Program-made: the position numbers and the translations under genes | Shown here: piece after piece, positions 1-64,000 of the stretch | How the letters are laid out: each line of letters opens with the position of its first letter | Position numbering within the stretch: the first letter of the stretch is position 1 | Assembly: GCA_037190965.1 (NCBI GenBank) | Contig: JBBCKI010000029.1 | Span: 32,001-96,000, forward strand | Source: Chthoniobacteraceae bacterium | GTDB taxonomy: Bacteria; Verrucomicrobiota; Verrucomicrobiia; Chthoniobacterales; Chthoniobacteraceae | Reading direction: 5' to 3' | Length of the DNA: 64,000 nucleotides | Notes under the pieces: model-generated | Database searches by the model: none | What the model was told of the DNA's origin: nothing | What the model saw: only the letters and a program-made list of their open reading frames with translations

Positions 1-53
1 CCGGAGAAAGTGTAGTCGGCGAATTGCTAGACATAGCCCCCCTTACAAGATCC

Positions 54-1505
54 ATGATCTCCACGATCGAGCCGCCTGAACAGAAACGGTGGAAAGTCGG
101 CACGTTGGTTTATACCTCCGGCGGGCTTGTCGCCCTCTTTATCTGGTTGCTCTTCGGGGATTTTGCATGGTCCATGAGAGACCGGTCCGTGGGCCCGATG
201 GCGCATTGGTATCTTAAGCAACTGGGGGTTTCCAATCTGCTCTTCGGAATTTTGGTGAGCTCCTTCCCCGCGCTTGTCGGGTTGATCCTCGGGCCGATTG
301 TCAGCATGAAGTCGGACCGGCACCGGGGAAAGTGGGGGCGTCGCATCCCGTTTTTGCTCGTGACCACGCCCATCGCCGCTTTGGGCATGATTGGGTTGGC
401 GCTCACGCCGTTCCTCGCCAAATGGGTGCACGGGGTGCTCGACAAAGGGCACCCTCTCGGGGATTGGATGCAGCGGGCTTTTGAGAACAACGCCACCGGA
501 GTCTGGTTTCTTGCGCAGATGCGGGACGAGGTTGTTATCGCAATTCTCTGTTTTGGAGTATTCTGGGCGGCCTTCGAGTTTGCCACCATTGCCGGGCAGG
601 CAGTGTTTGGCGGACTGATCAATGACGTCGTGCCCAAGGAGTTGCTTGGCCGGTTCTATGGACTATTTCGTGCGGTCAGCCTGATCGACGGCATCATTTT
701 CAACTACTGGATCATTGGTCACGTCCCAACGCATTTTACATTGATCCTCTGCTGCATTGGCGTTTTCTACGGCGTTGCGTTTACCTGGGTGTGTCTGAAG
801 GTCAAGGAAGGCGACTATCCACCACCGCCTGAAGAAGCTCCTGTTTCCCGACGGAGGTGGGGAACATCGGCTGCCGCTTTGACGCGGACTTACTTTAAGG
901 AGTGTTTCTCCAACTCTTACTACATCTCGATCTTTGTCATGTTGACGACGGGCGCGGTCGCCTTTCTGCCGGTGAATGCGTTTTCCATTCCTTACGCGCG
1001 CAGCGTCAACATGGACATGGCGTTTTACGGGAAATGCCTTTCGCTCACCTTCCTGATCTCACTCTGTCTCTCGTATTTCCTGGGTTGGCTGGCGGATATT
1101 TTTCATCCGATCCGGATGAGCATGGTGGCGCTGGTTGGTTATCTTTTTGTCACCGCATGGGGATGGACTTACGCGACGACCGCAAACTCATTCGCCATTG
1201 CGTTTGTGGCGCATGCGGTTGCCTCGGGGGTTTATGTCACTAGCGTGGCATCGTTGGGACAGCGGCTTTACCCGCATTCGAGGTATGCTCAGTTTGCATC
1301 AGCGGGTGGGATATTGATGTCGGTATGCACCATGGGGATCAGTCCCATCATGGGAATCGTAATCGATACGAGCGGGGCCGTGTATCAATATACCTTCCTC
1401 GCCGGTGGGATGATCGCGCTTTTGGCACTGGTGGCTTCATTCTATGCCTATGGTCGATTTGTAAAGCTTGGGGGCGTGAAGAACTATGTTGCCCCTGAAT
1501 CGTAG
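54..1505 (+). CDS. MFS transporter
   Basis: About 12 hydrophobic helices; SDRHRGKWGRRIPF and GWLADIFHP loop motifs; ATG at 54 preferred over TTG at 24. Confidence 0.85.
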   Translation: MISTIEPPEQKRWKVGTLVYTSGGLVALFIWLLFGDFAWSMRDRSVGPMAHWYLKQLGVSNLLFGILVSSFPALVGLILGPIVSMKSDRHRGKWGRRIPFLLVTTPIAALGMIGLALTPFLAKWVHGVLDKGHPLGDWMQRAFENNATGVWFLAQMRDEVVIAILCFGVFWAAFEFATIAGQAVFGGLINDVVPKELLGRFYGLFRAVSLIDGIIFNYWIIGHVPTHFTLILCCIGVFYGVAFTWVCLKVKEGDYPPPPEEAPVSRRRWGTSAAALTRTYFKECFSNSYYISIFVMLTTGAVAFLPVNAFSIPYARSVNMDMAFYGKCLSLTFLISLCLSYFLGWLADIFHPIRMSMVALVGYLFVTAWGWTYATTANSFAIAFVAHAVASGVYVTSVASLGQRLYPHSRYAQFASAGGILMSVCTMGISPIMGIVIDTSGAVYQYTFLAGGMIALLALVASFYAYGRFVKLGGVKNYVAPES

Positions 1506-1607
1506 TTTTGTTGTGGGAAACCGGTCCAGTTTTGAGCTTTGAGATGCAAGTGCTGCCTTGTTCGTAGAACTCCAGTGAATAAGATAGATAAGACGATAAG
1601 AAAAGTG

Positions 1608-2387
1608 ATGAAACCCCCGCTAACTATCCGTCAGTCTTCCGCTTTTACCCTTATTGAGCTAGTGCTGGTCATTGCCGTGATTGCCGTGCTGGCGGTACTT
1701 GCTTTTCCCGTGCTTACCCGCATGCAAGAGTCGGGCAAGGTGGCAAAGAACGTCAATAATCTCAAGGCCCTGGGTACCGCCTATTTAACTTATGCGGCAG
1801 AGAATAACGGGAGAATTCCGCAGACAATGCAGAACATTCGTCGCAACGGAAAGAGCGGCGAAGGGTTATTCATGACGACGGGGATCGATATGTGGCCGAC
1901 AGGCAGTCCCCGTCGGCTGTTTACGAAGGAGAATTGGGAGTTTGGAACCGGTCCCAACGATTATCTCGGCAGCCCGGATGTATTTTATGGTCCTTTTACA
2001 CCCACCCTGAATGCAAATCGTCAATCCGGTGAGGTGTGGGAGCGTGTAGCGACGGCCTATCGGATCGGTTACGTCTTCTATTATCAGGTTCTCGAGGACG
2101 ATAGCGATGCGGGGTCCAGCGGAACAAAGCGCGTGGCGACCAATGACCCCTCCGGACGTCCCATTATCAATTCGCATCTTTCCACCGGCCACCCACGGGC
2201 TCCTCTTTTTTCGGATATCACCAGCGAGGCGTGGGCGAAGGAACTGGGCTTTCCTTGGGAGACGGTGAAGAACCTATACGTGGTTCACCTGGACGGGAGC
2301 GTCGATTCCGTTCCCGCTGAGCGGATCAAATACGGCAATGAGAACAAGGTCTTCACCATGGCGGGTTTCGTGCGGCAGCCGAAGTAG
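1608..2387 (+). CDS. Prepilin-type N-terminal cleavage/methylation domain protein (PVC pilin-like family)
   Basis: AFTLIELVLVIAVIAVLA N-terminus; C-terminal HLDGSV resembles the H-X9-DG-type end. Confidence 0.85.
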   Translation: MKPPLTIRQSSAFTLIELVLVIAVIAVLAVLAFPVLTRMQESGKVAKNVNNLKALGTAYLTYAAENNGRIPQTMQNIRRNGKSGEGLFMTTGIDMWPTGSPRRLFTKENWEFGTGPNDYLGSPDVFYGPFTPTLNANRQSGEVWERVATAYRIGYVFYYQVLEDDSDAGSSGTKRVATNDPSGRPIINSHLSTGHPRAPLFSDITSEAWAKELGFPWETVKNLYVVHLDGSVDSVPAERIKYGNENKVFTMAGFVRQPK

Positions 2388-2467
2388 GAGGCCGCTGTTG
2401 CGGGATTGCCGGTTTTCCTGGATGACAAGGGGGTCACGCCCTTATAGAGTCCGTAAAATTTCTTTTT

Positions 2468-4003
2468 ATGGACGCCCCAGCCCCCGCCCCGGCTCAAGCT
2501 GATCGGCAAGGGGGCACCAAGGCCTCCGCGCCGATGGGGCTGCCGTTTTTCATGATCGTGGCGGTCATGGGCCTTTGCGCGGTCAGCGGGGACAGCCTCT
2601 GGATTGATGAGGCTCATTGCGCGGTGGCGGCCATCCAGCCAGGGTTTTCGGGGTGGCTGCGGTGTTTGCTGGAGGTTCCCTCCGATGTGCAGATGTCGGT
2701 TTATTTTTTCCAGCTTTGGGGTTGGGAGAAGATCGCGGGCGGCGGGGAATGGATGCTGAGGCTCAATAACCTGCCGTGGTTCGCCCTTGGAGTGGGCGCG
2801 TGGTTCTTTGCGCTCCCACGAGCATTGAGGCTTCCGTTGGCGCTGGTGGCCGGGCTGAGCCCGTTTCTCTGGTATTACGTCAACGAATTGCGCCCCTATA
2901 CGATGGTCTTTGCCGGAAGCAGCATGATGTTCGCTGGGCTCTATCGGTTGGGGACGGCGGGGTTCAGCCGGGGCTGGTTCTGGTGTTTCGGTATGGGGAG
3001 TGTGTTGGCGGCGGCGGCTTCCTCAACGGCGATCCCCTGGGTGGGGGTTGCGGGGTTGGCGATGGGGTTTTTGCTTTTCCGACGTCGCCCTGCGGTTCCA
3101 ATTCCCCGGAAGGTTTACGGCATCACGGGGATTCTCGCGGTGCCGGGTCTCTTCATCATTGGCCTGTATGCCTGGAGTTTTCTTCAAGGGGCGCGGGCCG
3201 CAAGCCCGGAGCCTTCTTCGCTGGGTAGCCTGCTTTTTGTTCCCTATGAGCTGCTCGGTTTCGTCGGGCTTGGTCCGGGACGCGGGGAGCTTCGCGCCGG
3301 AGGTGTGATGAGCCTGAAGCCGTACTTGCCGTTGATCGGGGTGCTCGCGGTTTCGCTCGCTGCCGTTCTCATCGCTGGCATCGGGGCCCTTCGGAAGCAT
3401 GTCGGCGGGCGGAGATTGCTTGCGGGGAGCGCGTTGTTTGTCCTACCGGTCATTGCGGTCATCGGGCTGGGGTTATTCAGTGGCCTGCGAACCACCGGAC
3501 GGCATTTTACTCCCGCGCTCGCCCTCCTTCTGCCGCTCAGTGCCGTCGGTTTGAATGCGTTATGGGCCTCACGAAAGTCGGCATACCGGGTGGCCGTGAT
3601 TGGCTTTCTCATTTGCTGGGCCGGTTCCAGCGTGGAGTTGCGGACGGCAGCCCGGCATAAAAAGGACAATTACAGAGAGGCGACCCGGATCGCCCGAGAG
3701 GCGGTCGAGGGAGGTAAGCAAGTCTGGTGGCTCGCGGATCCTTGCGGCGCGGAGTACTACCGCTTGCCGCTTGCGCTTGGCGAAGAGGCTGAGCCTTCAA
3801 AGGCCCGCCGCATCGTCAATCTCGAAACGCTCCCTTCTCCGCGCCCCGATATCGTCGTCTTCAGCCGGGCCGACGTTTACGATCGAAGCGAAACCGTGGC
3901 GGCGGGGATGCTCGCCAGTGGCCCCTACCATCCGGTCCGCACCCTCCAAGGCTTTGTCATCTGGGAAAGACGCGCTGAAATCAGAACCTTGAACCAACCC
4001 TGA
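2468..4003 (+). CDS. GT-C fold (ArnT/PMT-like) integral membrane glycosyltransferase
   Basis: SLWIDEA after TM1; W-LRL and SPFLWYYVNELRPY motifs; many TM helices. Confidence 0.7.
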   Translation: MDAPAPAPAQADRQGGTKASAPMGLPFFMIVAVMGLCAVSGDSLWIDEAHCAVAAIQPGFSGWLRCLLEVPSDVQMSVYFFQLWGWEKIAGGGEWMLRLNNLPWFALGVGAWFFALPRALRLPLALVAGLSPFLWYYVNELRPYTMVFAGSSMMFAGLYRLGTAGFSRGWFWCFGMGSVLAAAASSTAIPWVGVAGLAMGFLLFRRRPAVPIPRKVYGITGILAVPGLFIIGLYAWSFLQGARAASPEPSSLGSLLFVPYELLGFVGLGPGRGELRAGGVMSLKPYLPLIGVLAVSLAAVLIAGIGALRKHVGGRRLLAGSALFVLPVIAVIGLGLFSGLRTTGRHFTPALALLLPLSAVGLNALWASRKSAYRVAVIGFLICWAGSSVELRTAARHKKDNYREATRIAREAVEGGKQVWWLADPCGAEYYRLPLALGEEAEPSKARRIVNLETLPSPRPDIVVFSRADVYDRSETVAAGMLASGPYHPVRTLQGFVIWERRAEIRTLNQP

Positions 4004-4118
4004 TAGCGATCGGACAATTTGACGCAATTTGCTGGCCGTCATCGAGACTCAGAGTTCTTCGCTGTTTTCGGTGGATTTGCAGAAAATGACTGAAAGTGAT
4101 CGATTTGGAGGACGGCGC

Positions 4119-4263
4119 GGTAGCCCGCTCTCGCCGAGAGCGCGGGATCGGTGAAGAGTCGCGTTTGGCGTTCATCCCCGCAGGACGCTTGTTGGCATTG
4201 GGATGAGGCTTTTATGAAGCCACAGGAGTCGATACCCGCGCTCCACGGCGCGAGCGGGCTACC
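4119..4263. repeat. REPIN-like element, family A (GTAG-headed REP inverted pair with conserved spacer)
   Basis: GGTAGCCCGCTCTCGCCGAGAGCGCGGG...CCCGCGCTCCACGGCGCGAGCGGGCTACC; the whole element aligns with the reverse complement of 5937-6084. Confidence 0.85.
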
Positions 4264-4310
4264 GGTGCTGCCGCACCATTCTTCGTTATGGAGCCTCCCA
4301 TCTTGCGCTA

Positions 4311-5147
4311 TTAGGCCTTGGCGAAAAGGTGGCGGCTCGGTTTTGCCTTTCCCTTCGCCGTGAGTTCCAGCCAGAGGCGGCCTTGTCTGCGGACCAGTTC
4401 AACCGGTTCGCCGAAAGCTTCGCTAAGGGTTTCATTATTGAGGGCTTTTGCCCGCTTTTCCGCCGCGAGCACGCGTCCTGCTTTTAAGACCAGGACATGA
4501 CTGATCCCCTCCACAATTTCTTCCACATGGTGCGTGACCAGCATCAAGGCCGGGGCGTTCTTTTTGCGGGTAAGCCGTTCGACAAATTGGAGAAACCGCT
4601 CGCGCGCCACCGGGTCGAGCCCGGCGCACGGCTCGTCGAGAATGAGCAGCTCCGGGTGGGCCATCAAGGCGCGGCCGATCAGGATGCGCTGCCGCTCCCC
4701 TTGGGAGAGAACCATCCAGGGGCGGTCGGCGAGGTTCTCGGAGTCGATTTGCCGCAGGATTTCCCGGGCTTCCTCTTTGTCTGCGGTGCGGATGCGGCCC
4801 CAGTAGTCGATCATCGCGTACTTTCCACTCAGCACGGTGATGAGGCCCGGCTCATGGTCGGGCATCTGCTGGCGAACGGCGGAACTGACGATGCCGATTC
4901 GCTTGCGGAGTTCCACCCAGTTCGAGGCCCCGTATTCCTGCCCAAGCACGAAGAGCTTCCCTGCGGTCGGCGTCTGATAGCCGGTCAGGGCGCTCAGCAG
5001 CGAAGTCTTCCCGGAGCCGTTTGCGCCGAGGATGGCCCAATGCTCCCCGGGGGCGACTTCCCAGGAGACTTTGTCGAGAATGCGGTTGCCGTCGCGGACG
5101 AGGGTCAGATCGAAAACACGGAGCTTCGGGGCAGCAGGGGATGGCAT
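4311..5147 (-). CDS. ABC transporter ATP-binding protein (ModF-like), no adjacent permease
   Basis: Walker A GANGSGKT, signature LSQGERQR, Walker B LILDEP, H-loop VTHH; start at MPSPAAPK. Confidence 0.9.
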   Translation of the reverse strand: MPSPAAPKLRVFDLTLVRDGNRILDKVSWEVAPGEHWAILGANGSGKTSLLSALTGYQTPTAGKLFVLGQEYGASNWVELRKRIGIVSSAVRQQMPDHEPGLITVLSGKYAMIDYWGRIRTADKEEAREILRQIDSENLADRPWMVLSQGERQRILIGRALMAHPELLILDEPCAGLDPVARERFLQFVERLTRKKNAPALMLVTHHVEEIVEGISHVLVLKAGRVLAAEKRAKALNNETLSEAFGEPVELVRRQGRLWLELTAKGKAKPSRHLFAKA

Positions 5148-5213
5148 AGTAGGGGGGCGATTCTCTCTGGACTCGGGGTTTCGCGCAATGCCGTTTCGGG
5201 GAAGGATGGGAAA

Positions 5214-5774
5214 ATGCGGTTGACGGATGGGGGGATACACGCTTTTCTCTACCGCGATTTGATTGCCTTCCGAACAATTCTGATAGCGGCCCTCTTCACG
5301 CTCCCCCTGACCAAGGTGACGGCGCGGGAAGGAGAGTCGCTGTTTGACATCAAGACGGCCCGCGCGCTGGTGAAGCAGGATGTCATCCAGAAGTTCGGGC
5401 CAAAAGCCGCAAACTTCCGTTACGACGCCAGAATGGTGCGTGCCGCCAAGATTGCCGAGGAACGCGCTCGCAAGTATTCGCAGAGAAGGTGCTGGCGTTA
5501 TGTCAAAACGGCTCTTCTTGAAGCCGACGTCATCGAGTCCTACCCCAAGACGGCTTACGCCAAGCAGGCGGGTGAGGAGTTGACCAGCCAGCACGGCTTC
5601 CGTCGCCTTCCGATCCGGGATCCCTTCAAGGCTCCCATCGGTTCGGTTCTGGTTTACGGCGGACAAGGCCCGGGTCATGTGGAAATTCGCACCACGGGCG
5701 GTTTTGTCAGCGATTTCGAGTCACCGACTCCCTCCAAGCGACCGCTTATCGGCGTTTTCGTCAAGCCGGGTTAG
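5214..5774 (+). CDS. Secreted papain-fold (CHAP/NlpC-P60-like) amidase/peptidase
   Basis: Signal-like segment; RCWRYVKTAL (Cys) and GHVEIR (His/Glu) motifs; the upstream part of the listed ORF is antisense to the ATPase. Confidence 0.6.
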   Translation: MRLTDGGIHAFLYRDLIAFRTILIAALFTLPLTKVTAREGESLFDIKTARALVKQDVIQKFGPKAANFRYDARMVRAAKIAEERARKYSQRRCWRYVKTALLEADVIESYPKTAYAKQAGEELTSQHGFRRLPIRDPFKAPIGSVLVYGGQGPGHVEIRTTGGFVSDFESPTPSKRPLIGVFVKPG

Positions 5775-5936
5775 AGCAATTAGCGTCGAACGGCTTGTTG
5801 TTCGATCCGCATCAGGCCTTGTTTCCCGTCGTGCCCCATTCCAAAGCGGCGCAATAGCGCCGCACTCGTGATCTTCCATCACTCGGCGTAACCCTTGATT
5901 GTGAGCGGTTTTTTTCATGAGCGGTGCGGCAGCACT

Positions 5937-6084
5937 GGTAGCCCGCTCGCGCCGTCGAGCGCGGGTATCGGCTTCCGTGGCTTCATGAGGGTCGCATCCC
6001 AACGTCGGTAGTCCATCTTGCGGGGATGGGCGTCAAACGCGACTCTTCACCCCATCCCGCGCTCGACGGCGCGAGCGGGCTACC
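5937..6084. repeat. REPIN-like element, family A, second copy in opposite orientation
   Basis: GGTAGCCCGCTCGCGCCGTCGAGCGCGGG...CCCGCGCTCGACGGCGCGAGCGGGCTACC. Confidence 0.85.
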
Positions 6085-6181
6085 TTCCTGAGGACGCTTT
6101 CGCGTTGCGTCATGCGCGATAGGGGTGTGGTCGCGTCAATGGTGCGCGCGGCTTAATGCCGGTTTCAGCACTTCGTTTCCT

Positions 6182-9139
6182 TTAACGCGCTTCCACCTTC
6201 GAAAGCCGATATTCGGGATACCGCGATTGCAGGTCGTTGAGCACCTTTTTGGACTGCGGTTCGTTGCCGCTCTTGAGATAGGCGCGATACGCTTGTTCCA
6301 GGGCTTGTGGGGTGATCACCGGGTCGTCGTAGACCAATGCCACACTCAGGTAAATTTTGGCGGCGGCTTCCCAGTCACCCTTGGCGGCGGTTACGGCTCC
6401 GGAAAGCATCCGCCCAAGCGCGTTAAGGCGGCCTTCGGGTTGCAACTCCTGGACCTTGTTGGCTGATTTCAGGGCGGCGTCCAATTTTCCGGTGCCCAGT
6501 TCGGCTTCTCCCAAGGCGAGGTAGCCGTTTGCCTTGGGGATGGGGTCCGTAGCCTTCTCCAGATATGTCCGGAGCGTTTTTTCGGCGGCAGCCCATTTCT
6601 TGAGCTTGATGGAGGCCTGCCCGAGGCTGAGCCAGTCGGCGGCGATCAATTCATCGTTCCCCTCGCTGCCTGTCAGCTTGGTGAGATACTTTTCGGCCTG
6701 CACGGCATCGCTTTCGTTGCCCTTGAGGTATTCGTTGCCGAGCCAACGGAGCATTTCGGCGGGAATCCGGATCTTCGGCCCGGCCTGATCGACTTCTTTC
6801 GCGAGGGCATCCCGATTTTCCAAATAACGGTGCACGGCGAGAATGAGCGAGGTTGCCCGGTCGGCAAAGTCAGCGTCCTGCTTGCGGGCCGCCACAAGCG
6901 GGGCAATGGAGTCCTTGTAGTTTTTGGACTGGAAGGCCGTCAGACCGATCCAGTAGTTCGCCTGCCCTGCGGCGGGGCTGTTGGGGAATTCTTTCAGGAG
7001 CTGCGTGAAGGCGTCCACCATCGCCTTGCTTTCATCCTGCTGCCCGAGGATAAGCGCCTTGCGCTGGATGGCAAACTCGCGCTCTTTGGCCTTGGGGTAG
7101 CGGCTCAACACCTCGTTGAAGTCGCCCAAGGCAGCCTTGTAGTTCTTTGCCTGCTCGTAACCGAACCCGCGCTGGGCCAGCGCCGTGGCCGCCAGCTTGT
7201 TGGTCGGGTAGCGGGAAAGAAACGCGGAGAATGTCTGGATCGCGCCCGCGTGATCGCCTGTCTGCGTCTGGCACCAGCCGAGCTTGAAAAGGGCCTCCGC
7301 TTTTAGGGCGGGAGCCAGCGATGCGGTATTTAGCGAGGCATAAAGCGGGGTGGCGGCTTCGAACTGCTTCGTCTTATAGAACGACTCCGCCTTCATCAGC
7401 GTGAGCTGGTCGCGCCTGGCGCCGGCATCCGGATGGCTGGCCAAGTAGGCGTCGATTTCTGTCACCAGTTCGGGGGAGTCGATGGTGTAGAGGATAACCA
7501 GCCGCTCGTACCGCGCTTCCTGGGCGTAAGGGCTTTGGGCGTAGTCGCGGATGATCTGGTCGTAAAGCGTGCGGGCTGCGTCGTGCCTGCGAAGCTGCCG
7601 GTTGGAGTTGGCGACGAGCAGCAACACTTCAGGAAGGGCTGCCGGAGAGAACGTTTTTTCCGAAGCTTCGTAAGCCTTGAGCACCGGCTCGTACTTTCCG
7701 TCGTTATACAGAACGCGGAGCAGCCCCAGTTCGGCGATCTCCTTCCAGTGTCCAAGCTCCGGCATCTTGAGAGCCTTGGCGAATTCTTCGGCGGCCTTCG
7801 CATTTTGCTTCTGATCAAGCTGCAGCAGGCCAATGCGAACGGTGGCTTCGGCTTTGACGGACTCTTTCGCTGTTTCGGTGCGGAGTGTGTTGAGAATCAG
7901 GAGCGCCTGTGACCTTCTGCCGGAATCCGACAGTAACTCGACGAGCGCAAGCTGGCTGGCTTCCCGGAAGGGATTTTCCCCCTCGGTCGCCAGCACATCC
8001 TCGTAGGCGCGCATCGCCTCGGAGCTCATTTTCGCCGCCTCCAGCGAGCGCGCGGCGTAGAATTTGGCGGAAAGGGCGATGGCGGGATCCTTCACCCAGA
8101 CGGAGGCTTTGCGGAAAAAAGTGACGGCGGCGGAGTAATCCTTCTCCTGGTAGTAGAGCTCCGCGAGCCGGTACGAAGCCGGGCCGATGAAGTCGCCGAT
8201 CTGGAATGTGTAAATGAGCGCCTCGTAGTTCTGCCGGGCCGCGTTGAAGCTGCCAAGCTGTCGGTAGCATTCCGCCAGCCGGAAAAAAGCCGCCTGACGG
8301 TCGACTCCGCTGGGGAAGAGGCTCAGGTAGCGTTCGTATTCCGGCGCGGCCTGATCGTACTGCTTCCTGGTGTAAAAACCGTTGGCGAGGAGAATCTGGG
8401 CGACGTCGGCGGGCGCGGTGGTGGTCCCCGGCGAGAGGCGGATCTCCCGCGAGCGGGGGTCGAGCACTTCCAGAGTCGATGGAGGGCGTTGCGCTGCGGT
8501 TTCGCCGGTCTCCTTGGTCTCTTCTGGGACGGCCTCTGCATGCGGGGCTGCGGGTTCCTGAGTCGGGACGCCCGGGGTCTCCGGGTTGACAGGTGCGCCC
8601 CGGGAGGGCTCTGGTGCCGGATCCCGCTCTGGCGCTGCCGGTGGTACTGCAGGTTGCGTGGCTGGCTCGAAGGGCTCCACGGGCAAGGCTTTGCGGACTT
8701 CGCCCTGCGGCTCGCTGGTCCTTTCCACGGGGACAACGGGCTCCACGGGAATGGCGCGTTCCACTGGAACGGCACGAGGAATCCGCACCGTTTCCGTTTG
8801 GGTGGGGTGTTCCGGTTGGGGTTGGGGTTGGGGTTGAGTCGGCTGGGGCTGTTCGGTCTGCTCGAAAGGCTCCAGGGGCAGCGCCCGGCGTACTTCCCCG
8901 TCTTCCTGGGGAGCGACGTCGCTTAACGAGGTGGCTTCCGGATCGGGTATGTTGCGTTCAAGCTCGCGCTCACGCTCTCTTCGTTCCTGCTTTTCCTGCC
9001 TTTTCTGCTCCTTGGCCCTCGCCTTTTCCGCTGATTTGGTCCGTCGTTCCTGGAGGTAGCGCTCCATCCAGTTCTGGGCATGGAGAGGCTGCGCCGCCGA
9101 GAGCGCCATGATTGCCAGTAGAACCCGCCTCCGTAACAT
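6182..9139 (-). CDS. Secreted tetratricopeptide-repeat protein (BamD/CpoB-like TPRs) with Pro-rich N-terminal linker
   Basis: Signal peptide; Pro/Glu-rich region; many A..Y...L..YP-type TPR units. Confidence 0.85.
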   Translation of the reverse strand: MLRRRVLLAIMALSAAQPLHAQNWMERYLQERRTKSAEKARAKEQKRQEKQERRERERELERNIPDPEATSLSDVAPQEDGEVRRALPLEPFEQTEQPQPTQPQPQPQPEHPTQTETVRIPRAVPVERAIPVEPVVPVERTSEPQGEVRKALPVEPFEPATQPAVPPAAPERDPAPEPSRGAPVNPETPGVPTQEPAAPHAEAVPEETKETGETAAQRPPSTLEVLDPRSREIRLSPGTTTAPADVAQILLANGFYTRKQYDQAAPEYERYLSLFPSGVDRQAAFFRLAECYRQLGSFNAARQNYEALIYTFQIGDFIGPASYRLAELYYQEKDYSAAVTFFRKASVWVKDPAIALSAKFYAARSLEAAKMSSEAMRAYEDVLATEGENPFREASQLALVELLSDSGRRSQALLILNTLRTETAKESVKAEATVRIGLLQLDQKQNAKAAEEFAKALKMPELGHWKEIAELGLLRVLYNDGKYEPVLKAYEASEKTFSPAALPEVLLLVANSNRQLRRHDAARTLYDQIIRDYAQSPYAQEARYERLVILYTIDSPELVTEIDAYLASHPDAGARRDQLTLMKAESFYKTKQFEAATPLYASLNTASLAPALKAEALFKLGWCQTQTGDHAGAIQTFSAFLSRYPTNKLAATALAQRGFGYEQAKNYKAALGDFNEVLSRYPKAKEREFAIQRKALILGQQDESKAMVDAFTQLLKEFPNSPAAGQANYWIGLTAFQSKNYKDSIAPLVAARKQDADFADRATSLILAVHRYLENRDALAKEVDQAGPKIRIPAEMLRWLGNEYLKGNESDAVQAEKYLTKLTGSEGNDELIAADWLSLGQASIKLKKWAAAEKTLRTYLEKATDPIPKANGYLALGEAELGTGKLDAALKSANKVQELQPEGRLNALGRMLSGAVTAAKGDWEAAAKIYLSVALVYDDPVITPQALEQAYRAYLKSGNEPQSKKVLNDLQSRYPEYRLSKVEAR

Positions 9140-9147
9140 GTTGATTT

Positions 9148-9594
9148 TTACCGCTGGGGCTGGGGCCGGATTTGCGATTCAGACTCGGTCTTGGAAGTGG
9201 CGAAAAGCACGTTCCAGATCTTGGCATTCCTGCATACGTCGAGCACCGCCATCATGTTTTTATAGGAAAGTTCTTCGTCGCCACGGACCACCACCGCCTG
9301 ATCCGGGAAGAGTTCCGCCAGCTCGGAGAGCTTCTTGGAAAGATCGTCGGAGGAGATCGGCTTCCGGTTGAGAACGACCGTGCCGTCCTTTCGGACATTG
9401 AGAACCACCTGGTTTACATACGGCTTTTGTTCGTCGGCGCTGGCGGCGGAAGGGATTTTCACGTCAACCGCATTTTCGCTCAGCGCGAAGTTCCACGTCA
9501 CGATAAAAAACACCAGCAGCACCAGCAGAATGTCCACCATGGGGGCAATCTGGAAGCCGAGGTGTTGTGGCGCGGAGCGTTTCCGGAAATTCAT
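9148..9594 (-). CDS. exbD: ExbD/TolR family biopolymer transporter
   Basis: APMVDILLVLLVFF TM motif; VVVRGD. Confidence 0.9.
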   Translation of the reverse strand: MNFRKRSAPQHLGFQIAPMVDILLVLLVFFIVTWNFALSENAVDVKIPSAASADEQKPYVNQVVLNVRKDGTVVLNRKPISSDDLSKKLSELAELFPDQAVVVRGDEELSYKNMMAVLDVCRNAKIWNVLFATSKTESESQIRPQPQR

Positions 9595-9597
9595 ACC

Positions 9598-10494
9598 TTA
9601 GAAATCGTCGTCGAGTGAGACCGAGGGCTTTCTCGAAGAACCGCCATGGTCGTCCATGATGCGGTCGCGCTCGCGGGAGTCTCTTCGGTCGCGGTCACGA
9701 TCCCGGTCGCGCCTGGGTTCTTCCTGCCTGGTTTCGAAGTGCAGCGCCATCAGGCCGAGCGACTGGGCGGAAGCGCGTTCCAGGTCCGAGATCAAATGCT
9801 GCACCCGGTTGCGGAAAAGGCCGTAGAATGCCATCGCGACGATGCCGACGATCAGCCCCGTCCCGGTGGCCACCAGCGCTTCGGAAACGCCCTCGGCGAG
9901 AAGCATCGGGCGGCTCGCTTCGGAGACGTTGCTGGCGATAACCCCGAACGAGTGAATGATGCCGAATACCGTGCCGAGAAGCCCGACCATCGGGGAGAGG
10001 ACGGCAATGTCGGCAAGGTAGGAGATCCGGTTTTGCAGCGACGCGGCCTGCGAGGCTCCTTCCGTCTGCGCGATCTCCCTGACCACCTCGAAGGAGGCTG
10101 TCGGGTTCTTCGTGGTGAAATCGAGCATCCGTTGCACCACCCGGGCGATGGCCTCGCCGTGACGGTGCGAAATGGCGAGCAGCGCCGGGTAGTCGCGCTT
10201 TTTCAGAAGCACCTCGGCGGTGTTCATGAAGTGGGTCGAGACAATCGCGCCGCGCCGGAGCGTGAAAGCGAAGGCGACGACCAGCATCAGCGTCAGAATC
10301 GACATGATGGCCAGCGGGATCATCGCCCAGCCGCCGGATTGGATCAAATTGAGCATGGTGACCGAATCGGGCTTCTGGGCCGCGGCGGCAGCAGCGGCTT
10401 CGGCCACTTTTGCGGCGGAGTTGCCTTGCGCCAAAAGAGAGGTCAGGGGAGTCGCCAGGCCGAAAATCCCGAATAACAAAAGAGAGGGTTTCAT
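9598..10494 (-). CDS. exbB: MotA/TolQ/ExbB proton channel protein
   Basis: SPMVGLLGTVFGII and GVSEALVATGTGL motifs. Confidence 0.9.
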   Translation of the reverse strand: MKPSLLLFGIFGLATPLTSLLAQGNSAAKVAEAAAAAAAQKPDSVTMLNLIQSGGWAMIPLAIMSILTLMLVVAFAFTLRRGAIVSTHFMNTAEVLLKKRDYPALLAISHRHGEAIARVVQRMLDFTTKNPTASFEVVREIAQTEGASQAASLQNRISYLADIAVLSPMVGLLGTVFGIIHSFGVIASNVSEASRPMLLAEGVSEALVATGTGLIVGIVAMAFYGLFRNRVQHLISDLERASAQSLGLMALHFETRQEEPRRDRDRDRDRRDSRERDRIMDDHGGSSRKPSVSLDDDF

Positions 10495-10578
10495 GAAATT
10501 GGTTGTGTATATTACGATGCGCAACCGGGGTTTCAACTCGACTCTCCAATCGGAGACCGGTTTTCACCACGCCAACGT

Positions 10579-12192
10579 ATGACGCCCGCCCACTCCAAAG
10601 ACAAGCCCGACCTTGGGCGAAAACTGCAAGAGCTCCCGCATAAACCGGGCGTTTACCTGATGCGGGACCGCCTTCGCAGGGTGATTTACGTCGGCAAGGC
10701 CCGCGATCTGAAAAAGCGGGTCAGCCAGTATTTTGTCGCCTCCCGCCGCAGAACCGCCGATCCCAAGACGCTCGCGCTCCTCGATAGCGTGTGGGATCTG
10801 GAGTGGCACACGGTAAAGAGCGAACCCGAGGCGTTGCTTCTGGAGGGGAAGCTCATCAAGGAGTTCCGACCCAAGTACAACATCTCCTTCCGCGACGACA
10901 AACGCTTCCTGATGGTGAAGGTCGATATGGCCGAGGAGTGGCCCCGGTTCCGGCTCGCCCGCTTCAAGCGGGAGGACAATGCCCGCTACTTCGGGCCGTA
11001 TGTCCATTCGGGGGCGCTCAAGCAGACACTTCACTTCATGCGGAAGAAGTTCGGCATCCTCACTTTCGGGCGGGGCGCGCCCACGGAGCGGGAACTCAAA
11101 TCGTCCGCCTATCAGGTTTTGAGCCGGATCACCGCCTTTACGACGGAGCAATATCGGGAACGGGTGGAGGCCGCTTGCGAATTTCTCGCGGGGCAATCGC
11201 GCGAGTTGCTCAAGGAGTTAGAAGAGGAGATGCAGAAGGCGGCGGCCAAGCTCGACTTCGAGCGGGCGGTGGAACTGCGCAACATGCTCGACAACCTGCG
11301 CAAGACCACCGCGACGACGGTCCGCCGATTTACGCGGCACACGCTCCCGAGCAGCATCGACCCGGGGGCTGATGTCCTCTCGCTCAAAGACGCGCTCGGG
11401 CTTGCCGAGGTGCCGCGCGTCATGGAGTGCTTCGACATCTCCAATATTTCGACCACGCATATCGTCGCCTCCATGGTCCGTTTTCGCGATGGCGTGCCGG
11501 ACCGCGCCAACTACCGGCGTTATCGGATCAAGAGCGTCGACGGGCAGAACGATTTCGCGAGCATGGCCGAGGTTATCCGGCGTCGTTACTCCCGCATCCT
11601 TCTGACTGCCCGCGAGAGTGCCCAAGCCGAGTCCCGAAAAGGCGCGGACGGGGAGGGGATCGACTATTCCCCGGAGTTTTCCCAGGAATCTCCCGCGGAA
11701 GCGGTGGATCGGCTCGCCTCTTCAGACGCCACTGGGGGAGGCCCAACGTTCGTCCGGCTTCCGGATCTGGTCATCGTCGACGGCGGCAAGGGGCAACTTT
11801 CCTCTGCCTGCAAGGAACTCCAGCGGCTCGGGTTGCACGATCTCCCCATCATCGGCCTCGCCAAGGAATTTGAAGAGATCCATCGTCCCGGGCGACCGCT
11901 GCCGATGCGCCTGCCAGAGGATTCCAACGCGCTCCGGTTGCTCCAGCGGATCCGCGACGAGGCTCATCGCTTCGCCAACGGTTACCACCAGTTGCTCATG
12001 AAGCGCCGCATCGTCGAAAGCATTCTCGACGACTGCCCCGGGATCAGCGCCACCCGCAAGCATGCCCTTCTCGCCAAATTCGGTTCCGTCGCCCGTCTAC
12101 GGAAAGCGCCCGTGGAGGAGATTGCCGCAACTCCCGGCATCGGCCCGCGCCTTGCCGAGCAGCTTGTGGAGTATTTGCGCCAGCGGGAGTGA
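10579..12192 (+). CDS. uvrC: Excinuclease ABC subunit C
   Basis: GIY-YIG (PGVYLM..IYVGKA), UVR motif, ECFDISN, PDLVIVDGGKGQL, RDEAHRFA, HhH. Confidence 0.95.
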   Translation: MTPAHSKDKPDLGRKLQELPHKPGVYLMRDRLRRVIYVGKARDLKKRVSQYFVASRRRTADPKTLALLDSVWDLEWHTVKSEPEALLLEGKLIKEFRPKYNISFRDDKRFLMVKVDMAEEWPRFRLARFKREDNARYFGPYVHSGALKQTLHFMRKKFGILTFGRGAPTERELKSSAYQVLSRITAFTTEQYRERVEAACEFLAGQSRELLKELEEEMQKAAAKLDFERAVELRNMLDNLRKTTATTVRRFTRHTLPSSIDPGADVLSLKDALGLAEVPRVMECFDISNISTTHIVASMVRFRDGVPDRANYRRYRIKSVDGQNDFASMAEVIRRRYSRILLTARESAQAESRKGADGEGIDYSPEFSQESPAEAVDRLASSDATGGGPTFVRLPDLVIVDGGKGQLSSACKELQRLGLHDLPIIGLAKEFEEIHRPGRPLPMRLPEDSNALRLLQRIRDEAHRFANGYHQLLMKRRIVESILDDCPGISATRKHALLAKFGSVARLRKAPVEEIAATPGIGPRLAEQLVEYLRQRE

Positions 12193-12222
12193 GAAAATCC
12201 AGAGAGCGAAGACCGGAAACCT

Positions 12223-12256
12223 GGTAGTCCGCTCGCGCCGCGAGCGCGGGTATCGG
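12223..12256 (+). repeat. Solo REP, family A
   Basis: GGTAGTCCGCTCGCGCCGCGAGCGCGGGTATCGG between convergent uvrC and vapC. Confidence 0.8.
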
Positions 12257-12275
12257 TCCTATGGGCGTGAAAGAG

Positions 12276-12653
12276 CTATTTCATTCCCGGTGCTTCAACA
12301 TAACCAACCCCCAACTCGATGGCCGCCGCAGCGAGGCGGGCGTCGAGGCTCCAAAGCGGAGAGTTTGAAAGCCGGGCCGCTGCAAGCAGTTGCAAATCAT
12401 TCCAGCCGATACCTCGGCCGTAGAGCGCGTGGGCTTCGATGAAGTCGAGGCATTCTTCCGCCGTGCAGACTGTTGCGCGTGGCAGACTTCGCAATGCGGC
12501 AAGGGTCTGCTTGCGTTTCGCGAGATTCCCGGTTGCCAATTCGCCAATGACGATAGGGTGGATCAAAATGAGGCCGTCTTTCAGGACCGCCGCAAATTCC
12601 GGGACTCCCCGGCGGAAATGCTGCACCCAGATCGAAGTGTCTGCCAGGATCAT
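12276..12653 (-). CDS. vapC: VapC PIN-domain toxin
   Basis: MILADTSIW..HP.VIGEL..D..L..LWSLD PIN acidic motifs; 4-nt overlap with the antitoxin. Confidence 0.92.
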   Translation of the reverse strand: MILADTSIWVQHFRRGVPEFAAVLKDGLILIHPIVIGELATGNLAKRKQTLAALRSLPRATVCTAEECLDFIEAHALYGRGIGWNDLQLLAAARLSNSPLWSLDARLAAAAIELGVGYVEAPGMK

Positions 12654-12856
12654 TTCCGACTTTTCGGGGTCGACCGAGGGCGCGGAGGGAGTGCGAGCTC
12701 GGGCATCGTGCCGCCGAGAGCCGCGAGTCGCCGGGCGGACTCTCGCTGGATGAGCGCTTCCAGGCCCATGCGGACGATGGCGGTCTTTTCCGTTTCTCCC
12801 GTATATTCAGCGGCTTGGGAAAGGAGGGCGTCATCGATATTGAGAGTCGTTCTCAT
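12650..12856 (-). CDS. vapB: VapB antitoxin
   Basis: MRTTLNIDDALL ribbon-helix-helix start; directly upstream of the PIN gene. Confidence 0.9.
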   Translation of the reverse strand: MRTTLNIDDALLSQAAEYTGETEKTAIVRMGLEALIQRESARRLAALGGTMPELALPPRPRSTPKSRK

Positions 12857-12892
12857 GCATATGAAGATGCATGATTTGTATGCAATTGTCAA
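12857..12892 (-). promoter_or_regulatory. Sigma70-type promoter of vapBC with overlapping TGCAT/ATGCA palindromic operators; probably leaderless
   Basis: TTGACA-17nt-CATCTT-7nt-ATG on the minus strand. Confidence 0.7.
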
Positions 12893-13016
12893 CGCGCCGC
12901 CATAAGGGCGGCAAAACCGAGGGTTTTCTGAAGTCGGTTGTTTTATACTGTTTACGCTCAGCCGGAATTTCCGATTTTTCTAGTGCGCGCTTCCGTCGCC
13001 CGGCGTAGAAGCTCTG

Positions 13017-14891
13017 ATGCAAAAGAAACAATTTACCGAACTTGGCCTCTCGCCTGAACTTCTCAAGGCGATTGCAAAGGTCGGGTACGAGGAGGCTTCG
13101 CCCATCCAGTCGGAGGCGATCCCTGTGCTCCTCGGCGGTGCCGACGTGGTCGGCCAATCCCAGACCGGTTCGGGTAAGACGGCGGCGTTTGCGATTCCCG
13201 CCATTGAGCGCGTGGATGGTTCGCTGCGCGTGCCGCAGGTGCTCATCCTCTGCCCCACGCGCGAGCTCGCCGTCCAGGTGGCCGAAGAGGTCGCCAAGCT
13301 CGCCTTCTTCAAGCGCGGTGTGCGCGAGCTTCCCATCTACGGAGGGCAATCTTACGAGCGCCAGTTCAAGGGGCTCTCGCAGGGGCCGCAGATCATCATC
13401 GGCACCCCGGGGCGTGTCATGGATCACCTTGATCGCGGCACGTTGAAGCTCGACCAACTTCGCATGATCGTTCTCGACGAAGCCGACCGGATGCTCGACA
13501 TGGGTTTCGTTGACGACATCAAAACCATTCTGAGCCAGGCCCCGCCCGAGCGTCAGACGGTGATGTTTTCCGCCACCGTGCCGCCGCCCATCCGGCATTT
13601 GATCGAGACGTTTACGAAGAACCCCGTCAGCATCAAAATCGAGGCGCAGGCGCTCACGGTTCCCTCCATCGATCAGGTCTATTTCGAGGTGGAGCGCCGC
13701 TCCAAAGTCGAGGTGCTCTGCCGCCTGATCGATCTGGAGGACATCAACTACGCCATTATTTTCTGCGCCACCAAGATGATGGTCGATGAATTGACCGAGC
13801 ATCTGACCGCGCGCGGTTACGCCTCCGACAAGCTGCACGGCGACATGTCGCAGGCAATGCGCGAGCGGGTGATGACCAAGTTCCGCAAGCGCGGGCTCGA
13901 ATTTCTCGTTGCCACCGACGTCGCGGCGCGCGGGGTCGACGTGGATGACCTTGAGGCGGTCTTCAACTACGATCTTCCGCAGGATGGCGAAGACTATGTC
14001 CACCGCATCGGCCGTACCGGGCGTGCGGGCCGCACCGGAAAGGCGTTTACTCTCGTTTCAGGCCGGGAGATCTGGAAACTCCAGCACATCATGCGGTTCA
14101 CCAAGGGGCGGATCCGGCGCGAGCGCGTGCCTTCCGCTGACGAGGTGGAGGAAAAGCGTGCCAATGTCTTCTTCGATACCTTGCGCGAAACGCTCGAGAG
14201 CGGCGAATACAAGCGGCAGGATGAATTGATCGATCGCCTTCTCAATCAGGGCTATGCTCCGACCGACATCGCCTCCGCGCTCATTCACCTGAGTAGTGGC
14301 GAGAAGCCCCGGCAGGGCGGCGAGCGGGAAGTGCGGGAGCCAAGGGAAAGGGACGTGGTGCCTGCGCGCCCTGCGGATTTTGAACGCAAACCGAAGGCCA
14401 AAGCGGAGCTTAGACGGGAATACGAAGCAGCGCGTGAAGAACGCCCCCGCCATGCCGCGCGAGAAGGACAATCGGCGGAGCCGCGCCCTCGCAAGGAATG
14501 GGACGCGCCAAAAGCAGTCCCAGCTTCGACCCCGGGATTCCGCGAGCCGATCCGGGAGTTCAAGCGCAAAGGCGATGAGCGCCCCGAACGCCCGCTCAAG
14601 CGCGAGCGTCCATTGCAGCACGACCGCCAGGAGCCTTCACGCTTTTCCCACGAGGCGGGGATGTCCCGGCTGGTCATCAACGCCGGGCGCGATCATGAGA
14701 TTTCGCCGGGAGACGTGGTGGGCGTCATTGCCGGGCTCGCAAAGGTTAGCAAGGAGTCCATCGGCGCGATCCGCCTGATGGCGAAGCAGTCGTTTGTCGA
14801 TGTGGCTCGCGAGGAGGTTCCGCGCGTTTTGGAAAAGCTTAACGGCGTGAAATTCAAGGGACGGAAGCTGTTTATCGGCCTGGCGGAGTAG
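13017..14891 (+). CDS. deaD: DEAD-box RNA helicase with C-terminal DbpA-type RNA-binding domain
   Basis: Q motif, TGSGKT, PTRELA, DEAD, SAT, HRIGRTGR; C-terminal PGDVVG RBD. Confidence 0.9.
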   Translation: MQKKQFTELGLSPELLKAIAKVGYEEASPIQSEAIPVLLGGADVVGQSQTGSGKTAAFAIPAIERVDGSLRVPQVLILCPTRELAVQVAEEVAKLAFFKRGVRELPIYGGQSYERQFKGLSQGPQIIIGTPGRVMDHLDRGTLKLDQLRMIVLDEADRMLDMGFVDDIKTILSQAPPERQTVMFSATVPPPIRHLIETFTKNPVSIKIEAQALTVPSIDQVYFEVERRSKVEVLCRLIDLEDINYAIIFCATKMMVDELTEHLTARGYASDKLHGDMSQAMRERVMTKFRKRGLEFLVATDVAARGVDVDDLEAVFNYDLPQDGEDYVHRIGRTGRAGRTGKAFTLVSGREIWKLQHIMRFTKGRIRRERVPSADEVEEKRANVFFDTLRETLESGEYKRQDELIDRLLNQGYAPTDIASALIHLSSGEKPRQGGEREVREPRERDVVPARPADFERKPKAKAELRREYEAAREERPRHAAREGQSAEPRPRKEWDAPKAVPASTPGFREPIREFKRKGDERPERPLKRERPLQHDRQEPSRFSHEAGMSRLVINAGRDHEISPGDVVGVIAGLAKVSKESIGAIRLMAKQSFVDVAREEVPRVLEKLNGVKFKGRKLFIGLAE

Positions 14892-14916
14892 GCCGGCGTC
14901 CGAAGAGAAATCGAAA

Positions 14917-14942
14917 GTAACCCGGCGTTTCAACGCCGGGTT
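14917..14942. repeat. REP-like palindrome / possible terminator between convergent genes
   Basis: AACCCGGCGTT-TC-AACGCCGGGTT perfect 11-bp inverted repeat. Confidence 0.6.
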
Positions 14943-14997
14943 GCATCAAAGAAGGGAGATTGTCCCGAGAGCGCCGTTGCGAAGTGATCCAATGCCA

Positions 14998-15077
14998 CGG
15001 CGTCGCAGAGCTCCGCCCTCCGTTAGAAGCAATGGCGCGGCAGCGCTCTTCCCGGAGGGCGGAGCTCCGCGACGCCG
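14998..15077. repeat. REP-like inverted pair, family B
   Basis: 25-nt arms 14998-15022 and 15053-15077 are 24/25 reverse-complementary (CGGAGGGCGGAGCTCCGCGACGCCG). Confidence 0.75.
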
Positions 15078-15104
15078 CTACCGGCCGACGGCACACACTT
15101 TCGT

Positions 15105-15587
15105 CTACGAGCAGCCGCAGCCGCCGGAGTTGCCTCCGCCGCAGCAACCCTCATCCGAGTGCGAGGGATGGGAGTGCCCGTGATCATGAGCATGGGAGTG
15201 ATCATGCTGACTGCCGCAGCATCCGCCACCCCCACAACATTCCCCTTCCGCCGAGGCGGCAAGTTCGGGGTTCACTTTCACGGCGAACTCGATCCCCTGG
15301 AATCCGATCTGTTCGCGAATCACGCCGATGAAATATTCCGTCTTCTCATCGGGTGGTTCCACGCATTCGAGCTGAAGCCGCACGGTTTTGTCGGCAAACT
15401 GAGGGAAGTGCTCGGCCATTTCCCCGTCGAGCGCGAAGGAGAGATAGGCGTTCACTTTCTCCTGAAGTTGAAAAATGCGGCGATCCGAGGCGTCCCACGG
15501 GCGAGGTTCCGTCATGCCGAGAATCAAAACGTTAGTTTCGGGGTCCTGGGCGATGAGATCGATGACGTGCGCGTTTTGCAGAGGCAT
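15105..15587 (-). CDS. DUF6572-like protein with SlyD-like His/Cys-rich tail
   Basis: VIDLI..W..LQEKVNAYLSF..G core; tail CCGGGGCCGSQHDHSHAHDH..CCGGGNSGGCGCS. Confidence 0.7.
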   Translation of the reverse strand: MPLQNAHVIDLIAQDPETNVLILGMTEPRPWDASDRRIFQLQEKVNAYLSFALDGEMAEHFPQFADKTVRLQLECVEPPDEKTEYFIGVIREQIGFQGIEFAVKVNPELAASAEGECCGGGGCCGSQHDHSHAHDHGHSHPSHSDEGCCGGGNSGGCGCS

Positions 15588-15667
15588 GGCGATGCAGATG
15601 AAAGTTGAATCTTGGGGTATCGCGACGCGATGTCAAATCACGCGCCGCCGGATGGTTCAAAGGGCAT

Positions 15668-16141
15668 TTACCGGTGCCTGCGGTTGAAGTCGGCCCGTTC
15701 CCGTTCCATTTCCCGCTTTACCGCGCTGGTTTTGAGATCCTGGCGCTTGTCGTGCGCCACCTTGCCTTTGCCGATGCCGATCTCGATTTTGACGCGGGCG
15801 TCCTTCCAGTACATCCGCAGGGCCACCAGGGTGTGCCCCGCGATGGAGGTGGCTTCGAAAAGCTTCGCAATCTCCTTCTTATGAAGCAAAAGCCGCCGGG
15901 CTCGCTTGGCTTCGTGTTGCTCGAAGCTGGCGCGGAAGTACGGCTGGATATCGGCCCCATACAGAAAGACCTGTCCATTCTCCACCCGCGCGAAGGCCTG
16001 GTTGAGATTGGCAAAGCCGCCCCGGATCGATTTGACCTCGGTGCCTTTCAGCTCGATCCCGGCCTCGAACCGTTCGAGGATGTGGTAATCGTGCGTGGCG
16101 CGGCGATTGACTGAGATATCGGCGGGCTTGGCCCGTGACAT
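15668..16141 (-). CDS. smpB: SsrA-binding protein
   Basis: NRRATHDY, EAGIELKGTEVKSIR, GKGK..HDKRQ. Confidence 0.97.
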   Translation of the reverse strand: MSRAKPADISVNRRATHDYHILERFEAGIELKGTEVKSIRGGFANLNQAFARVENGQVFLYGADIQPYFRASFEQHEAKRARRLLLHKKEIAKLFEATSIAGHTLVALRMYWKDARVKIEIGIGKGKVAHDKRQDLKTSAVKREMERERADFNRRHR

Positions 16142-16152
16142 GGCAGGCGGGA

Positions 16153-16368
16153 TTAAGCGACCTCTTCGGCGGCTTCGAGTTGCTCCCAGCTGAGCTTGCC
16201 TTCGATGATCTCGCGCAGGGCGGTGTCGGCAAAATCGAGGCGGGTGCCAACTTCAACCATCGGGCGATGTCCCTGCGAAAGCTGGCGCACGCGGCGGGAA
16301 ACCACGTTGATCAGAACTTGCTGATTGGGAATCACTTTGCTGGCCTCGTCAAGAAGATGGGTCGTCAT
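16153..16368 (-). CDS. rpoZ: RNA polymerase omega subunit
   Basis: LINVVSRRVRQL..TALREIIEGK. Confidence 0.88.
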   Translation of the reverse strand: MTTHLLDEASKVIPNQQVLINVVSRRVRQLSQGHRPMVEVGTRLDFADTALREIIEGKLSWEQLEAAEEVA

Positions 16369-16388
16369 AGTTCTGAAAAAAGAGCGGC

Positions 16389-16417
16389 AGATTGGATTGG
16401 GTGTCTTGCTTTGTCAA
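16389..16417 (-). promoter_or_regulatory. Putative sigma70 promoter of rpoZ-smpB
   Basis: TTGACA-17nt-CAATCT followed by GCCGCTCTTTTT. Confidence 0.55.
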
Positions 16418-16474
16418 ATGAAGTTTTGCCGCGAGGGCGCCATCCTCGCGGGATATGGGCGTTAAATCTGCGGA

Positions 16475-16924
16475 TCAAGCCGTTCGCCGCTTGAGGGTGA
16501 TCCGCTTGACCCGGGCCTCGTCGTCGGGGCTCCAGGTCGTCACTTCGGGATCGTCTTTGAACGCATTGTGGACGACCCGGCGGTCGTAAGCGTTCATCGG
16601 GTCGAGGTGAAACGGGTTGCCCGTCTCGCGCACGAGTTCCGCGTACTTTCGCACTTGGGCGACCAATCGGTCGTTCCGCATTTCACGAAAATGCTCCACG
16701 TCCACTTGCACTTTCGGCGAACTCGGGTCCTGCACTTGCAGAAGACGATTCAGCAGAAATTGCAGATCGTCGATGGTTTCGCCCTCTTTCCCGATCAGTT
16801 TCTCCTTCTCGGGAGTATAAACCTGGAGCGTCACCATCCCGTCGACTTCGATCTCCTTGATCTCAAACGCGAAACCGAGATACCCGAGCATGGTGTCGAG
16901 GATGTCTTTCGCATTGGGATTCAT
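16475..16924 (-). CDS. jag: Jag/KhpB-family KH-R3H RNA-binding protein lacking the N-terminal Jag domain
   Basis: LIGKEGETIDDLQ (KH); PMNAYDRRVVH (R3H); follows yidC. Confidence 0.85.
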   Translation of the reverse strand: MNPNAKDILDTMLGYLGFAFEIKEIEVDGMVTLQVYTPEKEKLIGKEGETIDDLQFLLNRLLQVQDPSSPKVQVDVEHFREMRNDRLVAQVRKYAELVRETGNPFHLDPMNAYDRRVVHNAFKDDPEVTTWSPDDEARVKRITLKRRTA

Positions 16925-16980
16925 AGGCTGCCGATCGTCGTTCTATAGCGTCTTTCTATAGGCTGATTCCTTGGGGGTGA

Positions 16981-18702
16981 TCAACGGCGCTTGGATTTCT
17001 TCGCCACGACGGCCTTGGTGAGCGCCGGGGCCTCCTGATTCCGCGTCACGTAGAGCTGAATGATCGAGAGTATATTCTGAACGGTGTAGTAAAGGGCAAG
17101 CGCAGAAGCGAAATTGTAGGTAAAGACCACAAAAATCAGCGGCATGAAAAGGAGGATGCGCTGTTGGGTCGGATCTCCCGATTTCGGCGTAAGCTGCATT
17201 TGCAGCACCATGGTGGCCGCCATGAGGATCGGCAGGATATTCACCGGGAATCCGGCGATGTGGAACACCGTATCGGGCTGCGAAAGGTCGTGGACCCAGA
17301 GGAAATGGCTGTTGCGCAGTTCCACGGCGGCCCCCAGCATGCTGTAAAAGCCGAAGAAGATCGGGATCTGGATCAGCATCGGGAGGCACCCCGCGAACGG
17401 GTTGACGCCATAGTCCTTGTAGAGCTTCATCAGCTCCTGGTTCATCCGGGCGGGATCGTCCTTATACTTCTCCTTGAGCTCCGTCATCTTGGGCTGGAGG
17501 AGCTGCATTTTCTTCATGGAGGCGGTGGCCTTCCCCTGCACGGGCCAGAGAGCGCCACGCACGATGAAGGTCAGTACGACGATCGCCAGCGCGTAGCTGC
17601 CGATGTAGCCTTCCAGCCAGTTCATGCTCCTGAGCAGGAAGATGCAGATGATCTTGAAGAAGCCGAAGTTCATCATCTCCTGCTCGTTATGGCCGAGCTC
17701 GGCCAGACGGCGGTACTCTTTGGGGCCCGCGTAGATGGTCAGCTTTTGCTGTGCGGTGTCGCCGGGATTCAGTTTGAACCCGGGCATCCCGAGCGCCCCC
17801 TGGATGCCATGGATCTCCTTGCCCTCGATCTTTACCGGGAACCGGCTGGCCCAGACGCCCAGGCCCGGGGTTTGCGGGCTGGAAATGAGCGATGTGAAAT
17901 ATTGGTTTTTGACGCCGGCCCAGTTCACGCCACCGGGGGTTTCGAGGTACTGCGATTTGCCGGGAGCGCGCTCGATTCCCGTGAGAGGGATGGTTTTGGC
18001 GTTAAACCAGTTGACGTCGGTGAACGTCGCTTTGCCGTCACGGAACCAGTCCACTCCGGTGTAGTAAGGAAGCTCCGAAGCGTGGATCGGCTCGACGCCT
18101 CCGGCGAAAACGTAGTAACCGAGCTTCTCCACGGCGGCGGGGCCGCGATTGGCAAAGGCGATTTCCAGGCCAACGGTGTATTCCGCCGCGCCTTTCTTTG
18201 TCGAAGGAAGCGTGAACGTTTTGGTGATGTGGAGCCCGTTGGCTTCCGTGCGTTCAGCGATCACCTTGCCGTCCTTAACGGTGACGGTGTAAGGCTCCCT
18301 GTCGGGATCGCCCGGCTGGGAGAGGAGCGCGCCGATCGGGTAACTGGCGTGACCGTTGAGGATGACCTTCTCCCCGGGGGTCGCGCCCTGGTGCTCCAGC
18401 AGCTTAACGGAAGCGATGCCTCCGCCATGGTTTGTAAAGGTGTACTCCGCAGAGCCCGCCGTGAGGGTTTCCAGCTTCTCGGGGACTGCCGGTTCGGTCG
18501 GTTTCGCTTCGGTGACCGATTGGGCGGCGGTCGAAGGGGTGGCCGGTGAAGCCGTTGGAGAGGCGGTCGGGGTAGCCGAGGCCGTAGCGGCGGCTTCGGG
18601 GTGAGCGAGCCGCCATTCACGCGCATCCTTTTGGGTTTTGAATTGCCACCAGACGAGGACGAGCATCGAGAGGGTGACTGCGATAATGCCTTTACGATCC
18701 AT
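16981..18702 (-). CDS. yidC: Membrane protein insertase
   Basis: YAGPKEY, NPFAGCLPMLIQIPIF, FLWVHDLSQPD. Confidence 0.97.
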   Translation of the reverse strand: MDRKGIIAVTLSMLVLVWWQFKTQKDAREWRLAHPEAAATASATPTASPTASPATPSTAAQSVTEAKPTEPAVPEKLETLTAGSAEYTFTNHGGGIASVKLLEHQGATPGEKVILNGHASYPIGALLSQPGDPDREPYTVTVKDGKVIAERTEANGLHITKTFTLPSTKKGAAEYTVGLEIAFANRGPAAVEKLGYYVFAGGVEPIHASELPYYTGVDWFRDGKATFTDVNWFNAKTIPLTGIERAPGKSQYLETPGGVNWAGVKNQYFTSLISSPQTPGLGVWASRFPVKIEGKEIHGIQGALGMPGFKLNPGDTAQQKLTIYAGPKEYRRLAELGHNEQEMMNFGFFKIICIFLLRSMNWLEGYIGSYALAIVVLTFIVRGALWPVQGKATASMKKMQLLQPKMTELKEKYKDDPARMNQELMKLYKDYGVNPFAGCLPMLIQIPIFFGFYSMLGAAVELRNSHFLWVHDLSQPDTVFHIAGFPVNILPILMAATMVLQMQLTPKSGDPTQQRILLFMPLIFVVFTYNFASALALYYTVQNILSIIQLYVTRNQEAPALTKAVVAKKSKRR

Positions 18703-18771
18703 AAATTTTCAAAAAGCCTGGGGGCGGGCAGCAGGGAAGATACGTGGAGAGTGGTCGGTTGTCATCCGAGT

Positions 18772-19035
18772 TTACGCATTGCCGTCCCGCCGCGAGGGAA
18801 GGGAATGCGGGACGGGGTCATAGCCCTGGCCTCCCCATGGGTGGCAGCGCACCAGGCGTTTGATGCCAAGCCAGCCGCCGCGCAATACCCCGAAGCGTTC
18901 CACGGCTTCCGCGCAATAGCGGGAGCAGGTGGGTTCAAAGCGGCAGCCGCCGCCAGGGCCCGAAAGCACCGTAAACAGCGGAGATAGCACCCGTTGATAA
19001 AGAAAAATGAGGGCGAGCACGAGACGTTTTGCCAT
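18772..19035 (-). CDS. yidD: Membrane protein insertion efficiency factor
   Basis: [24 protein letters not shown]; start at MAKRL. Confidence 0.95.
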
Positions 19036-19451
19036 CACTCTTCGGGGCTTTCCAAGTGAGAACCGGCGGAGGGGAGGGGGGCTTTTGTCGGAGTTTTCAA
19101 GAGGCCCGCCTTTCGAGCCAGCCTTGCCCATTCCTCCTGAAGGTCCGCAAAGCTGGCGTCAGCCGCGGCGCGTCGGGCGATGACGACAAGCCAGGCATTG
19201 GAAATTAACGCGGGACGGTTCAGGCGAACAATTTCACGGAAGCGCCGCCGTACGCGATTGCGAACCACCGCGCCCCCAACCCGGCGTGATGTGATCAATC
19301 CGGTTTTGGTCGGGGAGGCGGTCTGTGTATCGATGTTCTTCAAGATTCCCAAGATCATGTGCCGGCCGCTATAGGACCGGCCCTCCGTTTTCACGCGGAG
19401 AAACTCCGAGCTGAGGGACAGCCGGATGGACTTGGGGAAAGTCAGCGCCAA
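19035..19451 (-). CDS. rnpA: Ribonuclease P protein component
   Basis: [22 protein letters not shown] motif. Confidence 0.95.
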
Positions 19452-19547
19452 AGGTCGTTGCAGAGGTGATTTTTCTCGAAGCCTGCCGGGAGAAAGGGCT
19501 CATGGGAGCCTGCCCGGCACTCCGGGATCCCCCCGGCACACCTCGGC

Positions 19548-19721
19548 CTAAGCCTCGGTGTGGCGCGCGAAGTGGATTTCAACGCCCTTCGGCAGCAAGC
19601 GTTTGCGGCCACGCTGGCGGCGGCGTGCGAGGATAGCGCGTCCGCTCTTGGTTTTCATGCGTGCGCGGAAACCGAACTGCTGCTTGCGCGTCCGCTTGGA
19701 AGGCTGGTAAGTGCGTTTCAT
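19548..19721 (-). CDS. rpmH: 50S ribosomal protein L34 (57 aa, C-terminally extended)
   Basis: [34 protein letters not shown]. Confidence 0.97.
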
Positions 19722-19752
19722 AAGAGAAAATTCGTATAGAAAAAGAGCGGAG

Positions 19753-19780
19753 AGTCTACCGGATGGCGTTGCGATGTCAA
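19753..19780 (-). promoter_or_regulatory. Putative sigma70 promoter of the rpmH operon
   Basis: TTGACA-16nt-TAGACT followed by CTCCGCTCTTTTT, like the rpoZ promoter. Confidence 0.55.
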
Positions 19781-19861
19781 CAGGTTCGTCAGGTTTTGCC
19801 GGAGGCTTTTTGGGGCCTTTGAGGCTTTCCATTTTGGAGGGGCTGAGGCACCTTTTTACTC

Positions 19862-20449
19862 ATGACAACCTCCCGGAAGCCGGTGGTGCTTGTGCATGGG
19901 CTGAAGGACAGCGCGAGAAAAATGGCGCGGTTGGCGCGGCATCTTGAGGCTGAGGGATGGCGTACTCATTCCTGTGATCTTGTCCCGAGTTCGGGGCAGG
20001 CGGGCGTGGATGTGCTCGCGAGACAGCTTCAGGCGTTTGTCGAAAGCTGTGTGCCCGGGGACGAGTCATTCAATCTCGTGGGCTACAGCATGGGAGGGCT
20101 TGTAGGCCGTTACTATCTCCAGCGCCTCAACGGGCTTTGGAGGGTGAGGCGGTTCGTGACGATCGCCACGCCGCACCGGGGAAGCGTGCTGGCCTATCTC
20201 TATTGGAATGCCGGATTTCGCCAGATGCGCCCCGCCAGCGCTTTTCTCAAGGATCTGGAACGGGATGCAGACTGCCTTCTGTCCACCGGGTTCACCAGCC
20301 TGTGGACGCCGCTTGACGCGATGGTGCTCCCTCCCAGCAGTTCCGTGGTTCCGTCGGCGCGCTGCCGCAGAATCTGGTCTCTCGGACATCCCTTCATGGT
20401 CTGGCAGCGGCATTGCCACAGGGCGGTCGCGGAGGTGCTGGAGGAGTGA
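19862..20449 (+). CDS. Alpha/beta-hydrolase lipase/esterase
   Basis: PVVLVHG, GYSMGG nucleophile elbow, ATPHRGS, Asp and His. Confidence 0.9.
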   Translation: MTTSRKPVVLVHGLKDSARKMARLARHLEAEGWRTHSCDLVPSSGQAGVDVLARQLQAFVESCVPGDESFNLVGYSMGGLVGRYYLQRLNGLWRVRRFVTIATPHRGSVLAYLYWNAGFRQMRPASAFLKDLERDADCLLSTGFTSLWTPLDAMVLPPSSSVVPSARCRRIWSLGHPFMVWQRHCHRAVAEVLEE

Positions 20450-20508
20450 TATTTTCGATGCACCGCGCAAATTTCTAAGAAACAACCCCTCTTGAACGTC
20501 ATCTATTT

Positions 20509-22026
20509 ATGAATCATTCCCTCCCATCTCTGCTTGCCGCGCTGGCGGTTTCCGGCGTTACCGCTTTCGCCCAGCCTGCCATCACGGTTTACAACCAGAA
20601 CTTCGCGGTGGTGCGCGACACGGTTTCGCTCGATCTGAAGGAAGGCGTCAACGCGGTTCAGTTTGCGGATACGACGATGCACCTGGAGCCCGATTCCGTG
20701 ATTCTTCGCGATTCGGCAGGAAAGGTCGCATTGCAAATTCTGGAGCAGAACTACCGCAACGACCCCGTCTCGCAAGGGTTGCTCCTCTCCCTCAATGAAG
20801 GAAATATCCTGGATTTTCTGACGGTGACGCAAACCGGCGAGAAGAAAGTCGTGCAGGGCAAGGTGATCCGCAGCGGTTACACGCCTCACAGCGATGCGGT
20901 GATGCGCCGGTACGGGCAGCAGTATTATCAATCGCAGATGGCAATGGCGTCCGGGGCCGGAGCGGGCCAGCCGATCATTGAAGTGGACGGAAAGCTGCAA
21001 TTCAGCCTGCCCGGGCAGCCGCTCTTTCCCGCGCTGGCGGATGATTCAATCCTCAAGCCGACGCTCGACTGGAAGATCCAGGCCAGCGGGCCTGGAAAGG
21101 TGGAGGCCGAGCTGGCGTATATCACCGGCGGCATGACATGGGAGGCCGACTACAACATCGTCTCCCCGGAAAAGGGCGATCTTCTCGACATCGTCGGTTG
21201 GGTGACCATCGATAACCAGAGCGGCAAGACCTTCAAGGAGGCTAAGATCAAGCTGATGGCGGGGGATGTGAGCAAGATCCAGCCGGAAGAGGCGAGGATG
21301 GCTTTTGGAATGGCCGGGGCGAAGCTTGCGCGTGATATGGCCGCTCCCGCCGTCACCGAGAAATCTTTCGACGAATACCACCTCTACACCCTCGAGCGTC
21401 CCGCAACCCTGCGGGACCGCGAGACCAAACAGGTCGAGTTCGTCCGCGCGACGGGCGTCAAGTCTCAGCGGGTCTATATTTATGACGGACTGAAAGTCGA
21501 TTGGAACCAGTGGGGCGGCTATCGGATGCAGAACATCCGCAACAACGAAGAGTTCGGCACCGAATGCAATACGAAGGTGGCGGTCATGCGGGAGTTCAAG
21601 AATTCCAAGGAGAACAACCTAGGGATGCCGCTGCCGAAGGGCCGCCTCCGTTTCTACCGGCAGGACAGCGACCAGCGGCTGGAGTTCACCGGCGAAAACA
21701 CCATCGACCATACGCCGAAGGATGAAACCATCCGTGTCTTCACCGGCAATGCCTTCGATCTCGTCGGCGAGCGGCGCCGGACGAACTGGAGGATCGATAC
21801 CTCGAAGAACACCATCGATGAATCGTTCGAGATTAAACTCCGCAACCACAAGAAGGAGGCGGTCGAAATCCGCATCGTCGAGCATCTCTATCGCTGGTTC
21901 ACCTGGGAAATCACGGCGAACACGGAGCCCTTCGTGAAAACGGCCGCGCAGGTGATGGAGTTCCGCGTCCAGCTCAAGCCGGATGAGGAGAAGGTCGTGA
22001 CCTATACCGTGCACTATTCATGGTAA
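20509..22026 (+). CDS. DUF4139/DUF4140-type secreted protein, copy 1
   Basis: Signal peptide; ITVYNQNFAVVRD, W.ADY, EYHLYTL, LGMPLPKG. Confidence 0.85.
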   Translation: MNHSLPSLLAALAVSGVTAFAQPAITVYNQNFAVVRDTVSLDLKEGVNAVQFADTTMHLEPDSVILRDSAGKVALQILEQNYRNDPVSQGLLLSLNEGNILDFLTVTQTGEKKVVQGKVIRSGYTPHSDAVMRRYGQQYYQSQMAMASGAGAGQPIIEVDGKLQFSLPGQPLFPALADDSILKPTLDWKIQASGPGKVEAELAYITGGMTWEADYNIVSPEKGDLLDIVGWVTIDNQSGKTFKEAKIKLMAGDVSKIQPEEARMAFGMAGAKLARDMAAPAVTEKSFDEYHLYTLERPATLRDRETKQVEFVRATGVKSQRVYIYDGLKVDWNQWGGYRMQNIRNNEEFGTECNTKVAVMREFKNSKENNLGMPLPKGRLRFYRQDSDQRLEFTGENTIDHTPKDETIRVFTGNAFDLVGERRRTNWRIDTSKNTIDESFEIKLRNHKKEAVEIRIVEHLYRWFTWEITANTEPFVKTAAQVMEFRVQLKPDEEKVVTYTVHYSW

Positions 22027-22061
22027 TCGGTCGCCAAGACATTCGAGCGCTTGTTTGATCT

Positions 22062-23588
22062 ATGAGTCACTCCATCCCCTGCCTTCTTTCGGCGATGATT
22101 GCGATTTCCGGTTTGAGCGCCGTTGCTCAACCGGCCATTACGGTTTACAACCAGAACTTCGCGGTCGTGCGCGACACGGTTTCGCTCGACCTCAAAGGAG
22201 GCGTTAATGCGGTTCAGTTTGCCGATACAACGATGCATCTGGAGCCTGATTCCGTGATCCTGCGCGATCCGGCGGGGAAGGTGGCGTTGCAGATTTTGGA
22301 GCAGAACTATCGGAATGACCCGGTCTCTCAGGGACTGCTCCTTTCGCTCAATGAAGGAAACACGATCGACTTCCAGACCATCACTCAGGAGGGAGAGAAG
22401 AAGATCGTGAAGGGCAAGATTATCCGGAGCGGCTACGTCGCGCATGGCGAGGAGGTGATGCGCCGCTACGGGCAGCCGTATTTTCAAAGGCAGATGGCGG
22501 CAGCCTATGGCGGGGGCGGCACGGGCCAGCCGATCATCGAGGTGGACGGGAAGTTGCAATTCAGCCTGCCCGGGCAGCCGCTCTTCCCCGCGCTGGCGGA
22601 TGACACAAACCTCAAGCCGACGCTCGACTGGAAGATCCAGGCCAGCGCGCCCGGCAAGCTGGAGGCGGAGTTGGCCTACATCACCGGCGGGATGACGTGG
22701 GAGGCCGACTACAACATCGTCTCTCCTGAAAAGGGAGATCTTCTCGATATCGTCGGATGGGTGACGATCGATAACCAGAGCGGCAAGACTTTCAAGGAAG
22801 CGAAGATCAAGCTGATGGCGGGAGATGTGAGCAAGATCCAGCCGGCGGACGGGTTTATTTATTACGGCGCTCTCACGGCCAGTAATTTAAGGTCGAACGC
22901 ACCCGCGCCGGTGACGGAAAAGTCATTCGACGAATACCATCTTTACACCTTGGAACGCCCGGCAACCCTACGCGACCGCGAAACCAAGCAGGTCGAGTTC
23001 GTTCGCGCGGCGGGTGTCAAATCTCAGCGGGTCTATATTTATGACGGCCTGAAAGTCGATTGGAACCAGTGGGGCGGCCATCGGATGCAGAACATCCGCA
23101 ACAATGAGGAGTTCGGTACGGAGTTCGAAACCAAGGTGGCGGTCATGCGGGAGTTCAAGAACTCCAAGGAGAACAACCTCGGGATGCCGCTGCCGAAGGG
23201 TCGCCTTCGTTTTTACCGGCAGGACGATGGGGACAAGCGGCTGGAATTCACCGGCGAAAACACCATCGACCATACGCCGAAGGATGAAACCATCCGTGTC
23301 TTCACCGGCAATGCCTTCGATCTCGTCGGCGAGCGCCGCCGGACGAACTGGAAAATCGATACCTCGAAGAACACCATCGACGAATCGTTCGAGATCAAAC
23401 TTCGCAACCACAAGAAGGAGGCGGTCGAAATCCGCATCGTCGAGCATCTTTACCGCTGGCTGACCTGGGAAATCACGGCGAACACGGATCCGTTCGTCAA
23501 AACTGCCGCGCAGGTAATGGAATTCCGCGTCCAACTCAAGCCGGATGAGGAGAAGGTCGTGACCTATACCGTGTACTATTCATGGTAA
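22062..23588 (+). CDS. DUF4139/DUF4140-type secreted protein, copy 2 (tandem paralog)
   Basis: Collinear with copy 1 and nearly identical to it except for a few segments. Confidence 0.85.
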   Translation: MSHSIPCLLSAMIAISGLSAVAQPAITVYNQNFAVVRDTVSLDLKGGVNAVQFADTTMHLEPDSVILRDPAGKVALQILEQNYRNDPVSQGLLLSLNEGNTIDFQTITQEGEKKIVKGKIIRSGYVAHGEEVMRRYGQPYFQRQMAAAYGGGGTGQPIIEVDGKLQFSLPGQPLFPALADDTNLKPTLDWKIQASAPGKLEAELAYITGGMTWEADYNIVSPEKGDLLDIVGWVTIDNQSGKTFKEAKIKLMAGDVSKIQPADGFIYYGALTASNLRSNAPAPVTEKSFDEYHLYTLERPATLRDRETKQVEFVRAAGVKSQRVYIYDGLKVDWNQWGGHRMQNIRNNEEFGTEFETKVAVMREFKNSKENNLGMPLPKGRLRFYRQDDGDKRLEFTGENTIDHTPKDETIRVFTGNAFDLVGERRRTNWKIDTSKNTIDESFEIKLRNHKKEAVEIRIVEHLYRWLTWEITANTDPFVKTAAQVMEFRVQLKPDEEKVVTYTVYYSW

Positions 23589-26176
23589 GCCAACGGATAT
23601 GGAGTGAGGTGGCCGGTCACCTTGCATGGCTGGTGGTTTCAATCCTCGCCTTTGCTCCTGCTGCGGGAGCTTCAAAGGATTTCCCCCCTAAATTTGAAGA
23701 CGCGGTGCAGGATGGCAAAGGAATGGTCTGGGCCATAAACCGTTGGGAGGGAAACCATCTGTTTACCTTCGACGGGAAAGACTGGAGATCGGTCTTCATC
23801 AAGTTTCCCTCAGTCGATGAGGCAATGCCGATGCGGCTGGCAAAGACGAAGGATGGGACGGTAATGGGGGTCTGGAAGTTGGGGGAGGAGCGGGTTGGAG
23901 TCACGCAACACCGGGTGGGTCAATCCAGGATCGTGTCGGAGAGGCCGGGCTCGATTCCCGGTAGCGGACTTCAAAGCGAGCTGTTTCTGGATTCTCGGGA
24001 TCATTTATGGTTTTCGGATAGCACGCGAGGGATTCATTGTGTGGGCGCGAGGGAGGAAGATTCTTTCCGGTATGAACTGAAGCCGGAAGCCTTTCTTTCC
24101 TCAAAACGCAAGAGATGGGATGGCTATAACGTCTCCCGGATGGTTGAGGACGAGAAGGGGCGGGTCTGGGTATGGACCAATGGGGCGTCTGCGGCTTCCA
24201 ACTATGCATCGATCCGAGGAGTCTTGCTTTTCGAGGGAAGGGAGGCGCGGCAGATCGAGGGGTTCGAGGGGATCAAGGGGCAGTTATTCTCCGGGATCGC
24301 TCAGAAAGCTCCCGGTGAAATGTGGGTAGGGGTGCCGAGCGAAGGTTTGTTCATTCTGAATACGGAAACATGGAATGCGACGCCGGTTGAGGAGCCCGCG
24401 CCGGGGGCTTTCCAGCGCGTGCAGGAGATCTTCCAAATGGGGGGAGAGTGGCATGTGGTGGGGCGGTTGCCCGATGGGACGAATACTCTATGGCGGTTGC
24501 GGGGAGAGAAATGGGAGTCCGTGGTGGAGCGGCTTGATGTCCATGGTAACGGCATGGCATGGCGGCTTCCCCGTTACTGGGTGCAATGCGGCGAGTACTT
24601 TCTCCTCCAGGCTTCCGGTCATGGCCCTTGGGTGATTCCGAAAACGGGGGCAGGGGCACCGGTGTTACTTGATTGGAGAAGCGGTTTCCCGGTGGAGGCA
24701 AGCTGGGGGTTGTTTCCTTTTCCCGATGGCAAGTTCCTCGCCATTGGACATGGGGCAAAGATGGCTTACGTTCCCATCCCGCTTCCTCCAAAGCCTAATG
24801 GGCTTGCGAGGATTACGGAGGTGCCGATTCGATGGAATTGGGAAATCGGAGTGGATCAGCATTTGTGGGCTTTCTTCGAAGGAGAAGAGCCGCTGATGGA
24901 ATGGGATGGGACAAAGTGGCATCGGCATTCGCTTCCCGAGGGGATGGCACAACGATCCAGCAGTGGGGTGGCATGTGATCGCCAGGGGCGGGTCTGGGTG
25001 ATGCCAAACGGCAATAAGAAGGCCGGGTTCTTTGAATCAAAGAAGAAGGAGTGGGTGACTTTCGAAAGCTGGGAGTCCGCCTATGAAAACCTGCAGAAGC
25101 AGAAGAAGCTGCCGCACTGGGTAGGAAATAGTTCCGGAGGGTACATGGTGAATGTCAGCGCGGATGGCAGGCGCATGGCTTTCCAAAAGGGGTGGGCGAT
25201 CGCTTATTTCGACGGGTCCCGGTGGAAAGAGTGGAAGCGGCAGGAGATTGCCCCGAATCGGGGCTCCATCGGCGGGGCTCCCTTCTTTGACGATCAGGAT
25301 CGCCTTTCTTTGAATGTCGGGGAGGAGAGCTGGAATCTCACCGATTCGGGGGCTTGGGTCAAAGGGACGTATGAGGATCGGTATGCAGAGCGATACGGGT
25401 TCAAGTCTTCCAAGGCACCGATTCCTCCTCCAAGGGCTGATGTGACGACGCCTTGGGCCTCGGTTTATGACAATCATGGCAATGCCTGGGTAACGGAGAG
25501 GGGCGGGGGCCTTGCCAAGTATGTGGGTGAAGATCGAGCGATGATCTTTGCGCCGGATGTTCACTCTCCTTTTATCGTGCCCCGCATTTTTCAGAAGGCA
25601 TGGGTGGATCCGAGGGGAAACCTGTTTCTCCAAACGGCTTCGAACTCCCAGAACTATTGGATGGTAGCCGCAGGCTTCCCGCTTCCAAAGACCTCGTTGA
25701 AAGTCAGGAAGACGGAGGTGGATGGGGTGGAACTGACCATGAAGGTCGAAACGCCGGGCAAGGCCCGGGTTTACTGGCGGATCGATGATGGGCCTTGGCA
25801 GTCGACTAGCGAGGAAGTGTTGATCCTTGATTCGATTCCCTCCGGGAAACATCGCGTCACAGCCTACGCAGTCGATGAGGAGTTGCAGAAGGAGGCGATC
25901 CCGGGGACTGCTTCATTCAAGATCACCGTAGATCCCGTGCGACAGATAAAGAGGTTGGTGAAGCAGTTGGAAGATCCCGACTATAACAGGCGGCGAGCCG
26001 CCGTGGCGGGATTGGCGATGCATCGGACGGCTGCGCTGCCTGCCCTCAAAGCCGCGCGCGCGAAGGCTTCCGATGACCTTCGCTGGTGGATCGACGCGAC
26101 GATCCAGCAAATCGAGCGGGCGGCGCAACGGGCCAAAGAAAACGGCGCTCCAGTGCCCCGGAGCGCCGTGAATTAA
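23582..26176 (+). CDS. Secreted beta-propeller-like protein with Ig-like and HEAT-like C-terminus
   Basis: Signal peptide; recurring D..G..W units; WRIDDGPW..GKHRVTAYAVD; LEDPDYNRRRAA..L. Confidence 0.6.
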   Translation: MVSQRIWSEVAGHLAWLVVSILAFAPAAGASKDFPPKFEDAVQDGKGMVWAINRWEGNHLFTFDGKDWRSVFIKFPSVDEAMPMRLAKTKDGTVMGVWKLGEERVGVTQHRVGQSRIVSERPGSIPGSGLQSELFLDSRDHLWFSDSTRGIHCVGAREEDSFRYELKPEAFLSSKRKRWDGYNVSRMVEDEKGRVWVWTNGASAASNYASIRGVLLFEGREARQIEGFEGIKGQLFSGIAQKAPGEMWVGVPSEGLFILNTETWNATPVEEPAPGAFQRVQEIFQMGGEWHVVGRLPDGTNTLWRLRGEKWESVVERLDVHGNGMAWRLPRYWVQCGEYFLLQASGHGPWVIPKTGAGAPVLLDWRSGFPVEASWGLFPFPDGKFLAIGHGAKMAYVPIPLPPKPNGLARITEVPIRWNWEIGVDQHLWAFFEGEEPLMEWDGTKWHRHSLPEGMAQRSSSGVACDRQGRVWVMPNGNKKAGFFESKKKEWVTFESWESAYENLQKQKKLPHWVGNSSGGYMVNVSADGRRMAFQKGWAIAYFDGSRWKEWKRQEIAPNRGSIGGAPFFDDQDRLSLNVGEESWNLTDSGAWVKGTYEDRYAERYGFKSSKAPIPPPRADVTTPWASVYDNHGNAWVTERGGGLAKYVGEDRAMIFAPDVHSPFIVPRIFQKAWVDPRGNLFLQTASNSQNYWMVAAGFPLPKTSLKVRKTEVDGVELTMKVETPGKARVYWRIDDGPWQSTSEEVLILDSIPSGKHRVTAYAVDEELQKEAIPGTASFKITVDPVRQIKRLVKQLEDPDYNRRRAAVAGLAMHRTAALPALKAARAKASDDLRWWIDATIQQIERAAQRAKENGAPVPRSAVN

Positions 26177-26191
26177 ATAGCTTTTTTAGCC

Positions 26192-27835
26192 TTACTGAAC
26201 CTGCGGCAGCAAAATCCCGAGCAGGTCGGAGATTTTGACCCGTTCTTGCTTCATCGAGTCGCGATGACGCAGGGTGACGGTGCCTTCCAGTTCAGGGCCG
26301 TTTTCGCCAATGGTGTCGAAGTCGATGGTGACGCCGAACGGGGTCCCCGCTTCGTCCTGGCGACGATAGCGGCGGCCGATGGCTCCCGCGTCGTCGTAGA
26401 AGACGTTCATGTTCTGGCGCAGCAGATCGCGCACGGCGTGCGCCTTTTCCACCAGCGCCGGCTTGTTCTTGAGCAGCGGGAAGATGCCAACCTTGATCGG
26501 GGCGACCCTCGGGTGAAACCGCATGACGGTGCGCACCTCTTTGTTGCCCTTTTCGTCGGTGACTTCCTCTTCGGCGTAAGCGTTACAGATCAGCGCGAGC
26601 AGGAGGCGGTCCACGCCTGCCGAGGGCTCGATGACGTGCGCGAGGTATTTCACCCCGGCTTCCTGGTCGAAGATCTCCTGCGATTTGCCGGAGTGCTTCT
26701 GGTGTTGGCTCAGGTCAAAGTCGCCACGGGCGGCGACGCCTTCCAATTCCTGGGTGCCGAACGGGAATTTGTAGAGAATATCGACGGTCGCCTTGGCGTA
26801 GTGGGCCAGTTCGTCCTTCGTCTGCCAGTATTGCTCCAGGGTATCGCGGCTCAGGCCGATGCTCTCGTACCAGCGCATCCGCTGTTCCAGCCAGTAGCCG
26901 TGCCAGACTTCCCAGCCCCAGTTGGGCTGCGGCTCGGGGAATTCCGCGTTGTTTTCCGGCAACTTGGCGACTTCGCCGCACTGCTTCTCCACGACTTCGT
27001 CGGGCTTGATGAAGAACTCGAGTTCCATCTGCTCGAACTCGCGGGAGCGGAAGGTGTAGTTGCGCGGGTTGATCTCGTTGCGGAACGCCTTGCCGATCTG
27101 CGCGATACCGAAGGGGACCTTCTGGCGCGAGGTTTCGACGACGTTTTTATACTGCACGAAGATTGCCTGCGCGGTCTCGGGGCGGAGATAGACGGCGTTT
27201 TCCGCGCTTTCGACCGGGCCCGCGTGGCTCTTGAACATCAGGTTGAACATCCGGGGCTCCGTGAGGAGCGAGCCGTTCTCCGGGTTGTACCGGGTGCTGT
27301 TCTCGACCTTCTCGTTGGTCTCCCCAATCAGGACGGGGTTCTCCAGGCCGCGCTGAGCGTAGAACTGACTGGCCACTTTTCGGGCGCTCTCTGGCGGCTT
27401 GCCCGGGGCGAGCAGGACGGAGTAGGGCTCGCAGACTTCCTTGCCGGACGCCTCGTCGCGGGCACCGGTGTAGGAATAGGCGATGCCGGTTTGCGGTTCG
27501 ATTTGGTCGGCACGAAAACGCTTCTTGGTCAGGAGGCAGTCGACCATCGGGTCGGCGAAGGTATCGAGGTGGCCTGACGCTTTCCAGATCGACGGGTGCA
27601 TGATGATGCTGGCGTCCAGCCCCACGATGTCGTCACGCAGGCGCGTCATGCTCTTCCACCAGAGCTCCTTGACGTTCCGCTTCAGCTCCGTGCCGAGCGG
27701 ACCGTAATCCCAGAAGCCGTTGATACCGCCGTAAATCTCGCTGGAGGGGAAAATGAAACCGCGACGCTTGCAAAGCGACACAATCTTTTCCATGCGTTCG
27801 GTCTGTTTGATAACAGGTTGGGCGGGCTGAGTCAT
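26192..27835 (-). CDS. glyQS: Glycine--tRNA ligase, homodimeric alpha2 type
   Basis: LCKRRGF, YLRPETAQ, GKAFRNEI, HVIEPSAGVDR, IGRRYRRQDE. Confidence 0.96.
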   Translation of the reverse strand: MTQPAQPVIKQTERMEKIVSLCKRRGFIFPSSEIYGGINGFWDYGPLGTELKRNVKELWWKSMTRLRDDIVGLDASIIMHPSIWKASGHLDTFADPMVDCLLTKKRFRADQIEPQTGIAYSYTGARDEASGKEVCEPYSVLLAPGKPPESARKVASQFYAQRGLENPVLIGETNEKVENSTRYNPENGSLLTEPRMFNLMFKSHAGPVESAENAVYLRPETAQAIFVQYKNVVETSRQKVPFGIAQIGKAFRNEINPRNYTFRSREFEQMELEFFIKPDEVVEKQCGEVAKLPENNAEFPEPQPNWGWEVWHGYWLEQRMRWYESIGLSRDTLEQYWQTKDELAHYAKATVDILYKFPFGTQELEGVAARGDFDLSQHQKHSGKSQEIFDQEAGVKYLAHVIEPSAGVDRLLLALICNAYAEEEVTDEKGNKEVRTVMRFHPRVAPIKVGIFPLLKNKPALVEKAHAVRDLLRQNMNVFYDDAGAIGRRYRRQDEAGTPFGVTIDFDTIGENGPELEGTVTLRHRDSMKQERVKISDLLGILLPQVQ

Positions 27836-27943
27836 AAGCAGATAGAAACTAGGCGCGTGAACTCACCACCCCCGGCGCGGGTTTGCAAGTTGAAACCGCT
27901 CCCAGGGGGGAGAACCTCCCTTCCCGGCCACCGGATCGCGGGA

Positions 27944-28423
27944 TCAGTGGGCCTCGGATTTCAACTCGGGAGCCCCGATACGCTTCAGGGTATAAGCCCG
28001 TTCGAGCACATCGGTATCGCCTGCGGCCACCGTCTCCAGGGATCCTCCATTTTTGATCACGACTTCCTTGGCGCGGATTTCCGCGACGTCGAAGATTGCC
28101 CCTGCGGGAGCCGTCATGGACCCCGTCTGTTGTCCACCGGTCATCACTGGGAACTCCAGGGAACGCCGGAGCTGGATCTGCCTCGGCCAGTAGCGGCGCT
28201 CGAGCGTGCCGAGATTGATCGGTTGCACTTCCGCATTCGTCGGCTCGGAAGGGGCGTTTGCCGCTTCCCGGGCGGCGGCTGCGGTCGCCGAGGCGTACTC
28301 CTCAGGCAGGTATTTGTCCAAATGACCCCGGATGTAGAGAAAATAAGCCAGTACGCCGATCAGGACGATGATCAGCAGATCCCAAAAAGAAACCCCGCCG
28401 CTTTGATAATCCCGCTTCTTCAT
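27944..28423 (-). CDS. Hypothetical membrane-anchored protein
   Basis: Single N-terminal TM helix; fills the gap between glyQS and ispA. Confidence 0.65.
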   Translation of the reverse strand: MKKRDYQSGGVSFWDLLIIVLIGVLAYFLYIRGHLDKYLPEEYASATAAAAREAANAPSEPTNAEVQPINLGTLERRYWPRQIQLRRSLEFPVMTGGQQTGSMTAPAGAIFDVAEIRAKEVVIKNGGSLETVAAGDTDVLERAYTLKRIGAPELKSEAH

Positions 28424-28632
28424 AATTTGACAGTGACCAATCAGTTGACTCCATTCTGCTGCCCAAAGGAGCGCGGGGGATCTTCCGAAATCGCGGAAGA
28501 TGCATTCTCCTGAGGCTTGCGATCAGGAACGTCTTTACGCGGAAGTTTTCCGGCGCGAAAGTATTTTTTGTCCCATACTCATAAATCAACGAGGCTTGCC
28601 AACCGGCCCTGCCTTTTCCCAAAGTCAGGCCA

Positions 28633-29544
28633 ATGAGTTCCAACCCAACTGCCGATTTGACGAGCTATCTCCAGGCGCGAAGCACCGCTGTCGACAAGGC
28701 GCTGGATCGTTTTCTTCCCAAGGCGACTACGAAACCGGCCACTTTGCACAAGGCGATGCGCTATTCCCTCTTCGCGGGTGGCAAACGGCTGCGCCCCATC
28801 CTTTGCCTGGCCGCCGCCGAAGCCTGCGGTGGGGAGTCCGAGGCAACGATCGAGGCGGCCCTCCCGCTCGCCTGCGCGGTGGAATGCATTCACACTTATT
28901 CATTGATTCACGATGATCTCCCGTGCATGGACGATGACGATTTTCGCCGGGGCCGCCCCACCAGTCACAAGGTTTTTGGAGAGGGCGTGGCGGTGCTGGC
29001 AGGGGACGCTCTTTTGACGCTGGCCTTCGAGATTGTGGCGGGGGCTGCCGGATCGCCCCGTTATCCCGCCGCCGCGATGGTGGCGGAACTCGCCGGCGCT
29101 TCGGGCAGTCGCTGGCTCATCGCCGGGCAGGTGGCCGATCTGGAAGGCGAGGGGAAAAAAGCGACCCTTCGGGATCTCCGGTTCATTCACGAGGCAAAAA
29201 CTGCCGCGCTGCTCACCGCCTCCATCCGCCTCGGCGGCATGAGTGCCAATGCCACCCCTGCGAAGCTGGAGGGGCTCACTGTTTTCGGCAAAAACCTGGG
29301 GCTCGCCTTTCAGGTGATCGACGACATTCTCGATGTCACCCAGACCAGCGAAAAGCTTGGCAAAAGCGCCGGCAAAGATGTGGCCGCCCAGAAGTCGACC
29401 TACCCGAGCGTGCTGGGGCTTGAGAAATCGCGTAAGGAAGCCCAGCGTCTTACCGCCGTCGCGCTCGATGCCCTCAAGCCGTTCGGCAAAAAAGGGGAAG
29501 CGTTGCGCGCCATTGGCGATTATCTTCTTCAGCGAGAATATTGA
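28633..29544 (+). CDS. ispA: Polyprenyl (farnesyl) diphosphate synthase
   Basis: GGKRLRP, SLIHDDLPCMD, FQVIDDILD. Confidence 0.92.
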   Translation: MSSNPTADLTSYLQARSTAVDKALDRFLPKATTKPATLHKAMRYSLFAGGKRLRPILCLAAAEACGGESEATIEAALPLACAVECIHTYSLIHDDLPCMDDDDFRRGRPTSHKVFGEGVAVLAGDALLTLAFEIVAGAAGSPRYPAAAMVAELAGASGSRWLIAGQVADLEGEGKKATLRDLRFIHEAKTAALLTASIRLGGMSANATPAKLEGLTVFGKNLGLAFQVIDDILDVTQTSEKLGKSAGKDVAAQKSTYPSVLGLEKSRKEAQRLTAVALDALKPFGKKGEALRAIGDYLLQREY

Positions 29545-29603
29545 GTTTTCACCAAAAAAAGGATTGCAACCTGACCTCCAATCCCTAAATTCCCCGTCTT
29601 CCT

Positions 29604-29873
29604 ATGGCTAAAACAAGCTGGATTGAAAAAGAAAAACAAAAGCGCGCTACCGTCGAAAAGTACGCGGCCCTTCGCGCGGAGCTGAAGGCGAAAGGCGATT
29701 ATATCGCCCTCCAGCAGTTGCCGCGTAATGCCAGCCCTGTGCGCTGCACCAACCGTTGCCGGCAGAGCGGCCGCCGTCACGGTTACATCCGCCGCTTTCA
29801 ACTTTCCCGTATCGCCTTCCGCGAACTGGCCTCGCATGGGATGATTCCCGGCGTGACCAAGTCGAGTTGGTAA
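29604..29873 (+). CDS. rpsN: 30S ribosomal protein S14 (89-aa type)
   Basis: [35 protein letters not shown]. Confidence 0.96.
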
Positions 29874-30020
29874 TTCGGCAGGCGGGCTCGCCCGGGGATA
29901 AAACCGTGAAGCCATTGGCTTCTCCGGCACCGGGCACTCCCGTCCCCTTTGAAAACGCATTATTTTGCACATTTCGGCTCGCCATGGCTTCATGGCGAGC
30001 CTTTCCTTTTTGCTTCGGAT

Positions 30021-31400
30021 ATGAATCCGTTGACGCTGCTGGCCTCTTCTCCGGTCTTTGCCGGGGCAGAGTGGGAGTCGGTGGACACCATCTTTTGGAA
30101 GCTGCTCGTCATTGGGCTGCTTGTGTTTTTGAACGCCTTCTTCGTCGCTTCGGAGTTTGCGATCGTGAAGGTGCGTTCTTCTCAACTGGATTCATTGAGC
30201 GAAGAGGGGGACCCTCGTGCGCAGACCGGGAAGCAGATTCTCGGCGATCTTGACGCCTATCTCTCCGCGTGCCAGCTCGGGATCACTCTTGCCAGCCTCG
30301 GGCTGGGGTGGGTGGGTGAGCCGTTCCTGGCACGACTGCTGGAGCCGCTTTTCTATCTTGTGGGCATCAAGAGCCCGGCGATCATTCAGACGATCTCCTT
30401 CACCATCGCCTTTTCGCTCATCACGATCGCCCACATCATTCTTGGCGAGCAGGCACCCAAGATCCTCGCGATCCGTAAAGCGCTCCCCACGACGCTTTGG
30501 CTGAGTCGTCCGTTGCGGCTGTTCTATCTCGCCTTCCGGCCCGCGATTGTTTTCTTGAATTTCACCACCAACCTCATCCTTAGCCGTCTTTTCAAGCTGG
30601 AGCCGACTTCCGAGCATGAGTTGAGCCATAGTGAGGAGGAACTGCGCGTCATTCTCGCGGAAAGCGGCAAGAGCGATGAGGTCTCCACCCTCGGGAAGGA
30701 AATTCTCATCAACGCCCTCGACATGCGGCGGCGCATCGTCCGTGACATCACCACCCCCCGCGGCGATGTGGTCTGGCTGGATCTCGAAAACACCTTCGAG
30801 GAGAACCTCAAAATTGCGCAGGACTCCCGGCACACCCGGTTTCCGCTCTGCCAGGGCCACCTGGACAACACCATCGGGCAGGTCCACATCAAGGATCTCC
30901 TGCGCCTGACGCGCGAGGCTTCGCCGGATCTCCTTTCCATCAAACGCGAGATTTTTCCCGTGCCGGAAATGATGGCGCTGGAGAAGCTGCTCACCTTTTT
31001 CCTCAACAAACACGCGCATCTTGCGCTGGTCGTGGACGAGTTTGGCGGCACCGTCGGCATTGTCACCCTCGATAACGTGCTGGCGGAGCTGGTCGGCGAC
31101 ATTCAGGACGAGTTCGACGTGGAGAGTGCCGAGTACCGCAAGGTCAGCGACGACGAGTTTGTCGTGAAGGGCTCTCTGGGACTTTACGAGCTCAATGACC
31201 TTGCCGGGCTGGAACTGGAGAGCGCGGACGTCAGCACGATTGGCGGTTATGTCACCCATTTGATCGGCCATCTTCCGCAGCAGGGAGAGCGGACCCGCGT
31301 GGAGGACTATGAAGTCACGATCACCAAGAGTGACGGGCGGCGAGTCGAGATGCTTCATTTCAAACGCGCGCCGGAAAGCGGCGGCGTGGGCAAGGTTTGA
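30021..31400 (+). CDS. Hemolysin/CNNM-CBS-CorC family membrane protein
   Basis: NAFFVASEFA, CQLGIT, GEQAPK, VVDEFGG. Confidence 0.92.
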   Translation: MNPLTLLASSPVFAGAEWESVDTIFWKLLVIGLLVFLNAFFVASEFAIVKVRSSQLDSLSEEGDPRAQTGKQILGDLDAYLSACQLGITLASLGLGWVGEPFLARLLEPLFYLVGIKSPAIIQTISFTIAFSLITIAHIILGEQAPKILAIRKALPTTLWLSRPLRLFYLAFRPAIVFLNFTTNLILSRLFKLEPTSEHELSHSEEELRVILAESGKSDEVSTLGKEILINALDMRRRIVRDITTPRGDVVWLDLENTFEENLKIAQDSRHTRFPLCQGHLDNTIGQVHIKDLLRLTREASPDLLSIKREIFPVPEMMALEKLLTFFLNKHAHLALVVDEFGGTVGIVTLDNVLAELVGDIQDEFDVESAEYRKVSDDEFVVKGSLGLYELNDLAGLELESADVSTIGGYVTHLIGHLPQQGERTRVEDYEVTITKSDGRRVEMLHFKRAPESGGVGKV

Positions 31401-31432
31401 CGCGCGGCCCTCGGGCGGGGCAGAATCCCGCA

Positions 31433-32113
31433 ATGAAAGATGGCCTCTCCGACACCCCGCGCAAGGCGCGGGTGCTCGTCGTGGATGATCACCCGTTGCT
31501 GCGGGGCGGCCTGGTGCAGTTGATCGCGGGAGAGCCCGACCTTGTTCTTTGCGGGGAAGCGGAGGATGCCGCGGGCACCATTCTGGCCGTGGACGACGAT
31601 CCCCCACCGGATCTTGTGATCCTCGACCTCATGCTCGGGAACTCCGATGGGCTGGAGCTCATCAAGCAGATCCGCGCCCTGCGTCCCGGGCTTTCCATTC
31701 TGGTCATCTCCATGCATGACGAGCTTATCTACGCGGAACGCGCCCTCCGGGCCGGGGCCGCGGGCTTCGTGATGAAAAAGGAGCCTCCGCAAGAGGTGCT
31801 CGCCGCCGCGAGGGCCATTCTGGGAGGTGGCCATTATTTGAGCGGGCGGATGCGCGTCCTTCTCGAAGGCAAAGGGTTGGCTGCGGAACCGGTGCGGTTT
31901 CTGGTGCCGGAAGCGGATCCGCCTCTATCGGATCGCGAGTTGCATGTCTTCCGGCTCATTGGAGCCGGGCTCCCGACGCGTGAGATCGCTCAGGAGTTGC
32001 ATCTGAGCGTCAAAACCATCGAGACCTACCGCGAGAATCTGAAAACGAAGCTGCGCCTCCGCAATGCGGCAGATCTTCTGCGCGCCGCGAAGGAATGGGT
32101 GGCGGCGATGTAG
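31433..32113 (+). CDS. NarL/LuxR-family response regulator (orphan)
   Basis: VVDDHP receiver; LSDRE..SVKTIETYR HTH. Confidence 0.92.
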   Translation: MKDGLSDTPRKARVLVVDDHPLLRGGLVQLIAGEPDLVLCGEAEDAAGTILAVDDDPPPDLVILDLMLGNSDGLELIKQIRALRPGLSILVISMHDELIYAERALRAGAAGFVMKKEPPQEVLAAARAILGGGHYLSGRMRVLLEGKGLAAEPVRFLVPEADPPLSDRELHVFRLIGAGLPTREIAQELHLSVKTIETYRENLKTKLRLRNAADLLRAAKEWVAAM

Positions 32114-32260
32114 CCTGCCCCCAAAAATACGGGCGAAATGGCAAAAAAAACTGGACTGACCGGGGGTTTTGGGGAGGATACCAACCGGTTTGTATGTTTG
32201 TGGTTCAATGCCATCCAAATGTACAACCGAAATATCAGCGCTTAACCCCAGTCATTTAAT

Positions 32261-32617
32261 ATGAACAAATATGTCGATGGATTTGTCGTTCCCGTTCCCA
32301 AGGACAAAATTGAAGCTTATCGCCAGATGGCGGCGAAGGCGTCTGAAGTTTGGAAAGAGCACGGGGCTCTGGAGTATCGCGAATGCGTTCTCGACGATGG
32401 GGATGCAAAAGAAATGGTCCCTTTTCCCCGCATGATCGAGGCCGGGGAGAATGAAACGGTGGTGTTGGCCTGGATTGTGTACGAATCCCGCGAGCAGCGG
32501 GACAAAGTCAACGCTCTGGTGATGGCCGATCCGAGGCTTGCGGAGGTGTGTTGTGAATCGATCTTCGATTGGAAGCGCATGGCCTACGGTGGGTTCCGGG
32601 TTTTTGTGGAGGCGTAG
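32261..32617 (+). CDS. DUF1428 (YbaA-like) protein
   Basis: YVDGFVVPVP..WKEHGAL.Y.EC..FDWKRMAYGGF. Confidence 0.88.
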   Translation: MNKYVDGFVVPVPKDKIEAYRQMAAKASEVWKEHGALEYRECVLDDGDAKEMVPFPRMIEAGENETVVLAWIVYESREQRDKVNALVMADPRLAEVCCESIFDWKRMAYGGFRVFVEA

Positions 32618-32627
32618 CTTTCGCCTT

Positions 32628-33017
32628 ATGAAAATTGCCGCCAACATCGCCGGGGCTCTGCTTGGGCTTTTGTTTGTTCTTTCCGGGTTCGTCTATTTTT
32701 TCCAGCTGATCCCGACACCGGAATTTCCTGAGGGTTCTCCAATCGCCTTGATGATGGGCGCGTTCGGTCCCACCGGTTATTTCGATTTCGTAAAGGCTCT
32801 TGAAATAATCGGCGGGGTTTTGATCGCGATTCCGGCAACCCGCAATCTTGGGCTTCTCGTTCTGGGGCCGATTTTGGTGAACATCCTCGCCTTTCATACG
32901 TTCATTACGAAAGGCGCGGGCTTATTCGATCCCCCCTTGGTCTTCATCACGGCCGCCATGGCATTCCTGCTCTGGACACGGCGCAAGGCGTTCGTGGCAC
33001 TGGTGACGGCGCGGTGA
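32628..33017 (+). CDS. DoxX-like small membrane protein
   Basis: Four TM helices; VKALEIIGG, PILVNILAFH. Confidence 0.75.
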   Translation: MKIAANIAGALLGLLFVLSGFVYFFQLIPTPEFPEGSPIALMMGAFGPTGYFDFVKALEIIGGVLIAIPATRNLGLLVLGPILVNILAFHTFITKGAGLFDPPLVFITAAMAFLLWTRRKAFVALVTAR

Positions 33018-34640
33018 TCAGAACTCGACGTTCGGCGACGAACCGTCGGTCTGGCGTTCGATCAATCTTTGGACACGTGGCGGCTCCGTCCCGCGATGGA
33101 GCGCCGTGATGCGTTCGCCCACGAGGGCGTCGGCCTGGGTGGTGCGTTGATTATGACGCACATACTCCACCCAGGTGGGAAACTGGTAGCTCATCACCCA
33201 CCGCTCCGGTTTCTGGAGATCGCGCATTAAAGTCCATTTTCTTGCGCCGTCCCGGAGCCGGATGCGTCTTCGTTCGTTCATCGCGCTCAGGAACTCGGGG
33301 ACATCGGCGTCAGCGATGAGGAATTCGACCGTGATGACGATGGGACCGCTGCATGAGGTGAGATCGAGGGCGAGCGACGGTTCTTGCCATCGATTGAGGG
33401 GATCGAGATTGAGCGATGCCTGCTCTGGCAGAGGGTAGCGAATCCCGGTGGCTCCCCCGACGAGCAAGGCGACGCCTGCCGCGATGAGCGCCGTTTCCGT
33501 GTCATACCTTTCCGCAACCATCCCCCAGATCCAACTGCCGACCGCAAACCCCGCGAAGGCCGCCGTCTGGTAAAGCGCCAGCGCCCGGCCCAGCACCCAG
33601 CGCGGGGCGGAGAGCTGCACCGTGACGTTGAAGCGCGACAGGGCCAAAACCCAGGAGGCTCCCGCAAGGAACAAACCGGCGCTGGTCAGCCACCGATTCG
33701 TGCTGATCGCGGCGATCCAGGCGCCGAGGGCAGAAACCCCGAAGGCCCAGCGGATCGTTGCTTCGATGGAAAGGAGTGCCTCGAGCCGGCCAATGACCAC
33801 GGCTCCGAAAATACCTCCCAGGCCAAAGGCCCCGAGCATCATACCGTAGTCGCTCGGGCCACCACCCAGCCGGTCCCTCGCCACCAGGGGCAAAAGGGCG
33901 AGCAGGGCGATCGCCGCGATGCCGAAGACAAACGCGCGAAAAAGCACTTTGCCGAGATTCGGAGACATCGCCACGTAGCGGAGTCCCGCCGCCATGGCAG
34001 TCGTGATCCCCTCGCGGGGGAGCGTCTTGGTGGGGATCGGTGGTTTCCACCGAAAGAGGACGACAATTAGACCTACGTAACTCAGGGCATTGGCAGCGAA
34101 CGCGGCGACGACACCCGCCGAGGCGATGATAATGCCTCCGAGTGCCGGGGCGATGCTTCGCGAGAGATTGAAGCCAACGCTGTTGAGCGTCACCGCTGAC
34201 GGGATGACCAGACGTGGAACGACATCACTGACCGAAGCCTGCCATGCGGGGTTGTTCAAGGCCGTTCCACACCCGACCAGAAACGTAAAACCCAGGAGTT
34301 GCCACGGGGTGATCGCGCCAAGCCAGGCAAAAGCCGTAAGCACCGCCGAGACCACGAGCATAAAAATGTTGGCCGCCAGCATGACGTGCCGCCGGTGGTA
34401 GTTGTCGGCAATGGCCCCTGAGGCCAGAGAGAAGAGCATGATCGGCAGCGTCGTCGAAGCCTGGACCAGGGCGACCATGTTTGTGGAAGCCGAGATCGTG
34501 GTCATCATCCAGGCCGCTCCGGTCATTTGAATGAGACTGCCGAAGGTGGACACCAGATTGGCGATCCACAATTTGCGGAATGTATTGTGGACGAAGGGCT
34601 CCAGGAATGACCCCCAGGTCCTTTCCGAAGAGTCGCTCAT
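33018..34640 (-). CDS. MFS_3 (DUF894-type) transporter with C-terminal soluble domain
   Basis: FRKLWIAN, GAIADNYHRR, PAWQA, RRRIRLRDGA..W. Confidence 0.9.
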   Translation of the reverse strand: MSDSSERTWGSFLEPFVHNTFRKLWIANLVSTFGSLIQMTGAAWMMTTISASTNMVALVQASTTLPIMLFSLASGAIADNYHRRHVMLAANIFMLVVSAVLTAFAWLGAITPWQLLGFTFLVGCGTALNNPAWQASVSDVVPRLVIPSAVTLNSVGFNLSRSIAPALGGIIIASAGVVAAFAANALSYVGLIVVLFRWKPPIPTKTLPREGITTAMAAGLRYVAMSPNLGKVLFRAFVFGIAAIALLALLPLVARDRLGGGPSDYGMMLGAFGLGGIFGAVVIGRLEALLSIEATIRWAFGVSALGAWIAAISTNRWLTSAGLFLAGASWVLALSRFNVTVQLSAPRWVLGRALALYQTAAFAGFAVGSWIWGMVAERYDTETALIAAGVALLVGGATGIRYPLPEQASLNLDPLNRWQEPSLALDLTSCSGPIVITVEFLIADADVPEFLSAMNERRRIRLRDGARKWTLMRDLQKPERWVMSYQFPTWVEYVRHNQRTTQADALVGERITALHRGTEPPRVQRLIERQTDGSSPNVEF

Positions 34641-34945
34641 TCTGCGTTCGAAACGTTCATCGTACTTGCTCCGGTTGTTGGCGGGACGGGAAGGCTTTCT
34701 CCTTCTCCGGCGGGACCATGACAAACGGGCGACGAACGAATTGTTTTCTCATTGCAGCCATCTTTAGAAGCCTAAAATCGTTGCGAATTTCTGACAGTCA
34801 ACGATTGGCTGACCAACCAGGGCTCGAAGAGCATGAGAAATCAAGTCAACAAAGGCTTGGCGAGCGGCACGCGACCTTGCCGCGTTTAAGGACGATCCTG
34901 GGTTGGCTCCGTATTCTGGATTTCAGCGATCCGGCTTCCAATAGG

Positions 34946-35704
34946 CTATTTTGGTGTCAAAGAGCGGCGGCTAAGCCAGTCCTTGAAACGTGTGGAACCC
35001 AGGTGAGCATCTTTGCCCGGCACGAGGCTTTCATCGGGTACTATAATACCGAAGTAAAGTGCCTCAGGATCGACAACAATCGTCCGTGCGTCCCCGGTTT
35101 CGGTTAGAAGTTGCCGGACGAGTTCGTCTTGAGGGAACTGTTCAGGACCAGCCAGTTCCACGATTGCGTTCAAAGGTGCTTTGATGGCCATGTCGGCCAG
35201 AGCTGCCGCGACATCGTCTGATCCGATCGGTTGCATCAACACGGGTGGCAGCCGAACCACTTTCCCTTCTGTAGCCGATTCGGCAATGGCACTGACAAAC
35301 TCGAAGAATTGGGTTGCTCGAACGATGGTAAAGGGAATCCGCGAAGCCTTGATCAGATTTTCTTGGGCCATTTTCGCACGGAAGTAACCGCTGGCGAGCA
35401 AACGGTCGGTGCCCACCACCGAGAGCGCTACGTGATGTTTGACGCGGGCGGCTTCTTCCGCAGCAAGAAGGTGGCGCCCTGATGTTTCGAAAAACTCCAT
35501 CGCGGCTTTGTCTTCAAACGAAGGCGAGTTTGCCACGTCGATAACGACTTCAGCCCCGGTAAGCGCCTCAGTCAGTCCTTTGCCGGTAATAGTGTCGACA
35601 CCCGAAGAGCGAGACGCCGCCACCACTTCATGGCCATTTTCACGGAGGATCTTCACCACTTTGCGCCCGATAAGGCCACTGCCACCAACAACGGTAATTT
35701 TCAT
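34946..35704 (-). CDS. Atypical SDR / NmrA-like NAD(P)H-binding oxidoreductase
   Basis: VVGGSGLIG Rossmann motif; YFRAK; RATQFFEF. Confidence 0.9.
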   Translation of the reverse strand: MKITVVGGSGLIGRKVVKILRENGHEVVAASRSSGVDTITGKGLTEALTGAEVVIDVANSPSFEDKAAMEFFETSGRHLLAAEEAARVKHHVALSVVGTDRLLASGYFRAKMAQENLIKASRIPFTIVRATQFFEFVSAIAESATEGKVVRLPPVLMQPIGSDDVAAALADMAIKAPLNAIVELAGPEQFPQDELVRQLLTETGDARTIVVDPEALYFGIIVPDESLVPGKDAHLGSTRFKDWLSRRSLTPK

Positions 35705-35805
35705 TCCTTAACGTTCGTAAGTCGGCGAAAGGTTGCGTTGTGCCAATGATCCGTTTTTGTTTACAATAGGGCAAAATCTGTTACACGCGCACTTTAATCG
35801 TGCTT

Positions 35806-36618
35806 ATGGCCTCTGCCGCCTCGCTTGCCCGACTTAACCTTGCGACCATCGAGCTCTTTGCGCCGGGCTTGAATATGGGGAATTATGTGCAACGCGCGCA
35901 TGCCTTTATCGCGGCCTTGCTGCCGATTGACCTGAGCGGCTACGGGGCGCTCGACAATGCGACTGGCCAGCTGGACGCCCGCTTCGATCATCATCCGGTG
36001 GGGCTGCAAACTTCGCTGGAAGCTTACGGCCGGCACATGCACAAGTATGAGCCCTTCCGCTTCGATCCATCGGTTAATGGCGGAAAGCCTTACAGCGCGC
36101 GAGATTTTTTCACGAAGGGCGCTTTTCACGATCTCGATATTTTTCAGGAGGTGCACCGCCCGCTCGGGTATGAGGACCACTGCTTCGTCCATGTCCCCAC
36201 GGAGGCGGGGACCACGCTATTTTTCGGGCTCTTCCGTGAGGGGCTCTTTCGGGCTGCCGACAAGGAATTGCTGGCGCTCGGCCAGCCGCACCTGGCTAAT
36301 GCCCGCCGCCTCGCTTTTGCGCAGAGCGTGGTTCTGGACCCAGCGCTCGATCCCGGCGCTTTCACCCTGTTTGGCTATTCGCCCCGGCAGAGTGAGATCC
36401 TATATTGGCTCCTGCAGGGAAAAACGAATGCCGAAATTGCTGATGCCCTGCACCTCCGTATGGATACGGTGAGCGCCTACGTTCACGATATCTACGGCCG
36501 AATGGGCGTGAGCAATCGCGTGGCCGCCGTTCTCAATGCCATCGCCCTCGTTCGCTCGTCTTCCGCCGGGGCCGGGCGGGTAGCGTTTCAGGTGCCCACC
36601 GGGCGGACTCCCCCTTGA
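35806..36618 (+). CDS. LuxR-type HTH transcriptional regulator, divergent from the SDR
   Basis: SPRQSEILYWLLQGKTNAEIA..TVSAYVHDIY. Confidence 0.85.
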   Translation: MASAASLARLNLATIELFAPGLNMGNYVQRAHAFIAALLPIDLSGYGALDNATGQLDARFDHHPVGLQTSLEAYGRHMHKYEPFRFDPSVNGGKPYSARDFFTKGAFHDLDIFQEVHRPLGYEDHCFVHVPTEAGTTLFFGLFREGLFRAADKELLALGQPHLANARRLAFAQSVVLDPALDPGAFTLFGYSPRQSEILYWLLQGKTNAEIADALHLRMDTVSAYVHDIYGRMGVSNRVAAVLNAIALVRSSSAGAGRVAFQVPTGRTPP

Positions 36619-36906
36619 TCCCGAGCCGCCGCGCGATACCCCCGGCCTCTACCGGTTTGCCGAAGAGGTCTCTTGAAGACAGCGGCGTTGCCTCCATGGT
36701 CACACTGGCCAAGACTTTACGATCGTGGGCAGACTCAACCACTTAATCCTGCTTCAGTCCCCCAATCTTCGTTATAGACCCCGAGCCGTCATTCTTCGGC
36801 CCAAGCTGTCACAAAGCGCCTGAACAGATACAAGCAGAAGTCCCGGAGACTGAGTGGATTGATCGCGATTTGGCACAATCTGACGCGGGGTGCCAATTAG
36901 AGGAGA

Positions 36907-36930
36907 TTGGCTGCCTTACTAGGACTCGAA
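36907..36930. repeat. att core (copy of the tRNA-Gln 3' end)
   Basis: Identical to 48559-48582. Confidence 0.95.
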
Positions 36931-37107
36931 GGTACTGAGAAATCAAGTAAACAACAGGCTTGGCGGGTGGCGTTGACACTTCTGGGGACACACGGCTCTG
37001 ACGCGCTTAAGGATGAGGTTCTTGAGGTCTTGAGGCGATGGGGGAAGCTGCCTGAAGCGATGCGAGCGGGAATTCTTGCGATGATTCGGGCGTCGTCATC
37101 GATTTGA
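36907..37107 (+). other. Orphan reading frame that becomes the integrase C-terminus after excision
   Basis: Begins LAALLGLE in the same frame as the integrase at 48559. Confidence 0.55.
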
Positions 37108-37183
37108 GTAACGGTTTTCCTTTATGCCTGCATCCCCCGGATGCCGGTGTCAAAATTCGTACTACAAATCCTTGAAGCAATTC

Positions 37184-38350
37184 TTAGAAATCAACTTTCC
37201 CAAAATCTGATAAGGCCTGTTGCCACGGGCGAATCCATCGTCCATCGTTTCGAGACTCATCAAGAAAAATGTCTTTATCATCGAGTTGCTCCCATCTTTC
37301 CCCTGCCTCTCGGAGCCATTTCCTTACGAGAGTTCCTGCTTCCTTTCCTTGGAGCTTCTTTTCTGTGAGTCCGAACCAAGCGAGATACTGCCGCCAACTT
37401 AATCCGAGCCAAGGGATTTTTGGCTCACTCGAAAACTGTGTCAAAATCGCCTGTCCCCAAAGATTGTTTGAATCTCCCATCGCTAAAAACTGGGGGAAAT
37501 CACGTTGAAGTCGGGCGATATCGGCTGGCCGAAGAAATGCCATCAAACTTTGCTCGAACCAGTAAGGGAGAGCACCTCCGCCTCCTTCTTTCTCTTCATC
37601 AAATCTACTTTTTGTAAATCGTCTGAGGTTGAAGAACTTTCCTGTGGCACAGTGAGTTGCGCCTGCAGCCTTCATTAATACCAATTCGCTTGAGCAATGG
37701 GAAAGTATCACAGGACATCCCGCCCTTTCTAAGGCTCCTATGAGGACCATGAGATTCAGAACGCTAGAACTATCCGTTAGTTCGCGGCGAGGCTCAACAT
37801 TCGATTCGACGACCAGATAACATGCTTTCTGTGAACCGCTTGTGATCGCAGAAGCGATGCGAAAGGCATCATTCCTATCGCCGAGTTCATCCAGATGCAC
37901 TCCGAGTGTTAAGATGGGTCGAATCGAAGACGACTGAAGGTTTTCGGCCAACTCTTCGTAGTTGGCAACGCAGTGGCAAAGATAGTCGCTATTCCATTTT
38001 TTGGGGATGACAGCAGGTGAACAAATTGCATCGACGGCAATTCGTTTTCCGTAATCGGCGATTTTTCCAACGATGTCAGACCACCATCGAGAAGAGGTTA
38101 AGTCTGCTGTATCAAGATCTTGTGGAAAGTACGCTTGGTCAGGGAGACGGCCAGCCTCGCTTCGGGGGTAATATAACTGAGGGTCAAGAACGATGTCGTA
38201 TTCGGCTTTTCTTCGGAAGTTTACGATGTCGTTTTGCAACTCAAGCTCCGTGCGATTAACCGGACTGAGAATAATCCCTTCGAAGGTTTGAAGTCCCCGC
38301 TCTCCAACGAGGTTTTCGGAGCCGTGGCCCATTTGAAAATAAGCGCCCAT
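37184..38350 (-). CDS. Uncharacterised 388-aa protein, possible (beta/alpha)8 barrel
   Basis: Long ORF 5 nt downstream of the kinase; alternating beta/alpha pattern (GIILSP, IVLDPQ, AICSP, CYLVV, GATHCATG); the fold is inference. Confidence 0.75.
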   Translation of the reverse strand: MGAYFQMGHGSENLVGERGLQTFEGIILSPVNRTELELQNDIVNFRRKAEYDIVLDPQLYYPRSEAGRLPDQAYFPQDLDTADLTSSRWWSDIVGKIADYGKRIAVDAICSPAVIPKKWNSDYLCHCVANYEELAENLQSSSIRPILTLGVHLDELGDRNDAFRIASAITSGSQKACYLVVESNVEPRRELTDSSSVLNLMVLIGALERAGCPVILSHCSSELVLMKAAGATHCATGKFFNLRRFTKSRFDEEKEGGGGALPYWFEQSLMAFLRPADIARLQRDFPQFLAMGDSNNLWGQAILTQFSSEPKIPWLGLSWRQYLAWFGLTEKKLQGKEAGTLVRKWLREAGERWEQLDDKDIFLDESRNDGRWIRPWQQALSDFGKVDF

Positions 38351-38355
38351 AGGTT

Positions 38356-39201
38356 TTAATCTTCAAGTGCTGTTATAAGTTCCTGATGTACCGAAAATCG
38401 CTGAACAGGCCATGGGCGTACCATTTTTACCAAAGCCGCCAGCCCCTGCATCTCCATCTGTTTCCTAAACTCACCGGATGGCCCCTTCCTCGAGGCAGTT
38501 GCAGCCACGACTTGGGGAGGAGTCATGCCCTCAGCTTCGTAGGGATGACGAGCTGTTAGGGCTATACTGCCCACAACTCCAACCGAAAACTGATCCGTTC
38601 GCCAGTCAATCGACTGTTTTTCGTTATTGAGCTGCTCAGGTGACGAAAAATAGGGAGTTCCGGGTCCTTGAGGAAGCCAACTCATTGTAAGGGAGTGCTG
38701 AGAAAGATCACGAACGAGGCCAAAATCGACTAAAATGGGAATTTCTGAGTCATGACGAAACATGATATTCGCCGGTTTGATGTCCCGATGTACCAGCCGG
38801 TGCTCACGCAGCACTGCGATTGCTTGGACAAGCTCCAATAGAAGAGAACGGACTTCAAAGGGCGTAAAAAGTCGTTCAGCGAGACGATCTTCGAGTGTTC
38901 CTCCACCCAGAAACTCTTCAACGCAAACATCGTATTCGCAGCCGTTGTTCGCCCGAAAGGCTTTATAATCCAAAAGTCGAGCTATTCTAGTCGAAGTGCA
39001 GCGTTTTAAGGCTGCAATTTCTCTTTCAGTTCGGACGAAATCCGCTCTCGATCTGTCGATAACCTTTAATGCTACAATCTGCCCTTCAGGCGTTTCGGCC
39101 CGATAAGTTTCCTTAAATGCACCAGCTGCTTGAAATCCAATAATTTTGAATCCCAAAGTTCGACATGCCTCTTCGGCTACGCTATGAAGATTGCTTGTCA
39201 C
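38356..39201 (-). CDS. Hanks-type Ser/Thr protein kinase (kinase domain only)
   Basis: GAFKETY, VALKV, HRDIKPANIM, DFG, GTPYFSSPEQ, D.FS.G; GTG start overlaps the upstream TGA (GTGA). Confidence 0.92.
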   Translation of the reverse strand: MTSNLHSVAEEACRTLGFKIIGFQAAGAFKETYRAETPEGQIVALKVIDRSRADFVRTEREIAALKRCTSTRIARLLDYKAFRANNGCEYDVCVEEFLGGGTLEDRLAERLFTPFEVRSLLLELVQAIAVLREHRLVHRDIKPANIMFRHDSEIPILVDFGLVRDLSQHSLTMSWLPQGPGTPYFSSPEQLNNEKQSIDWRTDQFSVGVVGSIALTARHPYEAEGMTPPQVVAATASRKGPSGEFRKQMEMQGLAALVKMVRPWPVQRFSVHQELITALED

Positions 39202-39659
39202 CGTGATTCGCTTTCGACGTGCGTACGAGCCGCATCTGTTAGCCAAGGCAGCAACGGTGCATTTCGTTTCGGCTCAATTTCAATTTTTGGTTCGCCATTT
39301 TCCATGCAAATTAGGCCGATGCCCTGCCTCTGAAACTGCTCTTTTGACTTCAAGGCTGCTTTGCCTGCTCGACTGGGAAGCACTACGTAGCAGTAATGAG
39401 CAAAGCAGGCATTCCGACGAGCTTGTTCAAGGGCCTTTTTCCATTTTGACAATTTAGCCTCGAAGGCGTGCAAATCACCGCTAGTGCTGATACCGACGAT
39501 ATCGGTACGCCCAGAGGCGTAAAAGAATTCGAATCCGACGACATTACAAGGTATTGGGCTTTGAGCGGTGACTATCATCCGTGAGAGGGCATTTACGAGC
39601 ATTTCTTCCGTTGGATAGCAAGCATCGTTTTCGTTTTTTTTCCCAATGCGCGTGCTCAT
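39198..39659 (-). CDS. Small PD-(D/E)xK nuclease-fold protein (MmcB/sce7726-like)
   Basis: E..(n)..GRTDIV..HAFEAK..ALEQA..YVVLP..GIGL pattern. Confidence 0.78.
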   Translation of the reverse strand: MSTRIGKKNENDACYPTEEMLVNALSRMIVTAQSPIPCNVVGFEFFYASGRTDIVGISTSGDLHAFEAKLSKWKKALEQARRNACFAHYCYVVLPSRAGKAALKSKEQFQRQGIGLICMENGEPKIEIEPKRNAPLLPWLTDAARTHVESESR

Positions 39660-40085
39660 AGGCTTACTCCATTCAGTCCGAGGTGAACAAAAAAATTGAA
39701 AATGGCGTGTTTCAAAGATGAGTGAGCATTCATGCTCGGCCTCTAAATGCAAAGGTGTAAGTTTTTGGATTCGAGTCCGTTATGGCCTTCCAAAAGCATA
39801 CCTAACAGGTTTGCGACTTTAAGGCGGGGTAGAGGCCGTCTCGATATGGCGAGGTTTTGAAAATTTTGTCGATGATACTCTTTTGAGCCGCGTAAAGGGA
39901 AGTTGCTATCCGCAATTTCGAACGTCCGCCGAATCGCTCGCGCGCGCTCTGGTACTCGCCAAACCCGTCTGTGTCCGGTCTCTTTAAATTCAGCCAATGC
40001 TCCAAAACGTGTGAGCTTGCCGTCCATTTGGGTGTTGCAATCCGTTAGCTTGACCCTCGGAATCAGGGTGTTATCCTCTTGCTCC

Positions 40086-40242
40086 GACAAGCGGCAGCAG
40101 CCGCAGTGGGTTCGACCACTGCGACTGCCACTCTCGAGCTTGCCTTGCCGCCCCTTTGAGACCTTCCCGCTAAAGATAGGTTCTCATTGGGGCGACTTTT
40201 TTTCCACCGATCCAACAGCGGCAGGCTCAGCCTGCTGGATCG
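40086..40242 (-). other. Three adjacent stem-loops (candidate structured RNA or single-strand DNA signal)
   Basis: Hairpins at 40086-40144, 40147-40196 and 40208-40242; several mismatches are G-U pairs on the minus strand. Confidence 0.5.
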
Positions 40243-40257
40243 ATGCTCTTCTTCTCC

Positions 40258-40698
40258 TCATGCGCTAGCTCCTTTCTCCGGTTCGATGGAATCCGTCTGG
40301 CTCTGGAGCAGCTTCTCCAGAGCCTTGAAAAGGGGTTCCAGTTGAAACTTGTTTGTCTGCGCTTCCCTCATTACTCGCTTCAGGTACCCCTTAGTTTCCA
40401 AACTCCGCGCATATCCTCGAACGGCGGTTGGCGTAACACCCATTTTTTTAGCCAAGCTCTTGAAGCCCGGGTATGGTGCCTCTTTGTCAAACTTGTGTCG
40501 CATGAGGTGAATGACCAATAGCGCTTCCGCGTGGCTCAGTGGTTGCGGCAACGAGGAGTAGCTCTCGAGAAAAAACACCGAAATCGGGGTAAAACCACCC
40601 TTTGCTATAAGGGCAGGTGTCCACCGATCCGTCACCTGCTTGGAAGCGGGCTGGTCGGATGCAAGGCTGCGTTTTTTCGGCTTTAGGTTGATCTTCAT
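40258..40698 (-). CDS. Winged-helix (HTH_36/DnaD-N-like) DNA-binding protein
   Basis: GGFTPI..PYPGFKSLAKKMGVT..VRGYARSLETKGYL.R. Confidence 0.8.
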   Translation of the reverse strand: MKINLKPKKRSLASDQPASKQVTDRWTPALIAKGGFTPISVFFLESYSSLPQPLSHAEALLVIHLMRHKFDKEAPYPGFKSLAKKMGVTPTAVRGYARSLETKGYLKRVMREAQTNKFQLEPLFKALEKLLQSQTDSIEPEKGASA

Positions 40699-40934
40699 TG
40701 CAGACAGCGGCAACTTTAAGGCGGAGCAGGGCTTGTACAAGGAAATTTTTCGGGGGTTGCCTGCTATGTTCCCTTTTAGCTAATTCGAAGTTCTTAAATT
40801 TTTGCTATGTTTCGGTGTAATGGTTCTTTCATACCCATGAATGGTTTTATACACCCCCTCCTGTAACAAATGTTTTAGATGGGGGTGTAAGCATTTTTTT
40901 ATTTTTCGCGCCTCAAAAACGCTCGGAATCGTGT

Positions 40935-41585
40935 TCATTGGTTTGCCGCCACAACCCGTTTGACCCGTTGAACAGTAGAAACTCCCTTCCCGCTGATTTT
41001 CGCGGTGTGGCGCACGGAATGTCCCGCTTTCAAATGACGGAGGATGTCTTTGTGCTTTTGCAGAAAGAGATCGCGAGAAAGAGCTGCCCCTGTAGGGCGT
41101 CCCAGTTTTACTCCTTTTCGCCGCGCTTCGGCCAACCCCGATTGAATACGCTCGCTCAGTGTCTCGATCTCGTTTCGGGCCATTTCGGCAAGAAGTGCCA
41201 GCATAATTCCTGCCGCTGGATTTCGTTTTCCGTTCTGAAGAAGGGTTTCAACGCCTTGAGCGTGCCAGTAGAGAGACACGCCGCACTCCTCCAGTGTCTC
41301 CACAAATTTGTGGGTGACACTGTTTCTGCGTGCCAGACGGGATACCTCATGAACAAGAATCTTTTTGATCTTACCGGAAGCTGCCAGCTCCTCTGCGCGC
41401 TTTAATCCGTGGCGGTCTGATTCCTTTGCACGACCGGAAACCGTCTCACGGCAAATCTCGATGACCTCGTAGTTTTTTCGGGTGGCATGTTCCTGCAGCT
41501 CCGAAATCTGACGGTCGGTTTCCTGTTTAACGGTCGAAACGCGGACCAAGATCGCGACCGGCACTTTGGGAGCATTCTCTTCCAT
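40935..41585 (-). CDS. Serine recombinase, resolvase family
   Basis: VRVST..Q catalytic Ser; SRLAR; ERIQSGL..GRP; C-terminal HTH. Confidence 0.93.
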   Translation of the reverse strand: MEENAPKVPVAILVRVSTVKQETDRQISELQEHATRKNYEVIEICRETVSGRAKESDRHGLKRAEELAASGKIKKILVHEVSRLARRNSVTHKFVETLEECGVSLYWHAQGVETLLQNGKRNPAAGIMLALLAEMARNEIETLSERIQSGLAEARRKGVKLGRPTGAALSRDLFLQKHKDILRHLKAGHSVRHTAKISGKGVSTVQRVKRVVAANQ

Positions 41586-41601
41586 GTCGCGGAAAATTAC
41601 T

Positions 41602-41715
41602 AAGTGTGCTCAAATAATCAAGTGTTTTCATGAATACACCTAACGGGCAATTCCATGTCGATCACTCCTCTGTCGGTTCCCCTGAAAATTTGCGAACCAT
41701 TTTTTGAATACACCT
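41602..41715. promoter_or_regulatory. Putative res site / resolvase operator
   Basis: TGAATACACCT at 41631 and 41705; inverted variant AAGTGTGCTCA at 41602. Confidence 0.5.
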
Positions 41716-41746
41716 TCAATAAGAATCCCTATCAAATGTTTAACAT

Positions 41747-42271
41747 TTAGCTTGAGCGCGGCTTCAAAACCTTCCGACGCGGATAGACCACTATGAACTC
41801 GTCTGCTGCCCGCTTGATCCACTCGGCGCTTTTCCATCGGATCGTTTGGGGAATAGAATCCGCAACGTAAAAGCCCTTCTGGGTCGCGTCCACAAGAAGA
41901 ACGGCGTGCGGTTCAGCGTAACTGATATTATCGCAGGAGATGACCGGATTGCCTGCCTTAAGCGCGGCTCGGACGGCGCTACGGCTTCTGAGAGCTTTTG
42001 TTCTTACTCGGCACTCCTTCCGAAGAACCATTGCGATGTCCTCCAGTTGAGCGCCATCGGGGTTGCAATTTGTAAGATGGATTGCCTCTTGGTGGGACAG
42101 TAGCCGCCCGCTCAAAAAGTGGGTCGTTGCTTGCAAGACGGAAGCGCAACAAGAATATGGAAACTCTTGTTCGACGACCAAGACAGGTAGATGGCGAGCT
42201 TTCTTCGGACGCGGTAGTGGCCTCTGTGGGCTGTCCTCAAACCAAGACCGAATTGTCTCAATTAGCCCCAT
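41747..42271 (-). CDS. Stand-alone peptidase C39-like cysteine protease
   Basis: Q....SCCAS..HAVLLV..YVADS, matching the Q/C/H/D catalytic pattern. Confidence 0.75.
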   Translation of the reverse strand: MGLIETIRSWFEDSPQRPLPRPKKARHLPVLVVEQEFPYSCCASVLQATTHFLSGRLLSHQEAIHLTNCNPDGAQLEDIAMVLRKECRVRTKALRSRSAVRAALKAGNPVISCDNISYAEPHAVLLVDATQKGFYVADSIPQTIRWKSAEWIKRAADEFIVVYPRRKVLKPRSS

Positions 42272-42605
42272 TCTTGGCTTCAGCGATGATCCGTGCGTTG
42301 TAGAGCTTAACTCGCTTCAGCGCGGAGAAGATCGATACAAGATAGTTTACAGAGAGGAATATCAGCCAAATGGGGGCCGATTGATCGAAGTACACCCAAG
42401 TAAAGAACCAGCCCAGCCCCGTGGAGACAACGCCAGTTAGAGCCGAAGCGTAGAACGTCCCGATGAAGGGGAAAAACATGGCTAAGAGCGCGGCTACCGT
42501 TGGATTCTTCAATTTTTGTTGGAGTTCAAGCAGTTGGAAGATTGAGTCATCTCGTCGGTTTGGCGTAGTGGGAAGCGGTGGGGGCTGGGCTACCTGTGGT
42601 TTCAT
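42258..42605 (-). CDS. Small membrane protein (TM2-like)
   Basis: KNPTVAALLAMFFP..G.FY; 2-3 TM helices. Confidence 0.7.
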   Translation of the reverse strand: MKPQVAQPPPLPTTPNRRDDSIFQLLELQQKLKNPTVAALLAMFFPFIGTFYASALTGVVSTGLGWFFTWVYFDQSAPIWLIFLSVNYLVSIFSALKRVKLYNARIIAEAKNGAN

Positions 42606-42629
42606 GGGGCTAGTAATTAGGCGGTTTTC

Positions 42630-44450
42630 TCAAAGGTAGCCAAGCGCATCACGTTTCTGCCGCAAACTGCGAATTTCTGCATCGTTGGTGCCCCCCGTTT
42701 TCTCAAGCTCCCTGATCTGCGAATCGATAATGGCTCGCTGGGCATCTTTAATTTTTCGCAATTCGGCAGCTTCTTTAGATGGAGGGTCAATAGTCTCACG
42801 AGGAGACCTTAATGGAGCGCTATGATCTGGCTTTGCGTTATCCAAGTAATAGTTCACCAGAGCTTCCGACTGCTCCTTGGTGAGATTGATGTTAGGAAGC
42901 CGGGAGTTCTTGCCCCCGCTTTGCGCATACGATCCCCGCTGAAGAGGACTTGAATTGAAAGCATGGGAAGGCGCGGAACTACGGCTTGCTGCAACATTGC
43001 GAAGTCGCTCCGCTTCAAGCTTTTCCCATTCCTGTCTCTTCACCGCCTCTACGGCTTCCAACTGCTCACGACTTTTCTTTGCGAGGGAGGCTTGCGCATT
43101 CCTGTCTGCAATAAGAATTGATGCTGCGAGGTATAGGTCATCCGTAAGGATATCCTTGGAAACCTCAAATCGGCTTTGGCCCGAGCGCACAAACAAGGTC
43201 TCTCCTCGATCTTCGATTTGCTCAACTTTTGTTGCCGGCGGAAAGCCTACCACGCCGTCATCGGTAAAGAAGGTTTGATGCTGGGTCGTGTAAAACATCC
43301 CTTCAGGAGCTTTAGCCCGTACCAAGGGGGCGATAGATGCGCTCCAACAATAGGGGCCACCTCCAGCACACGTGTAAGTCCCGGCAACCGTGGTTCCATC
43401 AGGGGAAATCTCTCCATCGTAAACGCTGTCGCGCTTGTCGCTGCTGTTCTTCGACTGGATGTGAACCTTGTTTCCTTTTCGGGTAACAAAAGCTTGGAAT
43501 GTCTTTGTTCCTCCGCGCTCGCCATCTTTCAGGGAAACATCAAAAATCGTAGAATAGCCCCGACGAATCCATTGCCCTTTCCATTCGCCGTACTCTTGAG
43601 CCTTCCAAACGGTTCCTAGAATATCGTCAGTAACAGACTTTTGTTTTTCGACGGCGGCTCTTTGTTCGTCAATGGAACCGGCACCGGGCGCTACTTGTGT
43701 GCTCGCCTCTACAGATGGGGCCGCGCTTTCAGCAGGGGTCTCAAATCCGCTCAATCCCATCAGCCCAGCGATAAGGAGTAGGCTGTAGGCGAGGCATAAG
43801 CTCGTAAGGACCCGCCCCTTGCCTCTGAAAGCTGGGTCTCTCCTAATCTGCGCACGCGCTAGATGCCCAAGAACGAGCGTTGGAACTCCAAGGACAGCGA
43901 AGATCACTCCGATGACGATCAAAGCGGCATGTGGGCCGAAGGTATGCAGAACGGGGCCGTAGGAATTGGGAAGAAATCCCACGAGAAGAAGGGCGAAAAT
44001 CAGGGAGAGTCGCGCTTTTAGAGGAACCAAGCATTGCTCGCCTTTCCCTAGCGCCCACCAGACACCGCCTATCAGGAAGAAAAGGGCTTGGAGAACAAAA
44101 ATTCCTTTCTCTACCGGTGAGGAAACCAATTTAAAGGCATAGAGTAGCCCGAGACCGAAAAGGATGAAGAGGCCCCCAATTGCCCGCTTGGTAATACCCT
44201 TTATTCGTGACTCCTCGTAGGCATTTGGCTTCTGAATCCCTTTCTCTGGGAGCCTTGGAGCGGGCGCTTGGGCTTCGGGGGCCGGGCTATGAGAGATTTC
44301 TGGCACCTGAAAGATGGGTTTCCACTCATCCATGCCCTCATACCAAGCGAGATCCATCGGATAGAGCTTTCCCGAAGCGAGCATTTGACGGGCTTGCTCT
44401 ACCGAGTACGGGCCAAGCCGCCTATCGTTCCTTCCAATGTAGATGTCCAT
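42630..44450 (-). CDS. GYF_2 (DUF4339) domain multi-TM protein with DUF4190-like segment and soluble C-terminus
   Basis: YIGR..LGPYS..LAWYEGMDEWKP; LGHLARAQIRR..GKG. Confidence 0.82.
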   Translation of the reverse strand: MDIYIGRNDRRLGPYSVEQARQMLASGKLYPMDLAWYEGMDEWKPIFQVPEISHSPAPEAQAPAPRLPEKGIQKPNAYEESRIKGITKRAIGGLFILFGLGLLYAFKLVSSPVEKGIFVLQALFFLIGGVWWALGKGEQCLVPLKARLSLIFALLLVGFLPNSYGPVLHTFGPHAALIVIGVIFAVLGVPTLVLGHLARAQIRRDPAFRGKGRVLTSLCLAYSLLLIAGLMGLSGFETPAESAAPSVEASTQVAPGAGSIDEQRAAVEKQKSVTDDILGTVWKAQEYGEWKGQWIRRGYSTIFDVSLKDGERGGTKTFQAFVTRKGNKVHIQSKNSSDKRDSVYDGEISPDGTTVAGTYTCAGGGPYCWSASIAPLVRAKAPEGMFYTTQHQTFFTDDGVVGFPPATKVEQIEDRGETLFVRSGQSRFEVSKDILTDDLYLAASILIADRNAQASLAKKSREQLEAVEAVKRQEWEKLEAERLRNVAASRSSAPSHAFNSSPLQRGSYAQSGGKNSRLPNINLTKEQSEALVNYYLDNAKPDHSAPLRSPRETIDPPSKEAAELRKIKDAQRAIIDSQIRELEKTGGTNDAEIRSLRQKRDALGYL

Positions 44451-44528
44451 AAATCGCGGTTTCCTCTGGTGTGGATTTGAATACTATAGTCTGTGTCGCG
44501 ATGGGTCAACGGTCTTTAGCCTCGGTGA

Positions 44529-44768
44529 GTGTCCCGAGAGGCGTTTGCCAACGTGCTGAAGACCTTACGCGGTCAGAAAAAGCTCTCCCAAGAGGAGTTG
44601 GCCTTTCGGGCCAACGTGCATCGGACGTATGTGTCCCAATTAGAGCGGGGGCTAAAGTCACCGACCTTGGATACCCTTTCTCTAATCTGTGAAGTCCTTG
44701 AGATTCGGGTTTCCGATCTGCTGCGTCTGGTCGAAGAAGAAGCAGATGCCCGAAAGACGAGGCGTTGA
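44529..44768 (+). CDS. XRE-family HTH regulator
   Basis: LSQEELAFRANVHRTYVSQLERGLKSPTL. Confidence 0.9.
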   Translation: MSREAFANVLKTLRGQKKLSQEELAFRANVHRTYVSQLERGLKSPTLDTLSLICEVLEIRVSDLLRLVEEEADARKTRR

Positions 44769-44926
44769 ATCTCTCAAGCGCCTCTTCGCAGCGTGGGGAC
44801 TGGAGGCAAAAGTTTGATTCGTTCAGACTCATGACGGGACGGCTTACTCCCCGATTATTCTAAATGCGAGTAAAATATTCTTCATGAGAATACATCCGGC
44901 GCAAGAATCCCGTAGAAGGGCGGCAG

Positions 44927-45178
44927 GTGAAGAAGACCCGCCAATCGAAATTCAAAAACGTCATCGGCGAGCGCGTTCGGCTCGCTCGGGTCTCAATGAC
45001 GCCTCCGGTTTCTCAAGACGATCTATCGGGCAAGCTGGCACGTCTAGGCGTCCAAATCACTCAAACGTCTCTTTCGAAATTGGAGAGCCGCCAGCGCTAC
45101 GTACTTGATTACGAGGCGCTTGCCATTTCAAAGGCGTTAAAGGTGGAAATCTCTTGGCTTTACGGAGAGGGAGGGTGA
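44927..45178 (+). CDS. XRE-family HTH regulator
   Basis: IGERVRLAR..SQDDL..LSKLESRQRYVLDYE. Confidence 0.82.
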   Translation: MKKTRQSKFKNVIGERVRLARVSMTPPVSQDDLSGKLARLGVQITQTSLSKLESRQRYVLDYEALAISKALKVEISWLYGEGG

Positions 45179-45181
45179 TCG

Positions 45182-46429
45182 CTACGCGGCAGCAGCCAGC
45201 TCAAGAGAAGGGAATTCCTCTCGGAGTTCTTTGATTTTCACCGTAGGCCGAAAGCCGAGCACTTTTTCATACTCTTCCTCCAAGACGCCTTTGAATTCGG
45301 CTGTGTGTTTTCCCGTGGTGACAAGGCAATCGTGAATGCTGATCATGCAGACGTTGCCTGAGGTGTATTTTTGGCCAATTCGTATGGCGGCGCTATTGAT
45401 CACGATATCTGATTCTATTTTCTGGATTTTTTTTGCCAAATCACGCTGGTGCCTCCGCTTTTCGGCTTTGATACGATCAGCCAGTATTGGAAATTCAGCG
45501 ACAAATATCTCCCAAAGCTCCGCTGGAGGAGCGTAGGCTGAACCAAAGAAGATAGCTCTGAAAACGGCTTTCTTGAATTCGGTTTTGACCTCGTCATCTT
45601 CTAAGTTGAACGGAAATTTCAACCTGCTGTTCAGAAATGCGTAGAACGTGTTGCCGCTGACAATGGCTACGTACCTCGATTTTTCCTCGCATTCCTCCCG
45701 GTACAGCAGCGACGCAATGCATGGATGTGAGCCGGAGATATCAATGGAGTACAGCGGCTCTCCATTGTAGGTCAGAAACGGCCTCAATTTCCGGGGCATG
45801 TTTGTCAAGTTGTTATAAAACCGCCCCTGTGCATCGCTGCTCACGCGAAAGTAGCGCTGCTCCAGCCTCAAAATTGCATTCAGCCAGAAGTTCTCTGATC
45901 TATCCTTCGTAAATGCTGTCAATTCGAGAAGCCGCCGCGCGCCAGCAGCATCGAAGGTCAAAGTCTGCAAGCTCTTATAGATTAACCGCTTTCCCGAATG
46001 TCCCTCGATTTCACGCAGGTTCTCTTCGAGTTTAACGGTATTTATTCTTCTTCCGAACCGGCTATTCGAGATAGGAGTCGTTTTGAATCTACACCCCCAG
46101 AACCTTTTGCCGATTCGATAAGATTTACTTTCTTGTTGTGGAGAATAGGTTTCACGATTCCGTTTCTTTCTGACCTCAATAATTCCGCTTTTGAGAAGAG
46201 CGTCTTTTACATCGCTCAGGTGATGCGACGTGAGCAGTCGTTCCAGTCGTTTTGAATATACGGGGAAATATTCAGCCCAAGTTTTATCGAGAATTACGTG
46301 CTGAAGATAAAGTGAACTTATCAAGTAATTGCATTTATCACGGAATAACGATCTATTCAGGTAGCTCAATCCGCACCGGTTCAGCTCTTCCTCCAAATCA
46401 AGGTTTTCGGGAACAAAGAAACAATCCAT
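45182..46429 (-). CDS. Minimal family-A DNA polymerase-like (TV-Pol-like) protein
   Basis: GRFYNNLTNMP..LR; motif A IDISGSHP; motif B K..VF..IFFG; IQKIESDI; motif C IHDCL. Confidence 0.65.
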   Translation of the reverse strand: MDCFFVPENLDLEEELNRCGLSYLNRSLFRDKCNYLISSLYLQHVILDKTWAEYFPVYSKRLERLLTSHHLSDVKDALLKSGIIEVRKKRNRETYSPQQESKSYRIGKRFWGCRFKTTPISNSRFGRRINTVKLEENLREIEGHSGKRLIYKSLQTLTFDAAGARRLLELTAFTKDRSENFWLNAILRLEQRYFRVSSDAQGRFYNNLTNMPRKLRPFLTYNGEPLYSIDISGSHPCIASLLYREECEEKSRYVAIVSGNTFYAFLNSRLKFPFNLEDDEVKTEFKKAVFRAIFFGSAYAPPAELWEIFVAEFPILADRIKAEKRRHQRDLAKKIQKIESDIVINSAAIRIGQKYTSGNVCMISIHDCLVTTGKHTAEFKGVLEEEYEKVLGFRPTVKIKELREEFPSLELAAAA

Positions 46430-47069
46430 GCCTCATTTATAGCTAGGGAAATCGATTTTTATAGGGGATTTTTTTCTTTGAAGAGGGAAATGGGAGGAAA
46501 AGCGAAGAACATATGAACTGTACTATATTTTTTCTTGATGTACATCATCATGTTCAATGGTATTCATGCCTTTATTCCCTATGATACTCCTGTTTAAACG
46601 GGTCTTTGTTATATTCACTTAATGATTCTGTGTACGGTTCTCTGGCATGTTGGCCTATATCTTCAAGCAATAGTAGCCCCCGAATTGCGGGTTAAAGGGT
46701 TAATCGCTATTAATCCTTTCAGAAGTGCAGCAGAAGCACGGGCGTGGTCTCCCGCGATTTTCGAAGCAAAAGGCTCAGGAGGGGCATTTACGCTCGATCT
46801 CGGGCTATCTCTAGATTGGGAATCAATCCCAAAGAATCGGGAGAAATAGCGCGGCTCCCCTATGCCTTAGCATGAAATCGGGCTTTTTGATACTTTTCAT
46901 AAATGCGTGGGGGGGATGTCGATCGATCATCGCAACGAGAAGGGAGGAATCTTGGAATAATTCTGGTAACGACAAAAAATCCAAAAATCGACCTATAAAA
47001 TCGCCAGCTCACGGCTATAAATGAGGTATCGGCATTAGGCCGATGAGAAACAATAAAAAATAGGAACTT

Positions 47070-47267
47070 ATGGTAATGGATAGTGATGAGAGGTTGATCG
47101 ACTCAAAGGCTGTAGCCGCGATGCTCGGAATTAGCGAGCGAGGCGTTTGGCGAGCGGCAGGTTGTGGGGCTATTCCTGCTCCAATTAAAATTAGAAGAAG
47201 TGCTCGCTGGCTAAAGTCGGAGTTGGATGAGTTCTTCAAGAGAGCAAAAAATACAAGAAATAACTGA
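47070..47267 (+). CDS. AlpA-family excisionase/regulator
   Basis: LIDSKAVAAMLGIS..G.IPAPIKI..SARW..SEL; directly upstream of the integrase. Confidence 0.85.
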   Translation: MVMDSDERLIDSKAVAAMLGISERGVWRAAGCGAIPAPIKIRRSARWLKSELDEFFKRAKNTRNN

Positions 47268-47283
47268 ATGTTTACGAATGCAT

Positions 47284-48744
47284 ATGATTAACTACGTCTA
47301 CAAAAAGAGAAAGAAAGTTGATGGTAAAACGGTTGCGTCTAAATACTACTATGGCCGTTATCGCTTGGAGGGTGAAACCAAAGTTACTCCTGTGTTTCTT
47401 GGGACCGCTGATAAGCAGGTGGCCAAGAAGCTCCTGAGTGACATAATTGTTGAAAAACAGAAACAGAAAGCCGGGTTAGCTCCGAGTTTCGGAAAAGATT
47501 CTTTGAGTAAGCCCATCGAAGAGCATATCGAGGATTTCGCCACCGATATGAAGGAGAGAGCAAGCGGTATGCATGTCTATACCATGCGGAAGAGGCTTCT
47601 TAAGCTTGCGAAAGAATGCAAATGGAAACATCTTTCAGATGCCACATCCGATTCGTTCGTTTCTTGGCGGTCGGCGCAAACTTTCGCCCCTTCAACGAGA
47701 AATCAGTACCTTGAGTATCTTTGCAGATTCTTTAAGTGGCTGGTTTCCGAAACGAAGCGTTTTCCCAACAATCCCTTTCAGGATTTGGGAAAGGTTGATG
47801 AGAGAAAAAAGGCTCGCGTTAGGAGAGCCTTCAACGATGAGGATTTGCAGAGGGTCTTGGATGTCGCTGGGGAATGGCGGGTTGGTTATCTGGCGGCTGT
47901 TTATACGGGGCTTCGGCGTGGCGAGTTAGCATCTCTTGAATGGAGGCATGTTCATCTTGACGCTGCCTCCCCTTACTTGACGCTTGAAGGGGAGTTCACG
48001 AAAAATGGGGAGCCTGCAAGCCTGCCTCTCCATCCTGATTTGGTTGAACAATTGGATCGAGTCAGGCCGCTGGAGGCTTCGCCATCGGAAAAGATCTTCT
48101 CCAAGAGGACTTTGCCGACCATTTACATGCTCAAAAGGCATCTCCAAAAGGCGGGGATTCCATTTAAGGATGAATCAGGCAGGCAGCTCGATTTTCACTC
48201 CTTGAGATACACGTTAGCAACCAACCTTTCGTTAGGCAACGTTGCCCCGCGTATTGCAATGGAGATGATGCGCCACAAGGACATTCATCTGACGATGAAC
48301 ACCTACACGGACTCCAGCCGTTTGGAGCTTCACGGAGCAATCAAAGCTCTCCCATCGTTCTCCTTGCCCGCCGCAACCTCGAGGAAAAAGGGAGGTGGTG
48401 AGGTGACACAGATGGAGGCACAATCTCCAGACTCTGATGGTCAAGAGCTGGCACAACCTGTCGCGGGAGGGTCTTCGGGCCTTCCCGCCCATTCCCCTGA
48501 AACTGAGGGCTTTAGGCGTGAACTGACGCTGCTTGACATCGCCCGTCACGAAGAGGGGTTGGCTGCCTTACTAGGACTCGAACCTAGACAAACAGATCCA
48601 GAATCTGCAGTGCTACCATTACACCATAAGGCAAGGTGGGATCCGCTTTTCCGTGCGGGAGTGGAGTATCTAGACGGAAAAGAGGGTTGGCGCAATAGAA
48701 AATCGCTCGGGATGGGGCGAAAATGTTGGAGGTCAGGCTCTTAG
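47284..48744 (+). CDS. Tyrosine integrase; the ORF runs through the att core and antisense across the tRNA
   Basis: R (TGLRRGEL), K (TKNG), HxxR (FHSLR), H (MRH), Y (TMNTYT). Confidence 0.93.
   Translation: MINYVYKKRKKVDGKTVASKYYYGRYRLEGETKVTPVFLGTADKQVAKKLLSDIIVEKQKQKAGLAPSFGKDSLSKPIEEHIEDFATDMKERASGMHVYTMRKRLLKLAKECKWKHLSDATSDSFVSWRSAQTFAPSTRNQYLEYLCRFFKWLVSETKRFPNNPFQDLGKVDERKKARVRRAFNDEDLQRVLDVAGEWRVGYLAAVYTGLRRGELASLEWRHVHLDAASPYLTLEGEFTKNGEPASLPLHPDLVEQLDRVRPLEASPSEKIFSKRTLPTIYMLKRHLQKAGIPFKDESGRQLDFHSLRYTLATNLSLGNVAPRIAMEMMRHKDIHLTMNTYTDSSRLELHGAIKALPSFSLPAATSRKKGGGEVTQMEAQSPDSDGQELAQPVAGGSSGLPAHSPETEGFRRELTLLDIARHEEGLAALLGLEPRQTDPESAVLPLHHKARWDPLFRAGVEYLDGKEGWRNRKSLGMGRKCWRSGS
48560..48633 (-). 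tRNA. tRNA-Gln (anticodon CTG)
   Basis: TGCCTTA/TAAGGCA acceptor stem; GCAGA-TTCTGGA-TCTGT anticodon arm; GTTCGAG T-loop; encoded CCA; 74 nt. Confidence 0.96.
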
Positions 48745-48750
48745 GGGGTG

Positions 48751-49488
48751 TTATTTCCCAAGCGGGCGGCTGACGTTGGCGTCTGCGGGGGGGATGAACT
48801 CAAAGGTGGCGGCGGGGAGGTCGGTGCGACGCGGGTTGGCGTAGACGGTGCTGACGCGGTCGCCTTTGGGCATTTGAAAGTCGGTTCGGGTGACGTTGAG
48901 GTCGGCGTCGAGGATGACGGTGAGCTGCTGGACGATTCGCTTGAGATTGCTTTTCTTGGGCGTGAGCGTGACCCGATAGCCGGGGTTTTCGTGGGCGACG
49001 TCGAGATTGTAGAAGGCTTCCACTTTACCGAAGTTCAGCCCGGCGGTGAGGGCGGCCATGGCGTCGTCGAACATGGCGCGGTGGCCCAAGGTGTAGAGTT
49101 CCGCTTCCTTGAAGTTCGGGTAATACAGCCACAGGACGCTTCCGTTGCTGACGGTGAGGCTCGGGCTGGAGCCGGTGACTTCGCGGCGGAATTTGTTGGG
49201 CGCATGGAACGCGATGGTGCCGGCGCTGGAGACGGGCTTCTTGAGGAGCCGGGAGGTGCGCTCCTCGGTGAAATTGGCCTGGAGGGAGGGGTGCTTCGCT
49301 TTGATCGATTCCAAGCGTTCCAGAAGCGCGGCGCGCTCGGGGGCGGTGAGGGTTTGGGCGGAAGCGCTCGGACCGGACGCCGCCAGGAGGGCTGCGGCGA
49401 CAAGGGCGTTGCAGGCGCTGAGCGCGGAGAGGGCTCGGCGCAGGAGTGGGAAGCGGGGGGCGAAGGCGGGATGGCTAGGACGTTTCAT
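48751..49488 (-). CDS. LolA-like outer-membrane lipoprotein carrier protein
   Basis: Signal peptide; LQANFTEER..GTIAFHAPNKFRRE..SNG..LWLY.P. Confidence 0.85.
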   Translation of the reverse strand: MKRPSHPAFAPRFPLLRRALSALSACNALVAAALLAASGPSASAQTLTAPERAALLERLESIKAKHPSLQANFTEERTSRLLKKPVSSAGTIAFHAPNKFRREVTGSSPSLTVSNGSVLWLYYPNFKEAELYTLGHRAMFDDAMAALTAGLNFGKVEAFYNLDVAHENPGYRVTLTPKKSNLKRIVQQLTVILDADLNVTRTDFQMPKGDRVSTVYANPRRTDLPAATFEFIPPADANVSRPLGK

Positions 49489-50413
49489 TTTTCCAGATGG
49501 GGACGTAGTTGAACCATTGGTCGGGATGCGGGCGGATGATCTTCTCGAAAGCAGTCGCGATGTGTTGCGTATTTCGCGTGAGGCTCTCGCGGCGGTCGGC
49601 CATCGGCTCCAGCGCAATGGCGGGTTCGGCAAAGGCATGATAGCGACCGCTTGGGTTCTGCAGGACGAAGGCGGGGATGATGGCGGCTCCGGTGTGCTGC
49701 CATAAAAGAACCGGCGCGGTGGAGAAGGTGGTCTCGCGGTCGAAGAATTCGACGGGCGATCCGGTTTCGGCATAAGGACGGTCCACCAGCATGCAGACGA
49801 TTTCGTTGCGGCGTAGCGCGGCGATCATCTCCACAAACGCGAATTTGTTCTCCCCGACGGCAATGGTGCGGATGCCGAGCCGCTTCCGGTATTCGTCGCG
49901 CGTGCGCGTCAGCTCGCCGGTCGGCTCTTCCAAGGTGACGACATTGATGGGCCAGCCGTCGAGCGCCAGCAGGGTGCCTCCCAATTCCCAATTGCCAAGG
50001 TGCGCGGTGATCAGGACGACGCCCTTCCCCAGCGCCAGCGCGGCCCGCAGATTATCGATGCCGCGCCATTCATCGAGGAGCGCGCGGATGTCGTTGGGCT
50101 GGGCGGCGGTGCAGTAAAAGTAATCGGCCAGCATGCGGCCGAAATTGCGGAAGTTGTCGCGGCAGAGCCGGTTCAGCGTGGCGTTGTCGGCTTGTTCGTT
50201 TGGCGGTTCGGTTTGTTTTGTTCCTTCTGCCTCGCGCGACGCCATGACGCACTGGAGGTTTTGCCGAAGGGCGATGCGTGAGCCGGTATTGGTGAAATAA
50301 CTGGCTAGCCCCAGAAGGCTGCCAATCGCGCGGCAAAGCGGGCGCGGCAGGAGACGCGCGAGGGTGTACCCAAGCCGAAAGCCGCTGTCGCTATATCCCG
50401 GGTGGCGCTTCAT
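49475..50413 (-). CDS. LpxL/HtrB-like lysophospholipid acyltransferase
   Basis: TAHLGNWE (HX4E), LVDR, HPDQWF. Confidence 0.9.
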   Translation of the reverse strand: MKRHPGYSDSGFRLGYTLARLLPRPLCRAIGSLLGLASYFTNTGSRIALRQNLQCVMASREAEGTKQTEPPNEQADNATLNRLCRDNFRNFGRMLADYFYCTAAQPNDIRALLDEWRGIDNLRAALALGKGVVLITAHLGNWELGGTLLALDGWPINVVTLEEPTGELTRTRDEYRKRLGIRTIAVGENKFAFVEMIAALRRNEIVCMLVDRPYAETGSPVEFFDRETTFSTAPVLLWQHTGAAIIPAFVLQNPSGRYHAFAEPAIALEPMADRRESLTRNTQHIATAFEKIIRPHPDQWFNYVPIWKNETS

Positions 50414-52893
50414 CGGCTGCCCCTCCAAAGGTATGCCGGAAGAATAAAGACGAGCGTGGAGATCAGGCACGAGGTTACTCCCAGAGCACAAACCAGGCCG
50501 AGACTGGAGAGGGCGGGGTGCGTCGCAAAACCGAGGGAGGCAAACCCGGCGATGGTGGTCAACCCGCTCAGGAGCACCGGTTTGATGACGACGGCGAGCG
50601 CCTTCGGGCCGCCACGCTCGCGCACGCCGAGAATGGTGTAAATGCCGTAGTCGACCCCCACCCCCAGGACGAGCGGGAAGGCGAGGACGTTGAAGAGATT
50701 GAGGCTTAATCCCGTGAGCTTAAGCCCCGCAATCATTGCGCCGACACTCAACGCAAGGCTCAGGAGCAGCACCAGAAGTGGCGCAACGGCCCGATAAAGA
50801 AAGGCGAGCACAATGACGATGAAGAGCACCATCACCACGCTAAGGTTCCGCAGCTTGGTTTTGGACCACGGCACGAGATCCGCCATCACGTAGCTCCACC
50901 CGGTAAAGCTCGCATTGACCCCGGGCGCTTCCAGCGCTTCACGAAGTTGCCGCTGGTCGAGTTCCGAAGAAATTGTTTGGTTTGGCGTGATGTAGGCGAG
51001 GCCAACGTTCGGGGTTTCGGAAAGGAAGCGGTCGAGGATGAAAATCCAGCTCGATGCTTCGGGGAGCGTTTGACGCCAGTTCGCGGGGGTGCGGTCGCCC
51101 CGGCTCAAGGTTTCGAGCGAGTCGATCAACCCGAACGCGCCTTGGAACGACTGCGGGTCAAAGCCCTCCCGGTCGAGCGATTCGCTTAACGCCTTCCTTG
51201 CCGGGGCGAAGTCAAACCCGTTGAGGCTGGCAGCGTTGGTTTCCAGCCGCTCGGGAGCGAGCGCGAAGGCGGCGGGAGAGGTGATGTTCTTGATTTCGCC
51301 CTTCTCCTTGGCGGCCAGCCAGCGTTCCTGCGCTTTGGCCCAGCGATCGTAAAAGTCCCCAGCGTCCTTGCCTTCGATGATTGCGAGCACCGGTTCCACT
51401 TCCGCCGCCGGGAGTTTCGAGGTGATCTTGCGGAGCGCGAAACCGGCGCGGCTGTCGGCCGGCTCCAGCGATTTTGGATTTGCTTCGATCCGGATTTTCC
51501 CAAACGGCGAAAACGCAAAAATATTCAGCGCGATCAACCCCGTCAGCCCGGCGATCGCCACCGGCTTGGCCGATTTGAAAAGTCGGGTGACATACCAGTC
51601 CGTAGCCCCGGCGATGAAGTCACGCTTTCCGACCGTATAATTGCGGCCCAGGAGGGCGAAAAAGACGGTCATCATCAGGAACGCGGCGGTGAGGACGCCG
51701 ATGCCGATCAATGCCCCCAACTGCGCAAACCCGGGCGACTCGCTGAGCGTCAGCGACGCGAAAGACGCCGCCGCCGTGGCCGCCCCAAACAGGATGCCGC
51801 GCCCGAGCAGATTTACGGCGCGAATGGCGGCGGCTTCATGATCTTCACCCTTTTCCCGGGCCGCCTGGTAAGTCCCGAAAAGGAGCATCCCGAAATCGAC
51901 CCCGATGCCGATCATGATCGCGCAGACGCCCATCGTCACCACATTCAAGTGCCCGAAAAGGAGCGTTCCCGCGGCCACCGCGACAAGGCAGCAGAGCAGC
52001 AGGACATGGACAATGGCAAAAAGCGGGCGGATCCTGCGGAAGCCAAGATAAAAAATACACGCCACCAACGCCACCGATCCGGCGATGGTGGAAATAATAT
52101 CGCCTTTCATGCTGAGCGACATTTCGCTCACGTAAGGGGTTCGCCCCGTGACGAGGATTTCCGGCGCCGGGCCTTCCCAGGAGGCGAGCACCCGGGCCTT
52201 GAACGCTTCGACCGTGCGCATCATCTCCTGGCAGGCATCGGCGTCCAGGTTCTCCTGGCGCACCACGGCGATGGCCACCCGCAATGTCCCGTCCGGGGAG
52301 GCGAAGGGGCGGGTGCTGTTGTCCATGGAGAACGAATTCGCCATTGGCTTGAGCGCGGCGACGACGAGACCGGTTGGATCGAAATTCAACTCCATCTCCG
52401 CCTTGATGGAGCCAGCCTCGATCTCGGCCCGCTTGCGGGTGAGCCGTTCCGAGAGGGCGCTCGGTTGCAGTTTCTCCAGCGCCTTGGAGAAGTCCTCCGG
52501 CGGGAGGTTGAGCAGCAGCGGGACGGCCAGCTTTTGCACTTCGGCAATCCCTTCCGCCGACTCCATTGGCACGCGGTCCATCACGCGGACCACCCACGGT
52601 TCCTTCCTCAATGCCTCTCCGAAATGCTCGGCAAAACCGTCGAGATCGGACGCGCCTTCTTCATCCCAGAGCGCGAAGGTCAGTTCATGCGCCTGGGAGA
52701 AGTTGCGGTCGAAGATCTTGAGCCCCTGCACCGAGTCGAACCGCTGGGGCAGAAGGTTAAGGATGTCGGAATCGAGGCGCGCGCGCAGTACGATCACCGC
52801 AACGCAGATCAGGGCGAGGAGGGCGGCAATCGCGGCCGTTCGTAACGGGTAACGGACGGCGAGGCGGGCTAGGCGTGTTTCCGGCTTCATCAT
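50410..52893 (-). CDS. MMPL-family (RND) lipid exporter
   Basis: GIGVDFG and GVGVDYG in duplicated halves; LSGLTTIAGF. Confidence 0.9.
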   Translation of the reverse strand: MMKPETRLARLAVRYPLRTAAIAALLALICVAVIVLRARLDSDILNLLPQRFDSVQGLKIFDRNFSQAHELTFALWDEEGASDLDGFAEHFGEALRKEPWVVRVMDRVPMESAEGIAEVQKLAVPLLLNLPPEDFSKALEKLQPSALSERLTRKRAEIEAGSIKAEMELNFDPTGLVVAALKPMANSFSMDNSTRPFASPDGTLRVAIAVVRQENLDADACQEMMRTVEAFKARVLASWEGPAPEILVTGRTPYVSEMSLSMKGDIISTIAGSVALVACIFYLGFRRIRPLFAIVHVLLLCCLVAVAAGTLLFGHLNVVTMGVCAIMIGIGVDFGMLLFGTYQAAREKGEDHEAAAIRAVNLLGRGILFGAATAAASFASLTLSESPGFAQLGALIGIGVLTAAFLMMTVFFALLGRNYTVGKRDFIAGATDWYVTRLFKSAKPVAIAGLTGLIALNIFAFSPFGKIRIEANPKSLEPADSRAGFALRKITSKLPAAEVEPVLAIIEGKDAGDFYDRWAKAQERWLAAKEKGEIKNITSPAAFALAPERLETNAASLNGFDFAPARKALSESLDREGFDPQSFQGAFGLIDSLETLSRGDRTPANWRQTLPEASSWIFILDRFLSETPNVGLAYITPNQTISSELDQRQLREALEAPGVNASFTGWSYVMADLVPWSKTKLRNLSVVMVLFIVIVLAFLYRAVAPLLVLLLSLALSVGAMIAGLKLTGLSLNLFNVLAFPLVLGVGVDYGIYTILGVRERGGPKALAVVIKPVLLSGLTTIAGFASLGFATHPALSSLGLVCALGVTSCLISTLVFILPAYLWRGSR

Positions 52894-52980
52894 GCGAAGG
52901 GCACAATGAGCCTTAAAACGGGCTTGCTGTCACGGGTTTGTACTGAAGTAAATGGGGGAAAGTGGAATTGGCCGCTGCAA

Positions 52981-53514
52981 TCACTTTGCAAAAACGAACA
53001 CGAAGCGTTCGTGGGTCTTTGGGTAATCGACCGTTACACGGTGGCCAGTTCCTGCTCGTTCGCTTCGGGCCGTCCAGCGCAGGGGCGCTCCTGCTGAGGA
53101 TTCCGCTCTCGGGTTTGCATCAAGAGCCGCGAATGCCTCGCGCAAAGACATCCAGGAAGAAAGCCGGCCGGCCCGCATGGGATTGCCAGACCAGCTTCCC
53201 CGGGCAAAAAGCCCCTCGGCCCGAGCCAGGTTTTCCGACTCCCGCAGGCTCATGAGCGGCAGCCCGGGGCCGGCGACGAAATCGAGCTGGAAATTGCGGG
53301 CGCCGTCACGGCTCACAACGGCCTCCCCGATCACGGCTCTTTGTGGCGTGGCATAGCGAAGCTGGCCGACCGAGGTTTTCCATCCGGGACCGGGCGAGGG
53401 GAAGCTGGAAGCTGCCGCACCGGAGCGCGGTGCCTGACAGCCGGTTTGCAAGGCCAGCAGCGCAACGGCTCCGGCGTACAGAATAAGACGAGGCAATGAT
53501 TTCATGGAGGGCAT
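52981..53514 (-). CDS. Hypothetical lipoprotein
   Basis: Lipobox-like LQTGC after a hydrophobic stretch; TAATG overlap with the upstream gene. Confidence 0.7.
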   Translation of the reverse strand: MPSMKSLPRLILYAGAVALLALQTGCQAPRSGAAASSFPSPGPGWKTSVGQLRYATPQRAVIGEAVVSRDGARNFQLDFVAGPGLPLMSLRESENLARAEGLFARGSWSGNPMRAGRLSSWMSLREAFAALDANPRAESSAGAPLRWTARSERAGTGHRVTVDYPKTHERFVFVFAK

Positions 53515-54794
53515 TATTTCGTGGAAGCCAGCGGCATTGGCCGCTGGGGCGGCCCCGGGGTCAAATCGAGCCGGGGGCAGAGAGCGAAGCGTTTTTGAAG
53601 TTTGACGACGAGGTAGAAAAGCTCCATCCGCCATTTGACGGCCCAGGAAGCCCCCAGATTGCCCGCCAGCACGGAGTTGATCGCCTGCGGCAATTTCAAC
53701 CGGCGTTCGGGACGGATGAACACTTCGATAAATTCCGGGCAATACCATGCCGTCACGAACCGGAGGTAAAGATCCATGACGCCGTGAAGCTTCTTTTCAT
53801 ATTTTGCGAAAGCCTTCGGGCCGCGGTGAGGAGTCGAGAGCGCGATTTCCACTGCCTCGGCGGCTTGTTCGCCGGAAATGAGCGCCATGAAGACGCCGGT
53901 GCTGAAGACCGGGTCAATAAACCCTGCGGCGTCGCCTGCCAGAAGCCAGCGTTCCCCGGTCAGGCGGGTGTTGCGGTACGAGTAATCGCCCGCGGCATAA
54001 ACCTGTGAGGCACGGGTGGCGCGGCTCATCCGCTCCATGATGACCGGTTGCTCCACGATCGCCTGCTCCAGGAATTGTTCCGGCGGCTGCTTGAAGCGTT
54101 TGAAGTCGGCCGTGTCCATGACGAGGCCGATGCTCATCCTCGTTTCCGTCAGCGGGATCATCCAGAACCAGCGATCCTTGGCGCGGATGATCCGGATGAG
54201 GGTGCCATCGACGCCCGGTTCCCGGTCCACATCCTCGTAGTGGGCATACACCGCGAATTTCTGAAGGTGCGGGTAGGTCTTCTTCAGGCCGAACTGCGTC
54301 CCCAGGAGCGAGTTGCGCCCCGTGGCGTCGATAACGAACCGCGCGCGCACCGTTTCCCCGCCCGCCAGCTTCACGGTCGCTCCCTCCGGGTCGAAATCGG
54401 CCCGTTCCACCTGCACTTCTTCGCGCACTTCCGCGCCGTTTTCGACGGCATGGTCGAGGAGGATTTTGTCGAACTCCGAGCGCGTCACCTGATAGGCTGT
54501 GGGGTGGGGCACCTGCAGTCCCTCGCGGAAATAGAACTTGAGGTTGTGCGAGCCGCAGGAAGTCGCGATCTCCGCCCCGTGTTTGATGATAAAGCGCGCG
54601 TTGAGTTTCTCGCGCACGCCAAGCCGGTCGAAGGTCTCCGTGCTGAAAGGGAGGAGCGACTCCCCAATCTTGAACCGGGGAAACTTCTCACGCTCAAGAA
54701 CGAGGACTTTTCGGCCGCCGCGCGCAAGCAGGGTCGCTGCCGCGCTGCCCGCCGGGCCGCCGCCAAGAATGACCGTATCGTAGACTGTTTCCAT
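53514..54794 (-). CDS. Flavin-dependent halogenase-family oxidoreductase
   Basis: GGGPAG, KIGESLLP, FIIKHGA, WFWMIP (WxWxIP), GDAAGFIDPVFSTG. Confidence 0.82.
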   Translation of the reverse strand: METVYDTVILGGGPAGSAAATLLARGGRKVLVLEREKFPRFKIGESLLPFSTETFDRLGVREKLNARFIIKHGAEIATSCGSHNLKFYFREGLQVPHPTAYQVTRSEFDKILLDHAVENGAEVREEVQVERADFDPEGATVKLAGGETVRARFVIDATGRNSLLGTQFGLKKTYPHLQKFAVYAHYEDVDREPGVDGTLIRIIRAKDRWFWMIPLTETRMSIGLVMDTADFKRFKQPPEQFLEQAIVEQPVIMERMSRATRASQVYAAGDYSYRNTRLTGERWLLAGDAAGFIDPVFSTGVFMALISGEQAAEAVEIALSTPHRGPKAFAKYEKKLHGVMDLYLRFVTAWYCPEFIEVFIRPERRLKLPQAINSVLAGNLGASWAVKWRMELFYLVVKLQKRFALCPRLDLTPGPPQRPMPLASTK

Positions 54795-54901
54795 GGAGGG
54801 GAAGGAAATAGCACATCCCCGGGCAGTTGGAACAGTCTAATGGTGAGGGAGCGGCGGGTGAGGGGATGGTGAAGGAATGGAGAGGGGGAACTAAGAAGCC
54901 G

Positions 54902-55522
54902 TTAGGAAGCCCTCTTACCGATCTGCTTCTGCATTTTCGCCATGCACTTCGGGCAGATGCCGTGGGTGAAGTCGGTTCCGACTTCGGTGTGGATATACTC
55001 TTCGATCTGGTGCCAGTAATCCTGGTCGTCCCGGATGCTCTTGCAGTACATGCAGATTGGGAGCAGTTCCTTGAGCTTGCGCACGTCGGCAAGGGCGGCC
55101 TCCAGGTCCGCGACTTTCCTGGCCAGCGTGCGTTCCAGATCGACGACACGCTGGCCGACCTTGAGGCGGGCCCGGAGTTCGTCCGGATCAAACGGTTTGA
55201 TGACGTAATCGTCCGCCCCGGCTTCCAGCCCGGCGGCGACTTCCTCCTTCTGGCTCTTGGCCGTCAGCAGGAGAAGGTAGACGTAAGGGCGGTCCTTGCG
55301 GGCGCGCACCCGCTGGCAGACTTCCACGCCGTCCACCTTCGGCATCATCCAGTCGAGAATGGCGATGGGAGGGGCGTCGTCGGAATCGAGAATTTTAAAC
55401 GCGGCTTCTCCGTCTTCGGCACTCACGACACTAAAACCCCAGTTGCTGAGATTCCGTTCAAGAAGGTGCCTGGAGACGTAATGGTCTTCTGCAATCAGGA
55501 TTCGGTTGGCATCCGCGCTCAT
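54902..55522 (-). CDS. Response regulator with C-terminal Cys-rich domain
   Basis: Receiver ILIAED..LDWMMP..KPF; CMYCK..HGICPKC. Confidence 0.88.
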   Translation of the reverse strand: MSADANRILIAEDHYVSRHLLERNLSNWGFSVVSAEDGEAAFKILDSDDAPPIAILDWMMPKVDGVEVCQRVRARKDRPYVYLLLLTAKSQKEEVAAGLEAGADDYVIKPFDPDELRARLKVGQRVVDLERTLARKVADLEAALADVRKLKELLPICMYCKSIRDDQDYWHQIEEYIHTEVGTDFTHGICPKCMAKMQKQIGKRAS

Positions 55523-55658
55523 CACCAATGGCAACTGTGCACTACTCCTTTCTTTTTCGCAAGCGTCCTGCATCACGGGCGCGTCGATTTCCTTGGGAAG
55601 GCGCTTTCGGCTTTGCGTTTTCCTGTGAATTGTTTTTTTCTTCCAAGAGAGCACTCTC

Positions 55659-56960
55659 ATGAAAGTTTCCGACCTGCGTGGCATTTTGCAGTATATCCCC
55701 CGGTTTCGGGAGAAGATCTTCGTGGTCGCTCTCGACGGCGACGTCGTGGCCTCCAGAAATTTCGGAAATATCCTCCTGGATCTCGCCGTGCTCCGGTCCC
55801 TGAACATCAAGGTTATCCTCGTGCATGGAGCCGCCTATCAGATCGAACGGCTGGCCGAGGAGCGGGGAGTGACCATCAGCAATTCCGACGGCACCGGGCC
55901 TACCGATGAGGCCACGCTGAGCCTGAGCATCGACGCCGGGATCCGCATCACCAACGAGATCATGCAGGGGCTCACCTCCGTGGATTTGCGTGCGGCTTAC
56001 GCCAACGTCATCATCTCGCACCCGTTCGGCATCCGGGGCGGCATCGATTTCCTGCACACCGGCAAGGTGGAGCGGGTGGACACGCAGTCGCTGCGGCTTT
56101 TTCTCGACGAGGGGATCATTCCCGTCATCCCTCCCATGGGGTTCGACGGCGAGGGGAAGACCTTCCGGGTCAACTCCGACAGCATCGCCTTCGAGGTCGC
56201 CGAGGCCGTGCGCGCGATGAAGATCATTTACCTGATGGCCGACGACGGCCTCTGCGTCAACGGGGAGGTCGTCCGGGAACTTTCCATCGACGCCGCCGAA
56301 GAGGTGCTCAAACGGCGCAAGCTTCCCCCGAATCTTGCCTCCAAGATCGACCAGGGCGCGCGCGCCTGCCGCAACAGCATCCCCCGGGTCCATTTGCTGA
56401 ACGGGCTCCTCAACGAGGCGCTCCTGAGCGAAGTTTTTAGCCACGACGGCATCGGCACGATGATCTACTCCAACGATTATCAGCAGATCCGGCGGGTTTT
56501 CAAAAAGGATGTCCGCGCCGTCATGGGCCTCATCAGGCAGAGCGTCAACAACGAGGAACTGATCCGCCGCACCCGGGCCGATATTCTGGCCCGGATTGAC
56601 GATTACTGGGTGCTGGAAATCGATCGCACCCTGGTCGGCTGCGTCGCCCTGCACTGTTACGAGGAGGATAAAATGGCTGAGCTGGCCTGTCTCTACGTCA
56701 GCAAGAACAGCGAGGGGCAGGGGTACGGGCGAAAATTGATGGCGTTTGCCGAAAAGCGCGCGGCGGAGAAAGGGATGGAGAAAATCTTCGCCCTCTCCAC
56801 CCAGGCATTTGCTTATTTTCAGCAAAAAGGAGGGTATCACGAGGTGCCGCCCCACATGCTTCCCGTCGAACGGAGGGAAAAATACCTGGTGAGTAACCGG
56901 AATTCCAAGATCCTGATGAAAGAGGTGCGGGTGCTCTCCAAGGTGCCGAAGATCGGGTAG
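55659..56960 (+). CDS. argA: Amino-acid N-acetyltransferase (kinase-like + GNAT)
   Basis: YIPRFR.K.FVV, LVHG, EVFSHDGIGTM, AELACLYV, RNSKIL. Confidence 0.92.
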   Translation: MKVSDLRGILQYIPRFREKIFVVALDGDVVASRNFGNILLDLAVLRSLNIKVILVHGAAYQIERLAEERGVTISNSDGTGPTDEATLSLSIDAGIRITNEIMQGLTSVDLRAAYANVIISHPFGIRGGIDFLHTGKVERVDTQSLRLFLDEGIIPVIPPMGFDGEGKTFRVNSDSIAFEVAEAVRAMKIIYLMADDGLCVNGEVVRELSIDAAEEVLKRRKLPPNLASKIDQGARACRNSIPRVHLLNGLLNEALLSEVFSHDGIGTMIYSNDYQQIRRVFKKDVRAVMGLIRQSVNNEELIRRTRADILARIDDYWVLEIDRTLVGCVALHCYEEDKMAELACLYVSKNSEGQGYGRKLMAFAEKRAAEKGMEKIFALSTQAFAYFQQKGGYHEVPPHMLPVERREKYLVSNRNSKILMKEVRVLSKVPKIG

Positions 56961-57020
56961 GGGAGAAAACCGAAAAGCGGAGACCGGAAAGTGGGGAGCG
57001 GTGGGTTCGCCCCGAACTTC

Positions 57021-57184
57021 CTCTCGTTCCCAAACTCTGTTTGGGAATGCCATTGTCCCCCGAAACTCCAGTTTCGCAACCTCACTTCACGGCACACCGC
57101 CATAGCAAGGGGAGGTCCTCAGTGGCGCACGAATCAGAGATTCGAAGACAGGGGCGTTACCAATCTGGAGATTGGTAACGAGAG
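57021..57184. repeat. Nested palindromic REP-like element, family C
   Basis: CTCTCGTTCCCAAACTCTGTTTGGGAATGC ... GCGTTACCAATCTGGAGATTGGTAACGAGAG outer arms, plus inner CGAAACTCCAGTTTCG / CGAATCAGAGATTCG. Confidence 0.7.
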
Positions 57185-57264
57185 TCGGAAAGAAAAGGCT
57201 CCAGTCTCGAACTCCGCCAAGTCTTGACCCGGGCGCAACCCCGGGTTACATCGGGGCATCCCCC

Positions 57265-58293
57265 ATGCCCCTCAAGAGTTATGGCGTTTTAAAAGCCCGC
57301 CTTAAGGCGCGGCGTGCTTCCACGGAGAAACACATGCATTACCACCTTTGGGTGGAGGCGAACGGGCTCGATTACAGGGCATCGGTCAGTGTCCGTTCTG
57401 TCCTGCACCCTTCGGAGATGGAATATCTTATTGATTTCCAGTTTCGGCACCCGATCACGCGGGAGCTTGCCTCCCTGTCGCCCGGTTTTCACGCGTTGGA
57501 GCCCTGCCCCGGCACGCTGGCGCTCGACTATATCCGTTGCAACCTCGTTGAGCGAAACCGCTTCCTGACCCTTCCTTGCACCGGCCCGGGATGCGGTGCG
57601 GACCTCAATGAAGTCCTCGACAACGTGATCTGCGCGGCTATCGCCGATCCCGAATGCTGGATTTACATCTACGGGGAGCCGTGGGAGGCACAGGCGACCG
57701 ACCGCATCTTCCGGTTCTTCCCCTCTCTTGGAATTCACGATGTTCATATGAACCAGGGGAACGCCCCGGGGCATTGGGAGCAGGACGGCTCATGGCAGGA
57801 TGGGGCCATCTTGATAGAGCGCCCCCGGCAGCGACGCTGGGTCGGCGTTTTCCTGAAGTTTCAGTCCCAGTCGTGGCATACCGACGACGTCACCGGCCAT
57901 GCGCTGACTGCCAGCTTCTTTCATGAGGGCGACGGGGTGCCGCTTGACCGCCATGGCGTTCCTCGGCCTGACGGGATGGTGCGGATCATCGCCGCCATGG
58001 TGCATTCTCCCGATGGTGCCAAGCAGCGGCCCGAGTCAGTCACGCTCTTTAACGTCTGCCCGATTTTTGTCGATCTTACAGGGTGGATGCTGGTCAATCG
58101 TGAAAAGCGACGGTGGCGGCTGCGCGGCGGGCTAGCCCCCGGAGAAGCGAGGGAAATCCCGCTGGGCGCCTCAATGCCGCTTGGCAACCGGGGCGGCGTC
58201 ATCACGCTTCTCAACCGGCAAGGGTTGAAAGTTCATGGCGTCAGCTACACGGCGGAGCAGGCGTCCGAAGAGGGATGGAGCATTACATTTTAG
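57265..58293 (+). CDS. YukJ/DUF2278 family protein with C-terminal lamin-tail-like domain
   Basis: MPLKSYGVLK, LDYIR, GIHDVHMNQGN, WQDG, FQSQSWHTDD, LGNRGGVITL. Confidence 0.85.
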   Translation: MPLKSYGVLKARLKARRASTEKHMHYHLWVEANGLDYRASVSVRSVLHPSEMEYLIDFQFRHPITRELASLSPGFHALEPCPGTLALDYIRCNLVERNRFLTLPCTGPGCGADLNEVLDNVICAAIADPECWIYIYGEPWEAQATDRIFRFFPSLGIHDVHMNQGNAPGHWEQDGSWQDGAILIERPRQRRWVGVFLKFQSQSWHTDDVTGHALTASFFHEGDGVPLDRHGVPRPDGMVRIIAAMVHSPDGAKQRPESVTLFNVCPIFVDLTGWMLVNREKRRWRLRGGLAPGEAREIPLGASMPLGNRGGVITLLNRQGLKVHGVSYTAEQASEEGWSITF

Positions 58294-59332
58294 CGGAGCC
58301 GCTCATCGCGCCCATCGCACTCATTGGCTCCGTCTGCACGCTTGCCATGCCCCGCTTGAGGTTGTGGCGCGGATCGCCGCAGCCGCCCTCTCCGCTGGGC
58401 CGAACGTGGGGGAAGGCAACCTCGGTGGTACCCTTGAACGCGTAAGGATCCTCGCCCGCCACCATGACAATGTCGCGATAATCGAGGGTCCCCATGGTCT
58501 CTCCTTCCTTGGGAGGATGCCATGGGAGGAGCGATTCGGCGCTCATGTAATGGTTGACTAACGCCCTGCGGTAGCCTCCCGAAGCGGTGTTCGGCAGCGA
58601 GCGATGCAGCAGGTAGCCGTTGAAGAAAACGATCGATCCCGCCTTTACCTCCACAGGAGAGCCTCCCTCTTTCTCATAGGGAAAGATTGATTCCCCCGTG
58701 CAGTCGAATCGTTTGTCGCCATGCGCCTTTGCGGGCCAGAGGATCCCCGGTTTGTGCGAGCCCGGGATCACCCAGAGACACCCGTTCTCAATCGTGGCGT
58801 CGTCAAGTGCGATCCATCCTCCGGTAAGCGAGCGGTCGCGGGTCGGGATAAAGAATTCGTCCTGATGCCACGCCTGCCCCGGTTTGCCGGAGGCTTTTAC
58901 AAAGAGCATCGATTGCATGCACTTGACGTTGGGGCCGATTACTCGCGTGAGCGTAGTCACCTCCGCCGGATGGGTCACCGCATCGCGCATTGGCGGGGAA
59001 ATCTTGTGGGGAAAGTGAATGCAGAGAATGCGTCGCAGCACCTCTTCGTCGGTTTCGCCCGGCGCGGCTGGAATCGTCCCGCGCAATTCGCCGCGTTCGC
59101 CCCGGCAGATCGCCACCGTCTCGCGATTGAGCGCTGCGACTTCATCGGGCGAGAGCGCGTTTTCGATCACGAGGAATCCGTTCTCGCGGTAGAAATCCGT
59201 AGCCTCCGGCGGCAACGGCATGGAGTAGTACCCCGGAGGACGCCCTTCCGAGGGCCAGGTGGAGAACTTCGCCGCTCCGGAAGAGCCGGAAGTTTCACCT
59301 CGCGCTTCAACAGAGTTAAGACTTATGCTCAT
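58283..59332 (-). CDS. Phytanoyl-CoA dioxygenase (PhyH) family Fe/2OG oxygenase
   Basis: WHQD, WIALDDATIENGCL, PGSH, LLHRS, RRAL; exact start uncertain. Confidence 0.9.
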   Translation of the reverse strand: MSISLNSVEARGETSGSSGAAKFSTWPSEGRPPGYYSMPLPPEATDFYRENGFLVIENALSPDEVAALNRETVAICRGERGELRGTIPAAPGETDEEVLRRILCIHFPHKISPPMRDAVTHPAEVTTLTRVIGPNVKCMQSMLFVKASGKPGQAWHQDEFFIPTRDRSLTGGWIALDDATIENGCLWVIPGSHKPGILWPAKAHGDKRFDCTGESIFPYEKEGGSPVEVKAGSIVFFNGYLLHRSLPNTASGGYRRALVNHYMSAESLLPWHPPKEGETMGTLDYRDIVMVAGEDPYAFKGTTEVAFPHVRPSGEGGCGDPRHNLKRGMASVQTEPMSAMGAMSGSAKM

Positions 59333-59352
59333 AAATATCTTTTATCATTCCG

Positions 59353-60213
59353 ATGCCCTCGAAGAACATCGCTGGATCCATCGAAAACCTATCTGGAATT
59401 GATGGGGTGGCCTCCGCCATGCTTGTCTATTTCGGCGATATTCGCTATAACCCCGGCGGTTCCTGCGGCCCGCGCAATCAGCTCGATTTTCAACTGGTGA
59501 TTATCTACGAGGGGGAAGCTCTTATCTCCGTGGACGAGACGGAATTCTGGCTGGGGCCGGGCCAGGTCGCCTTGATGAAACCGGGGTGCCGGGAATTCTT
59601 TCAGTTTTCCCGGACGCAGGCGACGCACCACTCCTGGTGCGCCGTCGATCCCTCAAGGGTCGAGCCTGCGCTTGCGTCCCGATTGACGCAAACACCTCCT
59701 TCGCTACGGCTGAGCGCCCGCATGGCGAGCCTGATTGAACTCGGGCTTAATACGCCAACGCCGGGCTCTTTGGCTATCCGCGACTGGAGGGATTCGTTGG
59801 GGGAAGCGTGTTTGAGGGCGTATTTGATGGAGTCCGAGTCCGGGGTTGCACCACCATTGCCGGAAGCCATCCTTCGCGCCCGGTCTGCCATTGAAACGCG
59901 TTTTGCCGAGCCGCTCTCGTTGGACACGCTGGCCCGGGTTGCCTCGGTGAGCCCCAATCATCTCGTGCGGCTCTTTCAGCGACATCTCAAGACCACGCCT
60001 GCACGCCTGCTTTGGAAATGCCGGGTCAAACACGGCACGCAATTGCTGGCGGATACGGGCCTGACGGTCGCCGAGATCGCTTATCGAACCGGATTTCAGA
60101 ATCCGTTCCATTTTTCGCGGATGGTGAAAGCGGAGACGGGCCTCTCCCCGCGCGAGCTTCGGAAGGAACGCTGGAATATGCAGAAGCCTTCGGATTCCAA
60201 CTTTAAAATGTAG
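59353..60213 (+). CDS. AraC-family regulator, divergent from phyH
   Basis: Cupin N-terminus; AEIAYRTGFQNPFHFSR; true start may be downstream. Confidence 0.9.
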   Translation: MPSKNIAGSIENLSGIDGVASAMLVYFGDIRYNPGGSCGPRNQLDFQLVIIYEGEALISVDETEFWLGPGQVALMKPGCREFFQFSRTQATHHSWCAVDPSRVEPALASRLTQTPPSLRLSARMASLIELGLNTPTPGSLAIRDWRDSLGEACLRAYLMESESGVAPPLPEAILRARSAIETRFAEPLSLDTLARVASVSPNHLVRLFQRHLKTTPARLLWKCRVKHGTQLLADTGLTVAEIAYRTGFQNPFHFSRMVKAETGLSPRELRKERWNMQKPSDSNFKM

Positions 60214-60356
60214 AAGGCGCAAAGCCTTTTGGGCCTTGCGCCTTCCTTCATAGGGGGAACTTCGGCGAGTTTTGCGTAAAATTGCGTACGTGTAAAGAAA
60301 ATGTTTCAGAATTGTCCAAATAAATTGAGCCACGTAGGTCGTTTTGGGACGCGCGG

Positions 60357-61142
60357 GTGCGATTGCGGGTGCGATTTCCCATTCGCGCCGTGCAAAATCC
60401 CCCTCAAAACTTTGAACCGGAAAAGGCCATCGAGCGATTTCTCGGGCTCGCTTCCGGACCACTTCCCGCCGTCCTGATTCTTGCCGCGTACCCCGGCGAC
60501 GAGATTGTCGGAGCGGGAGGGCAGCTTAATCGTTTCGCCCCTTTTTCCGGCGGCATCCCCGAGCGTCTTCTCGTGGTGCATCCCTCGAGTGAACCCTCGG
60601 ATTACTGGCTCACCGCCTTCCTGGCGGGGGGGCTGAATGCCGGATGCCGTGTCACCCTTGGGCTTCCGGATGGGAAGCCGTTGCCTTGCCTCGCCGAGTT
60701 CGTTCGCCTTTTGCTGGCGCAGTTATGGGAATTCCGGCCCGATATCATCCTGACTCATCCCTATGAAGGCGGGTGCCCGGCCTATGACGCCTGCGCTTTT
60801 GCCGCTCAGGAGGCGTGCAGTCTCATGATGGAGGAAATCGGAGCACCCCCGATAAGGCTGGAGATGCCTGACTGCCGCGCGGGAGAAGCGCCTCTGTTTT
60901 CATCGGCGCCTCCCGGGTGTGTCGAGCGGCTGGTGCCGCTCGGCGCGGCAGATCGAATCCGAAAAGCCCTCATGCTGTCCTGTCTTCCCGCCTATGCAAG
61001 CCTCGCAGCCGACAGGTGGAACGGCGAGCGGTTGAGAACCGCGCCACGATATGATTTTTCTCAAACATCGGGTTCCGGACGGAACAGGCCGGAGTGGATG
61101 GAGGCTGTGCGGCAGGCGGAGAAAGATTTGAGGAGCCGTTGA
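60357..61142 (+). CDS. PIG-L/LmbE-like protein with degenerate metal ligands
   Basis: AAYPGDE and THPYEGGCPAYDA at the positions of AHPDDE and GGHPDH. Confidence 0.6.
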   Translation: MRLRVRFPIRAVQNPPQNFEPEKAIERFLGLASGPLPAVLILAAYPGDEIVGAGGQLNRFAPFSGGIPERLLVVHPSSEPSDYWLTAFLAGGLNAGCRVTLGLPDGKPLPCLAEFVRLLLAQLWEFRPDIILTHPYEGGCPAYDACAFAAQEACSLMMEEIGAPPIRLEMPDCRAGEAPLFSSAPPGCVERLVPLGAADRIRKALMLSCLPAYASLAADRWNGERLRTAPRYDFSQTSGSGRNRPEWMEAVRQAEKDLRSR

Positions 61143-61155
61143 GGCAAGACACCGC

Positions 61156-61389
61156 CTACTTCAGAAGATCTTCCCTGAATGCGTCGGGAGAAAATTCATT
61201 CTCTCCCGCGAATGACGGGATGGTCGATGGAGCATCCCCGTTTGTACGGCGAAAGGCTGTATGATCTCGGGCGGTGTCAGCTTCGCGTGCGCGAGTTGCC
61301 CCGACCAAATCGATGACCACCAGGGAGTCAGGGTCATCCGTGCGGCAGAACAAGAGGATCGGTTTCAATTTCATAGCGCTCACTCTCAT
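61156..61389 (-). CDS. Small hypothetical protein
   Basis: 77-aa ORF downstream of creC on the same strand; no recognised motif. Confidence 0.3.
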   Translation of the reverse strand: MRVSAMKLKPILLFCRTDDPDSLVVIDLVGATRAREADTARDHTAFRRTNGDAPSTIPSFAGENEFSPDAFREDLLK

Positions 61390-61487
61390 CGCCCCACGTG
61401 GCAGGCTGATGAAGTGAATGCGAAATTGGTGTGAAATCGTCCGCGGCGATTTGGTGAGGGTGCTGCCGCACCAATTGGAGTTCGGGA

Positions 61488-62984
61488 TCAGTCCGTCTCC
61501 GGCAGGGAGAGAATGGCCCGTGAGCCGCCTTCGGTCCGGTTCTCCAAGGTCACCGAGCCGTCATGCAAGAGAGCCACTTCTTTCACGAATGCCAGTCCCA
61601 GACCGGAGCTTTTCTTTCCGGTATCGGGCCGGGGAAGAGAATAAAACCGTTCGAAAACCCGGGGCAGCGCATAATCGGGAACCCCCGGGCCGGAATCCTC
61701 CATGATCACGATCCAGCGGCGGTTCTGTTTCTCCCGGTGTAATTTGACGTTCACCGAACTTTCGTGCGGGCTGAACGCGACGGCATTCTCCAGCAGGTTC
61801 ACCAGCGTGCGTTCCAGGAGGAAGGCGTCTCCGCGAACAATGGCTCCGGAGTTGCCCGGAATATCGCGACAAATCCGGATGGCTTTGACGCTCGCTCGTC
61901 CGGCCAGTCGTTCCGTGGCCCGGTCAATCAATGGGTGGAGATCGACTTCTTCGGCGTGATCGAGGGATTTTCTGGATTCCACCGACGCAAGGAGCAGCAG
62001 GCTGTCGGTCGCCTCCTGGATCCGGTGTGTTTCGCTCTGGATATTTGCGAGAAATTTTCGGCGAACTTCCGCCGGCATCTCTTCGTGCAGCAGTTCCGCC
62101 GCTCCCTGGATTGCCGCAATGGGACTCTTGATCTCGTGAGTGAGCGTTTGCACGTAGCGATTGACGTAATCTTTGCCCTCAAGGGCATCGCGCATCTGTT
62201 CAAAGGCGAGGCCCAGGGTGCGGATCTCCGAATGTCCCAGGGTGGGAAGTGCCGTGTGCCGGCCATCGCGGACTGCCTTGGCATAGGCGATCAGGTTGCT
62301 GATCGGATAAGTAATCCATGCGGAAAAGAGAACGCCCATGAGGGCAACGCCGACGGCAGCGACAGTCCCGAGAATCACAATCCGGTTTCTCGTTCGGTCC
62401 ATGAACATCGCCATTCTTGTGAGCGGTTTGGATACCGTCAGAACGCCTGCAATCTGCCCCTCCTGGTGAATGGGCGCGGCAACGTAGAGAACGGTTGTTT
62501 CCGAATTGGCCTGCCTTGTGGGCGTCGCCCTTGATCCATATTTCCCCTGGAGCGTGAGATGGACATCGTTCCATCGCGAATAATCCGCGCCGACGGCCTT
62601 GCCTTGATCGGAGTCAAAGATGACCTTGCCGGTCGCGTCGGTCACGTAAACGCGCAGGTCGAGGCTGCTTTTGGTCACGTCATAAATCTGCGCCGTGAAT
62701 TTGCGCTGCTGAGCTCGATCGTAGATCGACTGGAGGGCGGTGGGATTCAGTTCCTTGCCGTCCCATGACTGTTCCGCCGCCGATGCCAGGACATTGGCGA
62801 TATCGACCATGATTTCCTCCTCGGCTCCCAGGTAGCGGGGGCGGATATCGGCGGAGAGCTTCCATGTCAGATAGATAAAGCCGCTGGCGACGATGATCAG
62901 ATAGCTCAGGATCACCCGTGTCCGAATGCTGAGGAAAAGGGCTTCCGTCCGTTTGCTGATCCAGTGGGAGAGATCTCGCAACAT
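61488..62984 (-). CDS. creC: Sensor histidine kinase CreC
   Basis: LRVYVTD..G.V.FDS, DYSRWNDVHLTLQGKYG, LTHEIKSP, FERFYSLPRP. Confidence 0.88.
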   Translation of the reverse strand: MLRDLSHWISKRTEALFLSIRTRVILSYLIIVASGFIYLTWKLSADIRPRYLGAEEEIMVDIANVLASAAEQSWDGKELNPTALQSIYDRAQQRKFTAQIYDVTKSSLDLRVYVTDATGKVIFDSDQGKAVGADYSRWNDVHLTLQGKYGSRATPTRQANSETTVLYVAAPIHQEGQIAGVLTVSKPLTRMAMFMDRTRNRIVILGTVAAVGVALMGVLFSAWITYPISNLIAYAKAVRDGRHTALPTLGHSEIRTLGLAFEQMRDALEGKDYVNRYVQTLTHEIKSPIAAIQGAAELLHEEMPAEVRRKFLANIQSETHRIQEATDSLLLLASVESRKSLDHAEEVDLHPLIDRATERLAGRASVKAIRICRDIPGNSGAIVRGDAFLLERTLVNLLENAVAFSPHESSVNVKLHREKQNRRWIVIMEDSGPGVPDYALPRVFERFYSLPRPDTGKKSSGLGLAFVKEVALLHDGSVTLENRTEGGSRAILSLPETD

Positions 62985-62999
62985 GGTGCGTGGGTTGGA

Positions 63000-63713
63000 C
63001 TAAAGCGCGAGGGAGTAGCCGACGCCGCGGTAGGTGCGGATCGGGTCGGTATCGGAAGCTATGGCATGAAGTTTGGCCCGAATCGTCTTGATATGGGCGT
63101 CGACCGTCCGGTCCAGCGAAGAGCCCGGCTCGTCCCAGACGCGATTCATCAACTCATCGCGAGAGAAGACTTTCCCCGGACGATCCAGCAGGACTTTTAG
63201 AAGCCGGTATTCGTAGCGGGAAAGATGCAGGAGACAGCTCTGGTAGCGAATCTCCAGGCGTTCTTCATCCACGGTAAACGGGCTGGAACTTTTGGGCAGG
63301 GGAGAAGGTGAATCCACCACAGGGGAAAATTCGGAAGCCGCAGGAGAATGATTGGTGCGGCGTAGCACCGCCTTGACCCGCGCCGATAGCTCGCGCGGGC
63401 TGAACGGTTTGACGACATAGTCATCCGCCCCGATCTCCAGGCCGACCACACGGTCGATCTCGTCTTTGCGGGCTGTTACAAAGATAATCGGAACTGAGGA
63501 AACGCGCCGGAGACGCTTGCAAACCTCGAACCCATTGCTGTCCGGAAGTCCGATATCCAATATCACCAATTGGAAGTCGTTGGAGGCAAACGCGTTCAAC
63601 GCATTTTCGGCGGTGGGGTGCCAGGCCACTTCGAAGCCCTCCGTCGTCAGTGCATAGATAATATTGTCGGCAATGGACGGCTCGTCTTCGATCAGCAGAA
63701 TCTTGGATGGCAT
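63000..63713 (-). CDS. creB: OmpR-family response regulator CreB
   Basis: EDEPSIADNIIYAL, LSRYEYRLL, DRTVDAHIKTIRAKL; upstream of creC. Confidence 0.88.
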   Translation of the reverse strand: MPSKILLIEDEPSIADNIIYALTTEGFEVAWHPTAENALNAFASNDFQLVILDIGLPDSNGFEVCKRLRRVSSVPIIFVTARKDEIDRVVGLEIGADDYVVKPFSPRELSARVKAVLRRTNHSPAASEFSPVVDSPSPLPKSSSPFTVDEERLEIRYQSCLLHLSRYEYRLLKVLLDRPGKVFSRDELMNRVWDEPGSSLDRTVDAHIKTIRAKLHAIASDTDPIRTYRGVGYSLAL

Positions 63714-63814
63714 CGGAGTTTGTTTTAGTGTGACGGAATGAAAGTTCGTTTACAAAGTTTTGGTGATTTTATTTGATCTGCCAACGCTGACATCGGCTTG
63801 ATGTGACGGGCGAT

Positions 63815-64000
63815 TCATATCCGCCGGGTGACGCGATAGCACCGGGGGGTGGTTCCCACCAGCCGGCGGAAGACGCGATAAAAATGTTCCACGGATTCAA
63901 AACCGCTTTCGAGCGCGACATTCAAGGTGCTCAGTTCAGTGGTAGCCAGAAGCTCCTGGGCGCGGGCGATTCGAAGCGTTTGCAGATAGGCCACCGTCCG
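63815..64000 (-). CDS. AraC-family regulator, 3' end only (cut by the window edge)
   Basis: Manual translation: YLQTLRIARAQELL..VALESGFESVEHFYRVFRRLVGTTPRCYR..stop. Confidence 0.85.
   Translation of the reverse strand, partial: RTVAYLQTLRIARAQELLATTELSTLNVALESGFESVEHFYRVFRRLVGTTPRCYRVTRRI

Follow-up and report, generated by a model that had tools for sequence, protein, structure and literature searches.

A tyrosine integrase gene of Verrucomicrobiota and related bacteria that spans its own attachment site and exchanges its 3' end upon integration

We describe an integrative element of 11.65 kb without phage structural genes, which occupies the 3' end of a tRNA-Gln gene in a soil bacterium of the Verrucomicrobiota. 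The core of its attachment site lies inside the integrase gene, and, reading along the gene, the catalytic body is followed by a disordered linker, which doubles as the P arm, then by the core and finally by the P' arm and a conserved helical hairpin of 35 residues. Since the crossover takes place ahead of the hairpin codons, the integrase strips the hairpin from its own gene on integrating and regains it on excision: integration detaches the hairpin at attL, and excision restores the in-frame fusion. A comparison with related loci indicates that an attP-spanning integrase is the rule across this integrase family.

The element, its attachment core and its integrase

The window (the whole stretch of 64,000 nucleotides that was analysed) contains a 24-nt core, TTGGCTGCCTTACTAGGACTCGAA, in two exact copies, the sole pair with 100% identity among the five direct-repeat families found when positions 35000-50000 were scanned. 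Considering the position of tRNA-Gln, the only tRNA in the window, the repeat corresponds to the last 23 nt of this tRNA plus one base. The two copies bound the element, whose features are the following:

36907..36930, + strand: attL copy of the core, a copy of the tRNA-Gln 3' end (antisense as written), exact repeat of 48559-48582
36931..37107, + strand: detached integrase 3' end, 58 codons and a stop (translation; tail HMM E 2e-13)
36975..36992, + strand: candidate P'-arm repeat GACACTTCTGGGGACACA, 45 nt past the core, positioned as in relatives
36994..37098, + strand: conserved hairpin of two helices, GSDALKDEVLEVLRRWGK / EAMRAGILAMIRASS (predicted by AlphaFold2 from the tail alignment)
37184..46849, strand mixed or unspecified: cargo region of the element (Pfam and PHROGs, as for the next four)
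38356-39246, - strand: Ser/Thr kinase
40258-40740, - strand: HTH_36/DnaD_N replication-initiator-like protein
40935-41585, - strand: serine resolvase/invertase
42630-44450, - strand: GYF_2/DUF4190 protein
47070..47267, + strand: excisionase-like HTH gene directly 5' of the integrase (Pfam HTH_17, E 1e-6; PHROG 66, E 1e-8)
47284..48744, + strand: tyrosine integrase, integrated form, 486 aa (PF00589, E 1e-13; PHROG 1 integrase, E 2.5e-43)
48307..48558, + strand: weakly conserved integrase linker (variable in the alignment), doubling as the attP P arm
48405..48422, + strand: candidate P-arm repeat GACACAGATGGAGGCACA, 136 nt before the core
48559..48582, + strand: attR copy of the core, reading LAALLGLE within the integrase ORF
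48560..48633, - strand: tRNA-Gln(CTG), the integration target (ARAGORN); the core supplies its 3' 23 nt
48583..48744, + strand: host-derived substitute tail (53 codons plus stop), read antisense to the tRNA and the flank upstream of it (translation)

The cargo also includes several ORFs without a family assignment in Pfam or PHROGs, and no phage structural genes were found among the element ORFs scanned against these two collections. The small gene directly 5' of the integrase belongs to a PHROG annotated as 'excisionase and transcriptional regulator', and a comparable HTH ORF occurs just 5' of the integrase in 20 of the 57 testable relatives. The region, whole or in part, is present as assembled contigs in three soil-metagenome runs; neither the circle joint (48582-36931) nor the empty-site joint (36906-48583) was listed among these contigs, which by their nature cannot show absence. 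In one of them (X1), the loose end before 48559 did not match the attL flank, and it may represent the tRNA-Gln context of another organism.

The catalytic set R..K..HxxR..H/W..Y is complete in the integrase, and the residues R211, E214, K240, H305, R308, H331 and Y341 are invariant in an alignment of 41 sequences. The match to PF00589 spans about 47896-48318 and scores 51.9 bits, the curated cut-off being 27.1. Position 47284 as the start (MINYVYKK) agrees with the aligned N-termini of 40 homologues; the database gene call starts two codons earlier and gives 488 aa. The core falls within the ORF on the 3' side of the catalytic tyrosine (codon 48304-48306), cutting it 84 codons after this residue, and the integrase body (residues 1-360) remains one ORF after integration.

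At the right copy of the core, the reading frame continues for 53 codons past LAALLGLE to the stop at 48742-48744, and the attR integrase terminates in these codons, which have no meaning of their own and come from the strand opposite the tRNA. The left copy is also in integrase phase, with LAALLGLE followed by 58 codons ending in WGKLPEAMRAGILAMIRASSSI and the stop at 37105-37107; an in-frame stop lies two codons upstream of this copy, since the open stop-to-stop piece begins at 36901. The integrated form thus has 433 codons (47284-48582) plus 53, i.e., 486 aa, and the excised form 433 plus 58, i.e., 491 aa. Both tails share the integrase frame at the core, and therefore excision would convert the 486-aa protein to the 491-aa protein. 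An earlier note on this DNA had described the repeat, with the integrase reading through its right copy, as well as this change in length on recombination; the exact copies, the tRNA and the translation agree with the former, and we reproduced the lengths from the coordinates. Taken alone, the open frames of 53 and 58 codons could be due to chance. In the comparison with relatives, the 58-codon tail proved to be conserved and the frame retained.

Candidate arm-type repeats flank the core. The pattern GACACNNNTGGRGRCACA, which was written post hoc, matches only 36975-36992 and 48405-48422 (0 expected from 100 shuffles), and the local alignment of the two arms in the window scores 26 against a shuffle maximum of 28, the repeat of the window being degenerate. 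In 18 loci, the 260 nt upstream of the core were aligned locally to the 200 nt downstream of it, and in 16 of them the best match outscored every one of 100 shuffles. What is matched is a direct repeat (GACTCACAAATAGACTCACAA type) that varies from element to element, with one copy 95-177 nt ahead of the core and the other 28-66 nt behind it. The whole att site, comprising the 24-nt core and probably arm-type repeats on both sides, lies within the 3' third of the integrase gene.

Conservation of the frame and of the detached tail

We detected 566 relatives in contigs of one genome per species with an integrase alignment (A1) as the query, a single integrase sequence having given none, and examined the best 80, which belong mostly to Verrucomicrobiota, Planctomycetota and allies. 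Both the host and these relatives are PVC-type bacteria, as the earlier note had supposed for the element. In 58 of the 80 loci the integrase ORF extends into a tRNA gene of the other strand, with 16 isotypes represented, and a tRNA lies within 300 nt in six more. In 18 of these 58 loci, the upstream DNA (up to 10 kb) contains a second copy of 14 nt or more of the tRNA end, and in 16 of the 18 the attL copy, read in integrase phase, yields the conserved tail.

An unbiased six-frame HMM search of the 80 genome loci found the tail in 25, every time on the integrase strand and upstream of the integrase, conserved as ..W..LP..AAILAIV... The frame was testable in these 25; the remaining islands exceed the 10 kb examined or run to a contig end, and in 33 of the 58 loci with a tRNA-overlapped integrase no tail was found. 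In 20 of the 25, tail and integrase share one frame across a common core; the two ends have an exact core sequence of 23-53 nt in 17 of these and the same core peptide in two (L040 and L052), and in L037 the frames agree on the right-hand side of a 2-nt indel. The other five tail loci include no matched pair in which the frame could be tested. A metagenome locus (L221) also carries an integrase and a tail in frame, and the 4.2-Mb genome from which the window derives contains a single tail HMM match, that at 36931..37107. Nine tRNA isotypes serve as targets of the in-frame loci, among which the T-loop TTCGAA is read in each of the three phases, so that the tRNA sequence does not dictate the frame. 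The host-derived tail of the relatives stops 3 to 155 nt past the core and varies with the tRNA. The earlier note had asked whether the tail motif next to tRNA-fragment att sites keeps the frame of its cognate integrase, and this is what was observed: relatives retain a W..LP..AILA tail beside a tRNA-fragment att copy, in a frame matching their own integrase.

Some loci depart from this arrangement. In L018 the 24-nt repeat is present and no tail was found in any frame, and in L036 and L062 the integrase ORF ends before the core. In five further loci (L032, L164, L183, L188 and L189) integrase and tail adjoin out of frame. A programmed frameshift was considered for these junctions and rejected, as the shift would be -1 in L032 and +1 in the others and the arm-repeat types differ. 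Since the two arm repeats of such a locus differ in type and the offsets also differ, the junctions would rather represent two different elements in tandem.

Contiguous integrase-tail ORFs were found on two viral contigs (L082 and L121), the former with an ORF of 528 aa and no tRNA in the locus. Besides, six protein fragments (P0077, P0080, P0119, P0147, P0150 and P0189) have the catalytic motif, a tRNA-like core and the tail, in this order, in one continuous sequence. The metagenome scan was performed with a single consensus-like tail (that of L032), which biases the set towards one tail clade; 33 of the 42 loci with enough upstream DNA had no integrase in the locus, the 42 excluding 38 of the 80 metagenome loci, which had less than 1.1 kb upstream. 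The tail profile matches thousands of protein clusters, and a search of a protein atlas returned only unnamed Planctomycetota clusters with scores of at most 0.90.

The tail of the window aligns with 26 tails of relatives, and the W and L of the W..L motif are invariant in all 27. In a block of 27 codons, pN was lower than pS in 349 of 351 pairs (median pS 0.76, median pN 0.42; the pairs are not independent). From this pattern of substitution we conclude that the tail is under selection at the protein level. For the 42-residue query, AlphaFold2 predicts two helices (residues 6-23 and 26-40), and the three blocks that cover residues 11-40 have a mean pLDDT of 92-97. The pLDDT of the hairpin exceeds 90 both alone and in the full-length relative L082, where it follows a stretch of 106 residues (387-492, equivalent to the linker) with a pLDDT below 50. 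The hairpin is thus predicted equally well alone, so the full-length model does not indicate docking on the enzyme.

Known systems and alternative explanations

Integration of the Myxococcus phage Mx8 reportedly swaps 112 residues of its integrase for 13. The prophage form is said to be less active, and int sequences on both sides of the core are said to be required. In the passages of a review that concern this phage, attP is located within int, and integration yields a new int 3' end and an altered activity. Judging from these passages, the enzyme described here resembles Mx8 IntP/IntX (and also Mx9 Int) in being a tyrosine integrase with attP in the 3' part of int and a tRNA 3' end as target, and, from the same passages and the record AF396866, in having a small HTH gene (uoi) directly 5' of int. 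Mx8 Int also contains a tRNA-like ..STGLEPV.. stretch, followed by a long tail. Similarity to Mx8 Int beyond the superfamily was not detectable (BLASTP E 0.17); the tail profile gave an hhalign probability of 0.7% against Mx8 Int, the upstream HTH proteins of the window element and Mx8 did not align, and Mx8 was absent from the best 30 of 178 phage records. The system described here also differs from Mx8 in its short conserved hairpin, its very large family, its small island without virion genes and its PVC hosts.

The archaeal 'suicidal' integrases (SSV-type, pTN3 and pT26-2) are similar in that, as far as the review passages describe them, att lies in the ORF, a tRNA is the target and the gene is partitioned. 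In the same passages, the SSV-type cut parts the N-terminal from the catalytic piece, is held to inactivate the enzyme, and affects a family that carries PF16795. Here, in contrast, the catalytic body is untouched and is not separated from the N-terminal part, and the Pfam search (E up to 0.01) matched the integrase of the window only to PF00589 and not to Phage_integr_3 (PF16795). Both precedents, Mx8 and the SSV-type elements, had been named in the earlier note, in agreement with the review passages.

The predicted fold of L082 matches full-length lambda Int over about 350 columns at E about 1e-9 (1z1b and 1z1g); for 1z1b the match has E 2e-9 and 351 columns and takes in the N-terminal domain. 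The L082 model has an N-terminal beta domain with strands within residues 3-47, a candidate counterpart of the arm-binding domain of lambda-type heterobivalent integrases. The direct repeats on both attP arms, at conserved distances from the core, are a possible further likeness to lambda, whose attP, unlike the one described here, lies outside int. The C-terminal tail of lambda Int controls catalysis and directly follows the tyrosine, compared to a linker of 100 residues here.

The best overall explanation, and in our view the probable one, combines the attP-in-int architecture with a difference between full-length and truncated enzyme like that of Mx8. It is less likely, though worth weighing, that integrase and attP are compactly packaged with no regulation, the short form being fully competent for excision, so that no switch of the Mx8 kind would exist, and the hairpin serving the excised state only, e.g., by aiding integration or by contacting a factor of the host or the element. 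Such an arrangement would fit the excisionase-like gene and the observation that integration leaves every catalytic residue and the entire folded body unchanged. The tail, however, is lost in every integrated copy and yet conserved and in frame across nine tRNA targets, which implies that the full-length form has an extra capability, already a state-dependent difference; besides, the Mx8 prophage form is described in the review passages as having an altered activity. We regard it as more improbable still that the integrated form is inactive as in SSV-type elements, with excision requiring a full-length integrase from a second copy, i.e., a tandem or superinfecting element. The out-of-frame junctions of L032, L164, L183, L188 and L189 do suggest that tandem stacks are common at one tRNA, and decayed or orphan tails are many, as the metagenome loci without an integrase illustrate. 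Yet the loss is limited to about 58 residues past the catalytic domain, whereas the SSV-type split, according to the review passages, separates the N-terminal from the catalytic part, and we found no sign of inactivity for the integrated form.

There is very little probability that the tail is a separate small gene, or that it is conserved for the sake of DNA sites in the P' arm and not of a protein, with the common frame a coincidence. Among the 150 best profile matches, 143 are short proteins that carry the module C-terminally and measure no more than 160 aa (median 94 aa), as a separate gene would predict, and arm-type repeats do fall within the tail ORF. Independent frames, however, would agree in 1/3 of cases, and 20 of the 25 genome loci, the metagenome locus L221 and the window are in frame; unintegrated copies are a single ORF, and the detached tail has no conserved start, its piece opening within or just 5' of the tRNA-derived core, which differs from element to element. 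The short database proteins are products of gene callers at attL. The excess of pS over pN argues against the conservation of DNA sites, and so does the arm repeat, which sits upstream of the hairpin block and outside it.

Proposed role of the hairpin and implications

Returning to the Mx8-like explanation, we propose, by analogy with Mx8 IntP/IntX, that the full-length integrase, made from excised or incoming DNA only, would be the form with full activity and the ability to integrate. The truncated resident integrase, by the same analogy, would be less active or dependent on the adjacent excisionase-like protein, so that integration would limit itself and the integrated element would be stable. 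As for the hairpin, its most likely mode of action would be protein-protein contact, e.g., the self-association of integrase protomers. More tentatively, as one possibility that we hold with some doubt, the hairpin is a built-in directionality device that self-associates on a leash of 100 residues for the assembly of the integrative complex, a bacterial counterpart of the 'suicidal' integrases. The interpretation of the earlier note is, overall, partly supported: its structural side is borne out, and a state-dependent switch of integrase activity, stability or directionality, as it proposed, may exist, based on the conservation of the tail and the analogy to Mx8.

Our full-text literature search found no description of this integrase family, and the layout of a self-rewriting integrase as such is already known from Myxococcus phage Mx8 and some archaeal viruses. 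The present results extend this layout to a conserved design of an integrase family across Verrucomicrobiota, Planctomycetota and related phyla. They thereby qualify the statement, in the passages concerned of a 2021 review, that self-disrupting (self-partitioning) recombinases are exclusively archaeal. Many short 'hypothetical proteins' are explained as orphaned integrase ends that mark attL, and the tail together with a tRNA fragment is a practical marker for delimiting integrative elements in PVC genomes. The 35-residue module also offers a defined handle on the C-terminal control of tyrosine recombinases. If the hairpin is indeed a directionality device, bacteria would have, in this family, a widespread equivalent of the 'suicidal' integrases of archaea.

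An attachment site inside the integrase gene

The attachment site of the element lies within the open reading frame of its tyrosine integrase, and the exchange of the integrase 3' end at the core is in frame. The two copies of the 24-nt core bound 11,652 bp and are the only perfect match among the five direct-repeat families of the region 35000-50000.

Features of the element and its attachment sites (window coordinates; protein families from Pfam and PHROGs)
36907-36930, left (attL) core copy, TTGGCTGCCTTACTAGGACTCGAA on the plus strand
48559-48582, right (attR) core copy, exact repeat of the left one; the core is the last 23 nt of tRNA-Gln plus one base
48560-48633, minus strand, tRNA-Gln(CTG), the sole tRNA gene of the window
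47070-47267, excisionase-like HTH_17 gene
47284-48744, tyrosine integrase (PF00589)
38356-39246, minus strand, Ser/Thr protein kinase, cargo
40935-41585, minus strand, serine resolvase/invertase, cargo
42630-44450, minus strand, 606-aa protein with GYF_2 domain and DUF4190, cargo
Inside the element, HTH_36/DnaD_N replication-initiator-like protein

Several ORFs of the element have no family in Pfam or PHROGs. No virion gene was detected among the ORFs scanned, so we refer to an integrative element and not to a prophage. For the MMPL transporter gene adjoining it, the best named relatives come from Verrucomicrobiota and Chthoniobacteraceae. DNA of the window is present in soil-metagenome runs. 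No circle junction came up in these runs, which were examined as assembled contigs, a kind of data that cannot establish its absence. In X1, the probable source run, one contig carries a different sequence before the tRNA-Gln 3' end (window 48559), and the attL flank of the window was not matched there. This contig may stem from the same tRNA of another organism, or from an unoccupied site in a relative.

Within the integrase ORF, the right core copy is translated as LAALLGLE and followed by 53 codons running antisense through the tRNA to the stop codon at 48742-48744. Read in the integrase phase, the left copy also gives LAALLGLE, followed by 58 codons to WGKLPEAMRAGILAMIRASSSI, here called the tail. 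The coordinates return the lengths claimed in the earlier note, 486 aa for the integrated and 491 aa for the excised form, the latter being that of the predicted rejoined gene. Its claim that both forms share one catalytic core also holds. The codon for the catalytic tyrosine Y341 (48304-48306) and those for the remaining active-site residues lie upstream of the att core, and all of these residues are invariant across an alignment of 41 sequences.

Contiguous, unintegrated forms were detected as well. On the 49-kb viral contig L082, with no tRNA within the 21 kb examined, one ORF of 528 aa encodes the integrase and leads from the catalytic body via a tRNA-like ..VGLEPTE.. to ..DADLQGIVDAWPDLPADVRKMIVGVVKL..; the tail HMM alone gives this copy a weak score (E 0.47), yet it lines up with the other tails in every column. 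On a second viral contig, L121, a stretch of 574 open codons spans both the integrase match and the tail (E 3e-6), and six fragmentary database proteins (P0077, P0080, P0119, P0147, P0150 and P0189) run from the catalytic motif through a core into the tail.

Conservation of the frame among related loci

A word-indexed protein search gave 92 relatives, most of which have C-termini resembling translated antisense tRNA (..GFEPVTFRV, ..CRARTRT, ..WSGRQDSNLRPRG..). With the 41-sequence alignment, 566 related loci were detected in contigs of one genome per species, and the best 80 of these were analysed; their hosts are nearly all Verrucomicrobiota, Planctomycetota/Phycisphaerae, Kiritimatiellales, Victivallales and allies. 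The integrase ORF overlaps an opposite-strand tRNA in 58 of the 80 loci, involving 16 isotypes, and six further loci have a tRNA at most 300 nt away. The whole design is common to a large PVC family.

Among the 58 overlapping loci, 18 have a repeat of the tRNA end of at least 14 nt in the upstream DNA examined (10 kb at most), and 16 of these upstream copies lead, in the integrase phase, into a recognisable tail, ..SQIDSQ.. (D/E)L..V(V/I)..W..LP..L(K/R)AA(I/V)LAIV(R/K)..; the same reading gave no recognisable tail at L018 and L037. Since these 16 tails had been obtained from one frame only, an HMM of a 31-residue tail block was run, as an unbiased test, on six-frame translations of every locus and of the complete genome that the window belongs to (E below 1e-4). 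It matched 25 of the 80 genome loci, the viral locus L121 and the window, always on the integrase strand, with a single match in the 4.2-Mb genome of the window. An exact core of 23-53 nt is common to the integrase end and the tail, in frame, in 17 of the 25 loci, one of which (L025) lies outside the HMM training set; L040 and L052 have the same core peptide in both copies, and L037 keeps the frame on the right-hand side of a 2-nt indel within its core copy. The in-frame total is 20 of 25, and the remaining five include no testable matched pair: the integrase ORF ends before the core in the decayed loci L036 and L062, the tail of L071 is fused to a truncated second integrase fragment, L079 is masked by N, and the tail of L032 is out of frame with the integrase. 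The metagenome locus L221, an 8.9-kb island, is another in-frame case. The frame conservation with the cognate integrase, which the earlier note had proposed to examine, is therefore observed in these 20 genome loci and L221. Considering that nine different tRNA isotypes occur among the in-frame loci and that the T-loop TTCGAA is read in each of the three phases (..GFEP.., ..RTRT.., ..DSNL..), the frame belongs to the individual element rather than to the tRNA.

In five loci, the integrase, a tRNA-Ser-like core and the tail adjoin in different frames.

Out-of-frame junctions and the frame shift required
L032, 11021-11406, -1
L164, 938-1144, +1
L183, 557-814, +1
L188, 9941-10156, +1
L189, 4062-4298, +1

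Read as true attP sites, these loci would be exceptions to the in-frame rule. The repeats in the DNA before (P arm) and after (P' arm) the core are of different types in L164, L183, L188 and L189 (CCCGAA-type versus CACAA-type), L032 has no repeat common to both arms above shuffles, P0166 and P0233 have tails whose repeat type and phase do match, and P0189 represents the other partner as a contiguous form that is in frame. The unlike arm types, the unequal shifts and the matching partners elsewhere argue against true attP sites and suggest that the five loci are junctions where one element is stacked in tandem on a different one at a shared tRNA-Ser.

Other unusual arrangements were also observed. 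Two inverted tail modules lie about 350 nt apart or less in L165 (5584-5918), L166 (9813-10147) and L213 (1368-1700), as would result from two back-to-back integrations. L071 (5880-6395) has a truncated second integrase fragment in which the catalytic motif is fused directly to the tail and the core is absent, consistent with loss of the segment between both arm repeats (..GYTQIRAQI..). In L018 (9495-11272), the tRNA-Gln end is repeated over 24 nt at a distance of just 1.75 kb from the integrase end, and the six-frame HMM search found no tail in any frame; this locus may represent a remnant of which the integrase alone is left, or its att pair may be a false one.

The tail module and the arm repeats

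The tail is a conserved, protein-coding module with a predicted helical fold. In a short ungapped block of 27 codons from 27 tails, pN was lower than pS in 349 of 351 non-independent pairs (median pN 0.42, pS 0.76). AlphaFold2, run on the tail alignment, predicted two helices (residues 6-23 and 26-40 of 42), with mean pLDDT of 92-97 in the three 10-residue blocks over residues 11-40. The model of the full-length relative L082 has a folded body (residues 1-386) matching full-length lambda integrase and other tyrosine recombinases, then 106 residues with pLDDT below 50, and the same two helices at 495-506 and 509-521 (mean pLDDT 96 and 92 in the blocks over residues 501-520). As the hairpin is equally confident alone and in the full-length context, the model is silent on docking. 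The module falls under no family of Pfam or PHROGs. Among 1.84 billion cluster representatives, the profile of the 27 tails matched 10,323 proteins at E <=1e-3, with 227 of them reaching E <=1e-10. In the top 150, there are 143 proteins no longer than 160 aa (median 94 aa) that carry the module at their extreme C-terminus. These short database proteins are gene-caller products of attL. P0233, a repeat-rich host protein of 526 aa that reads through an attL core into the tail module, is an accidental fusion ORF made by integration. Besides, P0101, P0104 and P0183 contain two to four tandem copies of the W..LP hairpin, four of them after a signal-peptide-like N-terminus in P0183 (286 aa), and the module may occur outside integrases too.

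The arms were compared over 260 nt before and 200 nt after the core in 18 loci with both arms. The best local match exceeded all 100 shuffles in 16 of them. It consists of two direct copies of a GACTCACAAATAGACTCACAA-type repeat, one situated 95-177 nt ahead of the core and the other 28-66 nt past it. The repeat sequence varies among elements (CACAAA, CACGAA and CACTAA variants) and agrees between both arms of one element, as expected of arm-type integrase binding sites, which these candidates may represent. Their translation accounts for the peptide motifs TQIxTQ, SQIDSQ and SLIASLN on both sides of the core. The arm pair of the window is weaker, falling within the shuffle range in the automatic comparison; the pattern GACACNNNTGGRGRCACA, written after both copies had been seen, matches only at the expected positions 48405-48422 and 36975-36992. 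Because the arm repeats lie inside the ORF, the poorly conserved, disordered linker is best read as attP DNA under the sole demand of staying open.

Known systems and a proposed role for the tail

In a review, attP of the Myxococcus phage Mx8 is described as lying within int, which receives a new 3' end upon integration, the modified integrase retaining an altered activity; Mx9 is described as similar. The Mx8 precedent invoked in the earlier note is thus documented, as is that of the archaeal SSV-type elements, where, according to review passages, att is also in the integrase gene but the cut parts the catalytic from the N-terminal portion. A 2021 review regards self-disrupting recombinases as exclusively archaeal, and its passages on them leave Mx8 unmentioned. 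Full-text searches, covering few subscription journals, gave no account of an attP-spanning integrase in Verrucomicrobia, Planctomycetes or relatives.

In the Mx8 record, uoi is directly upstream of int, and in the window an excisionase-like HTH gene is upstream of the integrase; the two upstream HTH proteins gave no alignment. BLASTP finds no significant similarity between the window integrase and Mx8 Int (E 0.17), the Mx8 tail is not recognised by the family's tail profile (probability 0.7%), and the best match among cultured phages has 25.7% identity. The window integrase is no sequence relative of Mx8 Int; by analogy, we infer that the system would work like IntP/IntX of Mx8. The hairpin would act by protein contact, possibly self-association; the tandem copies in P0101, P0104 and P0183 hint that the modules pack on each other. 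We also infer that the full-length integrase produced from excised or incoming DNA would be the integration-proficient enzyme. The resident tail-less integrase would be weaker, or would need the excisionase-like protein, in keeping with what is reported for Mx8.
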